A stretch of 64,000 bases of DNA, taken from the NCBI RefSeq assembly GCF_013315695.1, contig NZ_CP054353.1; one strand, 5' to 3'. The stretch is from Escherichia coli (GTDB taxonomy: Bacteria; Pseudomonadota; Gammaproteobacteria; Enterobacterales; Enterobacteriaceae). The position numbers and the translations under genes were made by a program. The notes under the pieces are model-generated. The model saw only the letters and a program-made list of their open reading frames with translations. It did no database searches and had not been told where the DNA came from. Below, piece by piece: positions 1-64,000 of this stretch. How positions within the stretch are numbered: the first letter of the stretch is position 1; the number at the start of each line of letters is the position of its first letter.

Positions 1-86
1 GATATCATGATACTGCGGCGGGGCGCTAAAACGAAGGGAAGAAGCATTAGTGTAATTAATTAAAGCAAGATAATACGTATGTTTGA

Positions 87-374
87 TCAATTTTCGAGGC
101 GATAACCGGCCATAAAAAAGCGCAACGTAGAACAGGAATTATTCTCACGAAAGAAATCCATTACCATCTCTTTATCCAGTCCATAGCGGCGCGTCAGAAT
201 ACCCGCTTCCCAGGCGCTGAGCTGGCGATCTCCGGTCTTTTCGTACATCCGGTGCGAGTAGCCTAATACAAAACCGCGTTTATAATCGGCACAGTATTTT
301 GTCACATTAACCGCACTGTCGGCATGCGTTGCTTTTAATCCCGCCATTAAGCCTTTACCAAAATGGTTATTCAT
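87..374 (-). CDS. yghW: small conserved protein, 95 aa (YghW-like)
   Basis: 95-aa ORF at the position and length expected for yghW upstream of the yghX-gpr block; identity from memory. Confidence 0.55.
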
Positions 375-492
375 CGTTCACCTCATTCGATATATATTGT
401 CATATATAGCGATATTTTAGGCAAAGAACGACTTTTGCGCACGCTATTTTTTCATGCTTGTTTAAGACGTAATCCCGTAAGAGATAAACCTA

Positions 493-1380
493 TCAGGAGA
501 GATATTTATCGAACCATTTCAGTGTCCTTTGCCAGGCAAGATCGGCGGCAGATTTGTCATAACGGGGCGTGGAATCATTATGGAATCCGTGATTAACCCC
601 CGGATAGATATACGCCTCATAAACCTTATTATTGGCTTTCAACGCCGCCTCGTAAGCAGGCCAGCCCTCGTTGATTCGGGTGTCCAGTTCCGCGAAGTGG
701 AGTAGTAAAGGCGCTTCAATCTTCGCCACATCGGCAGTGGGTGCCTGGCGACCATAAAACGGCACCGCGCAGGCCAGTTCCGGATACGCGACAGCCGCCG
801 CGTTCGATACGCCACCGCCATAGCAAAATCCGGTAATACCCACTTTGCCTGTCGCTTGCGGATAGCGTTGCATAAACTCAATTGCGGCAAAGAAATCATT
901 CATCAGTTTGGTTGGATCAACCTGCTGTTGCAGCTCACGACCTTTATCATCATTTCCCGGATAACCTCCAACGGAACTTAAGCCGTCAGGTGCCAGGGCG
1001 ATATACCCCGCCTTCGCCACTCGCCGTGCCACATCTTCGATATACGGATTCAGTCCACGATTCTCATGCACCACTACCACGGCTGGCGTTTTGCCGCTCA
1101 TTTTTGCGGGTTTCACCAGATAACCCCGTACCTCGCCGTGACCATTTGGCGAAGGATACGTGATGTACTCAGCAACAATCTCCGGGTCGGTAAACTCTAC
1201 CTGAGTCGCCAGCGCATAATTTGGCTTGAGCAAATCAAACAACGCTAATGCCGTCATCCCGCCTACCGCATACTTCGCCGCAAGGTTGAGGAACTCACGT
1301 TTCGAGATTTTCCCGTGAGCGTAATAGTCGTAGTAATCCAACAACTCTTGTGGGAAATCTTTGGCGGTTAAACGCGGCAT
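493..1380 (-). CDS. yghX: dienelactone hydrolase-family protein, apparently intact (295 aa from the ATG at 1380)
   Basis: Hydrolase-like ORF; GAGGAG Shine-Dalgarno 7 nt upstream of the ATG at 1380; the track ORF (493..1425) starts further upstream. Confidence 0.7.
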   Translation of the reverse strand: MPRLTAKDFPQELLDYYDYYAHGKISKREFLNLAAKYAVGGMTALALFDLLKPNYALATQVEFTDPEIVAEYITYPSPNGHGEVRGYLVKPAKMSGKTPAVVVVHENRGLNPYIEDVARRVAKAGYIALAPDGLSSVGGYPGNDDKGRELQQQVDPTKLMNDFFAAIEFMQRYPQATGKVGITGFCYGGGVSNAAAVAYPELACAVPFYGRQAPTADVAKIEAPLLLHFAELDTRINEGWPAYEAALKANNKVYEAYIYPGVNHGFHNDSTPRYDKSAADLAWQRTLKWFDKYLS

Positions 1381-1536
1381 CGTTGCACTCCTCAACTGGT
1401 GTTTTTTTAAGCAAAGCATAAGCACGTGTTTTCGCCCAGTTTTTCGTCACTCTGTGAGCCAGACTACGGGATACGCGCTGGCGAATCGCTAAACTAGAAA
1501 CATTGTTTCGAAATTGAACGGTGGAAAGGAGAGGTC

Positions 1537-2577
1537 ATGGTCTGGTTAGCGAATCCCGAACGTTACGGGCAGATGCAGTACCGCTATTGCGGAAAAAGCG
1601 GTTTACGCCTGCCCGCGTTATCGCTCGGTTTATGGCACAATTTCGGTCACGTTAACGCGCTGGAATCACAGCGTGCGATCCTGCGTAAAGCGTTTGATTT
1701 GGGCATTACGCACTTTGATTTAGCCAACAATTACGGGCCACCTCCAGGAAGCGCAGAAGAGAACTTTGGTCGCCTGCTGCGGGAGGATTTTGCCGCTTAT
1801 CGCGATGAACTGATTATCTCTACCAAGGCTGGCTACGATATGTGGCCCGGCCCTTACGGCTCTGGCGGTTCACGTAAATACCTGCTCGCCAGCCTCGACC
1901 AAAGCCTGAAGCGGATGGGGCTTGAGTATGTCGATATCTTTTACTCTCATCGCGTCGATGAAAATACGCCGATGGAAGAAACCGCCTCTGCGCTGGCTCA
2001 TGCGGTACAAAGCGGTAAGGCGCTGTATGTCGGGATCTCCTCTTACTCGCCAGAGCGGACGCAAAAAATGGTCGAGTTACTGCGCGAGTGGAAAATTCCG
2101 CTGTTAATTCATCAACCTTCGTACAATTTACTGAACCGCTGGGTGGATAAAAGCGGCCTGCTGGATACCCTGCAAAATAACGGCGTGGGCTGCATTGCCT
2201 TTACTCCTCTGGCTCAGGGATTGCTGACCGGAAAATATCTCAACGGCATTCCGCAAGATTCACGGATGCATCGTGAAGGGAATAAAGTTCGTGGTCTGAC
2301 GCCGAAAATGCTCACCGAAGCCAACCTCAACAGCCTGCGGTTATTGAATGAAATGGCACAGCAGCGTGGACAATCAATGGCGCAAATGGCGTTAAGCTGG
2401 TTGCTGAAAGATGATCGCGTGACGTCGGTATTGATTGGTGCCAGCCGCGCGGAGCAACTTGAGGAGAACGTGCAGGCGCTGAATAATCTGACATTTAGCA
2501 CCGAGGAGCTGGCGCAGATTGATCAGCATATCGCCGATGGCGAGCTGAATCTGTGGCAGGCGTCTTCCGATAAATGA
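1537..2577 (+). CDS. gpr: aldo-keto reductase, L-glyceraldehyde 3-phosphate reductase
   Basis: 346 aa with AKR-family sequence; AGGAGAGG RBS before ATG. Confidence 0.85.
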   Translation: MVWLANPERYGQMQYRYCGKSGLRLPALSLGLWHNFGHVNALESQRAILRKAFDLGITHFDLANNYGPPPGSAEENFGRLLREDFAAYRDELIISTKAGYDMWPGPYGSGGSRKYLLASLDQSLKRMGLEYVDIFYSHRVDENTPMEETASALAHAVQSGKALYVGISSYSPERTQKMVELLREWKIPLLIHQPSYNLLNRWVDKSGLLDTLQNNGVGCIAFTPLAQGLLTGKYLNGIPQDSRMHREGNKVRGLTPKMLTEANLNSLRLLNEMAQQRGQSMAQMALSWLLKDDRVTSVLIGASRAEQLEENVQALNNLTFSTEELAQIDQHIADGELNLWQASSDK

Positions 2578-2616
2578 CCTGTTAATAACGGGCGCGAGAA
2601 CCGCGCCCGAATCAGA

Positions 2617-3180
<564 letters not shown>

Positions 3181-3301
3181 TCAACATATCCGTTAAACCT
3201 TTGTCGCATAAATCCGAGGTTTAGGGATCTTCCTGGTTCCCTTATCAACGCATCGAGAGCGTCTACCCTTAAAGGACGTTGAACCTGAAGGGAGAAAAAC
3301 G

Positions 3302-4186
3302 ATGTCTCATTTAAAAGACCCGACCACGCAGTATTACACTGGTGAATATCCCAAACAGAAACAACCGACGCCAGGCATCCAGGCGAAGATGACACCGGTA
3401 CCGGATTGCGGCGAGAAAACCTATGTTGGTAGCGGTCGCCTGAAAGATCGTAAAGCACTGGTGACAGGGGGCGATTCCGGAATCGGTCGCGCTGCCGCCA
3501 TTGCTTACGCGCGTGAAGGGGCTGACGTGGCGATTAGTTATCTTCCCGTAGAAGAACAAGACGCTCAGGATGTGAAAAAGATCATTGAAGAATGCGGACG
3601 CAAAGCCGTTCTGCTGCCAGGCGATTTAAGCGATGAGAAATTCGCCCGTTCGCTGGTTCACGAAGCGCACAAGGCGTTAGGCGGGCTGGATATTATGGCG
3701 CTGGTCGCCGGGAAACAGGTTGCCATTCCTGATATTGCAGACCTCACCAGCGAACAGTTTCAAAAGACCTTTGCCATTAACGTTTTCGCGCTGTTCTGGC
3801 TAACCCAGGAAGCGATACCCCTGCTACCGAAAGGTGCCAGTATCATCACCACTTCGTCAATCCAGGCATACCAGCCAAGCCCGCATTTACTGGACTATGC
3901 GGCTACGAAGGCGGCGATTCTGAACTACAGCCGAGGCCTGGCAAAACAGGTCGCGGAGAAAGGTATTCGGGTGAATATTGTCGCGCCAGGCCCGATCTGG
4001 ACAGCACTGCAAATTTCCGGCGGACAGACGCAGGATAAGATCCCGCAGTTTGGTCAGAAAACGCCGATGAAGCGTGCGGGGCAACCGGCGGAACTGGCCC
4101 CTGTATATGTTTATCTGGCAAGTCAGGAGTCGAGCTACGTCAGCGCAGAAGTGCACGGTGTGTGCGGCGGCGAGCATTTAGGTTAA
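3302..4186 (+). CDS. yghA: short-chain dehydrogenase/reductase, NADP-dependent
   Basis: 294 aa; [10 protein letters not shown] Rossmann motif. Confidence 0.85.
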
Positions 4187-4224
4187 AAAAATGCCCGGTT
4201 GTGAAAAGCAACCGGGCATCATTT

Positions 4225-4650
4225 TTATTTCGCTTTGGCGGTTTCTTCGCCGACCAGACCTATCTTCAGATAACCCGCCTGATGCAGCGTATCCATTACC
4301 TTCATCAACGTCTCGTAATCGACGGTTTTATCCGCACGGAAGAAGATGGTGGTGTCTTTCTTACCTTCAGTTAACGCATTCAGCGCCGTAACCATTGTTT
4401 CATCGGTGACCGGATCGTTACCGATAAACATCGAGTTGTCCGCCTTCACCGACAGATAAACCGGTTTTTCCGGGCGCGGCTGCGGCGTGCTGGTAGAAGC
4501 AGGCAAGTTCACCTTCACATCTACCGTCGCTAACGGTGCCGCCACCATAAAGATAATCAGCAGAACCAACATCACGTCGATAAACGGCGTCACGTTGATA
4601 TCATGCATTTCGCCATTATCGTCGAGGTTTTCGTTAAGATGCATTGCCAT
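4225..4650 (-). CDS. exbD: TonB-system energiser ExbD
   Basis: 141 aa, single N-terminal TM helix; immediately downstream of exbB. Confidence 0.9.
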   Translation of the reverse strand: MAMHLNENLDDNGEMHDINVTPFIDVMLVLLIIFMVAAPLATVDVKVNLPASTSTPQPRPEKPVYLSVKADNSMFIGNDPVTDETMVTALNALTEGKKDTTIFFRADKTVDYETLMKVMDTLHQAGYLKIGLVGEETAKAK

Positions 4651-4656
4651 CGGACA

Positions 4657-5391
4657 TTATCCTGCGCGTAATTTTTGTGCGACACGAACCGGATGCGCAG
4701 CGGCGCTGGCTTCCAGATCCAGGTCACGGCTTTGCAGCAACAATACCTGCGCTGCAACATCACCCAGCATCGCTTTAAAGCCGCCAATCTGGCGTGCAAA
4801 TACGTTATAGATAACGACCGCCGGAATCGCTGCCACGAGGCCGATTGCCGTTGCTAACAGAGCTTCTGCGATACCCGGCGCAACGACTGCCAGGTTAGTG
4901 GTCTGCGTTTGCGCGATACCAATAAAGCTGTTCATGATGCCCCAGACCGTACCAAACAGACCAACGAACGGCGAAATCGCGCCGATAGTCGCGAGATAGC
5001 CATTACCACGGCCCATTTGACGGCCCACAGCGGCGACCCGACGCTCCAGGCGGAAGCTGGTACGCTCTTTAATACCTTCGTTATCGTCGCTGCCTTCTGA
5101 CAGTTCCAGCTCATTCTGCGCTTCATTGAGCAAATGCAGGCTTAAGCTTTTGCTACCAAAATCAGCGGCGATATCGTTGGCCTGGTTTAAGGAACGCGCT
5201 TCAGCCAGCAGTTGCTGCTCGCGCTTAAGGCGACGCTTCTGATTGAAGAACTCTACGCTCTTACTGAAGAAGATTGCCCAGGTGACTACGGAGGCCAAAA
5301 TAAGCCCAATCATCACGCACTTAACGACAATATCGGCGTGCTGATACATACCCCAGACGGAAAGGTCCGTCTGCATTAAATTATTACCCAC
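4657..5391 (-). CDS. exbB: TonB-system energiser ExbB
   Basis: 244 aa, MotA/TolQ/ExbB-type. Confidence 0.9.
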   Translation of the reverse strand: MGNNLMQTDLSVWGMYQHADIVVKCVMIGLILASVVTWAIFFSKSVEFFNQKRRLKREQQLLAEARSLNQANDIAADFGSKSLSLHLLNEAQNELELSEGSDDNEGIKERTSFRLERRVAAVGRQMGRGNGYLATIGAISPFVGLFGTVWGIMNSFIGIAQTQTTNLAVVAPGIAEALLATAIGLVAAIPAVVIYNVFARQIGGFKAMLGDVAAQVLLLQSRDLDLEASAAAHPVRVAQKLRAG

Positions 5392-5454
5392 TGTGTATCT
5401 CCAGGACGCAAGTCACAAAATCTGCGCATAATAATATCAAAACGACGTCGAATT

Positions 5455-5473
5455 GATAGTCGTTCTCATTACT
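5455..5473. promoter_or_regulatory. candidate Fur box in the exbB promoter region
   Basis: gatagtcgttctcattact, about 12 of 19 matches to GATAATGATAATCATTATC by eye. Confidence 0.3.
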
Positions 5474-5600
5474 ATTTGCATACTGCCGTACCTTTGCTTT
5501 CTTTTCCTTGCGTTTACGCAGTAAAAAAGTCACCAGCACGCCATTTGCGAAAATTTTCTGCTTTATGCCAATTCTTCAGGATGCGCCCGCGAATATTCAT

Positions 5601-5624
5601 GCTAGTTTAGACATCCAGACGTAT
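5601..5624 (+). promoter_or_regulatory. tandem MetJ boxes upstream of metC
   Basis: Adjacent 8-mers agacatcc and agacgtat (consensus AGACGTCT) about 20 nt before the metC ATG. Confidence 0.45.
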
Positions 5625-5642
5625 AAAAACAGGAATCCCGAC

Positions 5643-6830
5643 ATGGCGGACAAAAAGCTTGATACTCAACTGGTGAATGCAGGACGCAGCAAAAAATACA
5701 CTCTCGGCGCGGTAAATAGCGTGATTCAGCGCGCTTCTTCGCTGGTCTTTGACAGTGTGGCAGCCAAAAAGCACGCGACGCGCAATCGCGCCAATGGCGA
5801 GTTGTTCTATGGACGGCGCGGAACGTTAACCCATTTTTCCTTACAACAAGCGATGTGTGAACTGGAAGGTGGCGCAGGCTGCGTGCTGTTCCCCTGCGGG
5901 GCGGCGGCGGTTGCTAATTCTATTCTTGCTTTTGTCGAACAGGGCGATCATGTGTTGATGACCAACACCGCCTATGAACCGAGTCAGGATTTCTGTAGCA
6001 AAATCCTCAGCAAACTGGGCGTAACGACATCGTGGTTTGATCCGCTGATTGGCGCAGATATCGTTAAACATGTGCAGCCAAACACTAAAATCGTGTTTCT
6101 GGAATCCCCAGGCTCCATCACCATGGAAGTCCACGACGTTCCGGCGATTGTTGCCGCCGTGCGCAGTGTGGTGCCGGATGCCATCATTATGATCGATAAC
6201 ACCTGGGCGGCCGGTGTGCTGTTTAAGGCGCTGGATTTTGGCATCGATGTTTCCATTCAGGCCGCTACCAAATATCTGGTTGGGCATTCAGATGCGATGA
6301 TTGGTACTGCCGTATGCAATGCCCGTTGCTGGGAGCAGCTGCGGGAGAATGCCTATCTGATGGGCCAGATGGTCGATGCCGATACCGCTTATATAACCAG
6401 CCGTGGCCTGCGCACTTTGGGTGTTCGCCTGCGTCAACATCATGAAAGCAGTCTGAAAGTGGCTGAGTGGCTGGCAGAACATCCGCAAGTAGCGCGAGTT
6501 AACCACCCTGCTCTGCCTGGCAGTAAAGGCCACGAATTCTGGAAACGAGACTTTACAGGTAGCAGCGGGCTATTTTCCTTTGTGCTTAAGAAAAAACTCA
6601 ATGATGAAGAGCTGGCGAACTATCTGGATAACTTCAGTTTATTCAGCATGGCCTACTCGTGGGGCGGGTATGAATCGTTGATCCTGGCAAATCAACCAGA
6701 ACATATCGCCGCCATTCGTCCACAAGGCGAGATCGATTTTAGCGGGACCTTGATTCGCCTGCATATTGGTCTGGAAGATGTCGACGATCTGATTGCCGAT
6801 CTGGACGCCGGTTTTGCGCGAATTGTATAA
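5643..6830 (+). CDS. metC: cystathionine beta-lyase
   Basis: 395 aa from the internal ATG ([15 protein letters not shown]...); track ORF is N-extended. Confidence 0.9.
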
Positions 6831-6969
6831 CATTGCCACTTTTGGACAATTTTGCAGACATTTTATTGTGAAAAGTCTTAAATTGTTGCGTCCGGGATCA
6901 AGGCGTCCCGGACGATTCAGGAGTACAATAGGCAGATAAAGGCTTAAACGCTGTTCCACAGGAAAGTCC

Positions 6970-7629
6970 ATGGCTGTTATTCAAGATATCATCGCTGCGC
7001 TCTGGCAACACGACTTTGCCGCGCTGGCGGATCCTCATATTGTTAGCGTTGTTTACTTTGTCATGTTTGCCACGCTGTTTTTAGAAAACGGCCTGCTGCC
7101 CGCCTCATTTTTGCCAGGCGACAGCTTGTTGATATTGGCTGGCGCATTGATTGCCCAGGGGGTTATGGATTTTCTGCCTACGATTGCGATTCTGACCGCC
7201 GCAGCAAGTCTGGGCTGCTGGCTAAGTTATATTCAGGGGCGCTGGTTAGGAAATACCAAAACGGTGAAAGGCTGGCTGGCACAGCTTCCTGCTAAATATC
7301 ACCAGCGCGCCACCTGCATGTTTGACCGCCACGGTCTGCTGGCGCTGCTGGCTGGACGTTTTCTTGCATTTGTCCGTACGCTGCTGCCAACCATGGCAGG
7401 AATTTCCGGTTTGCCAAACCGCCGTTTCCAGTTTTTCAACTGGTTAAGCGGATTGCTGTGGGTCAGCGTGGTAACCAGTTTCGGCTATGCCTTAAGTATG
7501 ATTCCGTTCGTTAAACGCCATGAAAATCAGGTAATGACGTTCCTGATGATCCTGCCAATTGCCTTGTTAACCGCTGGCTTGTTAGGCACGCTGTTTGTGG
7601 TGATTAAAAAAAAATACTGTAACGCCTGA
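6970..7629 (+). CDS. yghB: DedA-family inner membrane protein
   Basis: 219 aa, multiple TM helices. Confidence 0.85.
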
Positions 7630-7668
7630 CGATTTTCCCCGTTCCCGGTTGCTGTACCGGGAACGTAT

Positions 7669-8625
7669 TTAATTCCCCTGCATCGCCCGCATTCTTGCCG
7701 CATCTTCCCCCGGCGTCACACCAAAGTAACGTTTAAACTCACGGCTAAATTGCGATGCGCTTTCGTAACCGACGCGCATCGCTGCCGCACTGGCTTTCAT
7801 GCCGTCGTGGATAATCATCATCCGCGCCTTATGCAGACGGTAATTCTTCAAATACTGCAACGGCGAGGTGCTGGTGACAGACTTAAAATTATGGTGGAAC
7901 GTCGATACGCTCATGTTGGCTTCTGCCGCCAGTTGCTCGACGCTCAGGTTTTCGGTGTATTTATTCTCAATCCGTTTCAGCACGCGGCTAATCAGGCTGA
8001 AGTGAGTCTGGCGACTGACCAGCGCCAGTAACGCGCCGCCGCAAGGTCCGGTCAGCACGTAGTACAGAATTTCGCGGATGATCTGTTTGCCGAGAATACG
8101 CGCATCCAGTGGTCGCTCCATCACGTCGAGTAACCGCTCCGCCGCGCATAAAATCTCTTCTGATAACGTGGCAGAGTTAATCCCGCTGGCTGCCATCGAC
8201 GGCTGGAAATGCTCATCTTCGCCAATGTCCATCAACAGTTCCTGTAACTGCAAAATATCGACATTGAGACGCAACCCTGCCAGCGGCACCTCTGACGTGG
8301 CATAGGTTTCGCACTCAAACGGCAACGGCACCGTCAGCAGCAGGTATTCATTGGCATCATAACGAAACACGCGTTCATTGATATAACCGATTTTATGCCC
8401 GGAGAAGAGAATTATGATGCCAGGCTCGTACATTACCGGTGTACGTGCGAAAGGCGTCTCGCCATACAACAAACGCACATCGGGCAACAGCTCTGACAAA
8501 CCATTTTCTTTATTTTTCAGTTTATTAACTTTATCCGCCAGCAAGCGGCAAATCTCTTCACGTTTCATATCGCGTAATTTCTTAGGAATAATGCGGCAAT
8601 TTGATTGTGCGCAATTTTGTAGCAT
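7669..8625 (-). CDS. yqhC: AraC-family transcriptional activator
   Basis: 318 aa from the internal Met; C-terminal AraC-type HTH; divergent from yqhD. Confidence 0.8.
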
Positions 8626-8761
8626 TTCTCCAGCACTCTGGAGAAATAGGCAAGACATTGGCAGAAATGAGCATTGAGAGCCAGGGCGCTGGCGATCACA
8701 ATGAAAAACATCAGGCAGATCGTTCTCTGCCCTCATATTGGCCCAGCAAAGGGAGCAAGTA

Positions 8762-9925
8762 ATGAACAACTTTAATCTGCACACCCCAACCCGCATTCTG
8801 TTTGGTAAAGGCGCAATCGCTGGTTTACGCGAACAAATTCCTCACGATGCTCGCGTATTGATTACCTACGGCGGCGGCAGCGTGAAAAAAACCGGCGTTC
8901 TCGATCAAGTTCTGGATGCCCTGAAAGGCATGGACGTGCTGGAATTTGGCGGTATTGAGCCAAACCCGGCTTATGAAACGCTGATGAACGCCGTGAAACT
9001 GGTTCGCGAACAAAAAGTGACTTTCCTGCTGGCGGTTGGCGGCGGTTCTGTACTGGACGGCACCAAATTTATCGCCGCAGCGGCTAACTATCCGGAAAAT
9101 ATCGATCCGTGGCACATTCTACAAACGGGCGGTAAAGAGATTAAAAGCGCCATCCCGATGGGCTGTGTGCTGACGCTGCCAGCAACCGGTTCAGAATCCA
9201 ACGCCGGTGCGGTGATCTCCCGTAAAACCACAGGCGACAAGCAGGCATTCCATTCTGCCCATGTTCAACCCGTATTTGCCGTGCTCGATCCGGTTTATAC
9301 CTACACCCTGCCGCCGCGTCAGGTGGCTAACGGTGTAGTGGACGCTTTTGTACACACCGTGGAACAGTATGTTACTAAACCGGTTGATGCCAAAATTCAG
9401 GACCGTTTCGCAGAAGGCATTTTGTTGACGCTGATCGAAGATGGTCCGAAAGCCCTGAAAGAGCCAGAAAACTACGATGTGCGCGCCAACGTCATGTGGG
9501 CGGCGACGCAGGCGCTGAACGGTTTGATTGGCGCTGGCGTACCGCAGGACTGGGCAACGCATATGCTGGGCCACGAACTGACTGCGATGCACGGTCTGGA
9601 TCACGCGCAAACACTGGCTATCGTCCTGCCTGCACTGTGGAATGAAAAACGCGATACCAAGCGCGCTAAGCTGCTGCAATATGCTGAACGCGTCTGGAAC
9701 ATCACTGAAGGTTCCGACGATGAGCGTATTGACGCCGCGATTGCCGCAACCCGCAATTTCTTTGAGCAATTAGGCGTGCCTACCCACCTCTCCGACTACG
9801 GTCTGGACGGCAGCTCCATCCCGGCTTTGCTGAAAAAACTGGAAGAGCACGGCATGACCCAACTGGGCGAAAATCATGACATTACGCTGGATGTCAGCCG
9901 CCGTATATACGAAGCCGCCCGCTAA
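8762..9925 (+). CDS. yqhD: NADPH-dependent iron-type alcohol/aldehyde reductase
   Basis: 387 aa from [17 protein letters not shown]... Confidence 0.9.
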
Positions 9926-10029
9926 GCTTTTTACGCCTCAAACTTTCGTTTTCGGGCATTTCGTCCAGACTTAAGTTCACAACACCTCACCGGAGCCTGC
10001 TCCGGTGAGTTCATATAAAGGAGGAACGT

Positions 10030-10857
10030 ATGGCTAATCCAACCGTTATTAAGCTACAGGATGGCAATGTCATGCCCCAGCTGGGACTGGGCGTCTGGCA
10101 AGCAAGTAATGAGGAAGTAATCACCGCCATTCAAAAAGCGTTAGAAGTGGGTTATCGCTCGATTGATACCGCCGCGGCCTATAAGAACGAAGAAGGTGTC
10201 GGCAAAGCCCTGAAAAATGCCTCAGTCAACAGAGAAGAACTGTTCATCACCACTAAGCTGTGGAACGACGACCACAAGCGCCCCCGCGAAGCCCTGCTCG
10301 ACAGCCTGAAAAAACTCCAGCTTGATTATATCGACCTCTATTTAATGCACTGGCCCGTTCCCGCTATCGACCATTATGTCGAAGCATGGAAGGGCATGAT
10401 CGAATTGCAAAAAGAGGGATTAATCAAAAGCATTGGCGTGTGCAACTTCCAGATCCATCACCTGCAACGCCTGATTGATGAAACTGGCGTGACGCCTGTG
10501 ATAAACCAGATCGAACTTCACCCGCTGATGCAACAACGCCAGCTACATGCCTGGAACGCGACACACAAAATACAGACCGAATCCTGGAGTCCATTAGCGC
10601 AAGGTGGGAAAGGCGTTTTCGATCAGAAAGTCATTCGCGATCTGGCAGATAAATACGGCAAAACACCTGCGCAGATTGTTATCCGCTGGCATCTGGATAG
10701 CGGCCTGGTGGTGATCCCGAAATCGGTCACACCTTCACGTATTGCCGAAAACTTTGATGTCTGGGATTTCCGTCTCGACAAAGACGAACTCGGCGAAATT
10801 GCAAAACTCGATCAGGGCAAGCGTCTCGGTCCCGATCCTGACCAGTTTGGCGGCTAA
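10030..10857 (+). CDS. dkgA: 2,5-diketo-D-gluconate/methylglyoxal reductase (AKR)
   Basis: 275 aa aldo-keto reductase; GGAGG RBS. Confidence 0.9.
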   Translation: MANPTVIKLQDGNVMPQLGLGVWQASNEEVITAIQKALEVGYRSIDTAAAYKNEEGVGKALKNASVNREELFITTKLWNDDHKRPREALLDSLKKLQLDYIDLYLMHWPVPAIDHYVEAWKGMIELQKEGLIKSIGVCNFQIHHLQRLIDETGVTPVINQIELHPLMQQRQLHAWNATHKIQTESWSPLAQGGKGVFDQKVIRDLADKYGKTPAQIVIRWHLDSGLVVIPKSVTPSRIAENFDVWDFRLDKDELGEIAKLDQGKRLGPDPDQFGG

Positions 10858-11056
10858 CGGGCAAATTCTCCCGGTGGCGGTAATGTTCCGCTACCGGACT
10901 TTTCAGAAATCATTTATTCCCCTCGCGTCCCGCCCGTTGCTACTCTTCCTTGTTCAGGAATGCCAAATATAAGGACATCATCATGCAGAGCCGGAAGCTC
11001 TTAAAGGAACAACTCATCTACACCCGGGATAAACGCAACGGAGAGGTGAAAAACAG

Positions 11057-11983
11057 ATGAAAATAATACTTCTGTTTTTAGCAGCCCTGGCAAGTTTTAC
11101 CGTACAGGCGCAGCCTCCTTCACAGACCGTAGAACAAACAGTCCGGCAGATTTATCAGAACTATAAATCAGATGCCAGTACGCCTTATTTTGGTGAAACC
11201 GGAGAGCGAGCGATAACTTCTGCGCGTATTCAACAGGCGCTTACCCTGAACGACAATCTTACACTACCGGGCAATATTGGCTGGCTGGATTATGATCCGG
11301 TTTGTGATTGTCAGGATTTTGGCGATCTGGTGTTAGAAAGCGTAGCGATAACCCAACCTGACGCCGATCATGCCGATGCCGTTGTGCGCTTTCGTATCTT
11401 TAAAGACGATAAAGAAAAGACCACGCAGACACTGAAAATGGTGGCGGAAAATGGTCGTTGGGTCATTGACGATATTGTCAGCAATCATGGCAGCGTCTTA
11501 CAAGCGGTTAATAGCGAGAATGAAAAAACGCTGGCCGCTATAGCTTCGTTGCAAAAAGAACAGCCGGAAGCCTTTGTTACCGAACTCTTTGAACATTTTG
11601 CTGATTATAGCTGGCCGTGGACGTGGGTGGTTTCCGACCCTTACCGCCAGGCGGTCAATGCCTTCTATAAAACCACCTTCAAGACGGCCAACAATCCCGA
11701 TGAAGATATGCAAATAGAACGGCAATTTATTTACGACAATCCGATCTGTTTTGGCGAAGAGTCGCTATTTTCACGCGTTGATGAAATTCGAGTCCTGGAG
11801 AAAACCGCCGATTCCGCCCGCATTCATGTTCGCTTTACGCTGACCAATGGCAACAACGAAGAGCAAGAACTGATTTTACAGCGGCGCGAAGGTAAGTGGG
11901 AAATCGCTGATTTTATCCGCCCGAACAGCGGCAGCCTACTTAAGCAGATTGAGGCAAAAACCGCCGCCAGATTAAAACAATGA
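11057..11983 (+). CDS. yqhG: secreted protein of unknown function
   Basis: 308 aa with N-terminal signal peptide. Confidence 0.7.
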   Translation: MKIILLFLAALASFTVQAQPPSQTVEQTVRQIYQNYKSDASTPYFGETGERAITSARIQQALTLNDNLTLPGNIGWLDYDPVCDCQDFGDLVLESVAITQPDADHADAVVRFRIFKDDKEKTTQTLKMVAENGRWVIDDIVSNHGSVLQAVNSENEKTLAAIASLQKEQPEAFVTELFEHFADYSWPWTWVVSDPYRQAVNAFYKTTFKTANNPDEDMQIERQFIYDNPICFGEESLFSRVDEIRVLEKTADSARIHVRFTLTNGNNEEQELILQRREGKWEIADFIRPNSGSLLKQIEAKTAARLKQ

Positions 11984-12033
11984 GCTGAATTAAATAGCAA
12001 TTAGCCGGAACAATAAATAAAAGGGAACACTAT

Positions 12034-12291
12034 ATGAAAACGATTTTCACCGTGGGAGCTGTTGTTCTGGCAACCTGCTTGCTCAGTGGCTGCGTCAATG
12101 AGCAAAAGGTCAATCAGCTGGCGAGCAATGTGCAAACATTAAATGCCAAAATCGCCCGGCTTGAGCAGGATATGAAAGCATTACGCCCACAAATCTATGC
12201 TGCCAAATCCGACGCTAACAGAGCCAATACGCGTCTTGATGCCCAGGACTATTTCGATTGCCTGCGCTGCTTGCGTATGTACGCAGAATGA
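12034..12291 (+). CDS. yqhH: small lipoprotein
   Basis: 85 aa; signal peptide with lipobox LSGC. Confidence 0.7.
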
Positions 12292-12292
12292 T

Positions 12293-12336
12293 AAAAAAAT
12301 TCCCGGCAGCATTCTGTTACCGGGGATATTTTTTAA
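12293..12336. terminator. bidirectional rho-independent terminator between convergent yqhH and ygiQ
   Basis: GC hairpin tcccggcagc...ccgggga flanked by an A-run and a T-run. Confidence 0.55.
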
Positions 12337-14552
12337 CGTCCAACCGCCGCTTTAGGGCGTTTCTTCGCACCAGCATTCTGCAGGCGAGATTGCGTAGACG
12401 ACGCTTTTTTTGCCGTAGCAGGCGTCTGACGCTGGGTCGCCATCGGCGTATGTTTAGTCAACGCCGGGCGGGTATTGCGGTTCTGGCGACGAGCCTCACG
12501 CATCTCTTCAATGGTTGGCGCAGGCACTAAGCAATCGCGACGGCTGCCAATCAGATGCTTTTTGCCCATCGCTTCCAGCGCCTGGCGGATTAACGGCCAG
12601 TTTGCCGGATCGTGGTAACGCAACAACGCTTTATGCAGACGACGCTGTTTGTCGCCCTTCGGCACGAAGACGTCTTCACTCTTATAACCAATCTTCGCCA
12701 GCGGGTTTTTGCCGGTGTAATACATGGTGGTCGAGTTAGCCAGCGGCGACGGATAGAAGTTCTGCACCTGGTCGAGGCGGAAACGATGCTTTTTCAGCCA
12801 CAGCGCCAGATTCACCATATCTTCATCCCGCGTACCGGGGTGTGCCGAGATGAAATACGGGATCAGATACTGTTCTTTACCTGCCTGTTTCGAGTAAGTA
12901 TCGAACAGCTCTTTAAAGCGGTCATAGCTGCCCATGCCCGGCTTCATCATCTTCGATAACGGCCCTTCTTCGGTATGTTCCGGGGCAATCTTCAGATAAC
13001 CGCCAACGTGATGGGTCGCCAGCTCTTTGATATAGCGCGGATCTTCCACGGCGATGTCATAACGTACGCCGGAAGCGATCAGGATCTTTTTAATGCCTTT
13101 CAGATCACGCGCACGGCGATAGAGGTTGATCGTCGGTTCGTGGTTAGTGTCCATATGCGGACAAATATCCGGATAAACACACGACAAACGACGGCAGGTT
13201 TGCTCAGCGCGTGGCGATTTGCAGCGCAACATATACATGTTGGCAGTAGGCCCACCGAGATCGGAAATCACGCCCGTAAAACCTGGAACAGTGTCGCGGA
13301 TCGCTTCGATCTCATTAATAATCGAATCTTCGGAACGGCTCTGAATAATGCGCCCTTCGTGCTCGGTAATAGAACAGAAAGAGCAGCCGCCAAAGCAGCC
13401 ACGCATAATGTTGACCGAGAAACGAATCATTTCGTAAGCCGGAATTCGGGCATTACCGTAAGCCGGATGCGGCACGCGCTTGTACGGCAGCGCAAAGACG
13501 CTATCCATCTCTTCGGTAGAAAGCGGAATAGCAGGCGGGTTGATCCATACATAGCGGTCGCCATGTTTTTGCATCAATGCGCGGGCGCAGCCTGGGTTAG
13601 TTTCGTGGTGCAGAATGCGCGAAGCATGGGCGTACAGCACTTTATCGCCCTTCACTTTCTCGAAAGAAGGCAGCAACACGTAGGTTTTTTCCCACGGTTT
13701 CGGGCGTGGTGGCTGCACGGTTACAGCTTTGGCTTCCTGCTTTTTCGGAGCTACCGGTTTGTTATCCGCGCACGGCAAATCTTCGCCATACGGATGCGGG
13801 ATTGGGTCGATTTTCCCTGGGGTATCAAGACGGGTGGAATCCACACCGCTCCAGCCTGGCAACGCCTCTTTTACGATAATCGCGGTATTACGCACATCGC
13901 GGATTTCACTAATCGGCTCGCCCATCGCCAGACGGTGCGCCACTTCCACCAGCGGACGCTCACCGTTACCAAACATCAGCATGTCGGCTTTCGAATCCAC
14001 CAACACGGAACGGCGCACGGTATCGGACCAGTAATCATAATGCGCGGTACGGCGCAGGCTGGCCTCAATACCGCCGAGGATCACCGGCACATCTTTCCAC
14101 GCCTCTTTACAACGTTGGGTATAAACCAGTGTGGCGCGATCCGGACGCTTACCCGCGACATTATCTGGCGTGTAGGCATCGTCATGACGTAAACGGCGAT
14201 CGGCGGTATAGCGGTTGATCATCGAGTCCATGTTGCCTGCGGTAACGCCGAAAAACAGATTCGGTTTACCCAGACGCATGAAATCGTCTTTGCTGCTCCA
14301 GTCTGGCTGGGCGATGATCCCGACGCGAAAGCCCTGCGCTTCCAGCATACGACCGCAAATCGCCATCCCGAAGCTTGGGTGATCGACATACGCGTCGCCA
14401 GTAACCAAAATGATGTCGCAGCTATCCCAGCCAAGTTGATCCATCTCTTCACGTGACATCGGCAAAAACGGTGCCGGTCCAAAACAGGCGGCCCAGTACT
14501 GCGGCCAGGAGAACAGGTCGCGATCCGGTTGGATCAGGGAGATAGAGCTCAT
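12333..14552 (-). CDS. ygiQ: radical SAM superfamily protein (UPF0313)
   Basis: 739 aa; CxxxCxxC motif (CFGGCSFC). Confidence 0.85.
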
Positions 14553-14803
14553 TTTGCTTCCAGAAATGATAAAAAAATAATCAAAGGCCGGGGATTATAC
14601 GCTGTATCACGCGCGGAAATGAAGTGATGTTGATGAACGGTGGCGAAATACCCTGGTGAGGTTTTTCACTGCCCGACTTGGGCAAGCACATTTAAGGCTG
14701 GCGGTATCGTGGCAACTGCCGCTACTATTTATGCCGATCAGCAACGTTCAAATCATATTGCACGACGATCGGCTATCCGAGGACACCCACAGTAAGGCAA
14801 GGT

Positions 14804-15553
14804 ATGGAACAGGTTATTACAAAGCGCCGCTATTACGATATTGGTCTACAGATTGAAGAGCTGCTGTATTCAGGCGTATTTAAGGCCGGAGAACGCTTAC
14901 CTTCAGAACGTGAACTGAGCGAGCGGTTTAATACCAGCCGAACTACCATTCGTGAAGCCATCATTATGCTGGAACTGAAAGGCGTATTGAATGTGAAGCA
15001 AGGGTCAGGGATTTTCTTTGTCGACTCCACCGATAAGCTCAGCCAGAAATCATTAATGCCCTATTCAGAAATTGGCCCGTTTGAACTGTTGCAGGCGCGT
15101 CAGGTGATTGAGAGCAATATTACTGGTTTTGCAGCCAGCCAGATTAGCTTTAACGAGTTACAAGAGTTAAAGAAAATAATTAGGTTGCAGGAAAACGCTA
15201 TCGCTGCGGAAAGTGATAAATTTGAAGACCTGGATCACCGATTTCATAGCATTATTGCCGAAGCTACGCAAAATCGGGTACTCATCAAACAAGCCGCTGA
15301 ATTATGGCGGGCGGTACGTACAGAAAACCCCCGCTGGAAGAAACTTAACTACAAGTACCTGCATGAAAAGCATTTGCGTCTGCAATGGCTGGAAGATCAC
15401 CGGGCTATTTTCCTGGCTCTGCAACAGAAAGATTCAGAGCTCGCCAGGGAAGCCTCCTGGAGACACCTGGAAAACAGCAAAAATGAATTGATCAAAATCT
15501 TCAAACAAGACGCATCCATCAGCGATTTTGATGACTTTTTCTTCGCTCGTTAA
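14804..15553 (+). CDS. GntR/FadR-family transcriptional regulator
   Basis: 249 aa; N-terminal winged HTH (LPSERELSERFNTSRTTIREAI), FCD-type C-terminal domain. Confidence 0.8.
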   Translation: MEQVITKRRYYDIGLQIEELLYSGVFKAGERLPSERELSERFNTSRTTIREAIIMLELKGVLNVKQGSGIFFVDSTDKLSQKSLMPYSEIGPFELLQARQVIESNITGFAASQISFNELQELKKIIRLQENAIAAESDKFEDLDHRFHSIIAEATQNRVLIKQAAELWRAVRTENPRWKKLNYKYLHEKHLRLQWLEDHRAIFLALQQKDSELAREASWRHLENSKNELIKIFKQDASISDFDDFFFAR

Positions 15554-15875
15554 CCTTCATTAGTCCAGAGCTGGCGGGAAAAATAACGCCGGCTCTGCCT
15601 TCCGCCCTCCACTGGTACACGCTCTCTTTTTAATTGGTCTAATAAATCGACTATCATCAGATATCTTAGATTAGCGGCAATTATCCCAAAAACTGACTTC
15701 TAAAAAACTTTCCTTTCATTTTATTCATATAACTCATTGATAAAAATATAAATAACGCCTTGTTGTTCTGTTTCGTACTTTTATCTTTCTCTGCAAGCGT
15801 GATGCATCTCTCTGTTTTTGGCCTAGTGAATTATGTAAATTGGTCTACACACAAGCCACCAGGAGTAAGAGCATA

Positions 15876-17348
15876 ATGTCAGGGAACGAAAGTATCAATG
15901 CCGCCCACTATGATCAGGTAACCACCTGGCCTCGGGACGGGTTACAGGCAGATATTGTCCATATTGGTTTTGGCGCTTTTCATCGCGGACACCAGGCGGT
16001 CTACACGGATCTCACTAATCAACTTTCGGACACCCGCTGGGGGATCTTTGAGATCAACCTGTTTGGTGATGCTCAACTGATCGAAAACTTAAATGCACAA
16101 AATGGGCTGTTTTCGGTTGTGGAAACATCTGCATCGCAATCTACCTCACGCCTTGTGCGTTCGGTGGCTGGCGGTATTCATACCCCCAGAGATGGCATTG
16201 CCGCAGCAATCCATAAACTGGCTGAACCTCAGGTAAAAATCGTTTCATTAACCATCACCGAGAAAGGTTATTGCCTCGATCCGCAAACACGTTCACTTGA
16301 TCTCACCAATGGATTAATCCAACACGATCTACAAAACCCGGATGCGCCTCTGTCAGCTATTGGCGTGATCGTCTGTGCTTTGCAACAACGTAAAGCGATA
16401 GGACTCGCCGCTTTTAGTGTGCTCTCCTGTGACAACTTGCCAGACAATGGGCATCTGACGCGCAATGCCGTTCTCGGTTTTGCCCGACAACTGGACCAGC
16501 CCCTGGCTCAGTGGATCGAAGAAAATGTCTCATTTCCAGGCACGATGGTAGATCGCATTGTTCCGGCAATGACTGAATCGCAATTCGCCTTACTGGAAAC
16601 GAAAACCGGTTATGCCGATCCCTGCGGGATCGTCTGCGAATCATTTCGTCAGTGGGTGATCGAAGATAATTTTGTGCGCGGACGACCGAAATGGGATAAA
16701 GCCGGCGCGATGTTTGTCAGCAATGTTCAGCCTTATGAAGAGATGAAGTTACGCATGTTAAATGGTAGCCATTCATTTCTGGCTTATAACGGCTCGCTGG
16801 CAGGCTATGAGTTTATCTGGCAATGCATGGAAGACGCTAATTTTCGTTCCATTACCCACCAACTGATGATTAATGAACAAGCCCGAACACTTAATCCAGA
16901 CTTAAATATCAACATCCAGGAATACGCCGACCTGTTAATTGAACGCTTTAGCAACCGTAACGTTGCACACCGTACCGGGCAAATAGCCATGGACGGTTCA
17001 CAAAAGCTTCCCCAGCGTGCACTGACGCCCTGGCTGAAATTACATCAGCAAAAGCAAAACAATGCTGTTCTGTCACTGCTCGTTGCTGGTTGGTTGCATT
17101 ATGTCATTGATGCTGTTGAGAAAAGCCAGTCTGTCGCTGATCCAATGAATGACCAATTTCAGGCGCTAATAAAGGAACAACAAGACGCATGGCAACAGGC
17201 GCTCGCATTACTGCACCTTAGCGCCATATTTGGTGATTTAAGCAACCATCAGCCATTTATAAATGAAATAAAAATCGCCTTTGCGAATATAAAAAACAAA
17301 GGCATCAAGGCCACCATCAGCCAATTATTATCGGATGAGCAGAAATGA
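15876..17348 (+). CDS. mannitol-dehydrogenase-family oxidoreductase (UxuB/fructuronate reductase-like)
   Basis: About 490 aa from the ATG preceded by AGGAGT; family-level resemblance only. Confidence 0.75.
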   Translation: MSGNESINAAHYDQVTTWPRDGLQADIVHIGFGAFHRGHQAVYTDLTNQLSDTRWGIFEINLFGDAQLIENLNAQNGLFSVVETSASQSTSRLVRSVAGGIHTPRDGIAAAIHKLAEPQVKIVSLTITEKGYCLDPQTRSLDLTNGLIQHDLQNPDAPLSAIGVIVCALQQRKAIGLAAFSVLSCDNLPDNGHLTRNAVLGFARQLDQPLAQWIEENVSFPGTMVDRIVPAMTESQFALLETKTGYADPCGIVCESFRQWVIEDNFVRGRPKWDKAGAMFVSNVQPYEEMKLRMLNGSHSFLAYNGSLAGYEFIWQCMEDANFRSITHQLMINEQARTLNPDLNINIQEYADLLIERFSNRNVAHRTGQIAMDGSQKLPQRALTPWLKLHQQKQNNAVLSLLVAGWLHYVIDAVEKSQSVADPMNDQFQALIKEQQDAWQQALALLHLSAIFGDLSNHQPFINEIKIAFANIKNKGIKATISQLLSDEQK

Positions 17349-18361
17349 AAACATTAATTTGTCAGCAGCCTGGCGTTATGGAATATGTGGAAAAGGATAT
17401 TCCCACACCAGCAGATAATGAAGTGCTGTTAAAAATCAAAGCTGTGGGTATTTGTGGTACTGATATTCACGCTTTTGCCGGCAGACAGCCTTTTTTTAGC
17501 TACCCACGTGTATTAGGTCATGAAATATGCGCCGAAGCGGTTTCGCGAGGCAGCCAGTGCCAAACAGCACAATCAGGCCAGCGCTATTCCGTCATCCCAT
17601 GCATTCCGTGTGGCGAGTGCGCAGCCTGTCGGGAAGAGAAAACGAACTGCTGCGAACGTGTTTCGCTGTATGGCGTGCATCAGGATGGGGGTTTTAGTGA
17701 GTACCTTGCGGTACGTGAAGACAACCTTGTGCCTCTCCCTGACGAGGTCAGCGACAGTGCCGGAGCATTGGTTGAATGTTTCGCCATTGGTGCACATGCC
17801 GTTCGTCGGGCAGAGATCAAGGCTGAACAAAACGTACTGGTGGTTGGCGCTGGGCCAATCGGTCTGGCTACCGCGGCCATCGCCAGGGCTAAAGGGGCGC
17901 ATGTTGTTGTTGCTGATATTGATTGTCAACGTCGCCAGCACGTTGTGGATCATCTGGCAATTAATGTCTTCGACCCAACACAGGAAGGTTTTATTGCCGC
18001 GCTTAGTGAAGTATTTGGCGGCGAACTGGCTTGCGTAGTCCTGGATGCGACGGGAAATAAAGCTTCAATGAGTCATGATGTAAATCTTATTCGTCATGGC
18101 GGCAAAATTGTTTTCATCGGTTTGTACATTGGTGAACTTGTTATTGACGATCCGACCTTCCATAAAAAAGAGACAACGTTACTCAGCAGCCGCAATGCCA
18201 CACGGGAAGATTTTGCGTTGGTGATTGAACTGATGCGCAGCAATAAAATTCACGAAAATTTAATGAAAAACCAGGCATTCAATTTCTTTAGTGTTGGCGA
18301 AGATTACCAGCGTAACGTTGTAGAAAATAAAAATATGGTCAAGGGTGTGATCACTTTTTAA
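17345..18361 (+). CDS. zinc-dependent medium-chain alcohol/polyol dehydrogenase
   Basis: 338 aa; GHE zinc motif, GAGPIGL NAD-binding motif; 4-bp ATGA overlap with the upstream gene. Confidence 0.8.
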   Translation: MKTLICQQPGVMEYVEKDIPTPADNEVLLKIKAVGICGTDIHAFAGRQPFFSYPRVLGHEICAEAVSRGSQCQTAQSGQRYSVIPCIPCGECAACREEKTNCCERVSLYGVHQDGGFSEYLAVREDNLVPLPDEVSDSAGALVECFAIGAHAVRRAEIKAEQNVLVVGAGPIGLATAAIARAKGAHVVVADIDCQRRQHVVDHLAINVFDPTQEGFIAALSEVFGGELACVVLDATGNKASMSHDVNLIRHGGKIVFIGLYIGELVIDDPTFHKKETTLLSSRNATREDFALVIELMRSNKIHENLMKNQAFNFFSVGEDYQRNVVENKNMVKGVITF

Positions 18362-18371
18362 GGGAACAAAT

Positions 18372-19382
18372 ATGACAACTGTTTATGTCAGTGAAGAAAA
18401 TTTAAAATCACTGGTGCACCACAAATTACATACCGCCGGGCTGGATACCGACACCACACAACAGGTGACAGATGTTTTAGTACATGCCGATATTACAGGT
18501 GTGCATTCACATGGTGTTATGCGTGTCGAACATTATTGCACCCGCCTTGCTGCCGGAGGGTTAAATAAAGCCCCGCAGTTTAGCATTGAGCAAATTTCAC
18601 CGTCAGTGGCCATTCTCGACTCTGACGACGGAATGGGGCATTCCGCATTAATTAGCGCCACTGAGCACGCTATTAAACTGGCCCAGCAAGAGGGCCTCGG
18701 TTTTGTTAGCGTTAAAAACACGTCTCACTGTGGTGCGTTATCTTATTTTGCAGAGATGATCACCAACAAAGGGTTGGTTGCTATCGTAATGACGCAAACC
18801 GATACCTGTGTGGCTCCCCATGGCGGCGCCGAGCGCTTTTTGGGAACTAACCCCATCGCCTTTGGTTTCCCGGTGGAAAACAGCCATCCGATGATTGTTG
18901 ATATGGCGACCAGTGCCACGGCTTTCGGCAAAATACTTCATGCAAAGGAAACCGGAAAACATATTGGTGAAGGGCTGGCGATAGATAAAAACGGTTATGG
19001 CACCACTGATCCGTATAAGATTGAAAACCTGCTACCTTTCGGCCAACACAAAGGTTCAGGCATTGCACTGGCTATTGATGCACTGACTGGCGTGCTGATG
19101 AATGCGAATTTTGGCAACCATATTGTTCGCATGTATGGTGATTATGACAAGATGCGTAAGCTGGCAAGTTTGGTTATTGCCATCGATCCGAAAAAGCTCG
19201 GCAATCCTGTTTTTGCAAAAACCATGGCGCAAATGGTCACGGAGTTGCATGCCGTTAAACCGGCTCCCGGTATCGAAAAAGTGTTAGCGCCGAACGATCC
19301 GCAAATGCACTACAAAGAAAAATGCCAACAGGAAGGTATTCCGGTTCCGGCAGGAATATTCCATTATCTGGCAGAGAATTAA
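18372..19382 (+). CDS. Ldh_2-family dehydrogenase (malate/L-lactate or diketogulonate reductase-like)
   Basis: 336 aa; family-level resemblance (YiaK/AllD-like). Confidence 0.75.
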   Translation: MTTVYVSEENLKSLVHHKLHTAGLDTDTTQQVTDVLVHADITGVHSHGVMRVEHYCTRLAAGGLNKAPQFSIEQISPSVAILDSDDGMGHSALISATEHAIKLAQQEGLGFVSVKNTSHCGALSYFAEMITNKGLVAIVMTQTDTCVAPHGGAERFLGTNPIAFGFPVENSHPMIVDMATSATAFGKILHAKETGKHIGEGLAIDKNGYGTTDPYKIENLLPFGQHKGSGIALAIDALTGVLMNANFGNHIVRMYGDYDKMRKLASLVIAIDPKKLGNPVFAKTMAQMVTELHAVKPAPGIEKVLAPNDPQMHYKEKCQQEGIPVPAGIFHYLAEN

Positions 19383-19454
19383 TCACTACTTTTTATTATA
19401 ACGATAGAAAAGCGCTGTATTTATCGTTTCTGTTATATTAACCAGGAGCAGGAT

Positions 19455-20264
19455 ATGAAAGCACTTCGTCCTCTGACGGCATCGCTTATGCTGTTAACCA
19501 GTTGTTTATTAATATCTAATACCACACTGGCAAAAATAACATTAAAACTGAGTCATAATCAGGATAAAAGCCATGCTGTCCATAAAGCATTAAGCTATTT
19601 AGCGGATAAAACCAAAGAGTATTCTAATGGTGAATTAGTTATTCGCATTTACCCAAATGCAACATTAGGTAATGAGCGTGAATCACTGGAATTAATGAAC
19701 TCCGGTGCATTACAGATGGTTAAGGTTAATGCCGCATCACTAGAATCATTTGCTCCAGATTACAGCCTTTTCAGTCTGCCGTTCTTATTCCGCGACCGTG
19801 ATCACTATTATCGTGTTCTGCAAAGTGATTTAGGTAAAAAAATACTTAATTCATCAGAAAGCAAAGGTTTTGTTGGTATTACGTACTATGACGGCGGTGC
19901 GAGAAGTTTTTATTCCAATAAACCGATTACAAAACCTGAAGATTTAGCGGGAATGAAAATCAGGGTTCAACAAAGCCCCAGCGCCATTGCAATGATGAAA
20001 GCACTCGGTGGTGTCGCTACCCCGATGGCGCAAGGCGAACTCTACACCGCACTTCAGCAAGGTGTGGTTGATGGCGGAGAGAACAATACCGTTGTCTATT
20101 CCGATATGCGTCACGCCGAAGTCGCAAAAGTCTATTCACGTGATGAACACACCATGGTACCTGATGTGTTAATTATCAGCACCGACGTGTTGAATAAACT
20201 TGGTGATAAAGAGCGCACGGCATTATTAAAAGCAGCCGGTGATGCTGCCAACTTACTGATTTAG
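19455..20264 (+). pseudogene. TRAP transporter solute-binding protein (DctP family), 3'-truncated by IS1
   Basis: Signal peptide plus DctP-like sequence for 261 codons; last 8 codons (GDAANLLI*) are encoded by the IS1 terminal repeat. Confidence 0.75.
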
Positions 20265-20292
20265 TGTATGATGGTGTTTTTGAGGTGCTCCA

Positions 20293-20568
20293 GTGGCTTC
20301 TGTTTCTATCAGCTGTCCCTCCTGTTCAGCTACTGACGGGGTGGTGCGTAACGGCAAAAGCACCGCCGGACATCAGCGCTATCTCTGCTCTCACTGCCGT
20401 AAAACATGGCAACTGCAGTTCACTTACACCGCTTCTCAACCCGGTACGCACCAGAAAATCATTGATATGGCCATGAATGGCGTTGGATGCCGGGCAACAG
20501 CCCGCATTATGGGCGTTGGCCTCAACACGATTTTACGTCACTTAAAAAACTCAGGCCGCAGTCGGTAA
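20293..20568 (+). CDS. insA: IS1 InsA
   Basis: 91 aa; zinc-finger/HTH protein typical of IS1. Confidence 0.9.
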
Positions 20569-20990
20569 CCTCGCGCATACAGCCGGGCAGTGACGTCATC
20601 GTCTGCGCGGAAATGGACGAACAGTGGGGCTATGTCGGGGCTAAATCGCGCCAGCGCTGGCTGTTTTACGCGTATGACAGGCTCCGGAAGACGGTTGTTG
20701 CGCACGTATTCGGTGAACGCACTATGGCGACGCTGGGGCGTCTTATGAGCCTGCTGTCACCCTTTGACGTGGTGATATGGATGACGGATGGCTGGCCGCT
20801 GTATGAATCCCGCCTGAAGGGAAAGCTGCACGTAATCAGCAAGCGATATACGCAGCGAATTGAGCGGCATAACCTGAATCTGAGGCAGCACCTGGCACGG
20901 CTGGGACGGAAGTCGCTGTCGTTCTCAAAATCGGTGGAGCTGCATGACAAAGTCATCGGGCATTATCTGAACATAAAACACTATCAATAA
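20487..20990 (+). CDS. insB: IS1 InsB frame (transposase made by an InsAB' frameshift)
   Basis: 167-aa ORF overlapping insA in the -1 frame. Confidence 0.9.
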
Positions 20991-21004
20991 GTTGGAGTCA
21001 TTAC

Positions 21005-21046
21005 CGATTATGTCTACAGCAAAGAGTTGTATATCAAGGCACATTG
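21005..21046 (+). pseudogene. ygiS: orphaned 3' end of ygiS (DYVYSKELYIKAH*), displaced by the IS1-bounded inversion
   Basis: First 9 bp gattatgtc are the reverse complement of gacataatc at 26938..26946, which abuts the truncated ygiS; reading on yields ten codons and a stop, restoring the expected 535-aa length. Confidence 0.6.
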
Positions 21047-21184
21047 ATGTCTTTATCGCCGTCGGAGCACGTCCGGCGGCGCTATTCACGCTGATCTCCT
21101 GTGACTCGACGCGGCAGATAATGTAGTATCTCCGGCAATATTGCCCCTTTGAAGGCTGGCGAATAAGTTGAGGAATCAGAATTA

Positions 21185-23443
21185 ATGAGCGATATGGCAG
21201 AGCGCCTTGCGCTACATGAATTTACGGAAAACGCCTACTTAAACTACTCCATGTACGTGATCATGGACCGTGCGTTGCCGTTTATTGGTGATGGTCTGAA
21301 ACCCGTTCAGCGGCGCATTGTGTATGCGATGTCTGAACTGGGTCTGAATGCCAGTGCCAAATTTAAAAAATCGGCCCGTACCGTCGGTGACGTACTGGGT
21401 AAATACCATCCGCACGGCGATAGTGCCTGTTATGAAGCGATGGTCCTGATGGCGCAGCCGTTCTCTTACCGTTATCCGCTGGTTGATGGTCAGGGGAACT
21501 GGGGCGCGCCGGACGATCCGAAATCGTTCGCGGCAATGCGTTACACCGAATCCCGGTTATCGAAATATTCTGAGTTGCTATTAAGCGAGCTTGGACAGGG
21601 GACGGCTGACTGGGTGCCAAACTTCGACGGCACCTTACAGGAGCCGAAAATGCTGCCAGCCCGCCTGCCGAACATTTTGCTTAACGGCACCACCGGTATT
21701 GCCGTCGGCATGGCGACCGATATTCCACCGCATAACCTGCGTGAAGTGGCTCAGGCGGCAATCGCATTAATCGACCAGCCGAAAACCACGCTCGATCAGC
21801 TGCTGGATATCGTGCAGGGGCCGGATTATCCGACTGAAGCGGAAATTATCACTTCGCGCGCCGAGATTCGTAAAATCTACGAGAACGGACGTGGTTCAGT
21901 GCGTATGCGCGCGGTTTGGAAGAAAGAAGATGGCGCGGTGGTTATTAGCGCATTGCCGCATCAGGTTTCAGGTGCGCGCGTACTGGAGCAAATTGCTGCG
22001 CAAATGCGCAACAAAAAGCTGCCGATGGTTGACGATCTGCGCGATGAATCTGACCACGAGAACCCGACCCGTCTGGTGATTGTGCCGCGTTCCAACCGCG
22101 TGGATATGGATCAGGTGATGAACCACCTCTTTGCTACCACCGATCTGGAAAAGAGCTATCGCATTAACCTCAATATGATCGGTCTGGATGGTCGTCCGGC
22201 GGTGAAAAACCTGCTGGAAATCCTCTCCGAATGGCTGGTGTTCCGCCGCGATACCGTGCGCCGCCGACTGAATTATCGTCTGGAGAAAGTCCTCAAGCGC
22301 CTGCATATCCTCGAAGGTTTGCTGGTGGCGTTTCTCAATATCGACGAAGTGATTGAGATCATTCGTAATGAAGATGAACCGAAACCGGCGCTGATGTCGC
22401 GGTTTGGCCTTACTGAAACCCAGGCGGAAGCGATCCTCGAACTGAAACTGCGTCATCTTGCCAAACTGGAAGAGATGAAGATTCGCGGTGAGCAGAGTGA
22501 GCTGGAAAAAGAGCGCGACCAGTTGCAGGGCATTTTGGCTTCCGAGCGTAAAATGAATAACCTGCTGAAGAAAGAACTGCAGGCAGACGCGCAAGCCTAC
22601 GGTGACGAACGTCGTTCGCCGTTGCAGGAACGCGAAGAAGCGAAAGCGATGAGCGAGCACGACATGCTGCCGTCTGAACCTGTCACCATTGTGCTGTCGC
22701 AGATGGGCTGGGTACGCAGCGCTAAAGGCCATGATATCGACGCGCCGGGCCTGAATTATAAAGCGGGCGATAGCTTCAAAGCGGCGGTGAAAGGTAAGAG
22801 CAACCAACCGGTAGTGTTTGTTGATTCCACCGGTCGTAGCTATGCCATCGACCCGATTACGCTGCCGTCGGCGCGTGGTCAGGGCGAACCGCTCACCGGC
22901 AAATTAACGTTGCCGCCTGGAGCGACCGTTGACCATATGCTGATGGAAAGCGACGATCAGAAACTGCTGATGGCTTCCGATGCGGGTTACGGTTTCGTCT
23001 GCACCTTTAACGATTTGGTGGCGCGTAACCGTGCAGGTAAGGCTTTGATCACCTTACCGGAAAATGCCCATGTTATGCCGCCGGTGGTGATTGAAGATGC
23101 TTCCGATATGCTGCTGGCAATCACTCAGGCAGGCCGTATGTTGATGTTCCCGGTAAGCGATCTGCCGCAGCTGTCGAAGGGCAAAGGCAACAAGATTATC
23201 AACATTCCATCGGCAGAAGCCGCGCGTGGAGAAGATGGTCTGGCGCAACTGTACGTTCTGCCGCCGCAAAGCACGCTGACCATTCATGTTGGGAAACGCA
23301 AAATTAAACTGCGTCCGGAAGAGCTACAGAAAGTCACTGGCGAACGTGGACGCCGCGGTACGTTGATGCGCGGTTTGCAGCGTATCGATCGTGTTGAGAT
23401 CGACTCTCCTCGCCGTGCCAGCAGCGGTGATAGCGAAGAGTAA
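21185..23443 (+). CDS. parC: DNA topoisomerase IV subunit A
   Basis: 752 aa; GyrA/ParC family. Confidence 0.95.
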
Positions 23444-23676
23444 TATGCCGGGGAGGGCGCTGTTTCCTCCCGCTTGCAAGGAACGCCGGATGAAACGTTA
23501 AGTCGTCATCCGGCAGCGTATTCTACCCCCGGAAACGATAAAAATTCCCTTGAAACCGTTGTTTATTCATGCGTTGCGATTAACAATACGCTTTTCCAGA
23601 GAGCGGCTTTTAACAATGCCCTAACCTGATTTCAGGTGACGTACAATGCCAGTCTCTCAGACCTTCAGAGGGTGTT

Positions 23677-24414
23677 ATGCTATATATCTTTCGTCTTATT
23701 ATTACCGTGATTTACAGCATCTTAGTCTGTGTATTCGGCTCCATTTACTGCCTTTTCAGCCCGCGTAACCCGAAACATGTGGCCACCTTTGGGCATATGT
23801 TTGGTCGTCTTGCACCGCTGTTCGGCCTGAAAGTTGAGTGCCGCAAACCTGCGGATGCTGAAAGCTACGGCAATGCTATCTATATCGCTAACCACCAGAA
23901 CAACTATGACATGGTCACAGCATCGAACATTGTGCAACCGCCGACGGTGACGGTAGGTAAAAAGAGCTTGCTGTGGATCCCCTTCTTCGGGCAGTTGTAC
24001 TGGTTAACCGGCAACTTATTGATCGACAGAAACAATCGCACTAAAGCTCACGGCACTATTGCGGAAGTCGTGAATCACTTCAAAAAACGCCGTATTTCCA
24101 TCTGGATGTTCCCGGAAGGAACCCGCAGCCGTGGTCGCGGCCTGCTGCCGTTCAAGACCGGGGCATTTCACGCGGCAATTGCGGCGGGCGTCCCGATTAT
24201 TCCCGTGTGCGTCTCTACAACTTCGAATAAGATTAATCTTAATCGACTGCACAACGGTCTGGTGATTGTCGAAATGCTGCCGCCAATTGACGTCAGTCAG
24301 TATGGCAAAGATCAGGTTCGTGAGCTGGCTGCCCATTGTCGTTCGATAATGGAACAAAAAATCGCCGAGCTCGATAAAGAAGTCGCAGAGCGCGAAGCCG
24401 CCGGAAAAGTTTAA
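23677..24414 (+). CDS. plsC: 1-acyl-sn-glycerol-3-phosphate acyltransferase
   Basis: 245 aa; HX4D acyltransferase motif (NHQNNYD). Confidence 0.9.
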   Translation: MLYIFRLIITVIYSILVCVFGSIYCLFSPRNPKHVATFGHMFGRLAPLFGLKVECRKPADAESYGNAIYIANHQNNYDMVTASNIVQPPTVTVGKKSLLWIPFFGQLYWLTGNLLIDRNNRTKAHGTIAEVVNHFKKRRISIWMFPEGTRSRGRGLLPFKTGAFHAAIAAGVPIIPVCVSTTSNKINLNRLHNGLVIVEMLPPIDVSQYGKDQVRELAAHCRSIMEQKIAELDKEVAEREAAGKV

Positions 24415-24488
24415 GTCGGCAATCTGTATTTTTGCGGGGAACACTTTCCTGCACGGTATTACTTTAGCCAGTTTTACATGGAGCAAAT

Positions 24489-25901
24489 ATGTCACTCAGT
24501 CGGCGTCAGTTCATTCAGGCATCGGGGATTGCACTTTGTGCAGGCGCTGTTCCCCTGAAGGCCAGCGCAGCCGGGCAACAGCAACCGCTACCCGTTCCGC
24601 CGCTGCTTGAATCTCGCCGTGGGCAACCGCTGTTTATGACTGTACAACGTGCGCACTGGTCATTTACGCCAGGGACACGCGCGTCGGTTTGGGGAATCAA
24701 TGGTCGTTACCTGGGGCCGACTATCCGCGTCTGGAAGGGCGACGATGTTAAGCTTATTTACAGCAACCGCCTGACAGAAAATGTCTCAATGACGGTGGCC
24801 GGGCTACAGGTACCAGGCCCGCTGATGGGCGGTCCGGCACGGATGATGTCGCCAAACGCTGACTGGGCACCCGTACTGCCCATTCGCCAGAACGCAGCTA
24901 CTCTGTGGTATCACGCCAATACTCCCAACCGCACGGCTCAGCAGGTCTATAACGGCCTTGCCGGAATGTGGCTGGTGGAAGATGAAGTCAGCAAGTCGCT
25001 GCCTATCCCCAACCATTATGGTGTGGATGATTTTCCGGTCATTATCCAGGATAAACGGCTGGATAACTTTGGTACGCCAGAATACAACGAACCGGGAAGC
25101 GGCGGCTTTGTTGGTGATACGCTGCTGGTTAACGGTGTGCAAAGCCCGTACGTTGAAGTCTCGCGTGGCTGGGTGCGCTTGCGACTGCTGAACGCGTCGA
25201 ACTCTCGTCGCTATCAACTACAGATGAGCGATGGTCGCCCGTTACATGTGATTTCTGGCGATCAGGGATTCCTGCCTGCTCCTGTATCGGTGAAGCAACT
25301 TTCGCTGGCACCGGGCGAGCGCCGCGAGATTCTGGTGGATATGAGCAACGGTGATGAAGTGTCGATCACCTGTGGTGAAGCGGCGAGCATTGTTGATCGT
25401 ATTCGCGGCTTCTTTGAGCCATCCAGTATTCTGGTGTCTACGCTGGTGCTAACGCTGCGCCCAACCGGCCTTCTGCCGCTGGTCACAGACAGTCTTCCGA
25501 TGCGCTTGCTGCCAACTGAAATCATGGCCGGTTCGCCGATTCGTAGTCGCGATATCAGTCTGGGTGATGACCCGGGTATTAATGGACAACTGTGGGACGT
25601 CAACCGTATTGATGTCACCGCGCAGCAAGGAACGTGGGAACGCTGGACGGTACGCGCGGACGAGCCGCAAGCGTTCCATATTGAAGGCGTGATGTTCCAG
25701 ATCCGTAACGTGAATGGCGCGATGCCGTTCCCGGAAGACAGAGGCTGGAAAGATACCGTTTGGGTTGACGGACAAGTGGAGCTGCTGGTTTATTTCGGTC
25801 AGCCTTCCTGGGCGCACTTCCCGTTCTACTTCAACAGTCAGACGCTGGAAATGGCGGACCGTGGCTCGATTGGGCAACTGTTGGTCAATCCGGTACCGTA
25901 A
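24489..25901 (+). CDS. ftsP: cell-division multicopper-oxidase-like protein (SufI)
   Basis: 470 aa; Tat signal peptide (SRRQFI). Confidence 0.9.
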   Translation: MSLSRRQFIQASGIALCAGAVPLKASAAGQQQPLPVPPLLESRRGQPLFMTVQRAHWSFTPGTRASVWGINGRYLGPTIRVWKGDDVKLIYSNRLTENVSMTVAGLQVPGPLMGGPARMMSPNADWAPVLPIRQNAATLWYHANTPNRTAQQVYNGLAGMWLVEDEVSKSLPIPNHYGVDDFPVIIQDKRLDNFGTPEYNEPGSGGFVGDTLLVNGVQSPYVEVSRGWVRLRLLNASNSRRYQLQMSDGRPLHVISGDQGFLPAPVSVKQLSLAPGERREILVDMSNGDEVSITCGEAASIVDRIRGFFEPSSILVSTLVLTLRPTGLLPLVTDSLPMRLLPTEIMAGSPIRSRDISLGDDPGINGQLWDVNRIDVTAQQGTWERWTVRADEPQAFHIEGVMFQIRNVNGAMPFPEDRGWKDTVWVDGQVELLVYFGQPSWAHFPFYFNSQTLEMADRGSIGQLLVNPVP

Positions 25902-25911
25902 TGGACCAATT

Positions 25912-25940
25912 CAATGCCCCACAGAGTGGTGGGGCATTGA
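25912..25940. terminator. hairpin after ftsP, possibly bidirectional with the dctM remnant
   Basis: Perfect stem aatgcccca...tggggcatt. Confidence 0.4.
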
Positions 25941-25971
25941 AAATTACTCAGTATGCAGTCTTCACTGTGTA

Positions 25972-26170
25972 TCAGGTCGAAAATAATCCTGGCAGCATCA
26001 GACTAAGCTGCGGGAAATAACAAATAATTGCCATTACTACAAACAATGCCAGAAACATCGGCAGTAATGGTTTTATTGCCCTGTCGATACTGACCTTACC
26101 AATGCTGCACCCCACAAACAGAATGGTGCCGACAGGTGGTGTGCAAAGGCCAATGGTTAAGTTGAAAACG
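25972..26170 (-). pseudogene. C-terminal remnant of a TRAP transporter large permease (DctM-like), cut by IS1
   Basis: Minus-strand translation from the IS1 junction: VFNLTIGLCTPPVGTILFVGCSIGKVSIDRAIKPLLPMFLALFVVMAIICYFPQLSLMLPGLFST*; no start codon. Confidence 0.6.
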
Positions 26171-26184
26171 GTAATGACTCCAAC

Positions 26185-26688
26185 TTATTGATAGTGTTTT
26201 ATGTTCAGATAATGCCCGATGACTTTGTCATGCAGCTCCACCGATTTTGAGAACGACAGCGACTTCCGTCCCAGCCGTGCCAGGTGCTGCCTCAGATTCA
26301 GGTTATGCCGCTCAATTCGCTGCGTATATCGCTTGCTGATTACGTGCAGCTTTCCCTTCAGGCGGGATTCATACAGCGGCCAGCCATCCGTCATCCATAT
26401 CACCACGTCAAAGGGTGACAGCAGGCTCATAAGACGCCCCAGCGTCGCCATAGTGCGTTCACCGAATACGTGCGCAACAACCGTCTTCCGGAGCCTGTCA
26501 TACGCGTAAAACAGCCAGCGCTGGCGCGATTTAGCCCCGACATAGCCCCACTGTTCGTCCATTTCCGCGCAGACGATGACGTCACTGCCCGGCTGTATGC
26601 GCGAGGTTACCGACTGCGGCCTGAGTTTTTTAAGTGACGTAAAATCGTGTTGAGGCCAACGCCCATAATGCGGGCTGTTGCCCGGCAT
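26185..26688 (-). CDS. insB: IS1 InsB frame
   Basis: Protein identical to the copy-1 InsB. Confidence 0.9.
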
Positions 26689-26882
26689 CCAACGCCATTC
26701 ATGGCCATATCAATGATTTTCTGGTGCGTACCGGGTTGAGAAGCGGTGTAAGTGAACTGCAGTTGCCATGTTTTACGGCAGTGAGAGCAGAGATAGCGCT
26801 GATGTCCGGCGGTGCTTTTGCCGTTACGCACCACCCCGTCAGTAGCTGAACAGGAGGGACAGCTGATAGAAACAGAAGCCAC
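26607..26882 (-). CDS. insA: IS1 InsA
   Basis: Protein identical to the copy-1 InsA. Confidence 0.9.
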
Positions 26883-26910
26883 TGGAGCACCTCAAAAACA
26901 CCATCATACA

Positions 26911-28512
26911 CTAAATCAGTAAGTTGGCAGCATCACCGACATAATCCTGGGGATTATGCAGCGGAAAACCGCCAACGTAGGGTTTAAGCAGTTTGATTAA
27001 CGGCTGATAATAGACAGGAATGAGCGGTGCCTGCTGGTTGATGATCACTTCTGCCTGCTGATACAACGCATTACGCTTTGTTGCATCAGCCGTTTGTGCC
27101 GCCTGGTTTAGTAAGGCGTCATACTGCGCGTTTTTCCAGTGGCCGACATTTTCCTCGCTATCGCTCTTAAGCGTGTTCAGAAAGGTGGAGGCATCATTGT
27201 ACGTCGCATCCCACGACTGCCGAGACAACATGAAATCACCGGCTCGTCGGGCATCAAGATAAGTTTTCCACTCCATTGTGCGCAGCGTCACCTGTGCACC
27301 CAGCCATTTTTTCCATTCGGAAGACAACGCTATCGCGGTCTTTTCATGCAGATCGTACTTGTTGTAGAACAGCTCAAAGCGAAGCGGATGAGAGGCGTCG
27401 TATCCCGCCTGTTTCAACAAGGCTTTTGCCATCGCGACGCGCTCACTCAGCGGCTTTTGCAGTTCATCGAACGTCGTCGCGCTAAAGCCTTTTACCTCTG
27501 GCGGCGTCAGCGTAGTTGCGGGCGTTCTCAACCCCAGTACCTTTTGCGCAATAAGCTGTCGATCAACCGTAAGATATAGCGCCCGACGCACCCGCACATC
27601 GTTAAATGGCGGTTTCTCAAGGTTGAAGTTGTAATATTCGCTGTTCAGACGCGGAATAATTCGTAGCTCGCCAGGCAGTGATTTTTCAATGGCGGGAATT
27701 TGCTGCGCCGGAACCCAGGTGAGATCGACCTCTCCCGCGCGATAGCGGTTATAGCCGGTGACCGAATTATCCAGCGCCAGATACTCAACCTGTTGCAATA
27801 CTGTATGTTGCGCATCGCGGTACTTTGGATTTTTGCGTGCAGTAATCTTTTCGTTAACTACCCACTGATCAAGCACAAAGGCACCGTTGTAAACCATGTT
27901 CTCTGGCTTACTCCAGCTATCGCCATGTTTAGCGATGACATGATGAGGAACCGGGAACAGCGTCGGCCAGGCGAGCATCGTCGTGAACCAAGGAACTGGC
28001 TGCTCAAGCGTAACTTCAAGAGTACGATCATCCATCGCTTTGACACCCAGCGATGTAACATCTGCTTTACCCGCAACAATAGCCGCGGCATTGTTAATGT
28101 GCGCCTGTGCCAGATAGCCAGCAAAAGGGCTTGCCGTTTTCGGGTCAACCGCACGTTGCCAGCCGAGGACAAAATCCTCTGCTGTCAGAGGCTGACCGTC
28201 TGACCACTGCAAACCGCTACGCAGATGGAAAATATAGCGCTTGCCGCCGTCCAGTATCTCCCAGCGTTCAGCCTGAGCGGGCTGCACCTGGCCTTCACCG
28301 TCCATCCATACCAGACCTTCAAACAGATCCAGCACAATCTGCGCGGCAGTATTCTCCTCTACCTTTTGCGGGTCGAGCGTGCCTGGGTCGCTATGATTGT
28401 TGTAACGAAAAACTTGTTGCGGGGCGAGCGGTGTGTTGGCGGGAACGTCAGCAGCGTAGAGAGGAGCCGCACTTACCAGGCTGACCAGCCATAATAAATT
28501 TCGCGTATACAT
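26911..28512 (-). CDS. ygiS: periplasmic oligopeptide-type ABC substrate-binding protein with an IS1-encoded C-terminal tail
   Basis: 533 aa; signal peptide; SBP family 5; last 8 aa GDAANLLI come from the IS1 end (native part 26938..28512). Confidence 0.75.
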   Translation of the reverse strand: MYTRNLLWLVSLVSAAPLYAADVPANTPLAPQQVFRYNNHSDPGTLDPQKVEENTAAQIVLDLFEGLVWMDGEGQVQPAQAERWEILDGGKRYIFHLRSGLQWSDGQPLTAEDFVLGWQRAVDPKTASPFAGYLAQAHINNAAAIVAGKADVTSLGVKAMDDRTLEVTLEQPVPWFTTMLAWPTLFPVPHHVIAKHGDSWSKPENMVYNGAFVLDQWVVNEKITARKNPKYRDAQHTVLQQVEYLALDNSVTGYNRYRAGEVDLTWVPAQQIPAIEKSLPGELRIIPRLNSEYYNFNLEKPPFNDVRVRRALYLTVDRQLIAQKVLGLRTPATTLTPPEVKGFSATTFDELQKPLSERVAMAKALLKQAGYDASHPLRFELFYNKYDLHEKTAIALSSEWKKWLGAQVTLRTMEWKTYLDARRAGDFMLSRQSWDATYNDASTFLNTLKSDSEENVGHWKNAQYDALLNQAAQTADATKRNALYQQAEVIINQQAPLIPVYYQPLIKLLKPYVGGFPLHNPQDYVGDAANLLI

Positions 28513-28620
28513 GGTATTCCTTACCGGAGAAATTATAAGCCCGACAACAATACGCCTGTGGCATTGTTAGCTCAAACTTATCGCGAGTGATTTGGCTCAC
28601 ACTCCGGTAAAGATTCCCCA

Positions 28621-29103
28621 TCACGCTAACGGTACATAAACATCCGTTTCCAGTCGCTGCTCTGTCATCCCTTCGGCAAGATTGGTGTAGTGAAACAGGA
28701 TCGGGGCTTTGCGCATTTTTTCGCCGCTTGCCGGAAGCCAGTGGCGAATGATGCCCCATATCGTGTGTGAAATATCGTCCAGCTCGCCAACATGGCGGGC
28801 CACAGCATAACGTCCACCGGTAAGTTCACCATTACTTACGCCATAACGATTATCGGGGATCGGTTCGCTAACGCTGCCGCAGATATCAAAGCGAAACGCT
28901 TCTGGTGCGGTGGTGGCAGGGTCGTCCCAGGCGACGCCAAAAGTCTGGCTTTGGTTAACAGGAGAAAGCCCCGTCTCTTTACGCCACATGATAAATTTCG
29001 CCACGCTGTAGTTGAGCAACTCAGGGCTACAGCGGTGCGGCAACATCGCCACAGGGATTGAGGGGAAATCGATAATATTTACATCCAGTGTCAGGTTTGT
29101 CAT
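28621..29103 (-). CDS. ygiV: GyrI-like small-molecule-binding transcription factor
   Basis: 160 aa. Confidence 0.7.
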   Translation of the reverse strand: MTNLTLDVNIIDFPSIPVAMLPHRCSPELLNYSVAKFIMWRKETGLSPVNQSQTFGVAWDDPATTAPEAFRFDICGSVSEPIPDNRYGVSNGELTGGRYAVARHVGELDDISHTIWGIIRHWLPASGEKMRKAPILFHYTNLAEGMTEQRLETDVYVPLA

Positions 29104-29155
29104 TTTGCCTCCCTGCGAAATTATTCCCGGGAACGCGTCCCGGGAGCGGTAACAA

Positions 29156-29548
29156 TTACGGATTTACTTTGCGGATCTGTTTGACGTCAATTTCAACAGA
29201 GTTCCAGTCTTTATCGACTTCACCCTGAATCTCAACCGTATCTTTCGGCGTCACCGTCACGCCGTTCCAGCGTTTGTGATCGATATCCACATTGATAGTA
29301 CCGCTGGCATCTTTGAACACGTAGAGATCGTCAGAGATGCGTTCAACGATATTGCCGCGCAGGGTTACCCAGGTGTCGTCACGCAGGGATTTTGCGCTTT
29401 CTACGGTCGTTACGCTGCCGTTCGGCCCCTGGAATCCTCCGGCCTGACTTTGCGTTGCCGATGGGCCAGAAAAACCTCCCTGCTCTGCTGCCATAACCGG
29501 TGCACTGCACAGGGCCATTACTGCGATTACTGCTGCGAATTTTTTCAT
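29156..29548 (-). CDS. ygiW: BOF/YgiW-family periplasmic OB-fold protein
   Basis: 130 aa from MKKFAAVIAV...; signal peptide; GGGAG RBS. Confidence 0.75.
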   Translation of the reverse strand: MKKFAAVIAVMALCSAPVMAAEQGGFSGPSATQSQAGGFQGPNGSVTTVESAKSLRDDTWVTLRGNIVERISDDLYVFKDASGTINVDIDHKRWNGVTVTPKDTVEIQGEVDKDWNSVEIDVKQIRKVNP

Positions 29549-29699
29549 GTTTATTACTCCCTTTAATGTCTGTTTCCGAGCATTTAACAAGATAGTCCTT
29601 AACAACTTCTTAAGGGAAAAAAATAAAATTTAATGCTGTACAGAGCGCGTTACAACACGGTTTACTGGCAGCAAATACGGTTATCGCAGGGATGAAAAA

Positions 29700-30359
29700 A
29701 TGCGAATTTTACTGATAGAAGATGACATGCTGATTGGCGACGGCATCAAAACGGGCCTTAGTAAAATGGGTTTTAGCGTCGACTGGTTTACACAAGGTCG
29801 TCAGGGAAAAGAGGCGCTATATAGCGCACCTTATGATGCGGTGATCCTGGATTTAACCTTACCGGGCATGGATGGTCGCGATATTTTGCGCGAATGGCGA
29901 GAAAAAGGTCAGCGTGAGCCGGTTTTGATCCTGACCGCGCGCGATGCGCTGGCGGAACGTGTAGAAGGGCTGCGTCTGGGAGCTGACGATTATCTGTGTA
30001 AACCTTTTGCGTTGATAGAAGTCGCCGCCAGGCTGGAAGCTCTGATGCGCCGAACCAACGGCCAGGCCAGCAACGAGCTGCGCCACGGCAACGTCATGCT
30101 CGACCCCGGCAAACGTATCGCCACGCTGGCTGGCGAACCCTTAACGCTGAAGCCAAAAGAATTTGCCCTGCTGGAATTACTGATGCGTAACGCTGGTCGG
30201 GTACTGCCGCGCAAACTGATTGAAGAGAAACTGTATACCTGGGACGAAGAGGTCACCAGTAATGCCGTTGAAGTGCATGTGCATCATCTGCGACGCAAAC
30301 TCGGCAGTGATTTTATTCGTACCGTTCATGGTATTGGCTACACATTAGGTGAGAAATGA
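29700..30359 (+). CDS. qseB: OmpR-family response regulator
   Basis: 219 aa; receiver plus winged-helix domains. Confidence 0.9.
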
Positions 30360-31705
30360 AATTTACCCAACGTCTTAGTCTGCGAGTCAGGCTAACGCTA
30401 ATCTTTTTAATTCTGGCCTCGGTGACCTGGCTGCTTTCCAGCTTTGTCGCCTGGAAACAAACAACGGATAACGTCGATGAGTTGTTCGACACCCAACTGA
30501 TGCTGTTTGCCAAACGGTTAAGTACGCTCGATCTCAACGAAATCAACGCGGCGGATCGCATGGCACAGACGCCAAATAAATTAAAACACGGTCATGTTGA
30601 TGACGATGCGCTGACCTTTGCCATCTTTACCCACGACGGCAGAATGGTCCTTAACGATGGCGATAATGGAGAAGATATTCCTTATAGCTATCAACGAGAA
30701 GGTTTTGCTGACGGGCAACTGGTGGGCGATAAAGATCAATGGCGTTTTGTCTGGATGACCTCACCTGATGGCAAATATCGCATTGTTGTTGGTCAGGAAT
30801 GGGAATACCGTGAAGACATGGCGCTGGCGATTGTTGCCGGACAATTGATCCCGTGGCTGGTCGCACTGCCGATTATGTTAATCATCATGATGGTACTACT
30901 GGGTCGTGAACTCGCGCCGCTGAACAAACTGGCGCTGGCACTACGTATGCGTGACCCAGACTCGGAAAAACCACTAAACGCGACGGGCGTACCCAGCGAA
31001 GTGCGCCCACTGGTTGAGTCGTTGAATCAACTGTTCGCCCGCACACATGCGATGATGGTTCGTGAACGACGCTTTACCTCCGACGCAGCTCACGAACTTC
31101 GTAGCCCGTTAACGGCGCTGAAAGTGCAAACCGAAGTTGCTCAGCTCTCTGACGATGATCCGCAGGCGCGGAAAAAAGCGCTGCTCCAATTACATTCCGG
31201 GATCGATCGCGCTACTCGTCTGGTTGATCAACTGCTCACGCTATCGCGGCTGGACTCACTGGATAACCTTCAGGACGTCGCGGAGATCCCGCTTGAAGAT
31301 CTCCTGCAATCGTCGGTGATGGATATTTACCACACGGCGCAGCAGGCGAAAATTGACGTGCGACTGACACTCAATGCCCACGGCATCAAACGTACCGGAC
31401 AACCGCTGTTGCTAAGTTTGTTGGTACGAAACCTTCTGGATAACGCCGTGCGCTACAGTCCACAGGGCTGCGTGGTGGACGTCACGCTGAATGCCGATAA
31501 TTTCATCGTGAGGGATAACGGCCCCGGTGTGACGCCAGAGGCACTGGCGAGAATTGGCGAACGCTTCTATCGCCCACCCGGACAAACCGCTACCGGCAGT
31601 GGACTTGGGCTATCGATTGTCCAGCGAATCGCCAAGCTGCATGACATGAATGTTGAATTTGGGAATGCGGAACAAGGTGGATTTGAGGCGAAGGTAAGCT
31701 GGTAA
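30356..31705 (+). CDS. qseC: sensor histidine kinase
   Basis: 449 aa; H-box (AAHELRSPL); 4-bp overlap with qseB. Confidence 0.9.
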
Positions 31706-31814
31706 GGGTAAGACTTTTGCTAAATTCGCAAAAGACTTTGCACATTTTGCTAATTTCACCGTACCGCTCTGTGACGTACTATAGTCGGCAAACGTCTCAC
31801 CTTGAGGTTAAAAA

Positions 31815-32396
31815 ATGAGCAACATCCTGATTATCAACGGCGCGAAAAAATTCGCCCACTCCAATGGTCAACTGAACGACACCCTGACCGAAGTCGCGGA
31901 TGGCACACTGCGCGACCTCGGGCATGATGTCCGCATCGTTCGCGCCGACAGCGACTACGATGTCAAAGCGGAAGTACAAAACTTTCTCTGGGCTGATGTG
32001 GTGATCTGGCAGATGCCAGGCTGGTGGATGGGCGCGCCGTGGACAGTGAAAAAATACATTGATGATGTATTCACCGAAGGTCACGGGACGCTGTATGCCA
32101 GCGATGGTCGTACCCGCAAAGATCCGTCGAAAAAATACGGCTCCGGCGGCCTGGTACAGGGCAAAAAATATATGCTTTCTCTGACCTGGAACGCACCAAT
32201 GGAAGCCTTCACCGAAAAAGATCAGTTCTTCCACGGCGTTGGTGTTGACGGTGTGTACCTGCCGTTCCATAAAGCAAACCAATTCCTTGGCATGGAACCG
32301 CTGCCGACATTTATCGCTAATGACGTGATAAAAATGCCTGATGTTCCCCGCTATACTGAAGAATATCGCAAGCATCTTGTGGAAATTTTTGGTTAA
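31815..32396 (+). CDS. mdaB: NADPH:quinone oxidoreductase
   Basis: 193 aa flavodoxin-like. Confidence 0.9.
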   Translation: MSNILIINGAKKFAHSNGQLNDTLTEVADGTLRDLGHDVRIVRADSDYDVKAEVQNFLWADVVIWQMPGWWMGAPWTVKKYIDDVFTEGHGTLYASDGRTRKDPSKKYGSGGLVQGKKYMLSLTWNAPMEAFTEKDQFFHGVGVDGVYLPFHKANQFLGMEPLPTFIANDVIKMPDVPRYTEEYRKHLVEIFG

Positions 32397-32426
32397 CTAG
32401 AGCTCTGGCTTTAGAAGGAGTTAACC

Positions 32427-32741
32427 ATGATTACAGTAATCGCAGAAATCCGTACTCGTCCTGGTCAACATCACCGTCAGGCAGTGTTGGATCAGTTTGC
32501 TAAAATCGTTCCAACCGTACTGAAAGAAGAAGGTTGCCACGGCTATGCGCCAATGGTGGATTGCGCTGCTGGCGTGAGTTTCCAGTCTATGGCACCGGAT
32601 TCTATCGTGATGATTGAGCAGTGGGAAAGCATCGCGCATCTTGAAGCGCATCTGCAAACCCCGCACATGAAAGCATATAGCGAAGCCGTAAAAGGTGACG
32701 TGCTGGAGATGAATATTCGTATCCTGCAGCCGGGGCTTTGA
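32427..32741 (+). CDS. ygiN: quinol monooxygenase (ABM domain)
   Basis: 104 aa. Confidence 0.85.
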   Translation: MITVIAEIRTRPGQHHRQAVLDQFAKIVPTVLKEEGCHGYAPMVDCAAGVSFQSMAPDSIVMIEQWESIAHLEAHLQTPHMKAYSEAVKGDVLEMNIRILQPGL

Positions 32742-32785
32742 CATTTCTAAAAAGAGGCCGGTGCTGCTACCGGTCTCAGCCCAGA

Positions 32786-33673
32786 TTAGCCATTCTTTCT
32801 TCCCGTTTTCAGTCCTCGATGGAAATCGTTAATTCGCTTAATGGTTTTAACCGCACGCTGCGGCACTGCGGAAGCTACCGACCAGACAATCATTTCCAGA
32901 CACAACAATACCGTACCATGTAGCGGCGTTTTCCCTTTTTCATCCCCGCGCGGAACATGAATCACGATACTGGCGTCTTTGCTAAAACGTGAATCCAGCG
33001 CGTTTGTCAGCAAAATAACAGGGATCCCCAGCCGCCTCGCCTCACGAAGCGTTGTCAGCCCTTCCCGGTGCGCAGATTTTTGCGCCATCATGATCAGAAC
33101 ATCGCCACGTTGAAGCGCGATCAGTTGCTCGGCAAGGCCAATACCCGTACGGTTTAGTGCCGTGGCAGGCAAACCTATGCGGTTGAATAGTCGTGCGGTA
33201 TAGTCCGCCAGGATACCCGAAGCGCCAATGCCAAAAATAGCGACTTGCCGTGCCTGCACCAACAACGCTACAGCTTGCGCAAGCGCGTGGCGGTTTTCAG
33301 GCTCTGACAGGACATTACAGGTATACAAATGCCCTTCAAGAACAAAGTCGATTGCGGTGTTAACATCGCTCGTCAAGTTACTCACCGTCGTAGACATCTT
33401 TTCGCTGGAACTAAGGGCTGGACCAAGCCACTGTTCCAGAGTGCGTTTCAGATCACGCAGCCCGGCAAACCCCAGGGCCTGTATAGCCCTGATAACAGTG
33501 GCATCGGAAGTGTTCAACGTGGCCGCAATTTCCATCGCCGTTTGCTCGAGTACCACTTCACGATGCTCATTAATGTAGCTGGCGACAGCTCTTAACCCAG
33601 GCGTTAACTGACTCGCGCGAGTGCGAAAACGCTCACCAAAAATATCAACCCGCGCTTTATCTTTCTGGATCAT
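32786..33673 (-). CDS. RpiR/MurR-family regulator (HTH_6 plus SIS domain)
   Basis: 295 aa; last gene of the ABC transporter operon, 4-bp overlap with the binding-protein gene. Confidence 0.8.
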   Translation of the reverse strand: MIQKDKARVDIFGERFRTRASQLTPGLRAVASYINEHREVVLEQTAMEIAATLNTSDATVIRAIQALGFAGLRDLKRTLEQWLGPALSSSEKMSTTVSNLTSDVNTAIDFVLEGHLYTCNVLSEPENRHALAQAVALLVQARQVAIFGIGASGILADYTARLFNRIGLPATALNRTGIGLAEQLIALQRGDVLIMMAQKSAHREGLTTLREARRLGIPVILLTNALDSRFSKDASIVIHVPRGDEKGKTPLHGTVLLCLEMIVWSVASAVPQRAVKTIKRINDFHRGLKTGRKNG

Positions 33674-34617
33674 TTAGCCTCCGGTAGAGGTCGCCCTGCA
33701 ATTTGTGATTGTATCTGCGCAGCCATCAGCCCCAGTGATGCAAAGGAGTTAGAAATTGCCTCTTCACGAGAAATCAGCACATAACGCCCGGAACGACAGG
33801 CAGTCAGAAACTGACACCATCCCGGCATGACTTTTTCCATTGCTGCCAGCTCATCCTGAGGTTTACCACCGGTGTCACCGCGCCAGGTTGCAAAAACAAA
33901 ATCGGCATCCAGTTCAGGTAAACGCTCCGCGCTCACATCCATTCGCCCACCTTCAGGAATGCTCTCAATCAGCGGCGGAAAACGAAAACCAGCATCGCGT
34001 AATACCCGCCCCAGCGAATGATAGCTATGCATCACATTAATTTTTCCCTGGTTTGCCTGAATCACCGATACCGTTATTTTTTGGCTGTCCAGCGTCGCCT
34101 TCAGCGCATTGATTTGTGCCTGATAGCGGCGTTCAAGTATCGCCAGCTGCGACTGCGTTCCTGTAAGTTCTGCCAGCTTGCGATAGATTTCTGGCGCGCC
34201 CCCTTTGAGATGATCAATGCTCACCGTGGGCGCAATTTTTTCAAGTTGTTCAATGGGCGTATTACGGGTCGGTTCTGTGATGATCAAGTCAGGCTTTGCC
34301 GCCACAATCGCTTCAATATCAATATCAGCGGTACCAATAAAGGCGATCGATGAATTATCAAAGTCGACACCTGTCAATAACGCGCCAGATCGAATGAAAT
34401 GGCTACCGTCAGGCCGAGTTCGCCCGTGGCTGGCGACAGGAGGTACACCGAGCTCAATCAGAGGAATAGTGATATCAAGATCGTGTAAAGAGACAATTCT
34501 CTTTGGATGAGCAGGAACAGTGACTTTGCGCCCTAAATCATCAGTAAATACCTGAACAGGTTCTGTTGCACGGGAAAAAAATGACAACAGTATCAGCAGA
34601 GAAAAAAATAAACGCAT
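33670..34617 (-). CDS. periplasmic iron-siderophore/cobalamin-type ABC substrate-binding protein
   Basis: About 315 aa from MRLFFSLLILLSFFSRA (signal peptide); GGGAG RBS. Confidence 0.8.
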   Translation of the reverse strand: MRLFFSLLILLSFFSRATEPVQVFTDDLGRKVTVPAHPKRIVSLHDLDITIPLIELGVPPVASHGRTRPDGSHFIRSGALLTGVDFDNSSIAFIGTADIDIEAIVAAKPDLIITEPTRNTPIEQLEKIAPTVSIDHLKGGAPEIYRKLAELTGTQSQLAILERRYQAQINALKATLDSQKITVSVIQANQGKINVMHSYHSLGRVLRDAGFRFPPLIESIPEGGRMDVSAERLPELDADFVFATWRGDTGGKPQDELAAMEKVMPGWCQFLTACRSGRYVLISREEAISNSFASLGLMAAQIQSQIAGRPLPEAK

Positions 34618-34627
34618 ATAACTCCCG

Positions 34628-35677
34628 TTAAAAACTGTTCCTGCGCTGCCAGAGCAGTAGCAAAAAAAATGGTCCACCAATCAGTGAGATAATGATTCCG
34701 GCAGGCAGTTGCAAAGGCAAAAAAGCCAAACGACCAATGCTATCCGCCAGAATAACTAACAACGCCCCCGATACCGCACTCCCCAGCAGTAATGTCGTCT
34801 GCCCGCCACGTAGAATAAAACGTGATATATGGGGTGCTATCAATCCGACAAAACCGATGTTACCAACACACGAAACGCAGACGGCTGTCAGGATTATGGG
34901 TGCGGCGACACGTAACAACGCCAGACGAGAACTATTCACCCCTAACCCGGTTGCAACCTGATGACCAAGCAGAGCGATATCCGCCGTCCTGGCGGTGAAC
35001 AGCAATAAAAGAGCGGCTGGCAACATCCAACAGGCTGAAATACCGACTAACATCCAGTTAGCTGCATGCAGGCTTCCCGATAACCACATCAATGCAGTTT
35101 GTACATCTCGAACATCTGCAGTGGTCATAAATACACCGATACCGGCGGCGAAAAACCAAGAAACACCAATACCAATCAGAACAAATCGCGGGCGGGAAAT
35201 ATCGCGCGCACAAAAAATCACGATTAAAGCCACCAACAGGCCACCAGCAAGACCAGCCACTGGACGCCAGAACACTCCCAGCATTGGAAACTGGAAAATC
35301 AGCCACAGCACAGCCACGCTACATCCTTCTTTGACGCCGATTAACCCAGGATCGGCAAGGCCGTTACGTGCAATGGATTGCATTGCGGCCCCTGCCATAC
35401 CTAACATGGCCCCGCATAGCAATGCCATGATGACTCTCGGCAAGCGAATATCCTGCACAATATAACGTGCGTCTGTGCTTACGTTTTCTGGAGCAAACAA
35501 CGCTCGTCCTACTTCCGATGCCGGAACAGAGAAAGAACCCTGCATCAGACCGAATATCAGTATTCCAACCGCAAACAGAAACAGCCCACCAAGCAACAGC
35601 AGATTTTTAGGGCGTACCAGTGTCGAAAACTTACCAACACGTAGTGGGCGTAGCCCGACGTTCATTATCCGACTCAT
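34628..35677 (-). CDS. FecCD-family ABC permease
   Basis: 349 aa polytopic membrane protein. Confidence 0.8.
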   Translation of the reverse strand: MSRIMNVGLRPLRVGKFSTLVRPKNLLLLGGLFLFAVGILIFGLMQGSFSVPASEVGRALFAPENVSTDARYIVQDIRLPRVIMALLCGAMLGMAGAAMQSIARNGLADPGLIGVKEGCSVAVLWLIFQFPMLGVFWRPVAGLAGGLLVALIVIFCARDISRPRFVLIGIGVSWFFAAGIGVFMTTADVRDVQTALMWLSGSLHAANWMLVGISACWMLPAALLLLFTARTADIALLGHQVATGLGVNSSRLALLRVAAPIILTAVCVSCVGNIGFVGLIAPHISRFILRGGQTTLLLGSAVSGALLVILADSIGRLAFLPLQLPAGIIISLIGGPFFLLLLWQRRNSF

Positions 35678-36657
35678 TTGAACATCCTCGTCGCCATAAT
35701 GACAAAAACAGGCGCACCAACTAACGCCGTCATGACACCGGTCGCTAATTCATGGGGCGTGAAAAGCGTACGGGCAATAATATCTGCCAGTAATAACAAA
35801 AGTGCGCCGACACAAGCTGAAAGAGGGAGCAGAACGCGCAGATCCGCTGATACCAGGCGCCGGACAATCTGCGGTACTAGCAGGCCGACAAAACCAATGG
35901 GGCCAGCAATCGATACGGCTGCGCCACAGAGCAACGCGATCGCAAGCAGGGTGAATGTTCGCGTGCGGAGTACAGAGACGCCCAGCCCCTGCGCCATGCG
36001 ATCGCCCAGTGCCAACATGTTAAGGGAGGGTGCAAGGTAAAGGGCTAACACAAATCCCCCCAGAGAAAACCAGGCGGACGTACCCAGCGTCGCCCAATCC
36101 TGCCCCGCTAAATCACCTGCTAGCCATGTCCGCATCGCCAGCAGTGTTTGTTCGTCAAGAATCAGGATTGCAGCCGTTATTGAGGACACGAACGCCGATA
36201 GCGCCACGCCGCATAAAGTAACTTTCATTGGCGTTAACCCTGAACGCCCTGCGGAGGAAAGCAGCAATATCAACAGGAACAATAACGCGCCGCCCGTAGA
36301 TGCCAGCAGTGGGCGTCCAACCGGAAAGGCCAGCCCAAGCGCACTGGCAGCAACGACAGCAAGAGCGGCTCCGGCATTTAAGCCTAAAATATGTGGCTCC
36401 CCCAATGGGTTACGAATGACAGCCTGCAACAAAGCACCAGCAACTCCAAGAGAAGCACCGGTAAGCAATGCTGCCGCTAAACGCGGCAAACGGAGTCTTA
36501 CAATTACGTTGTGATCGAAGTTTTGCGGTTCAAAATGAAGAAATGCCTGCAATACCGTTTGTGGTGCAATAAATCGGGCACCAATCCCTGGATATACCAC
36601 GCATCCCACCAGCAGTAAGGCGAGGAAAATTACAGTAACCAGCCCTGTGCGCATCAT
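35674..36657 (-). CDS. FecCD-family ABC permease
   Basis: 327 aa; 4-bp overlap with the neighbouring genes. Confidence 0.8.
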   Translation of the reverse strand: MMRTGLVTVIFLALLLVGCVVYPGIGARFIAPQTVLQAFLHFEPQNFDHNVIVRLRLPRLAAALLTGASLGVAGALLQAVIRNPLGEPHILGLNAGAALAVVAASALGLAFPVGRPLLASTGGALLFLLILLLSSAGRSGLTPMKVTLCGVALSAFVSSITAAILILDEQTLLAMRTWLAGDLAGQDWATLGTSAWFSLGGFVLALYLAPSLNMLALGDRMAQGLGVSVLRTRTFTLLAIALLCGAAVSIAGPIGFVGLLVPQIVRRLVSADLRVLLPLSACVGALLLLLADIIARTLFTPHELATGVMTALVGAPVFVIMATRMFK

Positions 36658-37463
36658 ACTTTTTCTACACCACGAAACGGCATGAAGAACGGCTTTCCCG
36701 TCAGAGGATTTATTGATGCGTGAACATCAACGTCAAAGACAGCTTTTACCAGCTCAGGCGTGCAATGCTCCCCCTCATTCAACACACGCACCACTTTCCC
36801 CTGGCGTAAAAATATCAACGTATCGCCATAATTGACGGCAAAATTCAGATCATGCAACACCACGACGACTGTACGCCCGTGATGACGTGTTAAATCATGT
36901 AATAACTCAAGAATTTCAACCTGATAACGTAAATCAAGCCAGGTTGTGGGTTCATCCAGCAGGATATAAGGCGTCTTTTGCGCCAACACCATCGCAATCC
37001 AGCAACGCTGACGCTGCCCGCCAGAGAGTTTTTCAACAGGTAAATGTGCAAACTCCTGCGTACCCGTTAATTTCAGGGCCTCTTCTACCGCCAGCTCATC
37101 GGCGTCGCTCCATTGACGAATGAAATTCTGCCAGGGAAAACGCCCACGCGACACCAGTTCATAAACGGTTAAGCCCTCCGGCAATAATGGCGACTGCGGC
37201 AAGATCCCAAGTCTACGGGATAACGCTTTCGTTGGTTGCTCGTGAATCGCTTTGCCATCAAGCAATATCGAACCGCCCATGGGTTGCAAGATACGTGCAA
37301 TGGTGCTGAGCAACGTCGACTTTCCACAGCCGTTTGCCCCAACCAGAACGGTCATTTTTTCTGTGGGAACGGAGAAAGAAACACCATCAACAATGATCTT
37401 CTTGTGATACCCGGCAGAAACATTGTCGAGGATCAGCCCCTGCCCTTTTGCGTTATGTGCCAC
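36654..37463 (-). CDS. ABC transporter ATP-binding protein (FecE/FepC-like)
   Basis: 269 aa; Walker A GANGCGKST, signature LSGGQRQR. Confidence 0.85.
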   Translation of the reverse strand: MAHNAKGQGLILDNVSAGYHKKIIVDGVSFSVPTEKMTVLVGANGCGKSTLLSTIARILQPMGGSILLDGKAIHEQPTKALSRRLGILPQSPLLPEGLTVYELVSRGRFPWQNFIRQWSDADELAVEEALKLTGTQEFAHLPVEKLSGGQRQRCWIAMVLAQKTPYILLDEPTTWLDLRYQVEILELLHDLTRHHGRTVVVVLHDLNFAVNYGDTLIFLRQGKVVRVLNEGEHCTPELVKAVFDVDVHASINPLTGKPFFMPFRGVEKV

Positions 37464-37717
37464 GTGTACGCCAACTTAATCAAAGACAAACAAAAATAAA
37501 ACTCATTCTCCTTTGAGAGTTTGACGCCACAAAATGTAGTAGTCAAGCAGTTAAAAGCCACACAAAAACAAGGTAAATAACAGGTAAAATATTTTTGCAC
37601 ATAAAAATAAAAACATTAAATATCAATAATTTAAAAGCAATCAAATTGTATAAACTTTTCATAAAAACACATGTAGCAATTTTTTGTTATTTCTCATTTA
37701 CTACTACATTACTGCGT

Positions 37718-37738
37718 GATTGAATGATTCTCAATTAC
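37718..37738. promoter_or_regulatory. candidate Fur box in the divergent promoter region of the iron-uptake locus
   Basis: gattgaatgattctcaattac, partial match to the Fur consensus, in a 370-bp AT-rich spacer. Confidence 0.3.
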
Positions 37739-37836
37739 ATATCCGATGGCGAAATAACAAACGGATAGTGCTTAGTGAGCAATAAGAAACAATTTTCACT
37801 CGCGACAATCCGCGAGTTTTTGGGATAACAGACTAA

Positions 37837-39978
37837 ATGGCTATGTTCACACCTTCATTCTCAGGACTCAAAGGTCGGGCGCTCTTTTCACTGCTTTTTG
37901 CGGCACCGATGATTCATGCAACAGACTCTGTAACGACCAAAGATGGCGAAACAATCACTGTTACAGCAGATGCAAATACCGCAACTGAGGCAACCGATGG
38001 TTATCAACCTCTGAGCACCTCTACGGCGACATTAACCGATATGCCGATGCTGGATATCCCGCAGGTGGTCAATACGGTTAGCGATCAGGTTCTGGAAAAC
38101 CAGAATGCGACAACGCTGGATGAGGCGCTTTATAACGTCAGTAACGTGGTACAGACCAATACATTAGGCGGGACTCAGGATGCTTTTGTACGCCGTGGGT
38201 TTGGCGCAAACCGGGATGGCTCCATCATGACCAACGGCCTGCGAACTGTACTTCCTCGCAGTTTCAACGCCGCCACAGAACGTGTGGAAGTGCTAAAAGG
38301 TCCGGCCTCCACGCTGTATGGCATTCTCGATCCTGGTGGATTGATTAACGTCGTGACCAAGCGCCCGGAAAAAACATTCCATGGTTCTGTCTCAGCCACG
38401 TCCTCCAGTTTTGGCGGAGGCACTGGGCAACTTGATATCACAGGTCCCATTGAAGGCACTCAGCTGGCATACCGCCTGACGGGGGAAGTGCAGGATGAAG
38501 ATTACTGGCGAAACTTCGGTAAAGAGCGCAGTACATTTATTGCCCCGTCACTCACCTGGTTTGGTGATAATGCAACAGTAACCATGCTCTATTCCCATCG
38601 GGACTATAAAACTCCGTTCGATCGTGGAACGATTTTCGACCTTACGACGAAACAGCCCGTAAACGTTGATCGAAAAATACGTTTTGACGAACCGTTTAAT
38701 ATTACAGATGGTCAGTCCGATCTGGCGCAACTCAACGCAGAATATCATCTCAATAGCCAGTGGACAGCGCGCTTTGATTACAGCTACAGCCAGGATAAAT
38801 ACAGCGACAATCAGGCTCGCGTTACCGCGTATGATGCAACGACAGGAACGCTGACACGGCGTGTTGATGCAACTCAGGGATCTACCCAGCGTATGCATTC
38901 TACTCGTGCGGATCTGCAAGGGAATGCTGATATTGCTGGGTTCTATAATGAGATTCTGGGTGGGGTGTCATATGAATATTATGATCTTCTGCGCACAGAT
39001 ATGATTCGCTGTAAAAACGCTAAAGATTTCAATATCTACAACCCCGTTTATGGCAATACCAGCAAATGCACAACGGTTTCGGCGTCGGACAGTGATCAGA
39101 CGATCAAACAGGAGAGCTACTCAGCGTATGCACAGGACGCGCTCTATCTGACCGATAACTGGATTGCCGTCGCCGGGATCCGCTATCAGTATTACACGCA
39201 GTATGCGGGTAAAGGCCGTCCTTTTAATGTCAATACTGACAGCCGCGATGAACAATGGACGCCCAAACTGGGGTTAGTCTACAAACTGACGCCATCGGTA
39301 TCCTTATTTGCCAATTATTCGCAAACATTTATGCCGCAGTCGTCAATTGCCAGCTACATTGGCGATCTTCCACCGGAATCATCTAATGCTTACGAAGTCG
39401 GGGCAAAATTCGAGCTATTCGATGGTATCACCGCAGATATTGCGCTGTTTGATATCCATAAACGTAACGTGTTGTATACCGAAAGTATTGGTGATGAAAC
39501 CATTGCCAAAACGGCAGGCCGTGTTCGTTCAAGAGGGGTAGAAGTCGACCTTGCGGGAGCATTAACTGAAAACATTAATATCATTGCCAGCTACGGCTAT
39601 ACCGATGCTAAGGTTCTGGAGGATCCTGATTATGCAGGGAAACCATTGCCGAATGTTCCTCGTCATACCGGTTCGCTATTCCTGACTTATGACATTCATA
39701 ACATGCCTGGCAATAACACACTGACGTTTGGCGGTGGTGGACATGGCGTAAGCCGTCGTTCGGCAACCAATGGGGCTGACTATTATCTGCCAGGCTATTT
39801 CGTTGCCGATGCCTTCGCTGCATACAAAATGAAATTGCAGTATCCGGTCACACTGCAATTAAACGTCAAAAACCTGTTTGATAAAACGTATTACACCTCT
39901 TCCATCGCCACAAATAATCTGGGGAATCAGATTGGCGATCCGCGTGAAGTGCAATTCACGGTGAAAATGGAATTTTGA
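37837..39978 (+). CDS. TonB-dependent outer-membrane siderophore-type receptor
   Basis: 713 aa; signal peptide; TonB-box-like ETITVTA; C-terminal aromatic residue (F). Confidence 0.85.
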   Translation: MAMFTPSFSGLKGRALFSLLFAAPMIHATDSVTTKDGETITVTADANTATEATDGYQPLSTSTATLTDMPMLDIPQVVNTVSDQVLENQNATTLDEALYNVSNVVQTNTLGGTQDAFVRRGFGANRDGSIMTNGLRTVLPRSFNAATERVEVLKGPASTLYGILDPGGLINVVTKRPEKTFHGSVSATSSSFGGGTGQLDITGPIEGTQLAYRLTGEVQDEDYWRNFGKERSTFIAPSLTWFGDNATVTMLYSHRDYKTPFDRGTIFDLTTKQPVNVDRKIRFDEPFNITDGQSDLAQLNAEYHLNSQWTARFDYSYSQDKYSDNQARVTAYDATTGTLTRRVDATQGSTQRMHSTRADLQGNADIAGFYNEILGGVSYEYYDLLRTDMIRCKNAKDFNIYNPVYGNTSKCTTVSASDSDQTIKQESYSAYAQDALYLTDNWIAVAGIRYQYYTQYAGKGRPFNVNTDSRDEQWTPKLGLVYKLTPSVSLFANYSQTFMPQSSIASYIGDLPPESSNAYEVGAKFELFDGITADIALFDIHKRNVLYTESIGDETIAKTAGRVRSRGVEVDLAGALTENINIIASYGYTDAKVLEDPDYAGKPLPNVPRHTGSLFLTYDIHNMPGNNTLTFGGGGHGVSRRSATNGADYYLPGYFVADAFAAYKMKLQYPVTLQLNVKNLFDKTYYTSSIATNNLGNQIGDPREVQFTVKMEF

Positions 39979-39980
39979 TC

Positions 39981-40022
39981 AAAAAAGCCCGGTATACACT
40001 TGTATACCGGGCTATTTTTTAT
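39981..40022. terminator. bidirectional terminator between the receptor gene and parE
   Basis: Hairpin agcccggtatacacttgtataccgggct flanked by an A-run and a T-run. Confidence 0.55.
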
Positions 40023-40041
40023 TCTTCTGGCGGGAGGATTA

Positions 40042-41937
<1,896 letters not shown>

Positions 41938-41962
41938 TTAAGTTAGCAATTCGAGTTGATCG

Positions 41963-42544
41963 TCAGAGATGGTGCAGACCAAGAAAATCGACGATCGGGT
42001 TGAAATAATCTTCGAAGCCCGTGAATGCGTGGTTGCCGCCTTCTATGACAGTCTGGCGGCAGGAAGCGTAGTACGCCACCGCCTGGCGGTAATCCAGCAC
42101 TTCATCTCCCGTCTGTTGCAGCAGCCAGATCAAATCCGGCGCTTCCAGCGGGTCAATCTGCATGACTTTGAGATCGTAAATATGGCGTGACTCTAGCACA
42201 TATTGCTGCCCGGTGTAGGGGTTCTCGTTCTGACCGAGATAGTCCGTCAGCAGTTCAAACGGGCGCACCGCCGGGTTGACCACCACTGCGGGCAGCATAA
42301 AACATTGCGACAACCAGGTGGCGTAATATCCCCCCAGTGACGAACCGACAATACCCAGCGAATCGCCGCCATGTTCCAGGACAATGGATTCCAGCAGTTC
42401 TGCCGCGTCAGAAGGATACGGCGGCAACTGCGGAATGATCATCTCTACGTCAGGGTGATGTTCCGCCAACCAGTTTTTTAACAAGCTCGCTTTTGCAGAG
42501 CGCGGCGAGCTGTTGAAACCGTGTAAATAAAGAAGCGTAGACAT
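41963..42544 (-). CDS. yqiA: alpha/beta-hydrolase esterase
   Basis: 193 aa. Confidence 0.8.
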
Positions 42545-43371
42545 CAGTAGCCTTCTGAAGCGGTATCAGGTTGGAAACGTGTGTCCGCCAGGCGATGCAC
42601 CTCGGTGGTCAGCGTGCCATCAGCATGTAACTCGAGAGTACGCCAGCCGGGCGCGATGGTGTCCAGCGTAAAGTTAGAACAGTGCGGCTTAAACTGCACA
42701 CAGGTCGACGGCGTTGCCAGCAGGCGGCGACCGTTCCAGTCGAGATCCAGCTCCTGATGAATATGACCGCACAGCAAGTATTTGACGTGCGGAAACTTCG
42801 CCAGCACGGTATCCAGTTCGCCCGCGTTACGCAGGCTGTGTTGATCAAGCCAACTACAACCCGCAGGTAGCGGATGATGATGCAGCAGCAGCAACGTATG
42901 GCGTTCTGGCGCATCGGCCAGTTTACGTTCCAGCCACTCAAGCTGAAACTCGCTCAGCTCACCGTGCGGCACGCCAAACACCTGGCTATCCAGCAACAGG
43001 ATTTGCCATTGCTCACCAATAAACACCCGCTTCGCCGGGGAGATACCCGCATCCTGTAACGCGCTGTACATCGCGGGCTGGAAATCGTGGTTGCCCGGCA
43101 GCCAGACGCAGGGCGCACGAAAACTTGCGATGCCTTCAGCGAAATGCTGATAGGCCGCAGAGGATTGATCCTGCGCTAAATCACCTGTCGCGACAATCAG
43201 GTCGAATTCGTGCTGGTGTGGCCGAATCGCCTCCAGCACCGCCTGGTAGCTTTCCCAGGTGTTTACCCCTAACAGGGCTTCGTGCTTTTGCGCAAACAGG
43301 TGAGTGTCGGTAATTTGTAAAATCCTGACTCTGGCCTCACCAGCCAGAGGAAGGGTTAACAGGCTTTCCAA
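42544..43371 (-). CDS. cpdA: 3',5'-cyclic AMP phosphodiesterase
   Basis: 275 aa metallophosphoesterase. Confidence 0.85.
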
Positions 43372-43395
43372 ATGGTGTCCTTAGGTTTCACGACG

Positions 43396-43818
43396 CTAAT
43401 AAACCGGAATCGCCATCGCTCCATGTGCTAAACAGTATCGCAACCAGTCCGCTAAAAACTGATTAATTTGATGCTTTTCGTCGCGTTGATGCAACTTTTT
43501 ATTAGGATAATCATACCGCGCTTTGAAGCGAAAAATCTGCTGGCTTGAACACACTTCAGCCACCATCGCGTCATGATACAGACGCACCGTCATTGACGGA
43601 AGGCTCCAGTAACTGATCGCGGGCGCAGTCTGTTCTATTGTCACCAGGGTAGTGTATCGGGTCGATTCCACAATCGTCAGCCGATATTGTGCGTTTGCCA
43701 CCTGATAGCTTACAGTTTCGCCGGGTGCGTCATTGCGCGGTAACAAACGGCGCAATTGTGAAAAGTTCATCTCGCACAGGCGCATCATTTCAGGAAAGTC
43801 AGGTGTGTAACGCTTCAT
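43396..43818 (-). CDS. yqiB: DUF1249-family protein
   Basis: 140 aa. Confidence 0.75.
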
Positions 43819-44448
43819 TTATGCCCACTCATTTTTTAACGCTTGATGATGCAGCTGCAGCCATTGCAAAGCGATGACCGACGCTGCGTTGTCGATTTTC
43901 CCCTCTTCTACCCACTGGTATGCCTGTTCCCGGCTTACCACATGAACGCGAATATCTTCGTTTTCATCAGCCAGACCGTGAATACCGCTTGCGGTCGTGG
44001 CGTCCACTTCGCCCACCATAATTGACGAACGCTCACTGGTGCCCCCCGGGCTTGCCAGGAAACTTAACACCGGTTTGGTCCGTTTGACTATCAGCCCCGC
44101 CTCTTCAATCGCTTCGCGACGGGCAACATCTTCCACACTTTCCCCCTCTTCAATCATCCCGGCAACCATCTCCAGTAGCCAGGGGGTTTCGCTAGTGTCG
44201 TACGCGGCAATTCGAATCTGCTCAATCAGCACAACTTCATCACGCACTGGGTCAAAGGGTAGCAAGACTGCGGCGTGACCGCGCTCAAAAATTTCCCGCC
44301 GTACCTCATGACTCATTTGCCCGTTGAATAGACGATGACGAAATCTATAAAGATCTAATGAAAAAAAGCCGCGATAAAGTGTTTCTCGTGCAATAATTTC
44401 TACATCGTTTTTGCCAAATGTAACGGGCAGGTTGTCTGGCTTAAGCAT
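43819..44448 (-). CDS. nudF: ADP-ribose pyrophosphatase (Nudix)
   Basis: 209 aa; Nudix box. Confidence 0.85.
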
Positions 44449-44652
44449 TGTTAATGTCCTGGCACTAATAGTGAATTAAATGTGAATTTCAGCGACGTTT
44501 GACTGCCGTTTGAGCAGTCATGTGTTAAATTGAGGCACATTAACGCCCTATGGCACGTAACGCCAACCTTTTGCGGTAGCGGCTTCTGCTAGAATCCGCA
44601 ATAATTTTACAGTTTGATCGCGCTAAATACTGCTTCACCACAAGGAATGCAA

Positions 44653-46134
44653 ATGAAGAAATTGCTCCCCATTCTTATCGGCCTGAGCCTTTCTGGGTTC
44701 AGTTCGTTGAGCCAGGCCGAGAACCTGATGCAAGTTTATCAGCAAGCACGCCTTAGTAACCCGGAATTGCGTAAGTCTGCTGCCGATCGTGATGCTGCCT
44801 TTGAAAAAATTAATGAAGCGCGCAGTCCATTACTGCCACAGCTAGGTTTAGGTGCAGATTACACCTACAGCAACGGCTACCGCGACGCGAACGGCATCAA
44901 CTCTAACGCGACCAGTGCGTCCCTGCAGTTAACTCAATCCATTTTTGATATGTCGAAATGGCATGCGTTAACGCTGCAGGAAAAAGCAGCTGGGATTCAG
45001 GACGTCACGTATCAGACCGATCAACAAACCTTGATCCTCAACACCGCGACCGCTTATTTCAACGTGTTGAATGCTATTGACGTTCTTTCCTATACACAGG
45101 CGCAAAAAGAAGCGATCTACCGTCAATTAGATCAAACCACCCAACGTTTTAACGTGGGCCTGGTAGCGATCACTGACGTGCAGAACGCCCGCGCACAGTA
45201 CGATACCGTGCTGGCGAACGAAGTGACCGCACGTAATAACCTTGATAACGCGGTAGAGCAGCTGCGCCAGATCACCGGTAACTACTATCCGGAACTGGCG
45301 GCGCTGAATGTCGAAAACTTTAAAACCGACAAACCACAGCCGGTTAACACGCTGCTGAAAGAAGCCGAAAAACGCAACCTGTCGTTGTTACAGGCGCGCT
45401 TGAGCCAGGACCTGGCGCGCGAGCAAATTCGCCAGGCGCAGGATGGTCACTTACCGACTCTGGATTTAACGGCTTCTACCGGGATTTCTGACACCTCTTA
45501 TAGCGGTTCGAAAACCCGTGGTGCCGCTGGTACCCAGTATGACGATAGCAATATGGGCCAGAACAAAGTTGGCCTGAGCTTCTCGCTGCCGATTTATCAG
45601 GGCGGAATGGTTAACTCGCAGGTGAAACAGGCCCAGTACAACTTTGTTGGTGCCAGCGAGCAACTGGAAAGCGCGCATCGTAGCGTCGTGCAAACCGTAC
45701 GTTCCTCCTTCAACAACATTAATGCTTCTATCAGTAGCATTAACGCCTACAAACAAGCCGTAGTTTCCGCTCAAAGCTCATTAGACGCGATGGAAGCGGG
45801 CTACTCGGTCGGTACGCGTACCATTGTTGATGTGTTGGATGCGACCACCACGCTGTACAACGCTAAGCAAGAGCTGGCAAATGCGCGTTATAACTACCTG
45901 ATTAACCAGTTGAATATTAAGTCAGCTCTGGGTACGTTGAACGAGCAGGATCTGCTGGCACTGAACAATGCGCTGAGCAAACCGGTTTCCACTAATCCGG
46001 AAAACGTTGCCCCGCAAACGCCGGAACAGAATGCTATTGCTGATGGTTATGCGCCTGATAGCCCGGCACCCGTCGTTCAGCAAACATCCGCACGCACTAC
46101 CACCAGTAACGGTCATAACCCTTTCCGTAACTGA
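44653..46134 (+). CDS. tolC: outer-membrane efflux channel
   Basis: 493 aa from MKKLLPILIGLSL...; AAGGA RBS. Confidence 0.95.
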   Translation: MKKLLPILIGLSLSGFSSLSQAENLMQVYQQARLSNPELRKSAADRDAAFEKINEARSPLLPQLGLGADYTYSNGYRDANGINSNATSASLQLTQSIFDMSKWHALTLQEKAAGIQDVTYQTDQQTLILNTATAYFNVLNAIDVLSYTQAQKEAIYRQLDQTTQRFNVGLVAITDVQNARAQYDTVLANEVTARNNLDNAVEQLRQITGNYYPELAALNVENFKTDKPQPVNTLLKEAEKRNLSLLQARLSQDLAREQIRQAQDGHLPTLDLTASTGISDTSYSGSKTRGAAGTQYDDSNMGQNKVGLSFSLPIYQGGMVNSQVKQAQYNFVGASEQLESAHRSVVQTVRSSFNNINASISSINAYKQAVVSAQSSLDAMEAGYSVGTRTIVDVLDATTTLYNAKQELANARYNYLINQLNIKSALGTLNEQDLLALNNALSKPVSTNPENVAPQTPEQNAIADGYAPDSPAPVVQQTSARTTTSNGHNPFRN

Positions 46135-46281
46135 TGACGACGACGGGGCTTCGGCCCCGTCTGAACGTAAGGCAACGTAAAGATACGGGTTATCTGCCGC
46201 ATTCTTCCCCCTTCTCGCTTCAATTTCGACCAGCCATCCTCTATTCTGATGGGTATTTACCACTGGTCCCGGAAGACAAAA

Positions 46282-46953
46282 ATGAAACGGACAAAATCCA
46301 TACGCCACGCATCGTTCCGCAAAAACTGGAGCGCACGCCATCTGACACCAGTCGCTCTCGCGGTTGCCACTGTTTTTATGCTGGCGGGCTGTGAAAAGAG
46401 TGATGAAACAGTGTCTCTCTATCAAAATGCTGACGACTGTTCAGCTGCAAACCCAGGCAAAAGCGCCGAATGTACCACTGCGTACAACAATGCGCTGAAA
46501 GAAGCCGAACGTACTGCGCCGAAATACGCCACCCGTGAAGACTGTGTTGCTGAATTTGGTGAAGGTCAGTGCCAGCAGGCACCAGCCCAGGCTGGCATGG
46601 CACCGGAAAACCAGGCGCAGGCCCAGCAATCCAGCGGGAGTTTCTGGATGCCGCTGATGGCCGGTTACATGATGGGGCGTCTGATGGGCGGCGGCGCGGG
46701 ATTTGCACAGCAGCCGCTGTTCTCCTCGAAAAACCCAGCCAGCCCGGCTTACGGTAAATATACCGACGCGACGGGTAAAAACTATGGCGCAGCCCAGCCA
46801 GGCCGCACCATGACCGTACCGAAGACGGCAATGGCACCAAAACCGGCGACCACCACCACCGTTACTCGTGGCGGTTTTGGTGAATCTGTTGCCAAACAAA
46901 GCACTATGCAGCGTAGCGCAACCGGCACCTCTTCTCGTTCAATGGGTGGCTGA
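46282..46953 (+). CDS. ygiB: DUF1190-family lipoprotein
   Basis: 223 aa from [10 protein letters not shown]... Confidence 0.75.
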
Positions 46954-46958
46954 TACCG

Positions 46959-48119
46959 ATGGAAAGAGTCAGTATTACCGAGCGCCCGGACTGGCGCGAA
47001 AAAGCCCACGAATACGGTTTCAATTTTCACACCATGTACGGCGAGCCGTACTGGTGTGAAGATGCTTACTACAAGTTGACCCTCGCCCAGGTTGAAAAGC
47101 TGGAAGAAGTCACCGCCGAACTGCACCAGATGTGCCTGAAAGTGGTGGAAAAAGTGATCGCCAGCGATGAGCTGATGACCAAATTCCGCATACCAAAACA
47201 CACCTGGAGTTTTGTGCGCCAGTCATGGCTGACGCACCAGCCATCGCTTTATTCGCGTCTTGATCTGGCGTGGGATGGCACTGGCGAACCTAAGCTTCTG
47301 GAAAATAACGCCGATACGCCAACGTCACTATACGAGGCGGCGTTCTTTCAGTGGATCTGGCTGGAAGATCAGCTTAACGCCGGTAACTTGCCGGAGGGCA
47401 GCGACCAGTTTAACAGTTTGCAAGAAAAGCTGATCGATCGCTTCGTTGAGCTGCGTGAACAGTATGGCTTCCAGTTGCTGCATCTCACCTGCTGTCGCGA
47501 CACGGTGGAAGATCGCGGAACCATTCAGTATTTGCAGGACTGCGCGACGGAAGCTGAAATCGCTACCGAGTTCCTCTACATCGACGATATCGGGTTAGGT
47601 GAAAAAGGTCAGTTCACGGATTTACAGGATCAGGTGATTTCCAACCTGTTCAAGCTGTATCCGTGGGAATTTATGTTGCGTGAGATGTTCTCCACCAAGC
47701 TGGAGGATGCAGGCGTACGCTGGCTGGAACCGGCGTGGAAGAGCATTATCTCCAACAAAGCGCTTCTACCGCTACTGTGGGAGATGTTCCCGAATCACCC
47801 GAACCTGCTGCCCGCTTATTTTGCGGAAGATGATCATCCGCAAATGGAAAAATATGTGGTTAAACCGATCTTCTCCCGTGAAGGCGCAAACGTGTCGATC
47901 ATTGAGAACGGCAAAACCATTGAAGCAGCGGAAGGTCCGTATGGCGAAGAAGGGATGATTGTTCAGCAATTCCACCCGTTACCGAAATTCGGCGACAGCT
48001 ATATGCTGATTGGTAGCTGGCTGGTGAACGATCAACCTGCCGGAATTGGCATTCGTGAAGACCGTGCATTGATCACCCAGGATATGTCTCGGTTTTATCC
48101 GCATATTTTTGTTGAGTAA
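46959..48119 (+). CDS. ygiC: glutathionylspermidine-synthase-like ATP-grasp protein
   Basis: 386 aa. Confidence 0.8.
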
Positions 48120-48215
48120 TACAGCTTAATATTGCCCCGATAAGCGGGGCAATCTCTTATAATCCACCATTCATAATTCCCATCAATATATAAACACATA
48201 CATATCCAACCTTTA

Positions 48216-48245
48216 TTTAACATTAATACTCAATTTAATGTTAAA
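48216..48245. repeat. perfect 11-bp inverted repeat with an 8-bp spacer in the assT leader
   Basis: tttaacattaa-tactcaat-ttaatgttaaa, about 360 bp upstream of assT in very AT-rich DNA. Confidence 0.4.
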
Positions 48246-48603
48246 TCGTCATATGCAAGCGATATTGTAATTAAAGTAAGTGAATACATCACAACATAAC
48301 TATTTGATATTATTTGAATACTTTACTTTTATCTCACCAGATTTAAATTTAATAATTAAAAAACAATGTTGCAGGGATCACACTACACAGTATTGAACAT
48401 TGTGATTGATATATTGCCCCCCTACTATCCATTAAACATAAATATTTGTTTCACCGAATAACAACATATTTAAAAGAAACACAAAAGCATTCTCACTCTT
48501 TATTGAATTAATATTCATATTCACGTAACGAATTTATTAGAACCCTCTCAACAGTCGATATTCATCATTATTATATATTTGCGTTATATAAGGAGATATA
48601 TCC

Positions 48604-50400
48604 ATGTTTGATAAATATAGAAAAACACTCGTAGCCGGAACTGTGGCGATAACCCTGGGTTTGTCAGCATCGGGGGTGATGGCTGCGGGTTTTAAACCAG
48701 CGCCGCCTGCCGGGCAACTGGGTGCGGTCATTGTCGATCCCTACGGCAATGCACCACTGACCGCTTTGGTTAACTTAGATAGCCATGTTATTTCTGACGT
48801 CAAAGTTACCGTCCATGGGAAGGGCGAAAAAGGCGTAGAAATCAGCTATCCCGTGGGTCAGGAATCACTAAAAACTTACGATGGTGTACCGATTTTTGGT
48901 CTTTATCAGAAATTTGCTAACAAAGTGACCGTTGAGTGGAAAGAAAACGGCAAGGTCATGAAAGATGATTATGTGGTGCACACTTCGGCCATCGTCAACA
49001 ATTACATGGATAACCGCTCCATCTCCGACCTACAGCAAACCAAAGTCGTTAAAGTCGCGCCAGGTTTTGAAGATCGCCTCTATCTGGTTAATACCCACAC
49101 CTTTACCGCCCAAGGTTCCGATCTCCACTGGCATGGTGAGAAAGATAAAAATGCCGGTATCCTTGATGCGGGTCCGGCAACTGGCGCACTCCCTTTTGAT
49201 ATCGCGCCCTTTACTTTCATCGTCGATACCGAAGGTGAATACCGCTGGTGGCTGGATCAAGACACTTTCTACGATGGTCGTGACCGCGATATCAACAAGC
49301 GTGGTTATCTGATGGGTATCCGCGAAACGCCACGCGGCACCTTTACCGCTGTACAAGGTCAGCACTGGTACGAGTTCGACATGATGGGGCAGGTGCTCGA
49401 AGATCACAAACTACCGCGCGGATTTGCTGACGCTACTCATGAATCCATTGAGACGCCAAATGGCACAGTATTGTTGCGCGTAGGTAAGAGCAATTACCGT
49501 CGCGATGACGGCGTACACGTCACCACCATTCGTGACCATATCCTCGAAGTCGATAAATCTGGTCGCGTTGTAGATGTATGGGATCTGACGAAGATCCTCG
49601 ATCCGAAACGCGATGCACTGCTCGGCGCGCTGGATGCAGGTGCAGTTTGCGTTAACGTTGACCTTGCCCATGCAGGACAACAGGCAAAACTGGAACCAGA
49701 TACACCGTTCGGCGACGCTCTGGGTGTAGGGCCAGGCCGTAACTGGGCGCACGTTAATTCCATCGCTTATGACGCAAAAGATGACTCAATTATTCTCTCT
49801 TCTCGTCACCAGGGTGTTGTGAAGATTGGTCGTGATAAGCAAGTGAAATGGATCCTTGCACCCTCTAAAGGTTGGGAAAAACCGCTGGCCAGCAAGCTGC
49901 TGAAACCGGTTGATGCTAACGGTAAGCCAATTACCTGTAACGAAAATGGCCTGTGCGAAAACTCAGACTTCGACTTTACCTACACCCAGCATACCGCCTG
50001 GATTTCCAGCAAAGGAACGCTCACCATTTTTGATAATGGCGATGGTCGTCATCTGGAACAACCTGCCTTACCAACCATGAAATATTCCCGCTTTGTGGAA
50101 TATAAGATTGATGAGAAGAAAGGCACCGTTCAGCAAGTGTGGGAATACGGTAAAGAACGTGGCTACGATTTCTATAGCCCAATCACCTCCATCATTGAAT
50201 ATCAAGCCGACCGTAACACCATGTTTGGCTTCGGTGGTTCTATTCATTTGTTCGATGTCGGGCAGCCAACCGTCGGTAAGTTGAACGAAATCGATTACAA
50301 AACCAAAGAAGTGAAAGTGGAAATCGACGTGCTGTCAGATAAACCCAATCAGACTCACTATCGTGCATTGTTAGTCCGTCCACAACAGATGTTCAAATAA
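48604..50400 (+). CDS. assT: periplasmic arylsulfate sulfotransferase
   Basis: 598 aa; signal peptide; followed by a dedicated DsbA/DsbB-like pair. Confidence 0.8.
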   Translation: MFDKYRKTLVAGTVAITLGLSASGVMAAGFKPAPPAGQLGAVIVDPYGNAPLTALVNLDSHVISDVKVTVHGKGEKGVEISYPVGQESLKTYDGVPIFGLYQKFANKVTVEWKENGKVMKDDYVVHTSAIVNNYMDNRSISDLQQTKVVKVAPGFEDRLYLVNTHTFTAQGSDLHWHGEKDKNAGILDAGPATGALPFDIAPFTFIVDTEGEYRWWLDQDTFYDGRDRDINKRGYLMGIRETPRGTFTAVQGQHWYEFDMMGQVLEDHKLPRGFADATHESIETPNGTVLLRVGKSNYRRDDGVHVTTIRDHILEVDKSGRVVDVWDLTKILDPKRDALLGALDAGAVCVNVDLAHAGQQAKLEPDTPFGDALGVGPGRNWAHVNSIAYDAKDDSIILSSRHQGVVKIGRDKQVKWILAPSKGWEKPLASKLLKPVDANGKPITCNENGLCENSDFDFTYTQHTAWISSKGTLTIFDNGDGRHLEQPALPTMKYSRFVEYKIDEKKGTVQQVWEYGKERGYDFYSPITSIIEYQADRNTMFGFGGSIHLFDVGQPTVGKLNEIDYKTKEVKVEIDVLSDKPNQTHYRALLVRPQQMFK

Positions 50401-50417
50401 TTAAGAAGGGAATAAAA

Positions 50418-51086
50418 ATGTCGAAATTAGGGATCTCATCACTATTTAAAAGCATACTGCTTACTGCAGCTTTGGCTGTTTCATTTACCGCCTCTGCATT
50501 TACCGAAGGCACGGATTACATGGTTCTGGAAAAACCTATTCCGAATGCAGACAAAACGCTGATTAAGGTATTCAGCTACGCCTGCCCGTTCTGTTACAAG
50601 TACGACAAAGCGGTTACCGGTCCGGTATCGGAAAAAGTGAAAGATATCGTTGCTTTCACGCCGTTCCATCTGGAAACCAAAGGTGAATACGGCAAACAAG
50701 CAAGCGAAGTCTTTGCGGTCTTGATCAATAAAGATAAAGCAGCAGGCATTTCCTTATTTGATGCTAACTCTCAGTTTAAGAAAGCCAAGTTTGCCTACTA
50801 CGTGGCTTATCACGACAAAAAAGAACGCTGGTCTGACGGTAAAGATCCGGCTGCTTTTATCAAAACCGGTCTGGATGCCGCAGGTATGAGTCAGGCGGAT
50901 TTTGAAGCGGCACTGAAAGAACCAGCGGTTCAAGAAACACTGGAAAAATGGAAAGCCTCTTATGATGTCGCCAAAATCCAGGGGGTTCCAGCCTATGTCG
51001 TTAATGGTAAGTACTTGATCTACACCAAGAGCATCAAATCCATCGACGCGATGGCAGACCTTATCCGTGAGTTAGCAAGCAAATAA
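50418..51086 (+). CDS. dsbL: DsbA-like periplasmic thiol:disulfide oxidoreductase
   Basis: 222 aa; signal peptide; CPFC active site. Confidence 0.75.
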
Positions 51087-51100
51087 CAGGGAAACAGGCT

Positions 51101-51772
51101 ATGGGTATTAAGGGAATGTGGAAAGATCTTCGCACATCACCAGTTGACACACTGGTCAGATGGCAGGAGCAACGCTTGTTGTGGTTGTTAATGGCCGTTG
51201 CGATGGGCGCGTTAATTATCCTGGCGCACTCTTTCTTCCAGATCTATCTCTACATGGCACCCTGTGAGCAATGTGTATACATTCGCTACGCCATGTTTGT
51301 GATGGTTATTGGAGGATTGGTTGCAGCGATCAACCCAAAGAACATCATCCTAAAGCTAATTGGCTGCGTGATGGCATTTTACGGCAGCATTTTGGGACTG
51401 AAGTTTTCGCTCAAACTGAACGATATCCACCATGCAGTACATAATCCGGATCCCGATTCACTGTTTGGCGTACAGGGTTGCTCTACCGATCCAACTTTTC
51501 CCTTTAACCTGCCGCTGGCACAGTGGGCACCAAATTGGTTCAAGCCTACCGGGGATTGTGGCTATGACGCACCAATCGTTCCTGATGGCGTCACACTGAG
51601 CAGCACGCAACAGTGGTTTGTGGAAATGTATCAGCAATCTGAAGGCTGGTATCTGCTACCACCATGGCATTTTATGAATATGGCTCAGGCTTGTATGCTG
51701 GCTTTTGGTATGTGTCTGGTGCTGCTGGTCATTATGAGTGGCGCATGGGCGCTTAAAATCATCAGAGGCTAA
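51101..51772 (+). CDS. dsbI: DsbB-like membrane disulfide oxidoreductase
   Basis: 223 aa; TM helices with paired Cys. Confidence 0.75.
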
Positions 51773-51782
51773 CTCAGCAACA

Positions 51783-51817
51783 CCCGAAGCCAGTCATTCT
51801 GGCTTCGGGTTCTTTTA
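51783..51817 (+). terminator. rho-independent terminator after dsbI
   Basis: Hairpin cccgaagccag...ctggcttcggg followed by ttcttttatt. Confidence 0.5.
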
Positions 51818-52606
51818 TTAACCTATCTGCACCGACAGCATACTTAAACTGCCCATTTCTATACCATCGACCGGAATGGTAATTGGCTCCTGCCCATCCC
51901 ACGCACCTAACACATACAACAACGGCAGATAGTGCTCTGGCGTTGGGTTCGATAACGCGCCACCTTCATGGTCGAGATAATTCACCAGAGGATGTTGTTC
52001 CACCGGCCCTTGCCACGTCAGATTCGCTTTCACATACTCATTAAACGACGTCGCCCACGGATACGGTGAACTATCACCGTGCCACTTCACTGTACGCAGG
52101 TTATGCACCACGTTGCCACTGGCGACCAACATTATCCCTTCATCACGCAGCGCCGCGAGTTTGCGCCCCATTTCGAAATGCCAGGCGGCAGGTTTGCTAC
52201 TGTCGATACTCAACTGCACCATCGGGATATCGGCGTCAGGATACATCTTAATCAGTACGCCCCACGAGCCGTGGTCGAAGCCCCAGGCTTCTTTATCCAG
52301 CGTCACAGGGACCGGCGCTAACAGCTCAACCAGATGCTGTGCCAGCGCAGGTGAACCCGGAGCAGGATAATGCGTATCGTACAGCGCCTGCGGGAAGCCA
52401 CCAAAGTCATGAATCGTGGGCGGCGTCTCCATCGCGGTCACTCCTGTTCCACGGGTAAACCAGTGAGCCGAAACCACCACTATTGCTTGCGGGCGTGGCA
52501 ATGTCATCCCCAACGTCTGCCAGCTGCGGGTATACAAATTATCTTCCAGCACGTTCATCGGACTACCGTGACCTAAAAACAATGCTGGCATACGTGTTGA
52601 AGACAT
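51818..52606 (-). CDS. ygiD: extradiol ring-cleavage dioxygenase (DOPA-dioxygenase-like)
   Basis: 262 aa from MSSTRMPALF...; AAGGA RBS. Confidence 0.8.
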   Translation of the reverse strand: MSSTRMPALFLGHGSPMNVLEDNLYTRSWQTLGMTLPRPQAIVVVSAHWFTRGTGVTAMETPPTIHDFGGFPQALYDTHYPAPGSPALAQHLVELLAPVPVTLDKEAWGFDHGSWGVLIKMYPDADIPMVQLSIDSSKPAAWHFEMGRKLAALRDEGIMLVASGNVVHNLRTVKWHGDSSPYPWATSFNEYVKANLTWQGPVEQHPLVNYLDHEGGALSNPTPEHYLPLLYVLGAWDGQEPITIPVDGIEMGSLSMLSVQIG

Positions 52607-52748
52607 GATGATATCCTTAACTAAAGGTGTCATTTTGATATCCTCACAATACGCTTGTTCGGCGGAGTAAGAACCCGGATAACAATGATGATGATCATCA
52701 GTTATTTTGACGATCTGCCTGAAAGTGAAGATTTATAAGGAGTTGTCG

Positions 52749-53522
52749 ATGTCAGTACCTCTCATTCTGACCATACTGGCGGGGGCAGCCACGTTTATTG
52801 GCGCGTTTCTCGGCGTTCTCGGGCAAAAACCCTCGAACCGCTTACTGGCGTTTTCGCTAGGATTTGCGGCGGGGATCATGTTGCTCATCTCATTAATGGA
52901 AATGCTTCCTGCCGCATTAGCCGCCGAAGGAATGTCACCTGTGTTGGGTTATGGAATGTTTATCTTCGGTCTGCTTGGCTATTTTGGCCTGGACCGCATG
53001 TTGCCACATGCGCATCCGCAGGATTTAATGCAAAAATCGGTGCAGCCGTTGCCAAAATCGATCAAGCGCACAGCCATTCTGCTCACTCTCGGCATCAGTC
53101 TGCATAACTTCCCGGAAGGGATTGCCACCTTTGTCACGGCGAGCAGCAACCTGGAGCTGGGCTTTGGCATCGCACTGGCCGTTGCGTTACACAATATTCC
53201 TGAAGGTCTGGCGGTTGCAGGCCCGGTTTACGCGGCAACGGGGTCTAAACGCACCGCGATTCTTTGGGCGGGGATTTCTGGACTGGCAGAAATTCTTGGT
53301 GGTGTGCTGGCGTGGTTAATCCTCGGTAGCATGATTTCCCCGGTGGTCATGGCGGCAATCATGGCGGCGGTTGCAGGAATTATGGTGGCGCTCTCGGTTG
53401 ATGAATTAATGCCGCTCGCCAAAGAGATTGACCCTAATAATAACCCCAGCTATGGCGTACTATGTGGAATGTCAGTGATGGGATTCAGTTTAGTGCTGCT
53501 ACAAACGGCGGGAATTGGTTAA
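52749..53522 (+). CDS. zupT: ZIP-family zinc transporter
   Basis: 257 aa from [10 protein letters not shown]...; AAGGAG RBS. Confidence 0.9.
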
Positions 53523-53579
53523 AAGCAACATCAGAAGTTGTCCAGCGCATGGACAACTTCTGCCAGCTTCACTAAAGCC

Positions 53580-53750
53580 TTATTCTACCTTTTCGGCTGT
53601 CTCTTCTCTCGTACTGTTTAAGTATTTGTTCCGCGCTTCAAGCAGTGCGTCTCTGTCCTGGCGAAACGCCCGACAATAACGTTTCAAATGCAGGAAATAA
53701 CCCACAACAACAAGAGCAATCAATACAATCCAGTACCAGGCGATAAACAT
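53580..53750 (-). CDS. hypothetical small membrane protein (56 aa from the ATG)
   Basis: Single predicted TM helix (FIAWYWIVLIALVVVGYFL); AAGG before the ATG at 53750; the track ORF starts at an upstream TTG. Confidence 0.35.
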   Translation of the reverse strand: MFIAWYWIVLIALVVVGYFLHLKRYCRAFRQDRDALLEARNKYLNSTREETAEKVE

Positions 53751-53940
53751 CCTTTTACCCTTAATATTTAACAATACTAAACATTTAGCGCATAAATTTC
53801 ACATATCCTTTTTCGGATATATTCATATGGTCGCATAATAACGGAACAATTATATGATTTTGATCATAATGAAAAAGAATGCCTGATATTAATGAAATTT
53901 TCTCATAGAAAGAGAAGCGGAATTAACATCTTGCTTAGCA

Positions 53941-53980
53941 GGGAAAAATAAAAACCGAAGCCTGCTACAACTTCGGTTTC
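53941..53980 (-). terminator. ribB rho-independent terminator
   Basis: Hairpin aaccgaag...cttcggtt followed on the minus strand by a T-run. Confidence 0.5.
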
Positions 53981-54011
53981 TTGATTAAGGCAGTAAATTA
54001 AGCAGCGGTTT

Positions 54012-54665
54012 TCAGCTGGCTTTACGCTCATGTGCCTGACGGTATGCCACCAGGTCTTCAATAGTCACGAGCGCCATATTGTGTTTATTGGCAAACTCAA
54101 TGCACTCTGGTGCACGCGCCATCGTGCCATCGTCATTAGTCAGCTCACACAGCACACCAGCCGGTTTAAAGCCTGCCAGCGTCATTAGATCAATAGTTGC
54201 TTCAGTATGACCGCCACGCGTCAGTACTCCACCTGCCTGCGCGCGAAGTGGGAAAACGTGGCCCGGGCGATTCAGATCAGAAGGTTTTGCGTCATCGGCA
54301 ATCGCTGCGCGAACGGTCGTAATACGGTCAGCGGCAGAAACACCGGTAGTCACACCTTCAGCCGCTTCAATGGTCACGGTAAAACCGGTGCCATAGGCGC
54401 TGGTGTTATTTTCTACCATCATTGGCAGATCGAGTTGTTTACGGCGATCTTCAGTAATGCACAGGCAAACAATACCGCTACCGTGGCGAATGGTCAGCGC
54501 CATCTGCTCAACGGTCATGGTTTCTGCCGGGAAGATCATATCGCCTTCGTTTTCACGGTCTTCATCATCAAGCACCATTACACCGCGTCCTTCACGCAGC
54601 GCAGCCAGTGCATTTTCAACACGTTCGAAAGGCGTACCAAAAGAGGAAAGTAGCGTCTGATTCAT
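54012..54665 (-). CDS. ribB: 3,4-dihydroxy-2-butanone-4-phosphate synthase
   Basis: 217 aa. Confidence 0.95.
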
Positions 54666-54699
54666 GGTAAAAAAACCTCACTAAAATTATGGTTACCAG

Positions 54700-54935
54700 A
54701 ATCAGGGCAGTCTTAGGAGTGGCGGCATATAGCCAAAATAACGTGAGCGGGTCCATGCCCGACAGAATCGTTACTCTCTCCCATCCGGACTCTAACCGTC
54801 GGCCCCGGAATTACACCGGATCTGCTGTCCTTTGAGTTCGCACCCAAAGCGCTCGCGGGCTTTCAACTGAGTTGATTTACCGCCGGTGGGGAATTTCGCC
54901 CCGCCCTGAGAATAAGCGGATTCACTATAACGCTA
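54700..54935 (-). promoter_or_regulatory. FMN riboswitch (RFN element) in the ribB leader
   Basis: Minus strand carries GGGCGGGGCGAAATTCCCCACCGGCGG and the downstream GGATGGGAGAGAG-type conserved segments. Confidence 0.8.
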
Positions 54936-55038
54936 ATGATTAGCGGCAGCAACGCATAGCTTCACATAATTCTGGTTTATGACTTACCCTTATCGCACTA
55001 CAATGGCACTCAACACCTATCAGTACAGGGAAACTACA

Positions 55039-55338
55039 ATGATTGACCCGAAAAAAATTGAGCAAATCGCTCGCCAGGTTCACGAATCAATGCCTAAAGG
55101 AATCAGGGAGTTCGGGGAAGATGTGGAGAAAAAAATCCGCCAAACCCTACAAGCGCAGCTGACACGTCTCGATCTGGTAAGCCGCGAAGAATTCGACGTT
55201 CAGACGCAAGTCCTGTTACGGACTCGTGAAAAACTGGCGTTACTGGAACAGCGCATCAGTGAACTGGAAGCGCGCAATAATTCGGTAGCAGATCTTCAAT
55301 CTCCTCCGGCTATCCCGCCTATTGATAAAGCAGAATAA
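55039..55338 (+). CDS. ubiK: ubiquinone-biosynthesis accessory factor (BMFP family)
   Basis: 99 aa from [14 protein letters not shown]...; coiled-coil. Confidence 0.75.
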
Positions 55339-55343
55339 AGCAA

Positions 55344-55372
55344 CACAAAAACGGGCCAGACGGCCCGTAATA
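55344..55372. terminator. bidirectional terminator between convergent ubiK and glgS
   Basis: Hairpin acgggcc-aga-cggcccgt. Confidence 0.45.
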
Positions 55373-55573
55373 TCAGTGTTCTAATTCAAGTTCTCTGGTT
55401 TGCATCATTTGTTGGCAATACCAGGCATAACGTGCGCAAAACCAGGTTCTATGTTCTTCATCCATGTTACCAGTAACGGCCAGAATATCGACCGGGCGAC
55501 CTTCTGCGTGCATTCTGGCAAAACTACGCGCCAGGAAATCGAAATTATTTAAAGAATTAAGACTATGATCCAT
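55373..55573 (-). CDS. glgS: surface-composition regulator GlgS
   Basis: 66 aa from [13 protein letters not shown]...; GGAGG RBS. Confidence 0.85.
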
Positions 55574-55841
55574 AAGCACATCCTCCGGTTATCGCATACC
55601 TTTTAAGGCCATATGCTTTTTCTGATTTCAGTATTCACCAATCAGTGTAGTGCCTTTAAACATAACGTGCGTAAATATATTGTCCCCGATCACACTTTTT
55701 AGTGAAAAATAAAAAACCATATTAAAAGACTTTCTCTTCCAGAACTTCTCTAACATGTGTTATTATTAACAAAGATAAATGTAAGCAAGGAAACTATCAT
55801 AAAGTAAATATTGCGTCACTAAATGGACATTGGAGTGACAT

Positions 55842-56471
55842 ATGATTTTATTCGCCGACTATAACACCCCTTATCTTTTCGCTATTTCCTTTGTACTGTT
55901 GATCGGCCTTTTAGAAATTTTTGCGCTTATCTGCGGTCACATGCTCTCCGGTGCACTTGATGCACATCTTGACCATTATGATTCCATAACCACAGGTCAT
56001 ATTAGCCAGGCACTTCATTATCTCAATATCGGAAGATTGCCAGCTCTCGTCGTTCTTTGCTTACTGGCTGGTTTTTTTGGTCTTATTGGCATCCTGTTGC
56101 AGCATACCTGCATCATGGTCTGGCAATCACCACTCTCGAACCTGTTTGTGGTTCCTGTCAGTTTACTGTTTACGATTATTGCGGTGCATTATACCGGTAA
56201 AATAGTTGCGCCCTGGATTCCACGCGATCATAGCTCAGCTATTACAGAAGAAGAATATATTGGTAGCATGGCGTTAATTACCGGTCATCAAGCCACTTCA
56301 GGTAATCCCTACGAAGGAAAACTCACCGATCAATTTGGCCAAATACATTATTTACTACTGGAGCCTGAAGAAGGAAAAATTTTCACTAAAGGAGACAAAG
56401 TGTTAATTATTTGCCGACTTTCTGCAACTCGATATTTGGCGGAAAACAATCCCTGGCCCCAAATATTGTAA
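55842..56471 (+). CDS. yqiJ: NfeD-like inner membrane protein
   Basis: 209 aa; N-terminal TM helices; precedes the flotillin-like yqiK. Confidence 0.8.
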
Positions 56472-56497
56472 TTTATTAATCAAAAGGAAATTTAATA

Positions 56498-58159
56498 ATG
56501 GATGATATTGTTAATTCTGTGCCCTCCTGGATGTTTACCGCGATTATTGCCGTATGCATTCTGTTTATTATTGGAATTATTTTCGCCAGGCTCTATCGTC
56601 GCGCTTCGGCAGAGCAAGCTTTTGTTCGTACTGGTTTAGGTGGGCAAAAAGTGGTAATGAGCGGTGGCGCAATCGTGATGCCGATCTTTCATGAAATAAT
56701 CCCCATCAATATGAATACTCTGAAGCTGGAAGTCAGCCGCTCAACCATTGATAGCCTGATTACGAAAGATCGTATGCGCGTCGATGTCGTTGTCGCTTTC
56801 TTTGTGCGGGTAAAACCGTCAGTGGAAGGTATTGCCACCGCCGCCCAGACGCTGGGGCAACGCACCCTGTCGCCTGAAGACTTACGTATGTTGGTTGAAG
56901 ATAAATTTGTCGATGCCCTCCGTGCAACAGCTGCACAAATGACCATGCATGAGTTACAGGATACCCGCGAGAACTTCGTGCAGGGCGTACAAAATACCGT
57001 TGCTGAAGATCTGTCGAAAAACGGCCTGGAACTGGAAAGCGTTTCACTTACCAACTTTAACCAGACGTCGAAAGAACATTTCAATCCTAACAACGCCTTT
57101 GACGCCGAAGGTTTAACCAAGCTGACGCAGGAGACGGAGCGCCGTCGTCGCGAACGTAACGAAGTTGAACAGGATGTAGAAGTTGCGGTGCGTGAGAAAA
57201 ACCGTGATGCGCTTTCGCGGAAGCTGGAGATTGAACAGCAAGAAGCGTTTATGACGCTTGAGCAGGAGCAGCAGGTTAAAACCCGTACCGCTGAGCAGAA
57301 TGCGAAAATTGCGGCTTTTGAAGCTGAACGTCGTCGTGAAGCAGAGCAGACGCGAATTCTGGCTGAACGACAGATTCAGGAAACAGAAATCGACCGCGAA
57401 CAGGCCGTCCGCTCAAGAAAAGTTGAAGCTGAACGTGAAGTTCGCATTAAAGAGATCGAACAACAGCAGGTCACCGAAATCGCCAACCAGACGAAATCGA
57501 TCGCTATTGCCGCCAAATCGGAACAGCAGTCACAAGCGGAAGCGCGTGCCAACCTTGCACTTGCAGAAGCGGTAAGCGCCCAGCAAAACGTAGAAACCAC
57601 TCGCCAGACCGCAGAAGCCGATCGTGCTAAACAAGTTGCCCTAATCGCTGCCGCGCAGGATGCAGAAACCAAAGCGGTTGAACTGACCGTGCGGGCGAAA
57701 GCAGAGAAAGAAGCCGCAGAGATGCAGGCGGCGGCGATCGTTGAGTTAGCCGAAGCAACACGCAAAAAAGGCCTGGCGGAAGCAGAAGCGCAACGTGCGC
57801 TGAACGACGCTATCAACGTACTTTCTGACGAGCAAACCAGCCTTAAATTCAAACTGGCCTTGTTGCAGGCGCTACCTGCGGTAATTGAGAAATCCGTGGA
57901 ACCAATGAAGTCCATTGACGGTATCAAGATTATTCAGGTCGATGGATTAAACCGAGGTGGTGCTGCGGGGGATGCGGCATCAGGCAGCGTTAGTGGCGGA
58001 AACCTGGCAGAACAGGCATTGTCTGCCGCCCTTTCTTACCGCACACAGGCACCGCTGATTGACTCCTTGCTCAATGAAATTGGCGTTTCAGGCGGCTCAC
58101 TGGCGGCATTGACTTCCCCCTTAACCTCAACAACTCCCGTCGAAGAAAAAACAGAGTAA
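56498..58159 (+). CDS. yqiK: SPFH/band-7 flotillin-like protein
   Basis: 553 aa; N-terminal TM helix, SPFH domain, long charged coiled-coil (EA-rich). Confidence 0.85.
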   Translation: MDDIVNSVPSWMFTAIIAVCILFIIGIIFARLYRRASAEQAFVRTGLGGQKVVMSGGAIVMPIFHEIIPINMNTLKLEVSRSTIDSLITKDRMRVDVVVAFFVRVKPSVEGIATAAQTLGQRTLSPEDLRMLVEDKFVDALRATAAQMTMHELQDTRENFVQGVQNTVAEDLSKNGLELESVSLTNFNQTSKEHFNPNNAFDAEGLTKLTQETERRRRERNEVEQDVEVAVREKNRDALSRKLEIEQQEAFMTLEQEQQVKTRTAEQNAKIAAFEAERRREAEQTRILAERQIQETEIDREQAVRSRKVEAEREVRIKEIEQQQVTEIANQTKSIAIAAKSEQQSQAEARANLALAEAVSAQQNVETTRQTAEADRAKQVALIAAAQDAETKAVELTVRAKAEKEAAEMQAAAIVELAEATRKKGLAEAEAQRALNDAINVLSDEQTSLKFKLALLQALPAVIEKSVEPMKSIDGIKIIQVDGLNRGGAAGDAASGSVSGGNLAEQALSAALSYRTQAPLIDSLLNEIGVSGGSLAALTSPLTSTTPVEEKTE

Positions 58160-58175
58160 ACCCTCTTCTATGAAT

Positions 58176-58208
58176 AATCCCTGGCCCAAAAAGCCGGGGA
58201 TTTTTTAT
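58176..58208 (+). terminator. yqiK rho-independent terminator
   Basis: Hairpin aatccctggc...gccggggatt followed by a T-run. Confidence 0.5.
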
Positions 58209-58339
58209 ATCTGCGTTCCGCTAAAAAGTACAAATGTTCAGGTTGTTACAGCGTTTTTCGAGCCGACTCGGGGAAGAGAAAACTGCATAAGAGAAAGCAT
58301 TGCGCGGGGTCTGGCGCTCATCAACAATCGGGGAGTCAG

Positions 58340-58480
58340 CAAGGGGCTGAAACGGGAAAGCCCCTCCCGAGGAAGGGGCCTTATAGAAGGAAAGGGTTAT
58401 GATGAAGTTCGTCATCATACTGGTTGTGTTGTTACTGTTAAGTTTCCCGACTTACTAACAACTCATCAGAGGGGGGAGAA
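58340..58480 (-). ncRNA. sib: Sib-type antisense sRNA antitoxin (boundaries approximate)
   Basis: Inferred from the ibs ORF and the GC-rich hairpins on the opposite strand; no promoter or terminator mapped. Confidence 0.35.
58399..58458 (+). CDS. ibs: Ibs-type type I toxin peptide, 19 aa (MMKFVIILVVLLLLSFPTY)
   Basis: atgatgaag... ORF with a GGAAAGG RBS; hydrophobic peptide ending in FPTY; below the size cutoff of the ORF track. Confidence 0.6.
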   Translation: MMKFVIILVVLLLLSFPTY

Positions 58481-58577
58481 ATCCTCCCTTACCCTTGTTC
58501 CTTTACTTTAGGTTGAAAAAACAACAGCGTCAATAGGTCTATCCGGCACAACGCGAGAACTGTGAAGCGCTTTCCGG

Positions 58578-60011
58578 TTAGCCTTTTTTATCCTGTTGGA
58601 TCTTCTTGATAATGTTAGTGGTCGAGCAACCGTCTTCAAAGTTGAGCACCAGCACTTCGCCACCATTGGCCCAGACTTCTTTACTCCCGGCAATCTCTTC
58701 TGGTTTATAATCGCCGCCTTTCACCAGCAGGTCTGGCAGGATCCCGGCGATCAAGCGCTGCGGCGTGTCTTCTTCAAACGACACCACCCAGTCGACCGCT
58801 TCCAGTGCGCCCAGCACAATCATACGCTGTTCGAGCGGGTTAACGGGGCGGGAATCCCCTTTCAGCCGTTTGGTGGAGGCATCGCTGTTGACGGCGACAA
58901 TCAAACGGTCACCCAGTTTACGGGCATTTGCCAGATAAGAGACGTGTCCGGCGTGCAGGATGTCAAAGACGCCATTGGTCATCACCACTTTTTCACCGCG
59001 TTTACGCGCTGCCGCTACAGCAAGCTTCAGTTCCTCTTCGGTCATCACGCCAAAGCCGGTATCTGCACGTCCACGTACTGCATTTTCCAGCTCGATCGGC
59101 GAAACCGTGGATGTCCCCAGTTTGCCGACCACCACACCAGCCGCCGCATTGGCAAAGAAGCAGGCTTCTTCCAGCGAATTACCCGCTGCCAGCGTTGCCG
59201 CCAGGACACCAATCACCGTGTCGCCCGCACCGGTAACGTCATACACTTCCTGCGCCTGGGTTGGCATATGCAGCGGCGCTTTACCCGGTTGCAGCAGCGA
59301 CATACCCTGTTCGGAACGGGTCACTAACAGAGCCGAGAGTTCGTAATCGGCAATCAGTTTCATGCCGCGCTCAACAATCTCTTCTTCGGTTTTACATTTA
59401 CCGACAACAGCTTCAAATTCCGAGAGATTCGGCGTTAACAGCGTAGCGCCGCGGTAGCGCTCAAAATCGGTACCTTTTGGATCAATCAGCACCGGAACAC
59501 CCGCTTTACGCGCCAGTTGGATCATCTGCTGTACGCTTGCCAGCGCACCTTTGGCGTAGTCAGAAAGCACCAGCGCGCCAATCGAACTCAGCGCCTGATT
59601 AATCCGTTCGTGCAGCGGCTGCGGATCAACACCTTCGAAACCTTCTTCAAAATCCAGACGAATCAGCTGTTGGTTGCGGGAAAGCACCCGTAATTTGGTG
59701 ATGGTCGGATGCGTCGGTACAGAAACGAAGTCGCATTTGACGTTGACGTCGGCCAGAGATTTACTCAGCGCGCGCGCCGCATCGTCAATGCCCGTTAACC
59801 CGACCAGGCGTGCATTAGCACCGAGAGAAGCGATATTCATCGCCACGTTAGCCGCGCCGCCCGGACGTTCTTCGATGGTATTTACTTTAACCACGGGCAC
59901 CGGCGCTTCCGGCGAGATACGGCTGGTGGGACCGTACCAGTAACGATCCAGCATCACATCACCAACCACCATCACTCCTGCACGTTCAAACTCTGGCAGC
60001 GTTACTTTCAT
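58578..60011 (-). CDS. hldE: bifunctional heptose 7-phosphate kinase / heptose 1-phosphate adenylyltransferase
   Basis: 477 aa. Confidence 0.95.
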
Positions 60012-60058
60012 TCCTGTCTCCTGAGAGATTCAAAATTTGCGCGCGATAATACCATACT

Positions 60059-62899
60059 TCATTCTTCCACCAGCCACTTCTGCCAGCTTGCCCGCACCAG
60101 ATCACGCTCTGCGGTGAAGCAATCCTCCGACACATGGCCCGGCAATTCCTGTAATGCCAGATGATGAAGTTCATCGCGCAGCGTAGTGTAAGCACGGGTC
60201 AGCACCATCGCTTCCTGCTCTTCCATAATGTCGTTTTGCGCCAGCAGCTCCAGAATACGCACGTTGTCTGACCAGCGCGTTAACTTCGGTTTTTCATGAG
60301 CGTAGCGCAACACCAGATATTGGGTAATAAATTCGATATCGGTAATTCCGCCTTCATCGGCTTTGATATCAAAGCGATCGCGATGTTTATTGCCGAGATG
60401 AGCGCGCATTTTCTCGCGCATTTCCCGCACTTCCGTTTGCAGGGTTTTGCCTTCGCGCGGCAGCGTCATAATCTCCCGGCGTACTGCGTCAAAGTGCGCG
60501 GTGAGCTGCGGATCGCCGTACACTACACGCGCACGCACCAGCGCCTGATGCTCCCACGTCCAGGCCTCGTTTTTCTGATAATCAGCAAATGCTTCTGCGG
60601 ATGTCACCAGCATTCCCGCCGCCCCGGACGGACGCAGTCGAGCATCCACTTCATACAAAATGCCGGAAGAGGTTCGCGTACTGAACAGATGCATAATGCG
60701 TTGCGCCAGACGCAGATAAAACTGTCGCCCGTCGATTTCCCGCTCGCCGTCAGTCATCGCATCCATTGGGCAATCATGGAGGAAGATAAGGTCAAGATCG
60801 GAACTGTAGCCTAACTCCCAGCCGCCCAGCTTGCCGTAGCCGACCACCGCAAAACCACGGCCTTCGCGATCGTTGAGGTGATTTGGCTTACCGTAGCGGG
60901 CCACCATTTGAACCCACGCCTGCTGAACAACGGCGTCAATCATGGCTTCCGCCAGCCAGGTTAAGTGATCGCTCACTTTCATTACCGGCAGCGTACCGGC
61001 GATATCCGCTGCCGCAATGCGTAACAGTTGCGCCTGTTTGAACTGACGCAGCGCCTCAAGCTGTTGTTCTTCGTCATCTTCCGGCACGCGCAGCAAATAC
61101 TGGCGCAACTCATCACGGTAAGCATCGGTCGCCGTCGGCTGGTAGAGAGTGTTTGGATCGAGCAGTTCATCCAGCAATAACGGATAACGCGCCAGCTGGC
61201 TGGCAATCATCGGCGATGCGGCACACAGAGAAATCAAATGCTTAAGCGCCGCAGGAAATTCACTAAGCAATTCTAAATAGGTGGTGCGGGTAACAATCCC
61301 CACCAGCAAGGCCGTAATGCGCGACAGCGTGACAGCAGCGTCTTCACGTGTACAGACATCTCTTAGCAGATGTGGCATCAGATGGTCGAGCACCTGACGT
61401 CCGCGTGGCCCGATTGTGCGCTTATCCAGCTCTTTGCGGAAATCGGCAATCAGCGTCAGCACCTGTTTGCGATCGTCCTCGCTAAGATGCGCCAGCACTG
61501 GTGTAGTGTCATCTTCCTGCAACGCGTCCTGCCACAGCTCACGCCACTGTTCCGACAGCGACTCTTCCTGAGTTTCACTTTCGTCGTCGCCAATCAATTC
61601 ATTAAACACCCGGCGCACATTGGTCATATGTCCGGTCAGCGCCCCAGTCAGTTGCTGCCAGTCAGCAAAGTCCATCGCCCACGCCAGCCGCGCACGGTTA
61701 AGCTCATCAGAAGTAAGCGTCTGGGTTTGTTCGTCGTTAATGCTTTGCAGCAGGTTTTCCAGACGCCGCAGGAACAGATACGCCACTCGCAATTGTTCAG
61801 CATCGTTTTCAGAAAGCAGATGCAGCTCGGCAATAGCGCTGAGCGTTGGTAGTAAAGAGCGCGATTGCAGCGACGGCTCGCGCCCGCCGCGAATAAGCTG
61901 GAATACCTGGACGATAAATTCAATTTCACGAATGCCACCCGCGCCAAGTTTGATGTTGTCGGTCAAACCGCGCCGACGCACTTCACGGGCAATCATCCCT
62001 TTCATGTTGCGCAGCGACTGAATCACGCTGAAATCGATGTAACGACGGAAAACAAACGGGCGCAGCATCGCACGCAACTCGTTAGCATAGACGCCTTCGC
62101 TATCGCCCATAATCCGCGCCTTGACCATCGCGTAACGCTCCCAGTCGCGCCCCTGCTCCTGGTAATAATCTTCCAGTGCCGCAAAGCTCAGCACCAGCGG
62201 GCCACTTTCGCCAAACGGACGCAGTCGCATATCCACGCGATAGACGAAGCCATCCTGCGTTGGTTGATCCAGCACTTTAATCAGCCGCTGCCCCATGCGG
62301 GTAAAAAACTGGGCGTTATCCAGTTCCCGGCGTCCGCCCTGCGTACAACCATGTTCCGGCCAGGCAAAAATCAGATCGATATCTGATGAGAAATTCAGCT
62401 CCCCACCGCCCAGCTTACCCATGCCTAAAATCAGCAGCGGTTGCGCTTCGCCCTGCGCATTGCACGGCGTTCCCCATTCGCGGCAGCAGGCGTCATACAG
62501 CCAGTCACGCGCCGCAACAATCAGCGTCTCCGCCAGATGGCTGAGCTGCTGCAAAATGCTCTCTTCAGTAACCAATGCCAGCGTTTGCGCCCAGGCGATG
62601 CGCACCATAATGCGCCGCCGGAATAGCCGCAGCTCGCGCATTAACCCGGCTTCGTCACTCACATTACTGAGCGCCTCCTGCCACCATGCAGAGTAATGCT
62701 GCCATTCGTCGGCCTGCGGCGGTTGGCTTTCCAGTTCCGTCAGCCACTCTGGATGCGCAATCACGCTGTCCTGCACAAAATCACTGAAAGTAAGTACCGA
62801 CTTCGCCTGTGCGCTAAGTGATTCGTCGGCTAAAGGCTCTGGCAGCCGCTCAACAACGGTCTGCCAGTACTGCTGTAACGGTGAAGAGAGCGGCTTCAT
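60059..62899 (-). CDS. glnE: glutamine synthetase adenylyltransferase
   Basis: 946 aa from [13 protein letters not shown]...; track ORF is N-extended. Confidence 0.95.
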
Positions 62900-62921
62900 A
62901 AGCGATTTTATCCTTGCCTGA

Positions 62922-64000
62922 TTAACGTTTTCCGCTGTGCAACCAGAACGGTTCCTGATTGTTTGCCTCATTACGGAAATGTTCAATTTCAATGCGTTGC
63001 CCGGTCACAATAGCGTGACGCAGCCCCTGCCAGTTCTCCAGCCAGGCTTGAGCCACGACAGGATCATAGTAACCCGCCAGCAACAGTATTGAGTCAATAT
63101 CACGCGTCAGACGTGGCAACTGGTCACGGTAGCGATCGCCTAACGGCTGGCAGAAAACGCTTTTCAGTTCAGCGGCATGGCGGGAAAGATGGATATCGGC
63201 AAAGCGTTTGAAGGAATCGCTCATTTTACTCTGCGCTTTGGCATCTAAAAACGGCTGCCAGGCTTTGCTTACCAGCCATTCGGTCAACGCCAGCTTCGCC
63301 ATTGCCGTTTCGGTAGAATAGACCGCCGTCACGGCAGAAACCGCTGAAGCGATGGTCGCTTCGCATTGGGTCAGCAAATCACGTAAGTGAGTGCTCGCTT
63401 TACGCGGCACAATGCCACCGAACAGCATCAGCGTATGACGGACCAGGCCAATGGCTGCCAGCACCTGCTCTTTCGCCGCATCGTTGCCGCGTACCCACAG
63501 CTCTTCATGATACTGCCATTGCGCTAACGCCAGCTCGAGCGCCGCTTCCAGCCCCTGCTCGACATCCGCTTTTGCCGCAACATGTAAAATGGTGGTCGGT
63601 TTGATTTCACGCGCCGGATTGCCCTGCGCCAGATGATAGCCACGCGCCGCTTTGCTCAGGCTGCCCTGGCGTAATCCGGTTTGCGATACCAGTTGGTTCG
63701 CCAGTTTCAGCACCGCGCGCGTGTCGCCGCTAAGCAGTTCCAGTTCCAGCTCGCAGATAGGTTCAGCAAATTCACCCGCTTTCACTTCCCCCTGGTCGAG
63801 GGCGATTTCAATTTGGCTACCATCAACCTCTACCAGCCACTTTTCGCGATAAAAATCGGTGCTAAACAGCGGCTGCACGCGGGAAGCGAGATCGGTAGGC
63901 AATTCGCCGTTCGGCCAGACTTCCGTCGGTAACTGCGCCAGGTCGAGCGTCGGTTCGCTCAACGCCACGTTATATTCCGGGCGCTGGTGTAAGCCGCCTG
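62922..64000 (-). CDS. ygiF: inorganic triphosphatase (CYTH domain), partial: N-terminus lies beyond the window
   Basis: ORF runs off the window end; C-terminal part matches the gene next to glnE. Confidence 0.8.

Follow-up and report, generated by a model that had tools for sequence, protein, structure and literature searches.

A candidate distal dyad upstream of the assT-dsbL-dsbI cluster of Escherichia coli

The DNA considered here is a 64-kb stretch of Escherichia coli, referred to as the window (64,000 nucleotides in full), in which the genes are ordered tolC-ygiB-ygiC / assT-dsbL-dsbI / ygiD(-)-zupT-yqiD(-)-ribB(-). The assT cluster (Table 1) is an accessory locus, present in 1508 of 5426 complete E. 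coli genomes (~28%). Many of the matching genomes come from human hosts, and ATCC 25922 and an O127:H6 strain are among the reference strains. Matches to the assT leader occupy 1510 places, one of them plasmid-borne, and at least one record, NZ_CP010157.1 (strain D10), holds two. In E. coli genomes that lack assT, the alignment stops at 48119/48120, the ygiC stop codon, which is the left junction of the island. The intergenic region between ygiC and assT is rich in A+T (70-75%, with 72% in the leader).

In S. Typhi, the assT-dsbL-dsbI operon is repressed by H-NS and activated by LeuO, as summarised in PMC4264507 with reference to Gallego-Hernandez 2012. In UPEC, assT is silent under standard growth conditions and is reported to be upregulated in the urine of infected mice (PMC7810732). 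Given this control by H-NS and LeuO and the silence in UPEC, sites for regulators are to be expected in the region upstream of assT. To our knowledge, the control of assT in E. coli has not been dissected so far.

Within this region, the initial annotation had described a perfect 11-bp inverted repeat in the assT leader. Direct reading of the sequence confirms tttaacattaa-tactcaat-ttaatgttaaa at 48216-48245 and adds one A/T pair, so that the repeat is perfect at 12/12 positions and spans 48215-48246. Its 12-8-12 geometry is even-centred. Either arm is near-palindromic by itself (TTAA-CA-TTAA and TTAA-TG-TTAA) and of low complexity, and the two arms aligned as direct repeats are 8/10 identical; because the arms are quasi-palindromic, a perfect inverted repeat is easier to reach. 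The centres of the outer half-sites lie 23-24 bp apart, a distance that is unusual for a simple dimer. A role as island junction, att or recombination site was considered and rejected, since homology to assT-less genomes ends at 48119/48120 and the palindrome therefore lies 95 bp inside the island, away from the junction.

Table 1. Features of the assT locus and related elements, in window coordinates
Feature	Position	Strand	Basis and remarks
Stretch from ygiC stop to palindrome, 95 bp	48120-48214	no strand	Holds G+C-rich hairpin (48131-48153)
Left arm ATTTAACATTAA	48215-48226	no strand	Perfect inverted repeat; conservation 0.98; contains invariant box ATTTAACAT, half-site TTTAACA and -35-like TTAACA (48217-48222)
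Spacer TACTCAAT, 8 nt	48227-48234	no strand	Poorly conserved (0.53), different in every lineage
Right arm TTAATGTTAAAT	48235-48246	no strand	Perfect inverted repeat; conservation 0.78; contains half-site TGTTAAA (48239-48245) and weak -10-like TTAAAT (48241-48246)
Predicted CRP-type site TGTTG-N6-TCACA	48367-48382	+	Consensus match; GATCACA(C) nearly invariant across genera
Predicted assT promoter	48400-48428	+	-35 TTGTGA (48400-48405), 17-bp spacer, -10 TACTAT (48423-48428)
assT, aryl-sulfate sulfotransferase, first gene of assT-dsbL-dsbI	48604-50400	+	ORF; Pfam PF05935 E = 5e-136, PF17425; RefSeq annotation
dsbL	50418-51086	+	DsbA-like match; RefSeq annotation
dsbI	51101-51772	+	NCBIfam DsbI equivalog, above cut-off; RefSeq annotation
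Degenerate element TTTAAC-N17-GCATAAA	53767-53796	no strand	Upstream of native yqiD, assT absent there

The AT-rich sequence had been thought to raise the chance background for such a repeat. In 2000 dinucleotide-preserving shuffles of the 484-bp ygiC-assT intergenic region (28% GC; spacer of at most 20 nt), the best perfect inverted repeat reached 11 bp in only 1.3% and 12 bp in 0.3% (P ~0.003). Across the 64-kb window, five perfect repeats of at least 12 bp were observed against 0.13 expected from local shuffles, and the repeat upstream of assT is the only AT-rich one among them, the other four being G+C-rich. The outer half-site pattern TTTAAC-N15..20-GTTAAA occurs once in the window against an expectation of 0.04. 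As these tests already allow for composition, the inverted repeat exceeds what base composition predicts and is not a chance product of AT-rich DNA.

The four G+C-rich repeats are 12-13 bp long and lie at 51782-51810, 53532-53562, 39986-40013 and 25910-25941. The gap that separates dsbI from the convergent ygiD holds the first, and the second directly follows zupT; on account of these positions after dsbI and zupT, both are probably terminators.

Alignment of assT leaders across genera reveals a strongly conserved block with a CRP-type site, a -35 and a -10 (48367-48428; 2272-2340 in the S. arizonae locus, L013). Relative to the CRP consensus TGTGA-N6-TCACA, the form found across genera reads TGTYG-N6-TCACA, with an invariant GATC. 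Wherever both are found, namely in Escherichia, Citrobacter, Salmonella and Intestinirhabdus, the distance between a CTACTATC block and the TGT of the CRP-like site is exactly 55 bp. Such an arrangement is suggestive of a CRP-dependent promoter of class I, with ~170 nt of 5′ UTR. Transcription is predicted to start near 48435, which would put the centre of the CRP site at about -61 and the centre of the palindrome at about -205. With the predicted start ~205 bp downstream, the main promoter probably follows the palindrome, which would then fall outside the transcribed leader; its original placement in the ‘assT leader’ is imprecise.

An insertion of ~150 bp (...GGCCCCGAAGGGGTGA...TGAAGTATGACGGGTAT) is found in the 5′ UTR of C. 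amalonaticus (L015) and Intestinirhabdus (L022), between the -10 block and the assT ATG. It looks like a repetitive intergenic element. The insertion raises the distance from the CRP-like site to the ATG to 355-371 bp and leaves the spacing between box and CRP-like site unchanged.

Conservation within E. coli was assessed with a 71-bp query centred on the palindrome, run against the 1508 assT-positive genomes. The region is identical in at least 1220 of them, with 26 more at 95-99% and 262 at 80-90% identity. In ST38-type alleles, whose leaders are ~80% identical, the left arm is exact while the right arm carries a G-to-A change (TTAATATTAAAT) and the spacer three changes. The SCPM representative, E. 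whittamii and the MOD1 clade also have this left arm without any change, and E. albertii retains it at 11/12 positions. The right arm takes the form TTAATACTAAAT in E. whittamii, TTAATGTCATAT in SCPM and TTAACGTTAATT in MOD1, and is unrecognisable in E. albertii. For the right-arm variants of the ST38 type, SCPM, E. whittamii and MOD1 (one or two changes each), no compensating changes were found in the left arm. Across Escherichia lineages, conservation reaches 0.98 in the left and 0.78 in the right arm but 0.53 in the spacer, with a leader mean of 0.70. Only 12 of the 473 12-mers in the leader are conserved as well as the left arm, and these cluster around the promoter and the ribosome-binding site. 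Judged from these alleles, the perfect 12/12 symmetry is specific to one allele, the commonest in E. coli.

Comparison with other genera shifts attention from the whole palindrome to its outer parts. The box ATTTAACAT is identical in three E. coli alleles, E. whittamii, the MOD1 clade, E. albertii, eight Citrobacter species and S. arizonae. In the eight Citrobacter species and S. arizonae, ATTTAACATCATTAAACATTTAACGTTAAAAT stands at the matching place and the right box, TTTAACGTTAAA, is shifted by one base, giving an outer inverted repeat TTTAAC-N17-GTTAAA. The Intestinirhabdus version is TTTAACA-N15-TGTTAAA. In S. arizonae and C. braakii the symmetry extends outward, not inward (TAAAATTT...AAATTTTA), and in Pseudocitrobacter the left box is missing. 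Among 63 loci, each one with both boxes contains TTTAAC-N17/18-GTTAAA a single time, invariably at the orthologous position, with no further copy in any of them. Local alignment of the 150 bp upstream of the CRP-like site in the island with those of S. arizonae scores best exactly at the two-box element (L013 2120-2152 in S. arizonae; 25/31 identical; score 30 vs 19.6 +/- 2.6 in shuffles).

On these alignments, what is conserved is not the perfect 12-bp palindrome but TTTAACA-N15/16-YGTTAAA, a bipartite element whose left box is invariant. The inner ATTAA/TTAAT symmetry, which makes the repeat 12/12 in E. coli, is probably incidental. Two-fold symmetry is, by the same comparison, not strictly maintained, because the right arm drifts without compensation, is lost in E. 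albertii, and the left box is absent from Pseudocitrobacter. Conservation of the palindrome in orthologous leaders, which had been proposed as its check, is partial, and the degeneracy that was to speak against the palindrome is in part observed: the outer half-sites recur in Citrobacter, S. arizonae and Intestinirhabdus, but the right arm is degenerate in four Escherichia lineages and gone from E. albertii.

The position of the element relative to the predicted promoter is also retained. From the start of ATTTAACAT to GATCACA, the distance is 161-162 bp in 13 taxa (three E. coli alleles, E. whittamii, eight Citrobacter species and S. arizonae), the E. coli window itself having 161 bp. In MOD1 and E. 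albertii it is 149 bp, which is 12-13 bp or about one helical turn shorter. The intervening 100 bp, by contrast, show ungapped similarity between E. coli and Citrobacter/Salmonella that is no better than chance (0.27-0.35 vs 0.30 +/- 0.04), and the distance from the CRP-like site to the assT ATG varies from 188 to 371 bp. Spacing that is kept while the DNA in between has diverged and the distance to the ATG varies suggests that the distance between element and promoter is constrained, with the qualification that the independent lineages are few and the promoter is a predicted one.

In Citrobacter, Salmonella (L013 2207-2224) and Intestinirhabdus, the CRP-like site is preceded at ~60 bp by a second small palindrome, ATGAT-N4-ATCAT (ATGATTTTGATCAT). 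It is kept upstream of the native E. coli yqiD as well (53854-53869) and is missing from the island leader. The E. albertii leader (L008) has a counterpart, CTATGAT-TT-ATCATAG.

The genomic surroundings of the element differ between genera. In Citrobacter, Salmonella, Intestinirhabdus and Pseudocitrobacter, assT is divergent from the small ORF yqiD, which encodes 58 aa in 9 of the 11 loci examined. That yqiD encodes a small protein has been validated (PMC6001520). The element of Citrobacter and Salmonella sits in the divergent yqiD-assT spacer, with the yqiD start codon 16 nt from the left box. The native yqiD in the window lies on the minus strand at 53580-53750 (S. arizonae counterpart at L013 1930-2103, minus strand), and the 118 bp upstream of it (53751-53868) are homologous to the yqiD-assT spacer of S. 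arizonae (score 115 vs 18.6 +/- 2.8 in shuffles). At this assT-less locus only a degenerate GCATAAA is left of the right half-site, and this ties the complete dyad to assT being present. In the loci compared, the complete dyad goes with an adjacent assT, and the left box also travels with the 5′ flank of yqiD.

The placement of the assT-dsbL-dsbI cluster differs accordingly, in the yqiD-ribB gap in Citrobacter and Salmonella and in the ygiC-ygiD gap in E. coli. As the native yqiD keeps ~118 bp of the ancestral yqiD-assT spacer, the sequences imply that the cluster was lost at one site and placed separately a few kb away. Within E. coli, paralogy between the island element and the element upstream of native yqiD is not significant (22 vs 20.2 +/- 3.2); the link between them runs through the Salmonella/Citrobacter intermediate. 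A decayed yqiD 5′ end was considered for 48160-48199, on the strength of a CAT that, as in Citrobacter, is spaced 16 nt from TTTAAC, and was rejected because its alignments stay at shuffle level (16 vs 17.1 +/- 2.8).

Taken at its broadest, the palindrome is most likely an ordinary regulatory or promoter element, ~200 bp upstream of the assT promoter, rather than a special structure. Among specific readings, the one we prefer, tentatively and with somewhat less than even confidence, is a candidate distal protein-binding dyad upstream of assT. This reading builds on a repeat that is non-random, arms that are better conserved than the spacer, half-sites kept across genera and a spacing that is also kept. 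In this scheme, the bipartite TTTAACA-15/16 bp-YGTTAAA, of which the palindrome is the E. coli form, would be a cis-element in the distal part of the control region of assT. A dimeric or tetrameric DNA-binding protein would occupy the dyad, possibly a dedicated regulator, or one of the silencing or anti-silencing proteins known to act on assT. From its constrained distance, the bound protein might then affect the conserved CRP-type promoter that lies ~205 bp downstream. The repeat, its excess over shuffles, the conservation pattern and the spacing are observed; from sequence we infer the protein binding, the promoter, the start site and the action at a distance. The initial suggestion of a dimeric regulator site thereby gains from the non-random dyad, the conservation of arms over spacer and the recurrence of the outer half-sites, but the symmetry is degenerate and no known motif fits. 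In a scan of 25 regulator consensus sequences at the palindrome, whose matches would in any case be leads rather than tests, none matched better than in shuffles; the best, ArcA (12/15, P = 0.05 uncorrected), is not conserved in the ST38 allele. A more elaborate version, which we consider doubtful, makes the dyad a distal operator whose helical phasing relative to the CRP-dependent promoter is preserved (at 161-162 bp, or one turn less) despite complete turnover of the intervening DNA; it would switch the normally silent assT-dsbL-dsbI of UPEC on or off by looping or by seeding or blocking an H-NS filament.

A different account takes the arms as the -35 and -10 of a distal sigma-70 promoter directed towards assT, ancestrally with a mirror-image partner towards yqiD, so that the symmetry would be a by-product of overlapping divergent promoters and the variable 8 nt would belong to an ordinary promoter spacer. 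In S. arizonae, TTAACA-18-TAAAAT (10/12) was flagged by the scan as the best promoter-like match of the leader and coincides with both boxes, whereas the E. coli TTAACA-18-TTAAAT scores only 9/12, lacks the A at -10 position 2 and was not flagged. The invariant left arm holds TTAACA, 5/6 to TTGACA, the two boxes keep a spacing of 17-18 bp over a spacer of free sequence, and the G-to-A change of the ST38 type leaves the TTAAAT hexamer intact. At the assT-less native yqiD locus the -10-like box is degenerate, and several assT transcription starts were reportedly found in S. Typhi by Gallego-Hernandez in 2012. However, promoter-like matches in AT-rich leaders are no commoner than in shuffles, and a start at this place would imply a 5′ UTR of ~350 nt. 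Moreover, Citrobacter FP75, C. amalonaticus and Intestinirhabdus have lost the final T of the -10 (TAAAAA) and kept GTTAAA, for which reason the conserved unit looks like a half-site and not like a hexamer. A distal promoter is the main rival to the preferred reading, if an unlikely one. Rather unlikely, too, is the absence of any sequence-specific function, in which case the palindrome would be H-NS-coated AT-rich island DNA with a chance symmetry of TTAAYRTTAA units, a remnant of patchy ancestry. The 72% A+T of the leader and the quasi-palindromic arms fit this explanation, as do the restriction of the perfect form to one allele group, a right arm barely above the leader mean (0.78 vs 0.70) and the post hoc choice of the element. 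Yet composition was already allowed for in the shuffle tests, the left arm is invariant across leaders that are at least 20-30% diverged and across genera with unalignable flanks, and the position is held within 1 bp in most taxa, at a single orthologous site per two-box locus.

H-NS binding depends largely on composition, and Lang et al. reportedly defined, in 2007, a 10-bp high-affinity motif, TCGATAAATT; this motif is matched at the palindrome at 7/10 positions at best (P = 0.86), in an AT-rich context (72-75% A+T). A site for LeuO, a LysR-type protein, that relieves H-NS silencing of assT would accord with the activation of S. Typhi assT-dsbL-dsbI by LeuO against H-NS repression (PMC4264507). 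The element can also be read as two quasi-palindromic units ~18-20 bp apart, comparable to the LeuO tetramer with its contacts to two adjacent imperfect palindromes (PMC6698644). For high affinity, however, LeuO has a 19-bp 7-5-7 palindromic core with T-N11-A (PMC6698644), at odds with the even-centred 12-8-12 geometry found here. The reference core was taken as ATATTCACAGTATGAATAT, since the text of PMC6698644 comes without the sequence and the K-12 cas3-casA spacer contains no other perfect 7-5-7 palindrome. Within 48195-48275, its best match has 5/14 mismatches and lies off the dyad (P = 0.66 in shuffles), and a better LeuO-like sequence exists elsewhere in the leader, at 48517-48535; all in all, a LeuO site at the palindrome is improbable. 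Still more improbable is a structural role, as an RNA hairpin or terminator in a transcript or as a DNA cruciform. Folding does give this hairpin as the structure of lowest free energy, at -9.3 kcal/mol for RNA (z = -6.4) and -7.6 kcal/mol for DNA (z = -5.9), and several right-arm changes are transitions after which G-U pairs remain possible in minus-strand RNA. Against this, the stem is almost entirely A-U, there is no U-tract, an intrinsic terminator scan at the palindrome found nothing, and Rfam gave no match near threshold there. Compensatory double changes are absent, Citrobacter and Salmonella would keep only a 6-bp stem with a 17-nt loop, and the element is probably upstream of the main start site. 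The cruciform proposed in the initial annotation is disfavoured by an 8-nt loop that hampers extrusion and by perfect symmetry that is not maintained.

The preferred reading, a distal protein-binding dyad, can be set beside several known systems. At araBAD (araO2) and melAB (the upstream MelR sites), distal operators act on a CRP-dependent promoter over a fixed, phase-sensitive distance. The assT dyad likewise lies about a couple of hundred bp upstream of a promoter with a predicted CRP-type site near -61, and here too the distance is conserved (161-162 bp or one turn less) and the sequence in between is not. Unlike those systems, the assT element has no regulator encoded nearby: no cognate regulator gene adjoining the cluster was seen in the window or in the S. 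arizonae locus. Looping is something that we purely infer, and TTTAACA matches neither system.

The H-NS/LeuO-controlled region of S. Typhi concerns the same operon and is equally AT-rich, and the orthologous leader of S. arizonae has the CRP-like site, the -10 block and the two-box element of E. coli. In contrast to that region, the assT palindrome does not fit the LeuO core and agrees with the high-affinity H-NS motif at only 7/10 positions. A further parallel is bioA/bioBFCD, in which overlapping divergent promoters are governed by one imperfect palindromic operator, the 40-bp bioO. The Citrobacter/Salmonella element similarly occupies a divergent spacer, 16 nt from the yqiD start, with -35/-10-like sequences on both strands, and the assT element is dyad-symmetric over ~30 bp. 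It differs from bioA/bioBFCD in that the E. coli island has no divergent partner gene and the E. coli hexamers are weak, and, unlike for bioO, we know of no repressor for the assT element.

The palindrome adds a new and uncharacterised case to an ordinary class of cis-elements. As a conserved element at a fixed distance from a putative CRP-type promoter, it offers a concrete target for mutagenesis and for pull-down of the factor that releases assT expression; otherwise it is a routine cis-regulatory candidate that leaves current ideas unchallenged.

Other sequences in the island leader drew attention in their own right. A repeated AACAT/AACATT half-site was considered and set aside, as its excess in this allele (7 vs 2.7 expected) has no parallel enrichment in the ST38, MOD1 and E. 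albertii leaders. In the predicted 5′ UTR, ATATTCACGTAACGAATTT (48517-48535) agrees at 12/14 positions with the probable LeuO core ATATTCA-N5-TGAATAT and is weaker in the ST38-type allele. For the stretch between the ygiC stop and the palindrome (48120-48214), no counterpart was detected in Citrobacter or Salmonella, and its similarity to yqiD regions is not significant. Its hairpin, ATTGCCCCG-ATAAG-CGGGGCAAT, directly follows the ygiC stop, already inside the island, and neither of its strands carries a T-run. Ten nucleotides from this hairpin, ATATTGCCCC, are found again at 48411-48420, beside the predicted -10.

Follow-up and report, generated by a model that had tools for sequence, protein, structure and literature searches.

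The 56-codon open reading frame (ORF) between zupT and ribB in the window, a stretch of 64,000 nucleotides of Escherichia coli DNA, is the annotated small-protein gene yqiD (b4756, YQID_ECOLI, WP_000469266.1). Overall, we are highly confident that the observations are best explained by a genuine gene, with a predicted single-pass inner-membrane product and a promoter that is probably activated by the anaerobic regulator FNR. That yqiD is a genuine protein-coding gene follows from the exact identity of the ORF to the annotated, immunoblot-validated YqiD and from the signature of purifying selection that it carries across Enterobacteriaceae. Hence, yqiD is almost certainly a real, translated gene.

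The ORF listing shows a minus-strand ORF at 53580..53774, which encodes 64 residues from a TTG codon and 56 residues, MFIAWYWIVLIALVVVGYFLHLKRYCRAFRQDRDALLEARNKYLNSTREETAEKVE, from an internal ATG at 53750. Region 53500-54020 was matched by megablast in 4432 complete E. coli genomes, with a feature 'yqiD: protein YqiD' beneath the match. The same 171-nt coding sequence (CDS) is yqiD / WP_000469266.1 in K-12 MG1655 as well as in a genome that is 100% identical to the window, and exact protein look-up led to the UniProt entry YQID_ECOLI, found on at least 1000 contigs. Compared with the YqiD/DUF4051 family entry (b4756, YQID_ECOLI), the 56 residues, the position and the strand are identical and no difference was observed. 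Across 53500-54020, the window differs from K-12 at six nucleotides, two of which are inside the yqiD CDS and are both synonymous. The initial annotation was therefore wrong in calling the ORF unassigned, since it is annotated as yqiD in RefSeq E. coli genomes, including K-12, and as YQID_ECOLI in UniProt. Its description of the ORF itself was correct: 56 residues at 53580-53750 (64 from the TTG), one predicted transmembrane (TM) helix, a basic segment and a location between two terminators.

Translation of the gene had been reported. VanOrsdel et al. 2018 (PMC6001520) detected YqiD, with an identical sequence and located between zupT and ribB, by immunoblot of a chromosomal SPA-tag fusion. 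[quoted passage not shown] The question of a real versus a chance ORF was thus already answered in 2018, when yqiD was named, annotated and shown to be translated. Elsewhere in the literature, a GFP reporter is driven by the yqiD upstream region (bioRxiv 10.1101/2025.06.10.658842), b4756 is cited as yqiD in a 2026 paper, and yqiD is listed in an NAD-RNA paper.

The length of the ORF alone is not above chance. When the 489-nt intergenic region (GC 0.38) was shuffled 2000 times by mononucleotide, an ATG ORF of 56 aa or more turned up in 319 cases (16%). It is in its conservation that the ORF goes beyond chance. A pattern scan using one genome per species retrieved 30 loci from seven genera, namely Escherichia spp., Salmonella enterica subspecies, many Citrobacter, Intestinirhabdus, unclassified Enterobacter, Phytobacter and Kosakonia, and the ORF is intact from the same ATG in all 30 of these other-species loci. 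Over codons 1-42, in the set formed by Escherichia, Salmonella, Citrobacter and Intestinirhabdus, the pooled pS is 0.66 and pN is 0.07, which corresponds to a dN/dS of 0.047. In the same 42 codons, variable columns number 18, 13 and 37 at the first, second and third codon positions, respectively. By segment, dN/dS is 0.10 over codons 1-20 and 0.04-0.10 in core segments; codons 21-40 have a pN of 0.054 with saturated synonymous sites, and the tail, from codon 43 to the end, has a dN/dS of 0.32-0.35. The initial annotation had pointed to conservation and to the synonymous-substitution pattern across enterobacteria as a check on the ORF, and the dN/dS of about 0.05 together with the third-position excess marks a translated gene. 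The initial annotation had also named frameshifts or stops in close relatives as evidence against the ORF, and none of the species loci has any.

These data also bear on the view that the ORF arose by chance in an AT-rich spacer and is neither translated nor functional. Its frequency in the shuffles and the lack of any Pfam or NCBIfam family above cut-off for YqiD would fit this view, but the low dN/dS with saturated synonymous sites and third-position excess, the intact ORF in seven genera and the published detection by immunoblot and ribosome profiling (PMC6001520) leave it a negligible probability. Hence, of the two readings left side by side by the initial annotation, a real small membrane protein or a chance ORF, purifying selection upholds a real gene and dismisses the chance ORF, membrane insertion being a prediction.

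The neighbors of yqiD are zupT (52749-53522, plus strand) and ribB (54012-54665, minus strand). yqiD is a monocistronic unit, with the ribB terminator on one side and a terminator shared with zupT on the other (Table 1). As judged from its sequence, the ribB terminator protects yqiD against read-through from ribB. yqiD and zupT converge in 30/30 loci, with about 57 bp from stop to stop, and the order ribB, yqiD, then zupT on the opposite strand was also found by exact look-up in the distant family members P0141 and P0145. The ribB side is less stable: other DNA is present between ribB and yqiD in a third of the loci, and this spacer resembles an insertion hot spot across genera. The yqiD-zupT linkage may only reflect the general conservation of gene order in Enterobacteriaceae. 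yqiD is single-copy, with a median of one place per genome.

Two further elements of the neighborhood were recorded. In a strain carrying the divergent yqiD allele described below (L004:7413-12366, NZ_CP148423.1), a four-gene chaperone-usher fimbrial operon, encoding a fimbrial-like protein, an usher, a chaperone and a frameshifted pilus protein, is inserted so that it separates yqiD from ribB. No such operon occupies this place in the window strain, whose ubiK is directly followed by glgS. An FMN riboswitch (RF00050, 120.9 bits) is found upstream of ribB, on the minus strand at 54769-54917 of the window.

Table 1 Sequence features of the yqiD locus, given in window coordinates
Feature	Position	Strand	Basis
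Terminator-like hairpin downstream of yqiD	53532..53562	-	13-bp stem with 6 GC pairs; common to convergent zupT
yqiD CDS, 56 codons and stop	53580..53750	-	ATG 53750-53748; ORF listing, annotation match, 30/30 intact loci
Fast-evolving charged C-terminal tail, codons 43-56	53583..53624	-	Raised dN/dS, variable length
Basic amphipathic juxtamembrane helix, codons 21-40, HLKRYCRAFRQDRDALLEAR, predicted cytoplasmic	53631..53690	-	Conservation, hydrophobic moment
Predicted TM helix, codons 2-20, FIAWYWIVLIALVVVGYFL, aromatic WYW belt at outer end	53691..53747	-	Hydropathy
Predicted yqiD 5' UTR, about 70 nt	53751..53820	-	Sequence conservation profile
Shine-Dalgarno-like AAGGG	53758..53762	-	7 nt before yqiD ATG; read from sequence
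Candidate -10, TGCGACCATATG	53824..53835	-	Invariant T, G, A, A-T-A columns in 28-sequence alignment
Palindrome ATGAT-N4-ATCAT	53854..53867	.	Invariant in 28/28; centre 110 nt upstream of ATG
Overlapping FNR site, TTGATCATAATGAA	53860..53873	+	Myers et al. 2013, Table S6, coordinate 3181683 in U00096.2
ribB intrinsic terminator, upstream of yqiD	53950..53981	-	13-bp stem, then T-run

Two start codons have to be weighed. Initiation at TTG 53774 would give a 64-residue protein whose short basic N-terminus, MLNIKGKR, would be cytoplasmic and would invert the topology or change it in some other way. The TTG is in frame in the window and an in-frame ATG occupies the equivalent position in many Citrobacter loci, but one-base changes in the length of an A-run ahead of the yqiD ATG shift the frame of the upstream codon in six loci (L006, L007, L008, L022, L023 and L026). 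In addition, the TTG has no Shine-Dalgarno sequence, whereas AAGGG precedes the ATG; every family member starts with M-[FYL]-I at the ATG; and both RefSeq and VanOrsdel et al. (PMC6001520) use this ATG as the start of yqiD. The 64-aa alternative of the initial annotation is therefore not supported, because single-base indels put its start out of frame in relatives, and we consider it very improbable. Sequence comparison indicates that the segment between the upstream TTG and the yqiD ATG behaves like a 5' UTR. The stretch from the upstream TTG/ATG to the yqiD ATG is highly conserved yet tolerates 1-nt length changes, and TTAAGGGTAAAAG, at the Shine-Dalgarno, is kept in nearly all Escherichia, Salmonella and Citrobacter loci.

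With translation starting at the ATG, hydropathy and the positive-inside rule indicate that YqiD is likely an N-out/C-in single-pass membrane protein. The mean Kyte-Doolittle hydropathy of residues 2-20 is 2.43, well over the usual TM threshold of 1.6. Charges are biased, with five K/R in residues 21-35 and no charged residue ahead of the helix. The N terminus would be at the periplasmic face, since only Met1 precedes the helix, which opens with the WYW belt. On the other side, the C-terminal 36 residues are predicted to be cytoplasmic by the same two criteria. Residues 21-38 are amphipathic (hydrophobic moment 0.52), with a stripe formed by L22, C26, F29 and L36 and a basic face. In an alignment of 27 sequences of the YqiD family, M1, A28 and R30 are invariant, and I3, W5, R24, R33 and A35 are at least 90% conserved. 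The family consensus core can be written MFIAWYW-(TM)-h-KRYCRAFRQDRDALL, followed by a variable tail, for total lengths of 53-74 aa. Within these sequences, KRYCRAFRQDRDALL is a strongly conserved basic juxtamembrane motif. The functional core would consist of the TM helix and the amphipathic basic helix K23-R24-x-C-R-A-F-R-Q-D-R-D-A-L-L, the last 14 residues or so being a variable charged tail. AlphaFold, used with the 27-sequence alignment, gives a single helix for residues 2-55 with a pLDDT of 73, which is uninformative beyond secondary structure. No fractionation, reporter-fusion result or phenotype of YqiD was found in the papers searched.

A YqiD profile search of 1.84 billion representative proteins returned only 21 clusters. 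The named ones are from Escherichia (including E. fergusonii and E. albertii), Shigella, Salmonella, Citrobacter, Kosakonia cowanii, Phytobacter, Atlantibacter and unclassified Enterobacter. Many YqiD homologues bear the old label 'DUF4051', which survives only in source annotations; the current Pfam-A copy returned no DUF4051 model, either for YqiD or for the homologues so labelled. Membership of YqiD and of four homologues in a Pfam or NCBIfam family was rejected, the hits being sub-threshold and driven by the TM segment (DUF2621 at 19.8 bits for a cut-off of 27.7, NF038143 at 18 for a cut-off of 50). Profile hits among PDB sequences to UPF0335/GapR helices, with E values of about 0.05, were judged meaningless. 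Finally, a metagenome protein of 125 aa (P0146) consists of roughly the first 71 residues of ZupT fused to the last two-thirds of a protein resembling YqiD. Because zupT and yqiD are convergent, it is probably an assembly or gene-calling chimera and not a real fusion.

The predicted 5' UTR of yqiD is as conserved as the coding core, with conserved stretches TTAACGTTAAATGTTTA...TGTTAAATnTTAAGGGTAAAAG. In E. coli, this region (53751-53825) folds into two hairpins with an energy of -17.8 kcal/mol (z = -4.9 versus shuffles), the second of which pairs part of the AAGGG Shine-Dalgarno. RNAalifold, applied to 17 yqiD 5' UTRs across species, predicted no pairs, no consensus structure and no covariation, and a conserved UTR structure is not supported. 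As a separate observation, an ATATCC/GGATAT hairpin shows apparent compensatory variants, TACCTA/TAGGTA, in some Citrobacter, and the C. freundii group lacks it. When 53300-55100 was scanned against Rfam, only the ribB FMN riboswitch scored above threshold. Sub-threshold hits were SdsR and STnc240, the latter with 29 bits for a gathering score of 55, at 53943-54013 over the ribB 3' end and terminator.

Two alternatives would place the function of the region at the RNA level or under the control of an RNA. According to one, the conserved region acts mainly as an RNA, either an sRNA or a dual-function mRNA, with the ORF being secondary. The conservation of the 5' UTR, equal to that of the coding core, and its good folding in E. 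coli go in this direction, but substitutions in the ORF follow the codon pattern, the aligned UTRs lack a consensus structure or covariation, and no Rfam family matches above threshold at yqiD, which makes this alternative highly unlikely. According to the other, YqiD is a hydrophobic peptide resembling type I toxins, such as Ibs, Ldr, TisB or ShoB, and is silenced by an antisense RNA. YqiD shares with them its small size and single TM helix; moreover, its 5' UTR in E. coli is apparently long and structured, and an Ibs toxin gene is present elsewhere in the neighborhood. Against this, tagged YqiD accumulates in normal LB cultures (PMC6001520), and no sRNA family reaches the gathering threshold at the locus. 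Unlike type I toxins, which usually occur in multiple copies with a cis antisense sRNA, yqiD is a single-copy, positionally conserved core gene in seven genera, and its conserved hydrophilic domain of 36 residues sets it apart from these toxins. A toxin function is therefore most improbable, and we retain a protein-coding gene whose product is a predicted membrane protein.

Conservation extends upstream of the 5' UTR. We aligned the 150 nt upstream of the yqiD ATG from 28 sequences (Escherichia, Salmonella, Citrobacter and Intestinirhabdus). A palindrome (Table 1) is found at 108-111 nt from the ATG in 28/28 loci. It marks the upstream edge of conservation, the sequence beyond it being not conserved. 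Compared with the FNR box TTGAT-N4-ATCAA, the palindrome matches 8 of the 10 positions: the TGAT-N4-ATCA core is the same and both outer T/A positions are replaced. The candidate -10 can be read either as an extended -10 (TGn+GACCAT) or as CATATG/TATAGT. From this sequence, the transcription start site (TSS) is predicted at about 53817-53820. The centre of the palindrome would then be 40-44 bp upstream of it (about -40.5 to -43.5), which would fit the geometry of a class II activator, centred near -41.5.

Published in vivo occupancy of FNR coincides with this promoter. Myers et al. 2013 (PMC3688515) described an FNR peak at 3181647 (U00096.2), identified by three ChIP-seq callers and by ChIP-chip; its label is "5' of zupT/ribB", and its target and TSS are both given as 'Unknown'. 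In the same work, a sigma-70 ChIP-seq peak at 3181649 has a signal of 395 in aerobic versus 1002 in anaerobic conditions, a 2.5-fold increase (PMC3688515). Using the printed motif as an anchor, we converted the U00096.2 coordinates 3181647, 3181683 and 3181649 to window positions 53824, 53860 and 53826, respectively. The FNR and sigma-70 summits thus fall on the candidate -10, at a distance of 74-76 nt before the yqiD ATG. As a cross-check of the mapping, a separate 'ribB' peak falls on the ribB start codon. The FNR peak had remained an orphan without a target because yqiD was not annotated in 2013. The position weight matrix of Myers et al. (PMC3688515) preferred the overlapping site TTGATCATAATGAA, with a score of 12.32, over the palindrome; across species, the outer half-site of TTGATCATAATGAA is less conserved than the palindrome.

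Because the invariant palindrome matches both the FNR ChIP peak and an anaerobically enhanced sigma-70 peak, yqiD is probably activated by FNR, on top of a basal aerobic expression in LB; we lean towards this activation without strong confidence. The match of the palindrome to only 8 of the 10 consensus positions argues against it. FNR would not be strictly required for expression, since YqiD is readily detected in aerobic LB cultures. The promoter resembles class II FNR promoters, such as those of dmsA, narG and yfiD, in several respects: a TGAT-N4-ATCA inverted repeat is positioned 40-44 bp or so before the predicted TSS, no -35 is recognisable, FNR is bound in vivo, and sigma-70 occupancy is higher anaerobically. 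In contrast with these promoters, the outer positions of the yqiD palindrome are A/T-swapped (ATGAT...ATCAT), the promoter is active aerobically, and its TSS is a predicted one.

A further argument against FNR activation is that the Kosakonia and Phytobacter orthologues of yqiD lack the palindrome. In these genera (L032-L036), a different promoter-like element, CTACTTATAAAGTGGTA, is shared at about 50-70 nt upstream of the yqiD homologue, and it appears related to the CCACTATAGTGG palindrome found at the candidate -10 of the Citrobacter freundii group. Control by ArcA was considered and rejected: the TGTTA-like direct repeats of the UTR are spaced by 10 bp, not 11. The ArcA ChIP supplements mention neither zupT nor ribB. 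A sigma-70 consensus scan gave one weak site, TTAATA-18-TATGAT, which was discarded as its -35 is not conserved across species. Beyond this locus, several of the FNR peaks tabulated by Myers et al. (PMC3688515) that are likewise unexplained or ambiguous adjoin the small-protein genes ynhF, yncL, blr, yneM and ibsD.

Two deeply diverged alleles of yqiD exist in E. coli. About 870 of 5426 complete genomes have a version, MFIAWYWIVLIALLAGGYFLHLKRYCKAFRHDRDALLAARSKLDKRSDKEVFEKHQ, whose protein is 66-69% identical to that of the window. An example is found at L002:2938-3108 (strain Z1323CEC0015), as compared with 53580-53750 in the window. Over codons 1-42, dS between the two alleles is about 1.2, comparable in magnitude to the dS that separates the window from Salmonella loci. 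The C-terminal third of the divergent allele and its downstream spacer are unalignable by megablast. This allele resembles that of E. fergusonii, and a recombinant form, P0013, exists. Natural inactivation was also observed. In the blood isolate FCI23 (L039:2501-3359), IS1B has taken the place of the 5' part of yqiD together with the beginning of the neighboring fimbrial operon, so that only the 3' end of yqiD, unannotated, is retained. As yqiD is truncated by IS1 in at least one natural isolate, it is therefore dispensable there. In enteroaggregative E. coli (EAEC) 042, Orf3334 (CBG36162.1), a 'DUF4051 family' protein, is one of only three genes among 23 tested that are up in a mutant of aar, an AraC negative regulator (PMC5570504). 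Orf3334 is probably the orthologue of yqiD, because the family is single-copy in E. coli.

What YqiD does can be approached by analogy with known small membrane proteins. AcrZ (acting with AcrB), MgtS (MgtA/PitA), PmrR (LpxT) and CydX/CydH (cytochrome bd-I) are, like YqiD, shorter than 60 aa with one N-terminal TM helix. They also have in common with YqiD a predicted N-out/C-in topology, a stress-responsive promoter of their own and no enzymatic domain. On the other hand, YqiD has no sequence similarity to any of them, and its cytoplasmic helix is longer (36 residues) and strongly conserved. Given this analogy, YqiD could be an accessory or regulatory subunit of a larger membrane protein, a proposal that we regard as tentative. 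Speculatively, its TM segment and basic helix would dock onto a larger inner-membrane protein or complex, or onto an anionic lipid surface, and the docked YqiD would tune the activity or stability of its partner under low oxygen. Candidate partners would be ZupT, the metal importer encoded next to yqiD, or an anaerobic complex for respiration or transport. The complete proposal, in which yqiD is the missing target of the orphan FNR/sigma-70 peak and encodes an anaerobically induced protein that modulates a larger membrane protein via its R-x-x-R-Q-D-R-D-A helix, is somewhat more doubtful still. Other small membrane-protein genes, ynhF/cydH, yncL, blr and yneM/mgtS, are also at FNR ChIP peaks (Myers et al., PMC3688515).

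The most specific version of a partner function designates ZupT. YqiD would act on it as MgtS does on MgtA or MntS on MntP, and tune Zn2+/Fe2+ uptake at low oxygen. yqiD and zupT are convergent in every locus examined, including members that are only 35-40% identical, whereas insertions recur on the ribB side. Conserved residues at the membrane interface are His21 and Cys26, where Cys20 is also present in Citrobacter and Salmonella. FNR also controls Fe2+ uptake via feo. The yqiD promoter, for its part, is bound by FNR in the published ChIP data. However, convergent genes do not share a transcript, Enterobacteriaceae broadly keep their gene order anyway, and neither His21 nor Cys26 is found throughout the family: P0148 contains no Cys, and the His is missing from P0141, P0143 and P0145. 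ZupT is thus an unlikely partner, and the broader idea of a modulator of some larger membrane protein keeps its tentative status.

What this analysis newly brings is the connection of yqiD with an orphan FNR peak, which provides the gene with a testable regulatory context. In addition, the conserved functional core, made of the TM helix and the KRYCRAFRQDRDALL helix, is defined as a target for mutagenesis. Together, the FNR promoter link, the conserved core and the two alleles could guide a first experiment on YqiD. If YqiD is indeed an FNR-induced modulator, it would be a new small-protein regulator in the FNR regulon of Escherichia, Salmonella and Citrobacter.

Follow-up and report, generated by a model that had tools for sequence, protein, structure and literature searches.

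The 64,000-nt window analysed here, a stretch of Escherichia coli contig NZ_CP054353.1 (assembly GCF_013315695.1), contains ribB (54012..54665, minus strand) and, divergently oriented, ubiK (55039..55338, plus strand), which encodes a ubiquinone biosynthesis accessory factor. Both genes were identified with NCBIfam equivalog models (TIGR00506, 287.7 bits, for ribB; NF047835, 150.7 bits, for ubiK), in agreement with RefSeq, and the gene context given in the preliminary description, which placed a riboswitch in the ribB leader next to a divergent ubiK, was borne out. A terminator scan located an intrinsic terminator for ribB at 53950..53981 (minus strand), with a 13-pair stem followed by a T run. 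The enterobacterial small RNA model STnc240 has a match overlapping this terminator (53943..54013, minus strand; 29.1 bits, gathering score 55), dismissed as sub-threshold and most likely just the ribB terminator. Between ribB and zupT there is also a small ORF (53580..53750, minus strand), annotated in RefSeq as "protein YqiD", which matched no NCBIfam family.

The region between the two genes carries a complete FMN riboswitch aptamer (RFN element) on the minus strand, as had been read from conserved segments and proposed for checking by a covariance-model scan. In the Rfam covariance-model scan, RF00050 matched 54769..54917 (minus strand) with 120.9 bits, relative to a gathering score of 66.2, and the alignment spans model positions 1-138 of 138 (E = 4.3e-29 in a local scan of 53500..56000; 1.1e-27 in the whole-window scan). 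A score of this size is well outside chance expectation. Three matches reached their gathering scores in the 64-kb window, that to RF00050 being one of them. An AdoCbl-II match inside the aptamer (22.3 bits) is below its own gathering score and was dismissed. Elsewhere in the window there is a full-length match to SIB_RNA (RF00113; 58384..58533, minus strand; 142.2 bits), which represents a Sib antitoxin in the Ibs/Sib family of type I toxin-antitoxin systems, and a match to the ES173 small RNA model (RF02753; 9928..9991, plus strand; 99 bits, gathering score 90).

The FMN aptamer comprises nt 1-149 of the leader and forms helices P1 to P6, and the RefSeq "FMN riboswitch" feature converts exactly to the same interval. 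In the Rfam consensus structure, the 5' strand of P1 is nt 3-10 (54908..54915, minus strand) and its 3' strand is nt 141-148 (54770..54777, minus strand), the latter also lying within the 5' strand (nt 141-149) of the published anti*-P1 helix (PMC11571811). The sequence matches 65 of the 66 highly conserved (upper-case) positions of the RF00050 consensus, the exception being a U-to-C change at nt 20, in a loop. On the strength of its score, its six helices, its intact core and its location before a riboflavin gene, 54769..54917 belongs to the FMN riboswitch family.

Orthologous leaders were collected by a pattern scan for the aptamer 3' core, with loci picked by exact match to aptamer nt 116-141; the conservation of that stretch is therefore by construction. 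The matches listed comprise 23 Enterobacterales loci and one from Vibrio; below, "24 Enterobacterales" denotes these 23 plus E. coli, and "25 orthologues" denotes those plus Vibrio. Among the matches listed, each of the 23 Enterobacterales loci is followed by ribB and preceded by a divergent ubiK, and the Vibrio locus shares ribB only. Across the 25 orthologues the aptamer helices are 98.5-100% paired (98.5% for helix 1), apart from one three-pair helix (alignment columns 90-92/134-136) that is 66.7% paired, the third model pair being non-canonical in 25/25. One aptamer helix shows compensatory CG-to-UA and GC-to-AU changes. For the aptamer together with the sequestering stem described below, 97.2% of pair cells are paired, versus 35-55% in slid controls.

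FMN-like aptamers with altered ligand specificity are known, such as the subtype 1 and 2 RNAs of Clostridioides, and the FMN model still recognizes them (PMC6298564), so that a score on this model is also what such a variant would give. These variants, however, replace a ligand-contacting conserved G with A and adjoin transporter or efflux genes (PMC6298564), whereas the core nucleotides here are intact, with no G-to-A change of the variant type (assessed at Rfam consensus positions), and the downstream gene is ribB. FMN binding has moreover been measured for an RNA of identical sequence (PMC11571811). The probability that this aptamer is such a variant is vanishingly small, and we treat it as a canonical FMN sensor.

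The sequence from the ubiK ATG to ribB +30 (407 nt) is 100% identical to that of K-12 MG1655, and K-12 leader experiments consequently apply here without qualification. The K-12 MG1655 ribB FMN riboswitch, whose leader RNA is known as SroG, does not differ in any position from the copy at 54769..54917; the flanking genes on the ribB side are alike, as is the RefSeq annotation in other strains. A 501-nt query spanning this locus is matched at 99% identity or better by 5425 of the 5426 complete E. coli genomes, and O157:H7 and other strains are 100% identical. The ubiK-ribB leader region is absent from one of the 5426 genomes and present in two copies in another, and one of its 5428 placements is plasmid-borne. 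On the ubiK side the two chromosomes differ: after ubiK, K-12 MG1655 has ygiL, a yqiG interrupted by IS2, and additional genes, whereas in the window ubiK is followed directly by glgS (55339..55372, then 55373..55579). ubiK itself has 99 codons here and 96 in K-12, which suggests that an insertion/deletion junction may fall at the 3' end of ubiK.

To place the 5' end of the ribB transcript, we used the leader numbering of PMC11571811, which follows Winkler 2002 and Hollands 2012. Thirty origins were tried against the landmarks of that study (the C175 pause, G176, U181, and GG at 164/165, i.e., at -11/-10 of the pause), and the sole origin that fits sets +1 at G 54917 (minus strand), with the AUG at +253; this base is G in 24/24 Enterobacterales. 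The full leader would then be 54666..54917 (minus strand). The preliminary description was right that the leader is long, but its estimate of about 270 nt gives way to 252 nt by the published numbering.

Upstream of this base lie a -10 element, TATAGT (54924..54929, minus strand; identical in 22/24 Enterobacterales at -12..-7), and, 17 nt upstream of it, a -35 element, TTGCTG (54947..54952, minus strand), of which TTG is present at -35..-33 in 22/24 Enterobacterales. The assignment of +1 to 54917 rests on the published numbering together with this promoter footprint, and is thus a probable position. The SroG 5' end reportedly mapped by Vogel et al. in 2003 falls on this base as well.

A generic consensus promoter scan detected neither the ribB nor the ubiK promoter, because the -35 elements match at just three of six positions (as TTGCTG does when set against TTGACA), and phylogenetic footprinting of both promoters was used instead. 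On the ubiK side, the footprint consists of a candidate -35 block, GTTTAT (54975..54980, plus strand; identical in 14/24 Enterobacterales), and a candidate -10 element, TACAAT (54999..55004, plus strand), which conforms to TAnAnT in 22/24 Enterobacterales and in most of the 24 lies 31-38 nt before the ubiK ATG. By their conservation, these two blocks are taken as a candidate ubiK promoter. The Kim 2012 start-site supplements contained no match to ribB, yqiC or the coordinates, and a SELEX paper lists nothing but nearby sigma-S sites in this region.

The ribB core promoter is 87-115 bp from the ubiK ATG, in keeping with the earlier suggestion that it must sit within about 100 bp of the ubiK start. 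The back-to-back arrangement that had also been suggested is likewise supported by the position of the candidate ubiK promoter, which does not overlap that of ribB: some 94 bp would separate the predicted start sites of the two genes, with 22 bp between the -35 hexamers. On the ribB strand, at about 52-59 nt upstream of ribB +1, ACCAGAAT is complementary to AUUCUGGU (nt 216-223); the site is 54961..54973, reading AATTCTGGTTTAT on the plus strand, and includes an 8-nt stretch complementary to the sequestering strand AUUCUGGU. As a functional pairing this complementarity is probably a coincidence, since only ATAAAC(C) (GTTTAT) is conserved and the site is outside the ribB transcript; the conserved portion is the candidate ubiK -35 block.

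The distance from the 3' end of the aptamer to the ribB AUG is 103 nt, and the same layout occurs in the 24 other species among the matches listed. In this expression platform, a hairpin with a 13-bp stem is predicted by ViennaRNA; the stem pairs nt 213-225 with nt 248-261 (54657..54670, minus strand), with U254 bulged, and buries the AUG (54663..54665) and the next two codons. The Shine-Dalgarno core, GAGG (nt 239-242; 54676..54679, minus strand), 10 nt before the AUG, sits in the apical part of this predicted sequestering hairpin. The 5' strand of the stem belongs to a switch segment, GCCCUGAUUCUGGUAA (nt 210-225; 54693..54708, minus strand), of which nt 210-216 could alternatively pair with aptamer nt 9-15 (UCAGGGC; 54903..54909, minus strand) in a 7-bp duplex, making nt 9-15 the proposed FMN-free partner of this segment. 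The interval highlighted in the preliminary description, 54700..54935, holds the whole aptamer; at its upstream end it runs 18 nt past +1, into the -10 element, and at its downstream end it leaves the last 34 nt before the ribB start codon uncovered, so that the Shine-Dalgarno sequence and the stem's 3' strand fall outside it.

The switch segments are far better conserved than their surroundings. The surrounding leader diverges among the 25 species and is anywhere between 242 and 361 nt long, whereas nt 210-224 are invariant in 25/25, including Vibrio, save for A216G in four; stated as motifs, GCCCUG[A/G]UUCUGGUA and, in the 3' strand of the stem, UUACCAUGAAUCAGA are invariant in the 25-species alignment, Vibrio included. 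The sequestering stem is 99.7% paired in the 25 orthologues, with 11 of its 13 pairs free of variation, its 3' strand being also under coding constraint (Met-Asn-Gln). The competing helix 9-15:210-216 (UCAGGGC/GCCCUGA) is 100% paired in 25/25 sequences, and the energy predicted for its duplex is -12.0 kcal/mol. A216G, at the sole variable position of the sequestering stem, keeps both the G-U258 and the U9-G216 wobbles, and hence both competing helices, as expected if nt 216 serves two helices.

A further helix described for this leader, anti*-P1 (141-149:175-183; PMC11571811), has as its 3' strand CGUUAUUUU (nt 175-183, including the pause sites C175 and U181; 54735..54743, minus strand), and is 84.4% paired in the 25 orthologues. 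No double (compensatory) changes were found in the expression-platform helices of the 25 orthologues, the helices showing conservation rather than covariation because they are almost invariant. On comparative grounds, the platform helices are backed by strong conservation and by mutual exclusivity, not by covariation. Helix 9-15:210-216 would be an anti-sequestering helix, and it may correspond to the published anti-P1 stem.

The sequestering hairpin is present in all states predicted by thermodynamic folding, and no ON state in which the AUG is free came out of equilibrium folding, constrained or not; enforcing 9-15:210-216 still left a 9-bp remnant over the AUG. The ON state is accordingly not explained by equilibrium folding alone, and for it we rely on the co-transcriptional model from the literature. 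The authors of PMC11571811 likewise regard the structures adopted by the platform as unsettled.

Experiments on RNA of the same sequence complement the aptamer, gene context, K-12 identity, promoter footprint and switch-segment conservation established here, in that they have demonstrated that FMN is bound, that it protects both P1 and the sequestering strand, and that control depends on Rho. RNase H probing gave Kswitch values of about 57-206 nM for binding of FMN to the nascent ribB leader, where nt 137-146 (P1) and nt 218-227 (sequestering strand) become protected (PMC11571811). RNA polymerase pauses at nt 175/181 and at nt 247-249 (54669..54671, minus strand) bound the FMN-sensing window, and in the FMN-free state both ends of the aptamer are engaged in alternative helices (PMC11571811). 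In a rho R66S mutant, ribB control is completely lost in RNA polymerase occupancy, with a Rho termination score of 3.1 (PMC5499598), and when the 223 bp preceding the ribB RBS are deleted, both ribB and riboflavin production are derepressed (PMC9885008). The riboswitch has also been labelled by a flavin probe in live cells.

Taken together, these data almost certainly identify the locus as the E. coli ribB FMN riboswitch, with a leader that is also the source of SroG and a mechanism as follows. Transcription would start at G 54917 from a sigma-70-type promoter (TTGCTG, 17 nt, TATAGT), and nt 1-149 would adopt the FMN aptamer fold with its six helices. At high FMN, the ligand would bind the nascent aptamer between the pauses at 175/181 and 247-249 and lock P1, leaving nt 213-225 free to pair with nt 248-261; this pairing would occlude the AUG and the initial codons, and the apical part of the hairpin would contain the Shine-Dalgarno sequence. 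Ribosomes would be excluded, a C-rich leader would be exposed, and Rho would terminate transcription in the leader or in early ribB. When FMN is scarce, the 3' strand of P1 would first pair with nt 175-183 (anti*-P1), and the freed aptamer nt 9-15 would then capture nt 210-216, weakening the sequestering stem such that ribB is translated and transcription reads through.

Hollands and colleagues reportedly obtained, in 2012, FMN-dependent termination within the leader in vitro, using purified Rho and no ribosomes. By terminator scan, the segment that separates the aptamer from the AUG contains no canonical intrinsic terminator. The platform does contain a C-rich, G-poor stretch, nt 161-220 (54698..54757, minus strand), marked as a candidate rut region by base composition. 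Its C/G ratio is 1.6-1.9 in 40-nt windows, versus 0.3-0.9 in the 3' half of the aptamer. This richness in C is suggestive of a Rho loading region, within which the rut position would be approximate, and PMC11571811 locates the rut and termination sites in the expression platform.

Rho termination might instead be an indirect outcome of blocked translation, with untranslated ribB mRNA as the substrate rather than a leader rut exposed by FMN. Direct and indirect models have both been described, and the indirect one was shown for thiM (PMC5499598); the predicted stem over the AUG and first codons would equally block translation, and the C-rich nt 161-220 are not clearly hidden in the predicted FMN-free fold. 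Set against this, PMC5499598 and PMC11571811 both attribute to Hollands et al. 2012 a direct route, dictated by the riboswitch, for Rho to reach a rut in the ribB platform and, again as that work is cited there, termination sites mapped within the leader. Probe 184 moreover reports that nt 184-193 are more accessible with FMN (PMC11571811). We therefore regard the indirect route as unlikely, if still to be taken seriously, and retain direct Rho access to the FMN-exposed leader in the proposed mechanism.

The SroG RNA bears on what the leader is for. It was reported as a leader-derived RNA with its function stated to be unknown (PMC7456131), which would fit a stand-alone, trans-acting small RNA as the main product of the locus, with cis-regulation of ribB secondary. 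However, the aptamer is linked to ribB in every listed match (24 Enterobacterales and Vibrio), and deletion of the leader derepresses ribB in cis (PMC9885008). SroG also has no known target or trans phenotype. This reading is thus highly improbable, and cis-control of ribB by FMN is preferred as the role of the leader.

The two divergent promoters invite a separate consideration. A back-to-back arrangement of ubiK and ribB promoters, with conserved hexamers and a short spacer, is found in all 23 other Enterobacterales among the matches listed. Ubiquinone ring hydroxylases are flavin-dependent enzymes, which would offer a plausible rationale for a coupling of flavin and ubiquinone supply. That the promoters couple the two pathways transcriptionally, through shared occupancy or supercoiling, or alternatively that SroG has some trans function, is nonetheless a long shot.

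The presence of an FMN riboswitch before ribB is confirmed by our analysis: the element is real, was rightly interpreted and was already known. It is an ordinary case: public genomes already annotate it, and its sequence is the one studied experimentally in K-12. The ribB riboswitch controls riboflavin supply and is an already recognized target for antibacterial flavin analogues. What is added here is the mapping of published features to window coordinates, a leader length of 252 nt, and footprints of the two divergent promoters obtained by comparing species.

Among other riboswitches, that of Bacillus subtilis ribD is the same as ribB in aptamer family (RF00050) and ligand, and both sense FMN kinetically, assisted by pausing, during transcription (PMC11571811); the output differs, B. 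subtilis ribD using an intrinsic terminator/antiterminator, whereas E. coli ribB combines start-codon sequestration with Rho. In Brevibacillus reuszeri, locus L074 (2540..2950, minus strand) has two complete tandem FMN aptamers upstream of ribD (114.7 and 109.2 bits), separated by a terminator-like hairpin; in Bacillota, rib genes preceded by two or three FMN riboswitches have already been described (PMC12452182). The TPP riboswitches of E. coli thiM, thiC and tbpA, unlike ribB in aptamer and ligand, resemble it in mechanism: they act on translation and lower mRNA via Rho, and their ligand-sensing window is bounded by a pause near the start codon. Within this shared scheme, Rho control is described as indirect for thiM and as direct for ribB (PMC5499598).

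Follow-up and report, generated by a model that had tools for sequence, protein, structure and literature searches.

Escherichia coli K-12 carries a fimbrial operon between ubiK and glgS, whereas in the strain studied here the two genes almost touch, and the question raised by this locus is whether the operon has been lost from this chromosome or was never there. In the window, by which we mean the whole stretch of 64,000 nucleotides analysed, the sequence and the list of open reading frames place ubiK and glgS as convergent neighbours, tail to tail, with a spacer of exactly 34 bp, AGCAACACAAAAACGGGCCAGACGGCCCGTAATA. The RefSeq annotation of the E. coli blood isolate AF3 (NZ_OZ547117.1) agrees in its gene calls and in the 34-bp gap; from this isolate the window differs by 7 SNPs over positions 1..50000 and by none over 50900..59800. 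The separation given in a preliminary description of this DNA is thus borne out by the sequence, the reading frames and the annotation of a near-identical genome. The features of the junction and its surroundings are the following.

54012..54665, minus strand: ribB (open reading frame list, AF3 annotation)
54769..54917, minus strand: FMN riboswitch in the ribB leader (Rfam RF00050, 120.9 bits, E = 9e-29)
55039..55338, plus strand: ubiK (yqiC), 99 aa, with its TAA stop at 55336-55338 (open reading frame list, RefSeq annotation of AF3)
55339..55372, no strand: the spacer, where the K-12 type has its Yqi-like fimbrial operon and the window has none (open reading frame list, AF3 annotation)
55351..55368, minus strand: hairpin with a 7-bp stem (6 G-C pairs) and a 4-nt loop (terminator scan, fold)
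55373..55573, minus strand: glgS, 66 aa (open reading frame list, RefSeq annotation of AF3)

No gene of a chaperone-usher operon of the Yqi-like or Yqi type (usher, periplasmic chaperone, major subunit or adhesin) was found in the 64-kb window. The four Yqi-like proteins of K-12 and the four Yqi proteins of strain Nissle 1917 gave no tblastn match in it, and a sensitive blastn search with both islands recovered only the hairpin spacer and 119 bp of intergenic DNA on the yqiD side, with no genic remnant. The yqiGHI operon is therefore absent, as had been proposed, and the junction is clean, without a fimbrial scar at either the protein or the DNA level. A promoter scan over 54900-55900 reported no site, and when 53400-58600 was compared with Rfam under an E-value threshold, the FMN riboswitch and a Sib RNA were the only hits, with nothing in the spacer.

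The preliminary description gave the K-12 arrangement as a chaperone-usher cluster plus an IS element between the two genes, and this was correct: the annotation of the K-12 derivative DH1Ec169 gives the order ubiK, ygiL, IS2, usher gene (yqiG), yqiH, yqiI, glgS. We checked whether K-12 might nevertheless have the same 34-bp spacer, and found that the stop codons of the two genes are 6,608 bp apart there, versus 34 bp in the window. The site, the flanking genes and the presence of a hairpin beside glgS are common to both haplotypes; they differ in the operon itself, which is absent from the window, in the length of UbiK (96 aa in K-12 versus 99 aa) and in two blocks of raised divergence in the flanks. 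Relative to K-12, the window can be divided as follows.

55164..55269, plus strand: left-hand divergent block, with 15 differences in 106 bp (~86% identity)
55270..55343, plus strand: segment that cannot be aligned to the K-12 type (Megablast breakpoints, pairwise alignments)
55344..55415, no strand: right-hand divergent block, with 14 differences in 72 bp (80.6% identity)

Further out the two sequences are practically the same, with 0 differences in the 620 bp of 54544-55163 and 1 in the 300 bp of 55416-55715. The unalignable segment takes in the final 23 codons of ubiK, which specify 22 residues and the stop, plus 5 bp beyond, and its counterpart in K-12 is a different ubiK tail followed by the 6.6-kb ygiL-IS2-yqiGHI island. 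Because homology is lost over 55270-55343, the last 22 residues of UbiK differ between the two types. The hairpin loop differs also, being ATCA in K-12 versus AGAC in the window. Judged from these alignments, K-12 does not simply have extra DNA inserted into the 34-bp spacer.

The island has a GC content of 40%, versus 49% in its flanks. No integrase is annotated in it, IS2 lying only inside the operon, and a search for direct repeats or att-like sequence at its ends gave nothing longer than a 7-mer common to both junctions. As a common word of this length is at chance level, site-specific insertion was rejected. The K-12 hairpin is retained beside glgS, where it now lies 3' of yqiI, and there is no terminator-like site between ubiK and ygiL of K-12.

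The polarity of the difference can be approached through the outgroups. Seeded with GlgS, a scan in which each GTDB species was represented by a single genome gave 27 loci, with E. fergusonii, S. bongori and S. enterica subsp. enterica not among them. The non-E. coli genomes that keep both genes are the following.

Escherichia: E. albertii, E. whittamii, Escherichia sp. MOD1-EC7003, Escherichia sp. E1V33, and a record titled E. coli SCPM-O-B-8794
Other genera: 8 Citrobacter, 3 Trabulsiella, and Salmonella enterica subsp. arizonae and subsp. diarizonae

The record SCPM-O-B-8794 is called E. coli in its title, yet its divergence is on a par with that of the other non-coli Escherichia. In 18/18 of these genomes, from 4 genera, ubiK and glgS are convergent neighbours with spacers of 28-73 bp, and no fimbrial (yqi) gene lies between them in any of the 18. 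The 34-mer of the window is found unchanged in Escherichia sp. MOD1-EC7003 and is 1-2 bases off in three other divergent Escherichia genomes. The tight junction and the same hairpin stem being present throughout the 18 outgroups, the view that the window has the ancestral empty state is supported, although the direction of the event is something we infer.

Among E. coli themselves the empty state is ordinary. In a sample of 5,426 complete genomes we obtained the following counts.

ubiK-glgS contiguous: 2,062/5,426 (38%)
ubiK-glgS split at window position ~55270/55342: 3,363/5,426
K-12-type yqiH-yqiI DNA present: 3,356/5,426
yqiD-ribB contiguous: 4,429/5,426
Both junctions contiguous, as in the window: 1,110/5,426 (20.5%)

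The numbers of split junctions and of genomes positive for yqiHI are nearly equal, and operon presence therefore tracks the occupancy of the site. Recognisable strains with contiguous ubiK-glgS include O157:H7, Nissle 1917, NU14, ST131, 536 and SMS-3-5; the site is occupied in K-12, HS, W, O26:H11 and O111:H8. From the strain names alone we take O157:H7 to be phylogroup E, Nissle, NU14, ST131 and 536 to be B2, and SMS-3-5 to be F. The polymorphism as such is already known, since Yqi and Yqi-like fimbriae were described by Wurpel et al. 2013 (PMC3559732), who associated the Yqi-like type with phylogroups A, B1, D and E. Phylogroup E is in that list, whereas the O157:H7 strains in our sample show the empty junction.

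The K-12-type yqiH-yqiI query (K-12 8174..9989, locus L001), run against the E. coli genomes, revealed alleles of two clearly distinct kinds: 1,614 records matched at >=99% identity, 1,757 at 90-95%, and 30 fell between. This divergence is far above that of the flanking core genes, and the two classes suggest either two imports or a strong diversification of the chaperone and adhesin genes.

We consider it very probable that the 34-bp junction is original and was never occupied, and that the Yqi-like operon of K-12 is a later horizontal acquisition, likely by homologous recombination. In the original neighbourhood of Escherichia and its relatives, ubiK and glgS would have ended on either side of one conserved GC-rich hairpin. 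The ygiL-yqiGHI operon, now in 62% of complete E. coli genomes, would have been acquired later and horizontally, and placed between ubiK and the hairpin. Its entry was most likely through homologous recombination within ubiK and glgS, the donor presumably being a diverged relative that already carried the operon in that position. An import of this sort, by way of the flanks, would explain why K-12 types have a foreign ubiK 3' end, a foreign hairpin and a foreign glgS 3' end. The two divergent blocks (15/106 bp and 14/72 bp) abut the island and end abruptly; such sharp blocks around an island of 40% GC point to import by homologous recombination. Among the 27 fetched loci, no other genus has the donor gene order ubiK-yqi-glgS.

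A different history, in which the lineage once had ygiL-yqiGHI and lost it by a deletion whose junction merely looks clean, would be in keeping with the frequent loss or degradation of fimbrial operons, with the IS2 carried by the K-12 operon itself, and with the gain in an ancestor followed by loss that Wurpel et al. 2013 (PMC3559732) put forward for many chaperone-usher types. The details of the junction make it very unlikely here. K-12 has the loop ATCA and 14 differences in the adjoining 72 bp, and a deletion starting from that haplotype could not restore the ancestral ubiK tail, a 34-mer that matches another Escherichia species base for base, and the loop AGAC; nor are there operon remnants in the window. 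As these sequences cannot be recreated by deletion, we rejected the deletion scenario. The empty junction might instead have been brought back by allelic replacement, if the ancestor had the operon and recombination with an empty-site donor swapped in the ancestral allele, flanks included. Recombination that is able to import the island can equally remove it, and the divergence blocks, which place the breakpoints in ubiK and glgS, do not tell which haplotype was the recipient. This course of events is nonetheless improbable, for it needs an extra step, and besides all the outgroups the empty allele is present in strains presumed from their names to be B2, E and F, which makes it more parsimonious that the operon was gained once, in the ancestry of A/B1-type strains. 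Even under allelic replacement the sequence of the window would be the ancestral allele. An assembly collapse, or some other artefact of the window, can practically be dismissed, the same contiguous junction being held by 2,062 complete RefSeq genomes and by the outgroup genomes.

The C-terminus of UbiK gives a further view of an original junction and an imported operon. The last 22 residues of the window protein are replaced by 19 in K-12. The window tail matches the outgroup consensus ...PPAIPP(V/I)DKAE, which in the Escherichia outgroups reads ...PPAIPPVDKAE, and it is related to the general enterobacterial EVKPAPAIPPVD-type tail carried by the other genera. When the K-12 UbiK was used as a query against 5.8 billion proteins and the tails were compared in the best 120 of 1,829 hits, the only carriers of the K-12 tail were proteins named E. 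coli or Shigella, nameless proteins and frameshifted variants; no donor outside E. coli/Shigella was found among these best 120 of 1,829 hits. The K-12 tail contains ELENRST, which is common in other genera, and a motif E-I-K-x-x-P...PP that parallels EVKPAPAIPP. In its sequence it resembles a diverged ubiK tail and not a read-through into foreign DNA. Nissle and the window, both empty haplotypes, have 91.9% identity over 55270-55343; the tail thus evolves quickly even among empty haplotypes, and part of the K-12 difference could therefore be divergence in situ. One might speculate, though we hold it doubtful, that the Yqi-like operon entered together with a foreign ubiK 3' end, and that the species consequently has two UbiK isoforms, an ancestral one of 99 aa and a K-12 one of 96 aa, which to judge by the counts are almost fully linked to the absence and presence of the operon. 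If this were true, and if the tail affects the UbiK-UbiJ complex or the membrane activity of UbiK, results on ubiquinone biosynthesis obtained in K-12 would rest on a non-ancestral, possibly xenologous UbiK.

The preliminary description also held that the two convergent genes share one hairpin terminator, and this claim stands only in part. There is a single hairpin in the spacer, reading ACGGGCC-AGAC-GGCCCGT on the plus strand, and it folds well in a 61-nt context, with -17.3 kcal/mol on the plus strand (z -4.7) and -19.2 kcal/mol on the minus strand (z -3.9); 0/200 shuffles fold as well. On the minus strand the terminator scan finds ACGGGCC-GTCT-GGCCCGT starting 4 nt past the glgS stop and followed by the T-run TTTTTGTGTTG. 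On the plus strand the hairpin comes 12 nt past the ubiK stop and its tail, TAATATCAGTGT, has no T-run, for which reason a terminator is called on the minus strand (glgS) only. In the 21 sequences compared (20 distinct ones), from 4 genera, the six pairs of the core stem CGGGCC/GGCCCG are invariant while nine different loops occur; covariation is seen in the outer stem, where three pairs have changed on both sides. Across the same alignment 88% of the cells are paired, versus 22-46% when the partner columns are slid. This pattern is the one expected of a structure under selection.

In the glgS direction a GC-rich stem-loop, a U-rich tract after the stop and conservation are thus all present, and the hairpin is a good predicted intrinsic terminator for glgS. 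A U-rich tract on both strands, as a bidirectional terminator would have, was not found, the scan reporting the minus strand only; for ubiK the hairpin would be at most a weak terminator or a stabiliser of the 3' end. It is like the intrinsic terminators that lie between convergent genes, bidirectional ones included, in having a GC-rich 7-bp stem and a 4-nt loop between two convergent stops, and in that an A-tract on one side is a T-tract on the other strand. It differs from them in that Escherichia has a T-run on the glgS strand only, whereas in Citrobacter Awk 4 and NCU1 the hairpin is flanked by a run on either side and looks bidirectional.

The neighbourhood contains another slot of the same kind, one step to the left.

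53751..54011, no strand: yqiD-ribB intergenic region, second slot, unoccupied here (Nissle annotation; breakpoint at window position 54014)

Nissle 1917 (B2) has a tight ubiK-glgS junction and a four-gene chaperone-usher operon between yqiD and ribB. This operon is the ExPEC Yqi cluster (EA/I, ExPEC adhesin I; "Ygi" in UPEC) of B2 ExPEC strains, described by Antao et al. 2009 (PMC2771359). It is like the Yqi-like operon of K-12 in its four-gene chaperone-usher type and in its neighbourhood, and differs in its slot, yqiD-ribB, and in sequence, the four proteins of Nissle having 59%, 56%, 51% and 37% identity to those of K-12; it, too, is absent from the window. Yqi and Yqi-like have been reported to be related, located at different loci and mutually exclusive (Wurpel et al. 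2013, PMC3559732). By subtraction of counts in the 5,426 genomes, yqiD-ribB is occupied or disrupted in ~950-1,000 genomes, and both slots are disrupted in at most ~44, a low number that fits with mutual exclusivity. Strains 536 and SMS-3-5 (12-kb search) and O157:H7 ATCC 43890 are contiguous across both slots, as is the window.

A yqi-type operon also lies just 3' of ribB in E. whittamii (L007 4494..9461) and in three Trabulsiella (L019, L020, L022), as it does in Nissle (L030 3085..8059). Identity of the Nissle Yqi proteins is 65-91% with their E. whittamii counterparts and 51-64% with the Trabulsiella ones. The yqiD-ribB operon may therefore be an old one that has been lost several times over, in contrast to the K-12-type operon at ubiK-glgS.

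Taken alone the finding matters little, as strains commonly differ from one another in their fimbrial genes in this way. A literature search on the two genes together with fimbriae gave genome-wide promoter surveys only, which are not relevant here. The junction does offer a clean, outgroup-rooted example of a fimbrial operon apparently gained at the terminator between convergent genes. It belongs to a small hot spot in which related chaperone-usher operons have two alternative sites to occupy, and both sites are empty in the window and in ~20% of complete genomes. The UbiK C-terminus and the glgS terminator region of K-12 would accordingly be a derived haplotype.

Several other differences were seen in and around the window. 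Close to the junction, a copy of the yqiJ region (~55656-56300 of the window) is present with 97.5% identity at 9310..9954 of the non-chromosomal record NZ_CP154598.1 (E. coli SEV4, 32,186 bp), which could be an assembly fragment or a mobilised piece of chromosome. The 3' part of yqiK (flotillin), at 57860..58020, has 77-86% identity to K-12, versus 97-100% around it, and could be either a further patch of recombination or a stretch prone to vary. At 58358..58533 there is one Sib antitoxin RNA (Rfam RF00113, 142 bits) with one ibs toxin gene (ibsE), versus two ibs genes in the yqiK-hldE interval of K-12 DH1; the copy number of this type I toxin-antitoxin repeat differs between the two. The AF3 annotation further gives a cluster at 14804..20264 with a GntR regulator, mannitol dehydrogenase, ADH, Ldh and TRAP genes, one at 32786..39978 with a siderophore ABC transporter and a TonB-dependent receptor, and assT-dsbL-dsbI at 48604..51770. 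These three clusters are not known to belong to the K-12 gene set. Finally, two inverted copies of IS1A, at 20293..20990 (plus strand) and 26185..26882 (minus strand), bracket parC-plsC-ftsP (21185..25901), which is on the plus strand while its neighbours ygiQ and ygiS are on the minus strand. Both IS1 copies adjoin truncated TRAP-transporter genes: the substrate-binding gene lies at 19455..20264, and of the large permease there is a pseudogene fragment at 25972..26181. Set against the K-12 gene order, the arrangement suggests that a ~5-kb segment with essential genes was inverted by way of IS1, some DNA being deleted as well.

Follow-up and report, generated by a model that had tools for sequence, protein, structure and literature searches.

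The gene pair yqiJ–yqiK raises two questions: what a flotillin-type protein and its small membrane partner may do together in Escherichia coli, and whether their expression is silenced. Both genes were found in a 64,000-nucleotide stretch of DNA (hereafter, the window), which is part of an E. coli chromosome. The preliminary description of this DNA had named the pair at 55842–58159; its identity and coordinates were borne out by RefSeq, which annotates both genes in an E. coli record, isolate AF3 (NZ_OZ547117.1), that is 100% identical over 55300–58700. According to the ORF list, yqiJ occupies positions 55842–56471 (plus strand, 209 aa) and yqiK positions 56498–58159 (plus strand, 553 aa); the boundaries of both ORFs coincide with those annotated in AF3, where the products are named “OB-fold-containing protein” and “flotillin family protein”, respectively. 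The first 50 kb of the window differed from NZ_OZ547117.1 by 7 substitutions and 0 indels. The pair is already known, named, and annotated and represents an ordinary E. coli operon. We consider it very likely that these genes are the yqiJK operon of the E. coli chromosome, for which an SPFH-dome mechanism may be proposed by analogy.

The genes glgS (minus strand), ubiK, and ribB with its FMN riboswitch were located upstream of yqiJ, while a single Sib/IbsE module followed by hldE and glnE was found downstream of yqiK. A Shine–Dalgarno sequence, GGAG (55832–55835, plus strand), precedes yqiJ, and the ribosome-binding site of yqiK, AAGGA (56484–56488, plus strand), lies inside the 26-bp spacer between the two genes (56472–56497, plus strand). 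Scanning of this spacer revealed neither a terminator nor a promoter-like site, which is consistent with the presence of yqiJ and yqiK on one transcript; yqiJK is given as an operon in PMC3946193 and PMC2636767. A terminator-like G+C-rich hairpin with a T-run was predicted 17 nt past the yqiK stop codon (58176–58202, plus strand). It has a 10-pair stem with 6 GC pairs and the tail TTTTATATCT (consensus match only), and the yqiJK transcript probably ends there. Antisense ORFs in yqiK, for example, one of 183 aa on the minus strand (57376–57927), were taken as by-products of the Ala/Glu-rich codon composition.

YqiK is a flotillin-type SPFH protein with matches to the Pfam families Band_7 and Flot. 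The SPFH/Band 7 domain (PF01145, E-value 1.9e-18, 67.6 bits against a cut-off of 23.6) covers aa 39–192 (nt 56612–57073, plus strand), and the flotillin domain (PF15975, E-value 3.4e-40, 137.4 bits against a cut-off of 27, model positions 1–124 of 124) covers aa 406–530 (nt 57713–58087, plus strand). Both scores are far above the gathering values, so the earlier designation of the protein as SPFH/flotillin-like was well founded. A transmembrane anchor was predicted by hydropathy at the N-terminus (about aa 12–32, nt 56531–56593, plus strand); the hydrophobic segment, found within aa 4–36 (Kyte–Doolittle value 2.98), is followed by a positive-inside RLYRR motif. These features fit a single N-terminal anchor in N-out/C-in orientation with the bulk of the protein predicted to be cytoplasmic, a topology also stated in PMC10434171.

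Between the two domains, a coiled coil was predicted at about aa 203–421 (nt 57104–57760, plus strand). Residues 200–420 consist of 19.5% Ala, 18.1% Glu, 11% Gln, and 10% Arg, and only two Pro and two Gly occur among residues 200–470. AlphaFold predicted one unbroken helix at 203–421 with pLDDT mostly 70–88. Composition and predicted helix together agree with the long EA-rich coiled coil noted previously. The AlphaFold model was built from a 12-sequence alignment, which was shallow, the top 120 homologues being near-identical Escherichia/Salmonella sequences; its mean pLDDT was 56, the SPFH domain was left unresolved, and the long helix alone was confident. Natural in-frame indels in units of 5, 9, 13, 16, and 26 residues occur in the YqiK coiled coil between strains, and natural variants of YqiK range in length from 527 to 575 aa. 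Tandem Repeats Finder detected no repeats in 55500–58700, and the coiled-coil indels of other strains do not appear as a repeat array in the yqiK allele of the window.

Searches against all PDB sequences, with phmmer for YqiK and YqiJ and with an hmmsearch profile for YqiK, gave nothing significant (1jm1, E-value 0.99; 1win, E-value 0.38; 8eld, E-value 0.21). The NCBIfam FloT equivalog model NF058507 scored 88.7 bits against a cut-off of 700, with a match spanning aa 15–490. By this score, YqiK is a flotillin-family homologue and not a FloT equivalog; since it falls far under the equivalog cut-off, transfer of function from Bacillus subtilis FloT is not licensed.

The partner protein, YqiJ, is a three-helix membrane protein with a cytoplasmic C-terminal OB-fold of the NfeD type and belongs to the short, protease-less type of NfeD-like inner-membrane proteins. 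Hydropathy revealed three hydrophobic segments (about aa 8–30, 68–94, and 100–119), matching predicted helices at 6–30, 68–94, and 100–125, and the C-terminal OB-fold covers about aa 140–202. Pfam matches were limited to YqiJ_N (PF21001) and YqiJ_OB (PF07290); no peptidase domain was found by Pfam, i.e., the ClpP-like protease of long NfeDs is absent. NCBIfam assigned no family to YqiJ, and phmmer against all PDB sequences gave nothing significant.

The Pfam NfeD model (PF01957) matched neither the full-length YqiJ nor its C-terminal 76 residues at E ≤ 10; the relation to NfeD was therefore shown by structure instead, through structural matches with 8–14% sequence identity. Matches to GPCRs, ranked between these structural matches, reflect the helical bundle only. 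Reported NMR shifts are available for the YqiJ C-terminus, and yqiJ/yqiK has been described as one operon of the SPFH2/NfeD type (Hinderhofer et al. 2009, PMC2636767). YqiJ is thus NfeD-like by its fold, its architecture (membrane helices plus OB barrel), and its operon context, and it stands outside the Pfam NfeD sequence family. The description of YqiJ as NfeD-like holds in the former respects and does not extend to the Pfam NfeD model.

An NfeD-like gene followed by a flotillin-like one had been regarded as the usual arrangement, and the same order was indeed found in other genera. An SPFH gene stands next to yqiJ on the same strand in the window, in K-12, in Entomohabitans, and in Ca. Erwinia. 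Entomohabitans shows the same synteny (ribB-ubiK-yqiJ-yqiK-hldE-glnE) with a yqiJ–yqiK spacer of 21 bp, while in Ca. Erwinia impunctatus a yqiJ-type gene is followed after 17 bp by yqiK, which is broken into three pieces. The pairing is already present in the literature: FloT/FloA systems have their E. coli counterparts, according to Wessel et al. 2023 (PMC10434171), in the pairs yqiJ-yqiK and qmcA-ybbJ, and the two-gene operon of a flotillin and a YqiJ/YuaF-type gene is widely distributed in bacteria and archaea (PMC11237479). Bacterial flotillin–NfeD pairs are, in general, widespread.

Regarding regulation, a 268-bp AT-rich region upstream of the pair had been taken to suggest tight or silenced control. 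This region is the divergent glgS/yqiJ spacer (55574–55841), which is bounded by the true start of glgS at 55573 (minus strand), contains the promoters of both genes, and is 97.8% identical to that of K-12. Its length stands as described, and its GC content is 0.332 against 0.506 for the window, a value as low as this being found in 1.4% of all 268-bp windows. Among all annotated intergenic spacers of the window that reach 100 bp (23 in number, with a mean GC of 0.426), it ranks only fourth lowest. The spacer is AT-rich, yet unremarkable for a double promoter region. An AT-rich spacer as a conserved trait of the pair was also rejected, because the corresponding spacer of Entomohabitans is 91 bp long with 63% GC. 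The AT-rich region is therefore a feature of the glgS junction in Escherichia rather than of the gene pair itself.

A sigma-70 promoter of yqiJK, TTTAAA-N15-TATATT, was predicted at 55655–55681 (plus strand) from the motif given in PMC3946193. A pattern search located a single copy of this motif in the window, against an expectation of 0 from shuffled sequences; the promoter would imply a transcription start near 55688 and a 5′ UTR of about 150 nt. A consensus promoter scan of the spacer gave no sigma-70-like site on the plus strand, and its overall counts were no higher than in shuffles; the scanner used spacings of 16–18 nt, and the 15-nt spacing of the published yqiJK promoter is outside this range. 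The entry “glgS < HNS > yqiJ (yqiJK)” is listed in a genomic SELEX table for K-12 (Shimada et al. 2014, PMC3946193); it is a single SELEX-derived row, and the H-NS mark stands on 36% of the divergent spacers in that table. Data on derepression of yqiJK in hns strains were not found in the literature.

Chromosomally encoded YqiK-GFP was undetectable (PMC10434171), and YqiK-3xFLAG was marginally detected in inner membranes, being too scarce to place in a gradient of detergent-resistant membranes (PMC6788730). Transcription of yqiJK is reported to start in this AT-rich, reportedly H-NS-bound spacer and to be very low in laboratory culture. Silencing of yqiJK is plausible on the strength of this literature, i.e., the published H-NS mark and the barely detectable YqiK, and not on that of the AT content, which does not discriminate.

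A model of the YqiJK assembly can be inferred from SPFH assemblies of solved structure, namely, the QmcA–YbbJ cage, HflK/C, the eukaryotic flotillins, and FloA–NfeD of Staphylococcus aureus. YqiK would oligomerise via its SPFH ring and a wall of long coiled coils; the resulting dome would sit on the inner membrane, on its cytoplasmic side, and enclose a patch of that membrane. The YqiJ helices would insert in or at this patch, and the OB domain of YqiJ would serve to bind the YqiK oligomer and keep it stable. Client membrane proteins would then be sequestered or stabilised by the assembly under some stress. No phenotype in growth, biofilm formation, or stress could be assigned to yqiK when this gene or all four genes for SPFH proteins were deleted (PMC10434171; PMC2636767), and YqiK could not be demonstrated in detergent-resistant membranes (PMC6788730). 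The very low expression of yqiJK in the laboratory explains why a clear phenotype is not known. A more elaborate version, which we regard as quite unlikely, can be drawn by analogy: YqiJK might be an H-NS-silenced flotillin cage, induced in the host or upon energy depletion and holding damaged membrane proteins in the manner of S. aureus FloA–NfeD, with the YqiK indels making the cage differ in height or size from strain to strain.

Instead of a raft scaffold or a holdase, the pair could also be a membrane-stress or membrane-repair module in the sphere of PspA/ESCRT-III, in which the flotillin and YqiJ would recruit PspA, or cooperate with it, where cardiolipin-rich membrane is damaged. Genes for Band-7 plus flotillin proteins with YqiJ/YuaF-type three-TM partners do occur inside PspA operons, and the widely distributed two-gene operons of bacteria and archaea appear as abbreviated forms (PMC11237479). 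However, no psp gene is adjacent to yqiJK in the window, where the neighbours are glgS, ubiK, ribB, hldE, and glnE, and general stresses reportedly do not induce YqiK (PMC2636767, citing unpublished data). We rate this explanation as unlikely.

The very low native expression and the lack of a knockout phenotype might rather indicate a cryptic, decaying relic, silenced, dispensable, and no longer functional in E. coli. Databases commonly contain truncated products of yqiJ (e.g., one of 120 aa on 573 contigs from strains of O145:H28 type); in Salmonella Enteritidis, a frameshift in yqiJ was without effect, and in Ca. Erwinia impunctatus, whose genome is reduced, yqiK is in fragments. The comparative data, however, point the other way. 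The stretch 55300–58700 was found by megablast in 5425 of the 5426 complete E. coli genomes, and the yqiJ–yqiK pair was covered by at least 80% in 5389 of them (99%). The allele of the window is a rarer one (only 10 of 5454 records at least 99% identical).

In comparison with K-12, yqiJ has 2 amino-acid and 11 synonymous-codon differences (dN/dS 0.053), and yqiK has 6 amino-acid and 82 synonymous differences (dN/dS 0.029). Judged by these ratios of 0.03 to 0.05, yqiJK is under strong purifying selection. The SPFH domain of YqiK is invariant from E. coli to Salmonella, and in Entomohabitans, YqiK is 87% and YqiJ only about 51% identical. Selection, retention, and conservation together form a strong argument against a relic despite the missing knockout phenotypes, and we consider this explanation very unlikely. 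Purifying selection and near-absent laboratory expression point instead to a condition-specific function of the yqiJK operon. As a finding, the re-identification of a near-universal E. coli operon matters little.

The toxin locus mentioned previously does lie directly downstream of the pair. The Sib antitoxin RNA (58384–58533, minus strand) was identified by Rfam as SIB_RNA (RF00113) with 142.2 bits against a gathering score of 56 over the full length 1–147, and it overlaps the annotated ibsE toxin CDS of 19 codons (58399–58458, plus strand). Physical adjacency (224 nt from the yqiK stop to Sib) and the action of Ibs peptides at the inner membrane (bioRxiv 10.1101/2025.05.26.656083) could suggest that yqiJK is functionally coupled to Sib/Ibs, for instance, by buffering the membrane-active IbsE peptide. 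The terminator-like hairpin, however, sits between yqiK and Sib, and the Sib copy number varies, with yqiJK unchanged: one module is present in the window and two, sibD/ibsD and sibE/ibsE, downstream of yqiK in K-12. Sib-type repeats also occur elsewhere, with a median of 3 places per genome when Sib was included in the query and 1 for yqiJK alone. No SIB RNA was found in the yqiJK loci compared from Entomohabitans and Ca. Erwinia. In the loci compared, the adjacency is thus specific to the Escherichia/Salmonella lineage and gives no ground for proposing a functional link between yqiJK and Sib. The linkage was rejected since the pair occurs without SIB RNA in these two loci from other genera, and we regard such coupling as extremely improbable.

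Finally, there is a negligible chance that yqiJK is an anti-phage defence system or mobile-element cargo, for although yqiJ fragments occur on about 40 plasmids, these are IS26-truncated 5′ pieces of the chromosome (yqi fimbrial genes-glgS-yqiJ′) and not intact operons, the pair holds a fixed syntenic core position, and the defence idea was rejected because PADLOC models gave no match.

Among known systems, the yqiJK locus of the window is like YqiJ (b3050)/YqiK (b3051) of E. coli K-12, having the same genes (209 and 553 aa) and the same 268-bp and 26-bp spacers, with amino acid identities of 99.0% for YqiJ and 98.9% for YqiK. The loci differ in the yqiK DNA, which is 94.2% identical (dS 0.26) and has a variable patch at aa 494–499, in the single Sib/Ibs copy of the window against the two of K-12, and in the genes beyond glgS, which are ubiK in the window and the fimbrial genes yqiH-yqiI in K-12. 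The YuaF (NfeD)/FloT (YuaG) pair of B. subtilis, of the SPFH2 subgroup, differs from YqiJK: the YqiJ OB domain shares about 10% identity with its counterpart, and the FloT phenotypes in sporulation, biofilm formation, and competence have no reported yqiK counterpart.

Eukaryotic flotillin-1/-2 (reggie) have the same architecture of SPFH domain, EA-rich coiled coil, and Flot domain and match the same Pfam models as YqiK, while YqiK and flotillin-2 (1win, E-value 0.38) are too dissimilar in sequence to be matched directly. Membrane attachment of eukaryotic flotillins relies on a hairpin and on acylation, not on a transmembrane helix. The NfeD partner is absent in eukaryotes (PMC11222466).

FloA/NfeD of S. 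aureus resembles YqiJK in being an operon of a flotillin and an NfeD protein. FloA and YqiK are members of different SPFH subgroups. In S. aureus, NfeD binds and stabilises the flotillin oligomer, which serves unfolded proteins as a holdase that needs no ATP (PMC11222466). No other mechanism of a flotillin and NfeD pair has experimental support. This one comes from a Gram-positive bacterium with clear stress and infection phenotypes and would apply to YqiJK by analogy.

QmcA (YbbK)/YbbJ is a paralogous pair of SPFH and NfeD proteins in the same organism, also facing the cytoplasm, with the gene order reversed (qmcA upstream of ybbJ). As an SPFH protein of the stomatin type, QmcA lacks the long coiled coil and the Flot domain of flotillins. 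Unlike YqiK, QmcA is reportedly readily detected at its native level, in foci and in detergent-resistant membranes (PMC10434171, PMC6788730). The solved structure of the QmcA–YbbJ complex, as cited in PMC13086221, is a cage built from 26 heterodimers (Tan et al. 2024). QmcA–YbbJ is the best structural analogue for the probable assembly of YqiJK.

We analyzed the synonymous divergence of the yqiJ-yqiK locus and the neighboring genes from their K-12 counterparts. It formed a mosaic, with dS at 0.25 in glgS, 0.08 in yqiJ, 0.26 in yqiK, and 0.12 in hldE. Over its final 300 bp, yqiK had just 82–85% identity to K-12, and the yqiJK allele of the window was matched at an identity of at least 99% by only 10 of 5454 records. 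Taken together, these sequence comparisons suggest that diverged alleles have recombined at the yqiJK locus. The two genes also differed in base composition, yqiJ being markedly AT-richer (G+C content of 0.42, 0.39 at third codon positions) than yqiK (0.51). A second trough of low G+C content, about 0.35, covered the 3′ end of yqiJ and the yqiJ–yqiK junction (within 55842..56600).

Natural YqiK alleles ranged in size from 527 to 575 aa among the homologues compared; the window allele had the K-12 length. The homologous proteins P0131, P0140, P0166, P0185, P0207, P0231, P0211, and P0214 were set against the YqiK of the window, and every length difference among the compared alleles was an in-frame indel within the Ala/Glu-rich coiled coil. 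These indels included the gain of 13 aa (AERRREAEQTRIL) or the loss of the same segment, the addition of 5 or 10 aa as AEKEA units, deletions of 9 and 26 aa, and, in Salmonella, an insertion of 16 aa. The sizes of the indel units were not multiples of the heptad.

Truncated YqiJ products are often found in databases. Disruptions of yqiJ were collected from YqiJ homologues (P0119, P0120, P0030, and others) and from two publications (PMC4999529; PMC6137255). One example was a 120-aa form of YqiJ, encoded on 573 contigs whose names refer to E. coli O145:H28. Previously reported cases comprise the parallel emergence, in small-colony variants adapted to macrophages, of an IS5 insertion in yqiJ at nt 562, and a 13-bp frameshift in yqiJ of a Salmonella Enteritidis isolate (PMC4999529; PMC6137255). 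Disruption appears to be commoner in yqiJ than in yqiK.

About 40 E. coli plasmids, mostly of pig and poultry origin, carried a captured chromosomal fragment. It contained genes for a fimbrial usher, a chaperone, and a fimbrial protein, as well as glgS and a 5′ portion of yqiJ that broke off after either 260 or 572 bp. A single plasmid, pMB18312_3 (1..5018), was inspected, and there IS26 directly adjoined the truncated yqiJ.

Elsewhere in the window, a perfect 773-nt inverted repeat within 20237..26938 was formed by two IS1 copies (20237–21009 and 26166–26938), separated by 5156 bp with parC-plsC-ftsP. Parts of a TRAP transporter operon, a substrate-binding gene (19455..20264) and a permease fragment (25972..26181), were located on both sides of the IS1-flanked segment. 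The arrangement has the appearance of an inversion, mediated by IS1, of a stretch holding essential genes.

Upstream of yqiJ, glgS was abutted by ubiK (end at 55338; intervening region 55339..55373), with a hairpin common to both genes between them (55351..55368). In K-12 (1..1240 of its yqiJK locus), the fimbrial genes yqiH-yqiI lie immediately past glgS instead; therefore, by gene order compared with K-12, the yqi fimbrial cluster is absent from the glgS junction of the window. Downstream, alignments in some of the complete E. coli genomes with the yqiJK region included about 375 extra bases, which is consistent with variation of the Sib/Ibs copy number among E. coli genomes. The yqiK–hldE interval of the window (58160..58577) contained a single copy of this type I toxin–antitoxin module (SIB RNA, 58384..58533; ibsE, 58399..58458), whereas the same interval of K-12 has two, sibD/ibsD and sibE/ibsE.

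What the first reader, a model, noticed from the sequence alone, without database searches (positions are those of the whole stretch)
58340..58480. Single-copy Ibs/Sib-type type I toxin-antitoxin in the yqiK-hldE spacer
A 19-codon ORF (58399..58458) encodes MMKFVIILVVLLLLSFPTY with a good RBS, matching the short hydrophobic Ibs toxin family whose antisense Sib sRNA is made from the opposite strand. It is invisible to the ORF track. From memory, K-12 carries two tandem copies (sibD and sibE) at this position; here the 418-bp spacer has room for only one, so copy number differs.
Basis: partly seen in the sequence, partly recalled or inferred. Interest (0 to 1): 0.5.

Follow-up and report, generated by a model that had tools for sequence, protein, structure and literature searches.

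The report
Known ibsE/sibE toxin-antitoxin, single copy
The yqiK-hldE spacer holds one intact copy of the well-known E. coli Ibs/Sib small-toxin/antisense-RNA pair. It is already annotated as ibsE in public genomes, and having one copy instead of K-12's two is a common strain polymorphism, so the finding is correct but ordinary.

Summary
Window 58399..58458 (+) encodes MMKFVIILVVLLLLSFPTY, which matches K-12 IbsE at 18 of 19 residues (L4F). The opposite strand carries a full-length match to Rfam RF00113 SIB_RNA (142 bits, gathering score 56, E 2e-29). Aligned to the annotated K-12 sibE, the antitoxin RNA is 58498..58355 (-), 144 nt, 140/144 identical, and starts with A. Its promoter, P1 stem, anti-Shine-Dalgarno single strand and terminator hairpin are all intact.

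The spacer is 418 bp, against 794 bp in K-12, which has ibsD/sibD plus ibsE/sibE with a period of about 375-377 bp. The same ORF is already annotated as ibsE (WP_001387082.1) in RefSeq genomes identical to the window (MSB1_4I, MS 21-1).

A single copy is not unusual. The K-12 D-E junction is present in 3930 of 5426 complete E. coli genomes, so about 28% lack the tandem. Single-copy genomes carry at least four different unit sequences. Citrobacter, Kluyvera and Phytobacter (and, per the literature, Salmonella) have one copy at this site, while E. albertii has the D and E types in tandem. The single copy in E. coli is therefore most likely a secondary loss of the D unit. I could not place the breakpoint.

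Verdict: already known, low interest.

The parts
58177..58540 (.). One Sib/ibs repeat unit (formerly called a QUAD repeat). It is homologous to both tandem units of K-12 and starts inside the yqiK terminator hairpin.
   Evidence: Alignments to the K-12 D and E units and to the E. albertii and Escherichia sp. E1V33 units. BLAST gives 95.6% identity to E. albertii unit 2.
58176..58202 (+). Intrinsic terminator hairpin of yqiK followed by a T run. In K-12 it is duplicated as the first ~50 nt of each repeat unit.
   Evidence: Terminator scan. The sequence ATCCCTGGCCCAAAAAGCCGGGGAT occurs at the start of both K-12 units.
58300..58328 (+). Inferred ibs promoter: -35 TTGCGC (58300..58305), 17-nt spacer, -10 AACAAT (58323..58328).
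   Evidence: Read from the sequence. It lies 6 nt upstream of the position homologous to the ibsD transcription start. The block is largely conserved in every Escherichia unit aligned, with no more than two differences from the window in any unit across the 29 nt. It fell below the threshold of the consensus scan. Inferred, not shown.
58335..58496 (+). ibs mRNA, about 162 nt, with a 64-nt 5' UTR.
   Evidence: By homology to K-12 ibsD. The primers ERI-T7-ibsD (GTCAGCAGGGGGCTG) and ibsD+163, which Han et al. 2010 designed from their primer-extension start site and the ~160-nt transcript length, map to 58335 and 58496 (PMC2943612).
58387..58396 (+). Shine-Dalgarno region AAGGAAAGGG of ibs.
   Evidence: Sequence. 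It is conserved in all units and is complementary to the single-stranded stretch +108..+116 of the Sib RNA.
58399..58458 (+). ibs toxin ORF, 19 codons plus stop, MMKFVIILVVLLLLSFPTY (IbsE allele with L4F).
   Evidence: Translation. 18/19 identical to K-12 IbsE. Annotated as ibsE, WP_001387082.1, in NZ_LR898874.1 and NZ_CP146670.1.
58355..58498 (-). Sib antitoxin RNA (SibE orthologue), 144 nt, first base A at 58498. It is antisense to nearly the whole ibs mRNA.
   Evidence: Local alignment to the annotated K-12 sibE (NC_000913.3 3195097..3195240) gives 140/144 identity without gaps. Rfam RF00113 scores 142 bits. The fold is -51.8 kcal/mol, z -3.84.
58505..58533 (-). Sib promoter: -35 TTGACG, 17-nt spacer, -10 TAAAGT.
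   Evidence: Promoter scan, 9 of 12 matches. The -10 element ends 6 nt before the A at 58498. The -10 reads TAAAGT as in K-12 sibD; K-12 sibE has TAGAGT (site 58508).
58430..58452 (-). Target recognition domain 1 (TRD1) of Sib, pairing inside the ibs ORF.
   Evidence: Mapped from SibC +46..+68 (PMC2943612) through the Sib alignment. It is identical to K-12 SibE.
58380..58399 (-). Target recognition domain 2 (TRD2) of Sib, pairing with the ibs translation initiation region.
   Evidence: Mapped from SibC +99..+115. It differs from K-12 SibD at 1 position and from SibE at 2. It is partly single-stranded in the predicted fold.
58357..58382 (-). Terminator hairpin of Sib (11-bp stem, UCGG loop).
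   Evidence: Predicted fold, positions +117..+142. It corresponds to the P7 terminator stem of SibC (PMC2943612).

Best explanation
This is the ibsE/sibE orthologue of E. coli, an intact chromosomal type I toxin-antitoxin module. The plus strand gives an mRNA of about 162 nt (58335..58496) that encodes the 19-residue hydrophobic peptide IbsE(L4F). In characterised relatives this peptide inserts into the inner membrane, depolarises it and stops growth. The minus strand gives a 144-nt Sib RNA (58498..58355) from its own sigma-70 promoter. This RNA is perfectly complementary to almost the whole ibs mRNA. By homology to SibC, it first contacts the mRNA through TRD1 (inside the ORF) and TRD2 (over the Shine-Dalgarno and start codon). 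Pairing then spreads, which blocks translation and exposes the duplex to RNase III. The strain has one unit where K-12 has two (D and E). The retained RNA and ORF part is E-type, and the D unit was most likely lost by recombination between the two direct repeats of about 375 bp. Shown here: the sequence features, their homology and the population frequencies. Inferred from relatives: transcription, toxicity and repression in this strain.
For: Rfam RF00113 matches full-length at 142.2 bits against a gathering score of 56. The Sib RNA is 140/144 identical to the annotated K-12 sibE, without gaps, and starts with A as sibE does (PMC12956327). The peptide is 18/19 identical to IbsE. The promoter is found by scan. 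The fold has the P1 stem, the single-stranded anti-SD stretch and the terminator hairpin. TRD1 is identical to SibE. RefSeq annotates the identical ORF as ibsE. The mechanism of the family is taken from Han et al. 2010 (PMC2943612) and the review PMC8309996.

For secondary loss: E. albertii and Escherichia sp. E1V33 have two tandem units in the same spacer. In the RNA/ORF half, K-12 D is close to E. albertii unit 1 (6 differences), and K-12 E, E. albertii unit 2 and the window are close to each other (6-8 differences), while the D and E types differ at 19-22 positions. The D/E split therefore predates E. coli. Strain E54 carries a single unit identical to the K-12 E unit, which is a clean deletion of D.
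Against: There is no expression or toxicity data for this allele or strain. L4F is untested, although F at this position also occurs in E. albertii unit 2, E1V33 unit 1 and 'E. coli' SCPM-O-B-8794, and deleting the N-terminal residues of IbsC (V5 excepted) did not impair its toxicity (PMC8309996). An HMM test of the peptide was not possible: NCBIfam gave no hit for the 20-residue padded peptide.

The deletion breakpoint is not resolved. Against K-12, the unit looks D-like to the left of about 58387 and E-like to the right. Against E. albertii, the left half is closest to unit 2 (9 differences, against 18 to unit 1).
Confidence: 0.9

Rival explanations
1. The single copy is the ancestral, never-duplicated state of this spacer, inherited from the enterobacterial ancestor, and the tandem pair of K-12 is a later gain.
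For: Citrobacter sp. FP75, C. youngae, Kluyvera sichuanensis, two Phytobacter species and an unnamed Enterobacteriaceae genome each have one unit between yqiK and hldE. A single ibs in the Salmonella yqiK-rfaE spacer is reported in bioRxiv 10.1101/2025.05.26.656083. In the left half, the two units of one genome tend to resemble each other, which is what a recent duplication or gene conversion would produce.
Against: E. albertii and Escherichia sp. E1V33 already have two units. In the RNA/ORF half these units are orthologous to K-12 D and E (6 differences within a type, 19-22 between types), so the duplication predates E. coli. The window's unit is clearly E-type in that half, not intermediate. 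E54 shows that clean loss of D does happen. Single-copy genomes carry at least four different unit sequences.
Confidence: 0.1
2. The unit is a D/E recombinant: an unequal crossover between about 58387 and 58422 joined the ibsD promoter, 5' UTR and TRD2 target to the ibsE ORF, TRD1 and sibE promoter. This would give a pair with mixed recognition domains.
For: Against K-12, informative sites are almost all D-type from 58141 to 58334 and almost all E-type from 58423 to 58536, with a mixed zone in between. TRD2 differs from SibD at 1 position and from SibE at 2, while TRD1 is identical to SibE. The Sib -10 element matches sibD.
Against: The left half is closer to E. albertii unit 2 (9 differences) than to K-12 D (12) or E. 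albertii unit 1 (18). Few sites separate D from E consistently across the three two-copy genomes in the left half, and the window is split at those sites. The K-12 E unit could be the diverged one. No closely related two-copy genome was found to serve as a parent: all two-copy hits are 92% identical or less over the 1-kb query.
Confidence: 0.3
3. The locus is a decaying remnant: the ORF and antisense RNA are recognisable but no longer expressed or toxic.
For: There is no expression data for this strain. The lineage has only two Sib loci in total (this one and ibsC/sibC), which fits a general trend towards loss.
Against: The ORF, both start codons, the SD, both promoters, the +1 A, the P1 stem and the terminator are all intact. 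The Sib RNA is 97% identical to a K-12 gene that is expressed (PMC12956327). The same 150-nt Sib segment occurs unchanged in many genomes.
Confidence: 0.05

Closest known systems
ibsE/sibE of E. coli K-12 MG1655 (b4666/b4611; Rfam RF00113 SIB_RNA)
   Same: Same position next to hldE and same strand arrangement. The RNA is 140/144 identical and the peptide 18/19 identical. TRD1 is identical. The +1 A, promoter layout and terminator hairpin are the same.
   Different: L4F in the peptide. There are two changes in TRD2 and one in the terminator loop. The -10 is TAAAGT instead of TAGAGT. No ibsD/sibD unit lies upstream. The upstream 160 nt of the unit differ at 20 positions from the K-12 E unit.
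ibsD/sibD of E. coli K-12 (b4664/b4447)
   Same: Same spacer, next to yqiK. The upstream part of the window's unit and its TRD2 are closer to D than to E of K-12.
   Different: The peptide is only 14/19 identical, the RNA is 89.7% identical, and TRD1 differs at 5 positions.
ibsC/sibC of E. coli (the experimentally dissected member)
   Same: Same architecture: a ~140-nt antisense RNA spanning the ORF and translation initiation region, with TRD1, TRD2, a P1 stem and a terminator stem (PMC2943612). A second locus of this type is present in the related genome MS 21-1.
   Different: 69.9% RNA identity and 13/19 peptide identity. It sits at a different chromosomal site (serA-fau).
Salmonella Typhimurium ibsA/sibA in the yqiK-rfaE spacer
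   Same: A single ibs copy in the same spacer, encoding a 19-aa toxin (bioRxiv 10.1101/2025.05.26.656083). One Salmonella locus next to hldE was recovered here (L052).
   Different: Different species. The unit is about 81% identical in the one Salmonella locus next to hldE. Its reported target, Fo of the ATP synthase, has not been tested for E. coli IbsE.

Membership tests
Sib antitoxin RNA (Rfam RF00113) | Scores above the family gathering threshold with the covariance model, full length | tested here: met
   142.2 bits against a gathering score of 56, model positions 1-147 of 147, E 2.2e-29.
Sib antitoxin RNA (Rfam RF00113) | Encoded antisense to an ibs ORF, spanning both the ORF and its translation initiation region | tested here: met
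   Sib 58498..58355 (-) covers the ORF 58399..58458 and the SD 58387..58396.
Sib antitoxin RNA (Rfam RF00113) | Own promoter, ~140-nt transcript, P1 stem, single-stranded TRD2 and terminator hairpin | tested here: met
   Promoter scan. 144 nt by alignment to the annotated sibE. Predicted fold with these elements, z -3.84. This is sequence-level evidence only.
Sib antitoxin RNA (Rfam RF00113) | Transcript is made and represses the cognate ibs | not testable with these tools
   No transcript data exist for this strain. K-12 SibE is detected by northern blot (PMC12956327).
Ibs type I toxins | 18-19 residue, strongly hydrophobic peptide with the MMK/R start and the SF..Y end of the family | tested here: met
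   MMKFVIILVVLLLLSFPTY aligned without gaps to IbsA, C, D and E gives 13, 13, 14 and 18 of 19 identities.
Ibs type I toxins | Match to a curated protein family model | tested here: inconclusive
   NCBIfam gave no hit for the peptide padded to 20 residues. The peptide is too short for these tools. RefSeq names the identical protein 'type I toxin-antitoxin system Ibs family toxin'.
Ibs type I toxins | Overexpression arrests growth and depolarises the membrane | not testable with these tools
   Known for IbsC and relatives (PMC8309996). Not known for the L4F allele.
Tandem sibD-sibE arrangement of K-12 | Two units in the yqiK-hldE spacer joined by the D-E junction sequence | tested here: not met
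   One Rfam hit and one ibs ORF in a 418-bp spacer. The junction is present in 3930 of 5426 E. coli genomes.

The most novel reading that the evidence does not exclude
The single unit is a natural D/E chimera, in which an E-type TRD1 and ORF are combined with a D-like TRD2 and 5' UTR. Lineages that lost one unit would then carry a Sib RNA with mixed specificity. That would be a natural test of the two-domain discrimination model of Han et al. 2010, and of whether discrimination relaxes once the neighbouring paralogue is gone.
Probability: 0.25. Interest if true: 0.25.

Novelty: already known. Interest (0 to 1): 0.1.

Why it matters
It matters little beyond annotation. The locus is a textbook type I toxin-antitoxin pair, and ORF callers with a length cut-off miss it, so flagging it was correct. 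The survey adds three modest points. About 28% of complete E. coli genomes have one unit here instead of two, and about 15 have three. The D/E pair predates the split between E. coli and E. albertii. The single-copy state has arisen more than once. These points could interest people who study paralogue discrimination among Sib RNAs, but none of them is surprising.

Tried and rejected
1. NCBIfam scan of the peptide. The peptide had to be padded with the upstream in-frame V to reach 20 residues, and the scan returned nothing. This says only that the peptide is too short. Pfam and PHROGs scans need 30 or 20 residues and were not attempted.

2. Fozo et al. 2008 (PMC2597788) and Fozo 2012 (10.4161/rna.22568), the primary sources on Sib/Ibs and strain variation, are not held. 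I used Han 2010, Fozo 2010, a 2021 review and two recent papers instead.

3. Mapping a D/E crossover. The K-12 comparison gave a neat D-left/E-right mosaic. Adding E. albertii, E1V33 and other single-copy genomes showed that the left halves do not sort by D/E position. I do not claim a breakpoint.

4. In one search the seed I used to cut the units out of L004-L006 hit a site upstream of yqiK, so those three rows are meaningless there. I redid them from the ORF coordinates.

5. The coverage count of the 1-kb query (2680 genomes at 80% or more) cannot separate one from two copies, because split alignments are joined. I used the junction-specific 73-nt query instead.

6. I considered that the window came from strain MS 21-1, which is 100% identical over 57900-58900. 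It does not: other parts are 97-99% identical and the structure differs. MSB1_4I matches 100% over 14000-27500.

Full report
**What is in the sequence**

Window 58399..58458 on the plus strand translates to MMKFVIILVVLLLLSFPTY followed by a stop. The ORF has two consecutive ATG codons and is preceded by AAGGAAAGGG at 58387..58396. It is absent from the mechanical ORF list only because that list starts at 20 residues.

A scan of the whole window against Rfam gives one full-length match to RF00113 SIB_RNA, on the minus strand at 58533..58384. It scores 142.2 bits against a gathering score of 56, E 2.2e-29. This is far beyond chance. It is the only Sib match in the 64 kb, and a six-frame pattern search found no second ibs-like ORF.

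**Anatomy**

The Rfam model includes the promoter, so I placed the RNA ends by aligning the annotated K-12 sibE (NC_000913.3 3195097..3195240) to the window.

- **Sib RNA.** It runs 58498..58355 (-), is 144 nt long, aligns without gaps at 140/144 identity, and begins with A. K-12 sibE is likewise reported to start with A (PMC12956327).
- **Sib promoter.** A -35 TTGACG, a 17-nt spacer and a -10 TAAAGT end 6 nt upstream of that A.
- **Sib fold.** The RNA folds at -51.8 kcal/mol (z -3.84). The fold has a closing stem between the 5' end and the region around +100, a single-stranded stretch at +108..+116 that is complementary to the ibs Shine-Dalgarno region, and an 11-bp terminator hairpin at +117..+142. 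This matches the P1, J1/7 and P7 layout described for SibC (PMC2943612).
- **Recognition domains.** Transferring the SibC coordinates through an alignment of all Sib RNAs puts TRD1 at 58430..58452, inside the ORF, and TRD2 at 58380..58399, over the SD and start codon.
- **ibs mRNA.** The primers ERI-T7-ibsD and ibsD+163, which Han et al. designed from their primer-extension start site and the ~160-nt transcript size, map to 58335 and 58496. This predicts an mRNA of about 162 nt. A plausible promoter lies at the right distance: TTGCGC, 17 nt, AACAAT, at 58300..58328. That promoter is inferred. It did not pass the consensus scan, but the block is largely conserved in every Escherichia unit I aligned.

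**Identity**

- **Peptide.** It is 18/19 identical to K-12 IbsE (L4F), 14/19 to IbsD, and 13/19 to IbsA and IbsC.
- **RNA.** It is 97.2% identical to SibE, 89.7% to SibD, and 70-73% to SibA, SibB and SibC.
- **TRD1 and TRD2.** TRD1 is identical to SibE. TRD2 differs from SibD at one position and from SibE at two.
- **Existing annotation.** The 1-kb region 57900..58900 is 100% identical to E. coli MS 21-1. Region 14000..27500 is 100% identical to E. coli MSB1_4I. In both RefSeq records this very ORF is annotated as ibsE, WP_001387082.1, 'type I toxin-antitoxin system Ibs family toxin'.

The feature is therefore already known and already annotated.

**Copy number**

K-12 has a 794-bp spacer with ibsD/sibD and ibsE/sibE, with a period of about 375-377 bp. 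Each unit begins with a copy of the yqiK terminator hairpin. I counted tandem arrangements with a 73-nt query centred on the D-E junction of K-12, which cannot reach 80% coverage unless the junction itself is present.

| Measure | Result |
|---|---|
| Genomes with the D-E junction | 3930 of 5426 complete E. coli genomes |
| Genomes lacking the tandem | about 1495 (about 28%) |
| Extra junction places (3948 places in 3933 genomes) | 15, consistent with three tandem units in about 15 genomes |
| Single-unit rows in an evenly spaced sample from the 1-kb search | 11 of 40 |
| Sib-like places per genome (150-nt Sib query) | 2 to 7, median 4 |

The listed genomes whose Sib is identical to the window's mostly have only two Sib-like places (five of six). 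In MS 21-1 the second place is ibsC/sibC between serA and fau.

The literature already records that Ibs copy number differs between strains and species. Fozo et al. 2010 list 6 in EDL933, 4 in S. flexneri 2a, 7 in S. boydii, 2 in a Salmonella and 1 in C. koseri (PMC2887945). The Salmonella yqiK-rfaE spacer is reported to hold a single ibs (bioRxiv 10.1101/2025.05.26.656083).

**Origin of the single copy**

I ran an exact-pattern scan of one genome per species with AAGGAAAGGGTTATGATG and then BLASTed the recovered loci against the window's flanks.

- **One unit between yqiK and hldE:** two Citrobacter, Kluyvera sichuanensis, two Phytobacter, an unnamed Enterobacteriaceae genome, and 'E. coli' SCPM-O-B-8794.
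- **Two tandem units:** E. albertii and Escherichia sp. E1V33.
- **Cut off, uninformative:** E. whittamii and one other Escherichia.

In the half of the unit that carries the RNA and ORF, K-12 D and E. albertii unit 1 differ at 6 positions. K-12 E, E. albertii unit 2 and the window differ from each other at 6-8 positions. D-type and E-type units differ at 19-22 positions. The D/E pair is therefore older than the split between E. coli and E. albertii, and the window's unit is E-type. This makes a secondary loss of D the most economical reading.

Loss has happened more than once. Strain E54 has a single unit with no differences from the K-12 E unit. GPEC657 has a single unit closest to E1V33 unit 2, with the peptide MMKLVIILIVLLLVSFQAY. 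Strain 4/1-1 shares the window's peptide but has a different upstream half.

**Where the recombination happened**

I could not tell. Against K-12 alone, the window is D-like up to about 58334, mixed from 58342 to 58386, and E-like from 58423 on. That pattern looks like an unequal crossover. With E. albertii added, the upstream half is closest to unit 2 (9 differences), then to K-12 D (12), and far from unit 1 (18). The upstream halves of the two units within one genome also tend to resemble each other. The K-12 mosaic may therefore reflect divergence or gene conversion in K-12 and not a breakpoint here. No two-copy genome close to this haplotype turned up: only 104 records are 95% identical or more over the 1-kb query, and the two-copy genomes listed are all 92% or less.

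**How it most likely works**

The mechanism is taken from the characterised members. The Sib RNA is made constitutively. It contacts the ibs mRNA through TRD1 and TRD2, and pairing spreads from those sites. The start region is then covered and the duplex becomes a substrate for RNase III (PMC2943612). If Ibs is made, it acts in the inner membrane, causing depolarisation and growth arrest (PMC8309996). For Salmonella IbsA, a preprint reports inhibition of the Fo sector of ATP synthase. Sib promoters respond positively to ppGpp and DksA, and Sib RNAs that start with A are partly NAD-capped (PMC12956327).

None of this was tested for the present allele. L4F lies in the N-terminal part; in IbsC, deleting the N-terminal residues did not impair toxicity, V5 excepted. 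F also occurs at this position in other Escherichia lineages.

**Verdict**

The object is a known and annotated member of a well-studied family, and its copy-number state is shared by roughly a quarter of sequenced E. coli. Interest is low. The only mildly novel reading left open is that the unit is a natural TRD1(E)/TRD2(D-like) chimera.

Noticed in passing
window 20238-21006 and 26169-26937, with 21006-25902 between them: Two IS1 copies in inverted orientation flank a segment (ftsP-plsC-parC) that is inverted relative to K-12 and to MS 21-1. Only 2 of 5426 complete E. coli genomes (MSB1_4I and OZ547117) match this arrangement over 80% or more of the 13.5-kb query. It looks like an IS1-mediated inversion.
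   Followed up: partly
window 14602-20238: An insertion relative to K-12 next to ygiQ. The best-matching genomes annotate mannitol dehydrogenase family, zinc-binding alcohol dehydrogenase, Ldh-family oxidoreductase and TRAP transporter genes under the 14000-27500 query that spans it.
   Followed up: no
window about 28613-28619 and 55269-55342: Relative to K-12, the mqsR/mqsA toxin-antitoxin pair (between ygiS and ygiV) and the ygiL-yqiGHI fimbrial operon (between ubiK and glgS) are absent.
   Followed up: no
window about 32739-40046 and 48119-51815: Two further insertions relative to K-12. By the annotation of the near-identical MS 21-1 segment, one is a TonB-dependent siderophore receptor with a FecCD-type ABC transporter and a MurR/RpiR regulator between ygiN and parE. 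The other is aryl-sulfate sulfotransferase with dsbL and dsbI between ygiC and ygiD.
   Followed up: no
window 55342-64000: Identity to K-12 is lower here than elsewhere in the window: 95.0% over yqiJ-yqiK-sib and 96.4% over hldE-glnE, against 97.3-98.5% elsewhere. Much of the difference sits in the 3' end of yqiK (57900-58050) and in the spacer. The HldE protein is nevertheless identical to that of K-12. Only 18 records are 99% identical or more over 57900-58900.
   Followed up: partly
window 54769-54917 (-): FMN riboswitch upstream of ribB, Rfam RF00050, 120.9 bits. It is annotated as such in MS 21-1.
   Followed up: no
window 9928-9991 (+): Full-length match to Rfam RF02753, ES173 sRNA, 99 bits against a gathering score of 90.
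   Followed up: no
window 58170-58511 (+) and 58221-58418 (-): Mechanical ORFs of 113 and 65 codons run across the Sib/ibs module in other frames. They are most likely spurious. A similar long ORF over the Salmonella ibs was shown to be a misannotation (bioRxiv 10.1101/2025.05.26.656083).
   Followed up: no
K-12 locus L001:2107-2179 as query (the D-E junction): Across the 3933 E. coli genomes with the D-E junction there are 15 more places than genomes, at most 2 per genome. That would mean three tandem Sib/ibs units in the yqiK-hldE spacer of about 15 genomes.
   Followed up: no
window 58505-58510 (-): The -10 element of the Sib promoter reads TAAAGT as in K-12 sibD, whereas K-12 sibE has TAGAGT. 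The sibD minimal promoter is the one shown to drive strong NAD capping (PMC12956327).
   Followed up: no
MS 21-1 record NZ_CP146670.1, locus L076 32913-34251 (window about 29.7-31.1 kb): qseC is annotated as frameshifted in MS 21-1. I did not check whether the window carries the same frameshift.
   Followed up: no
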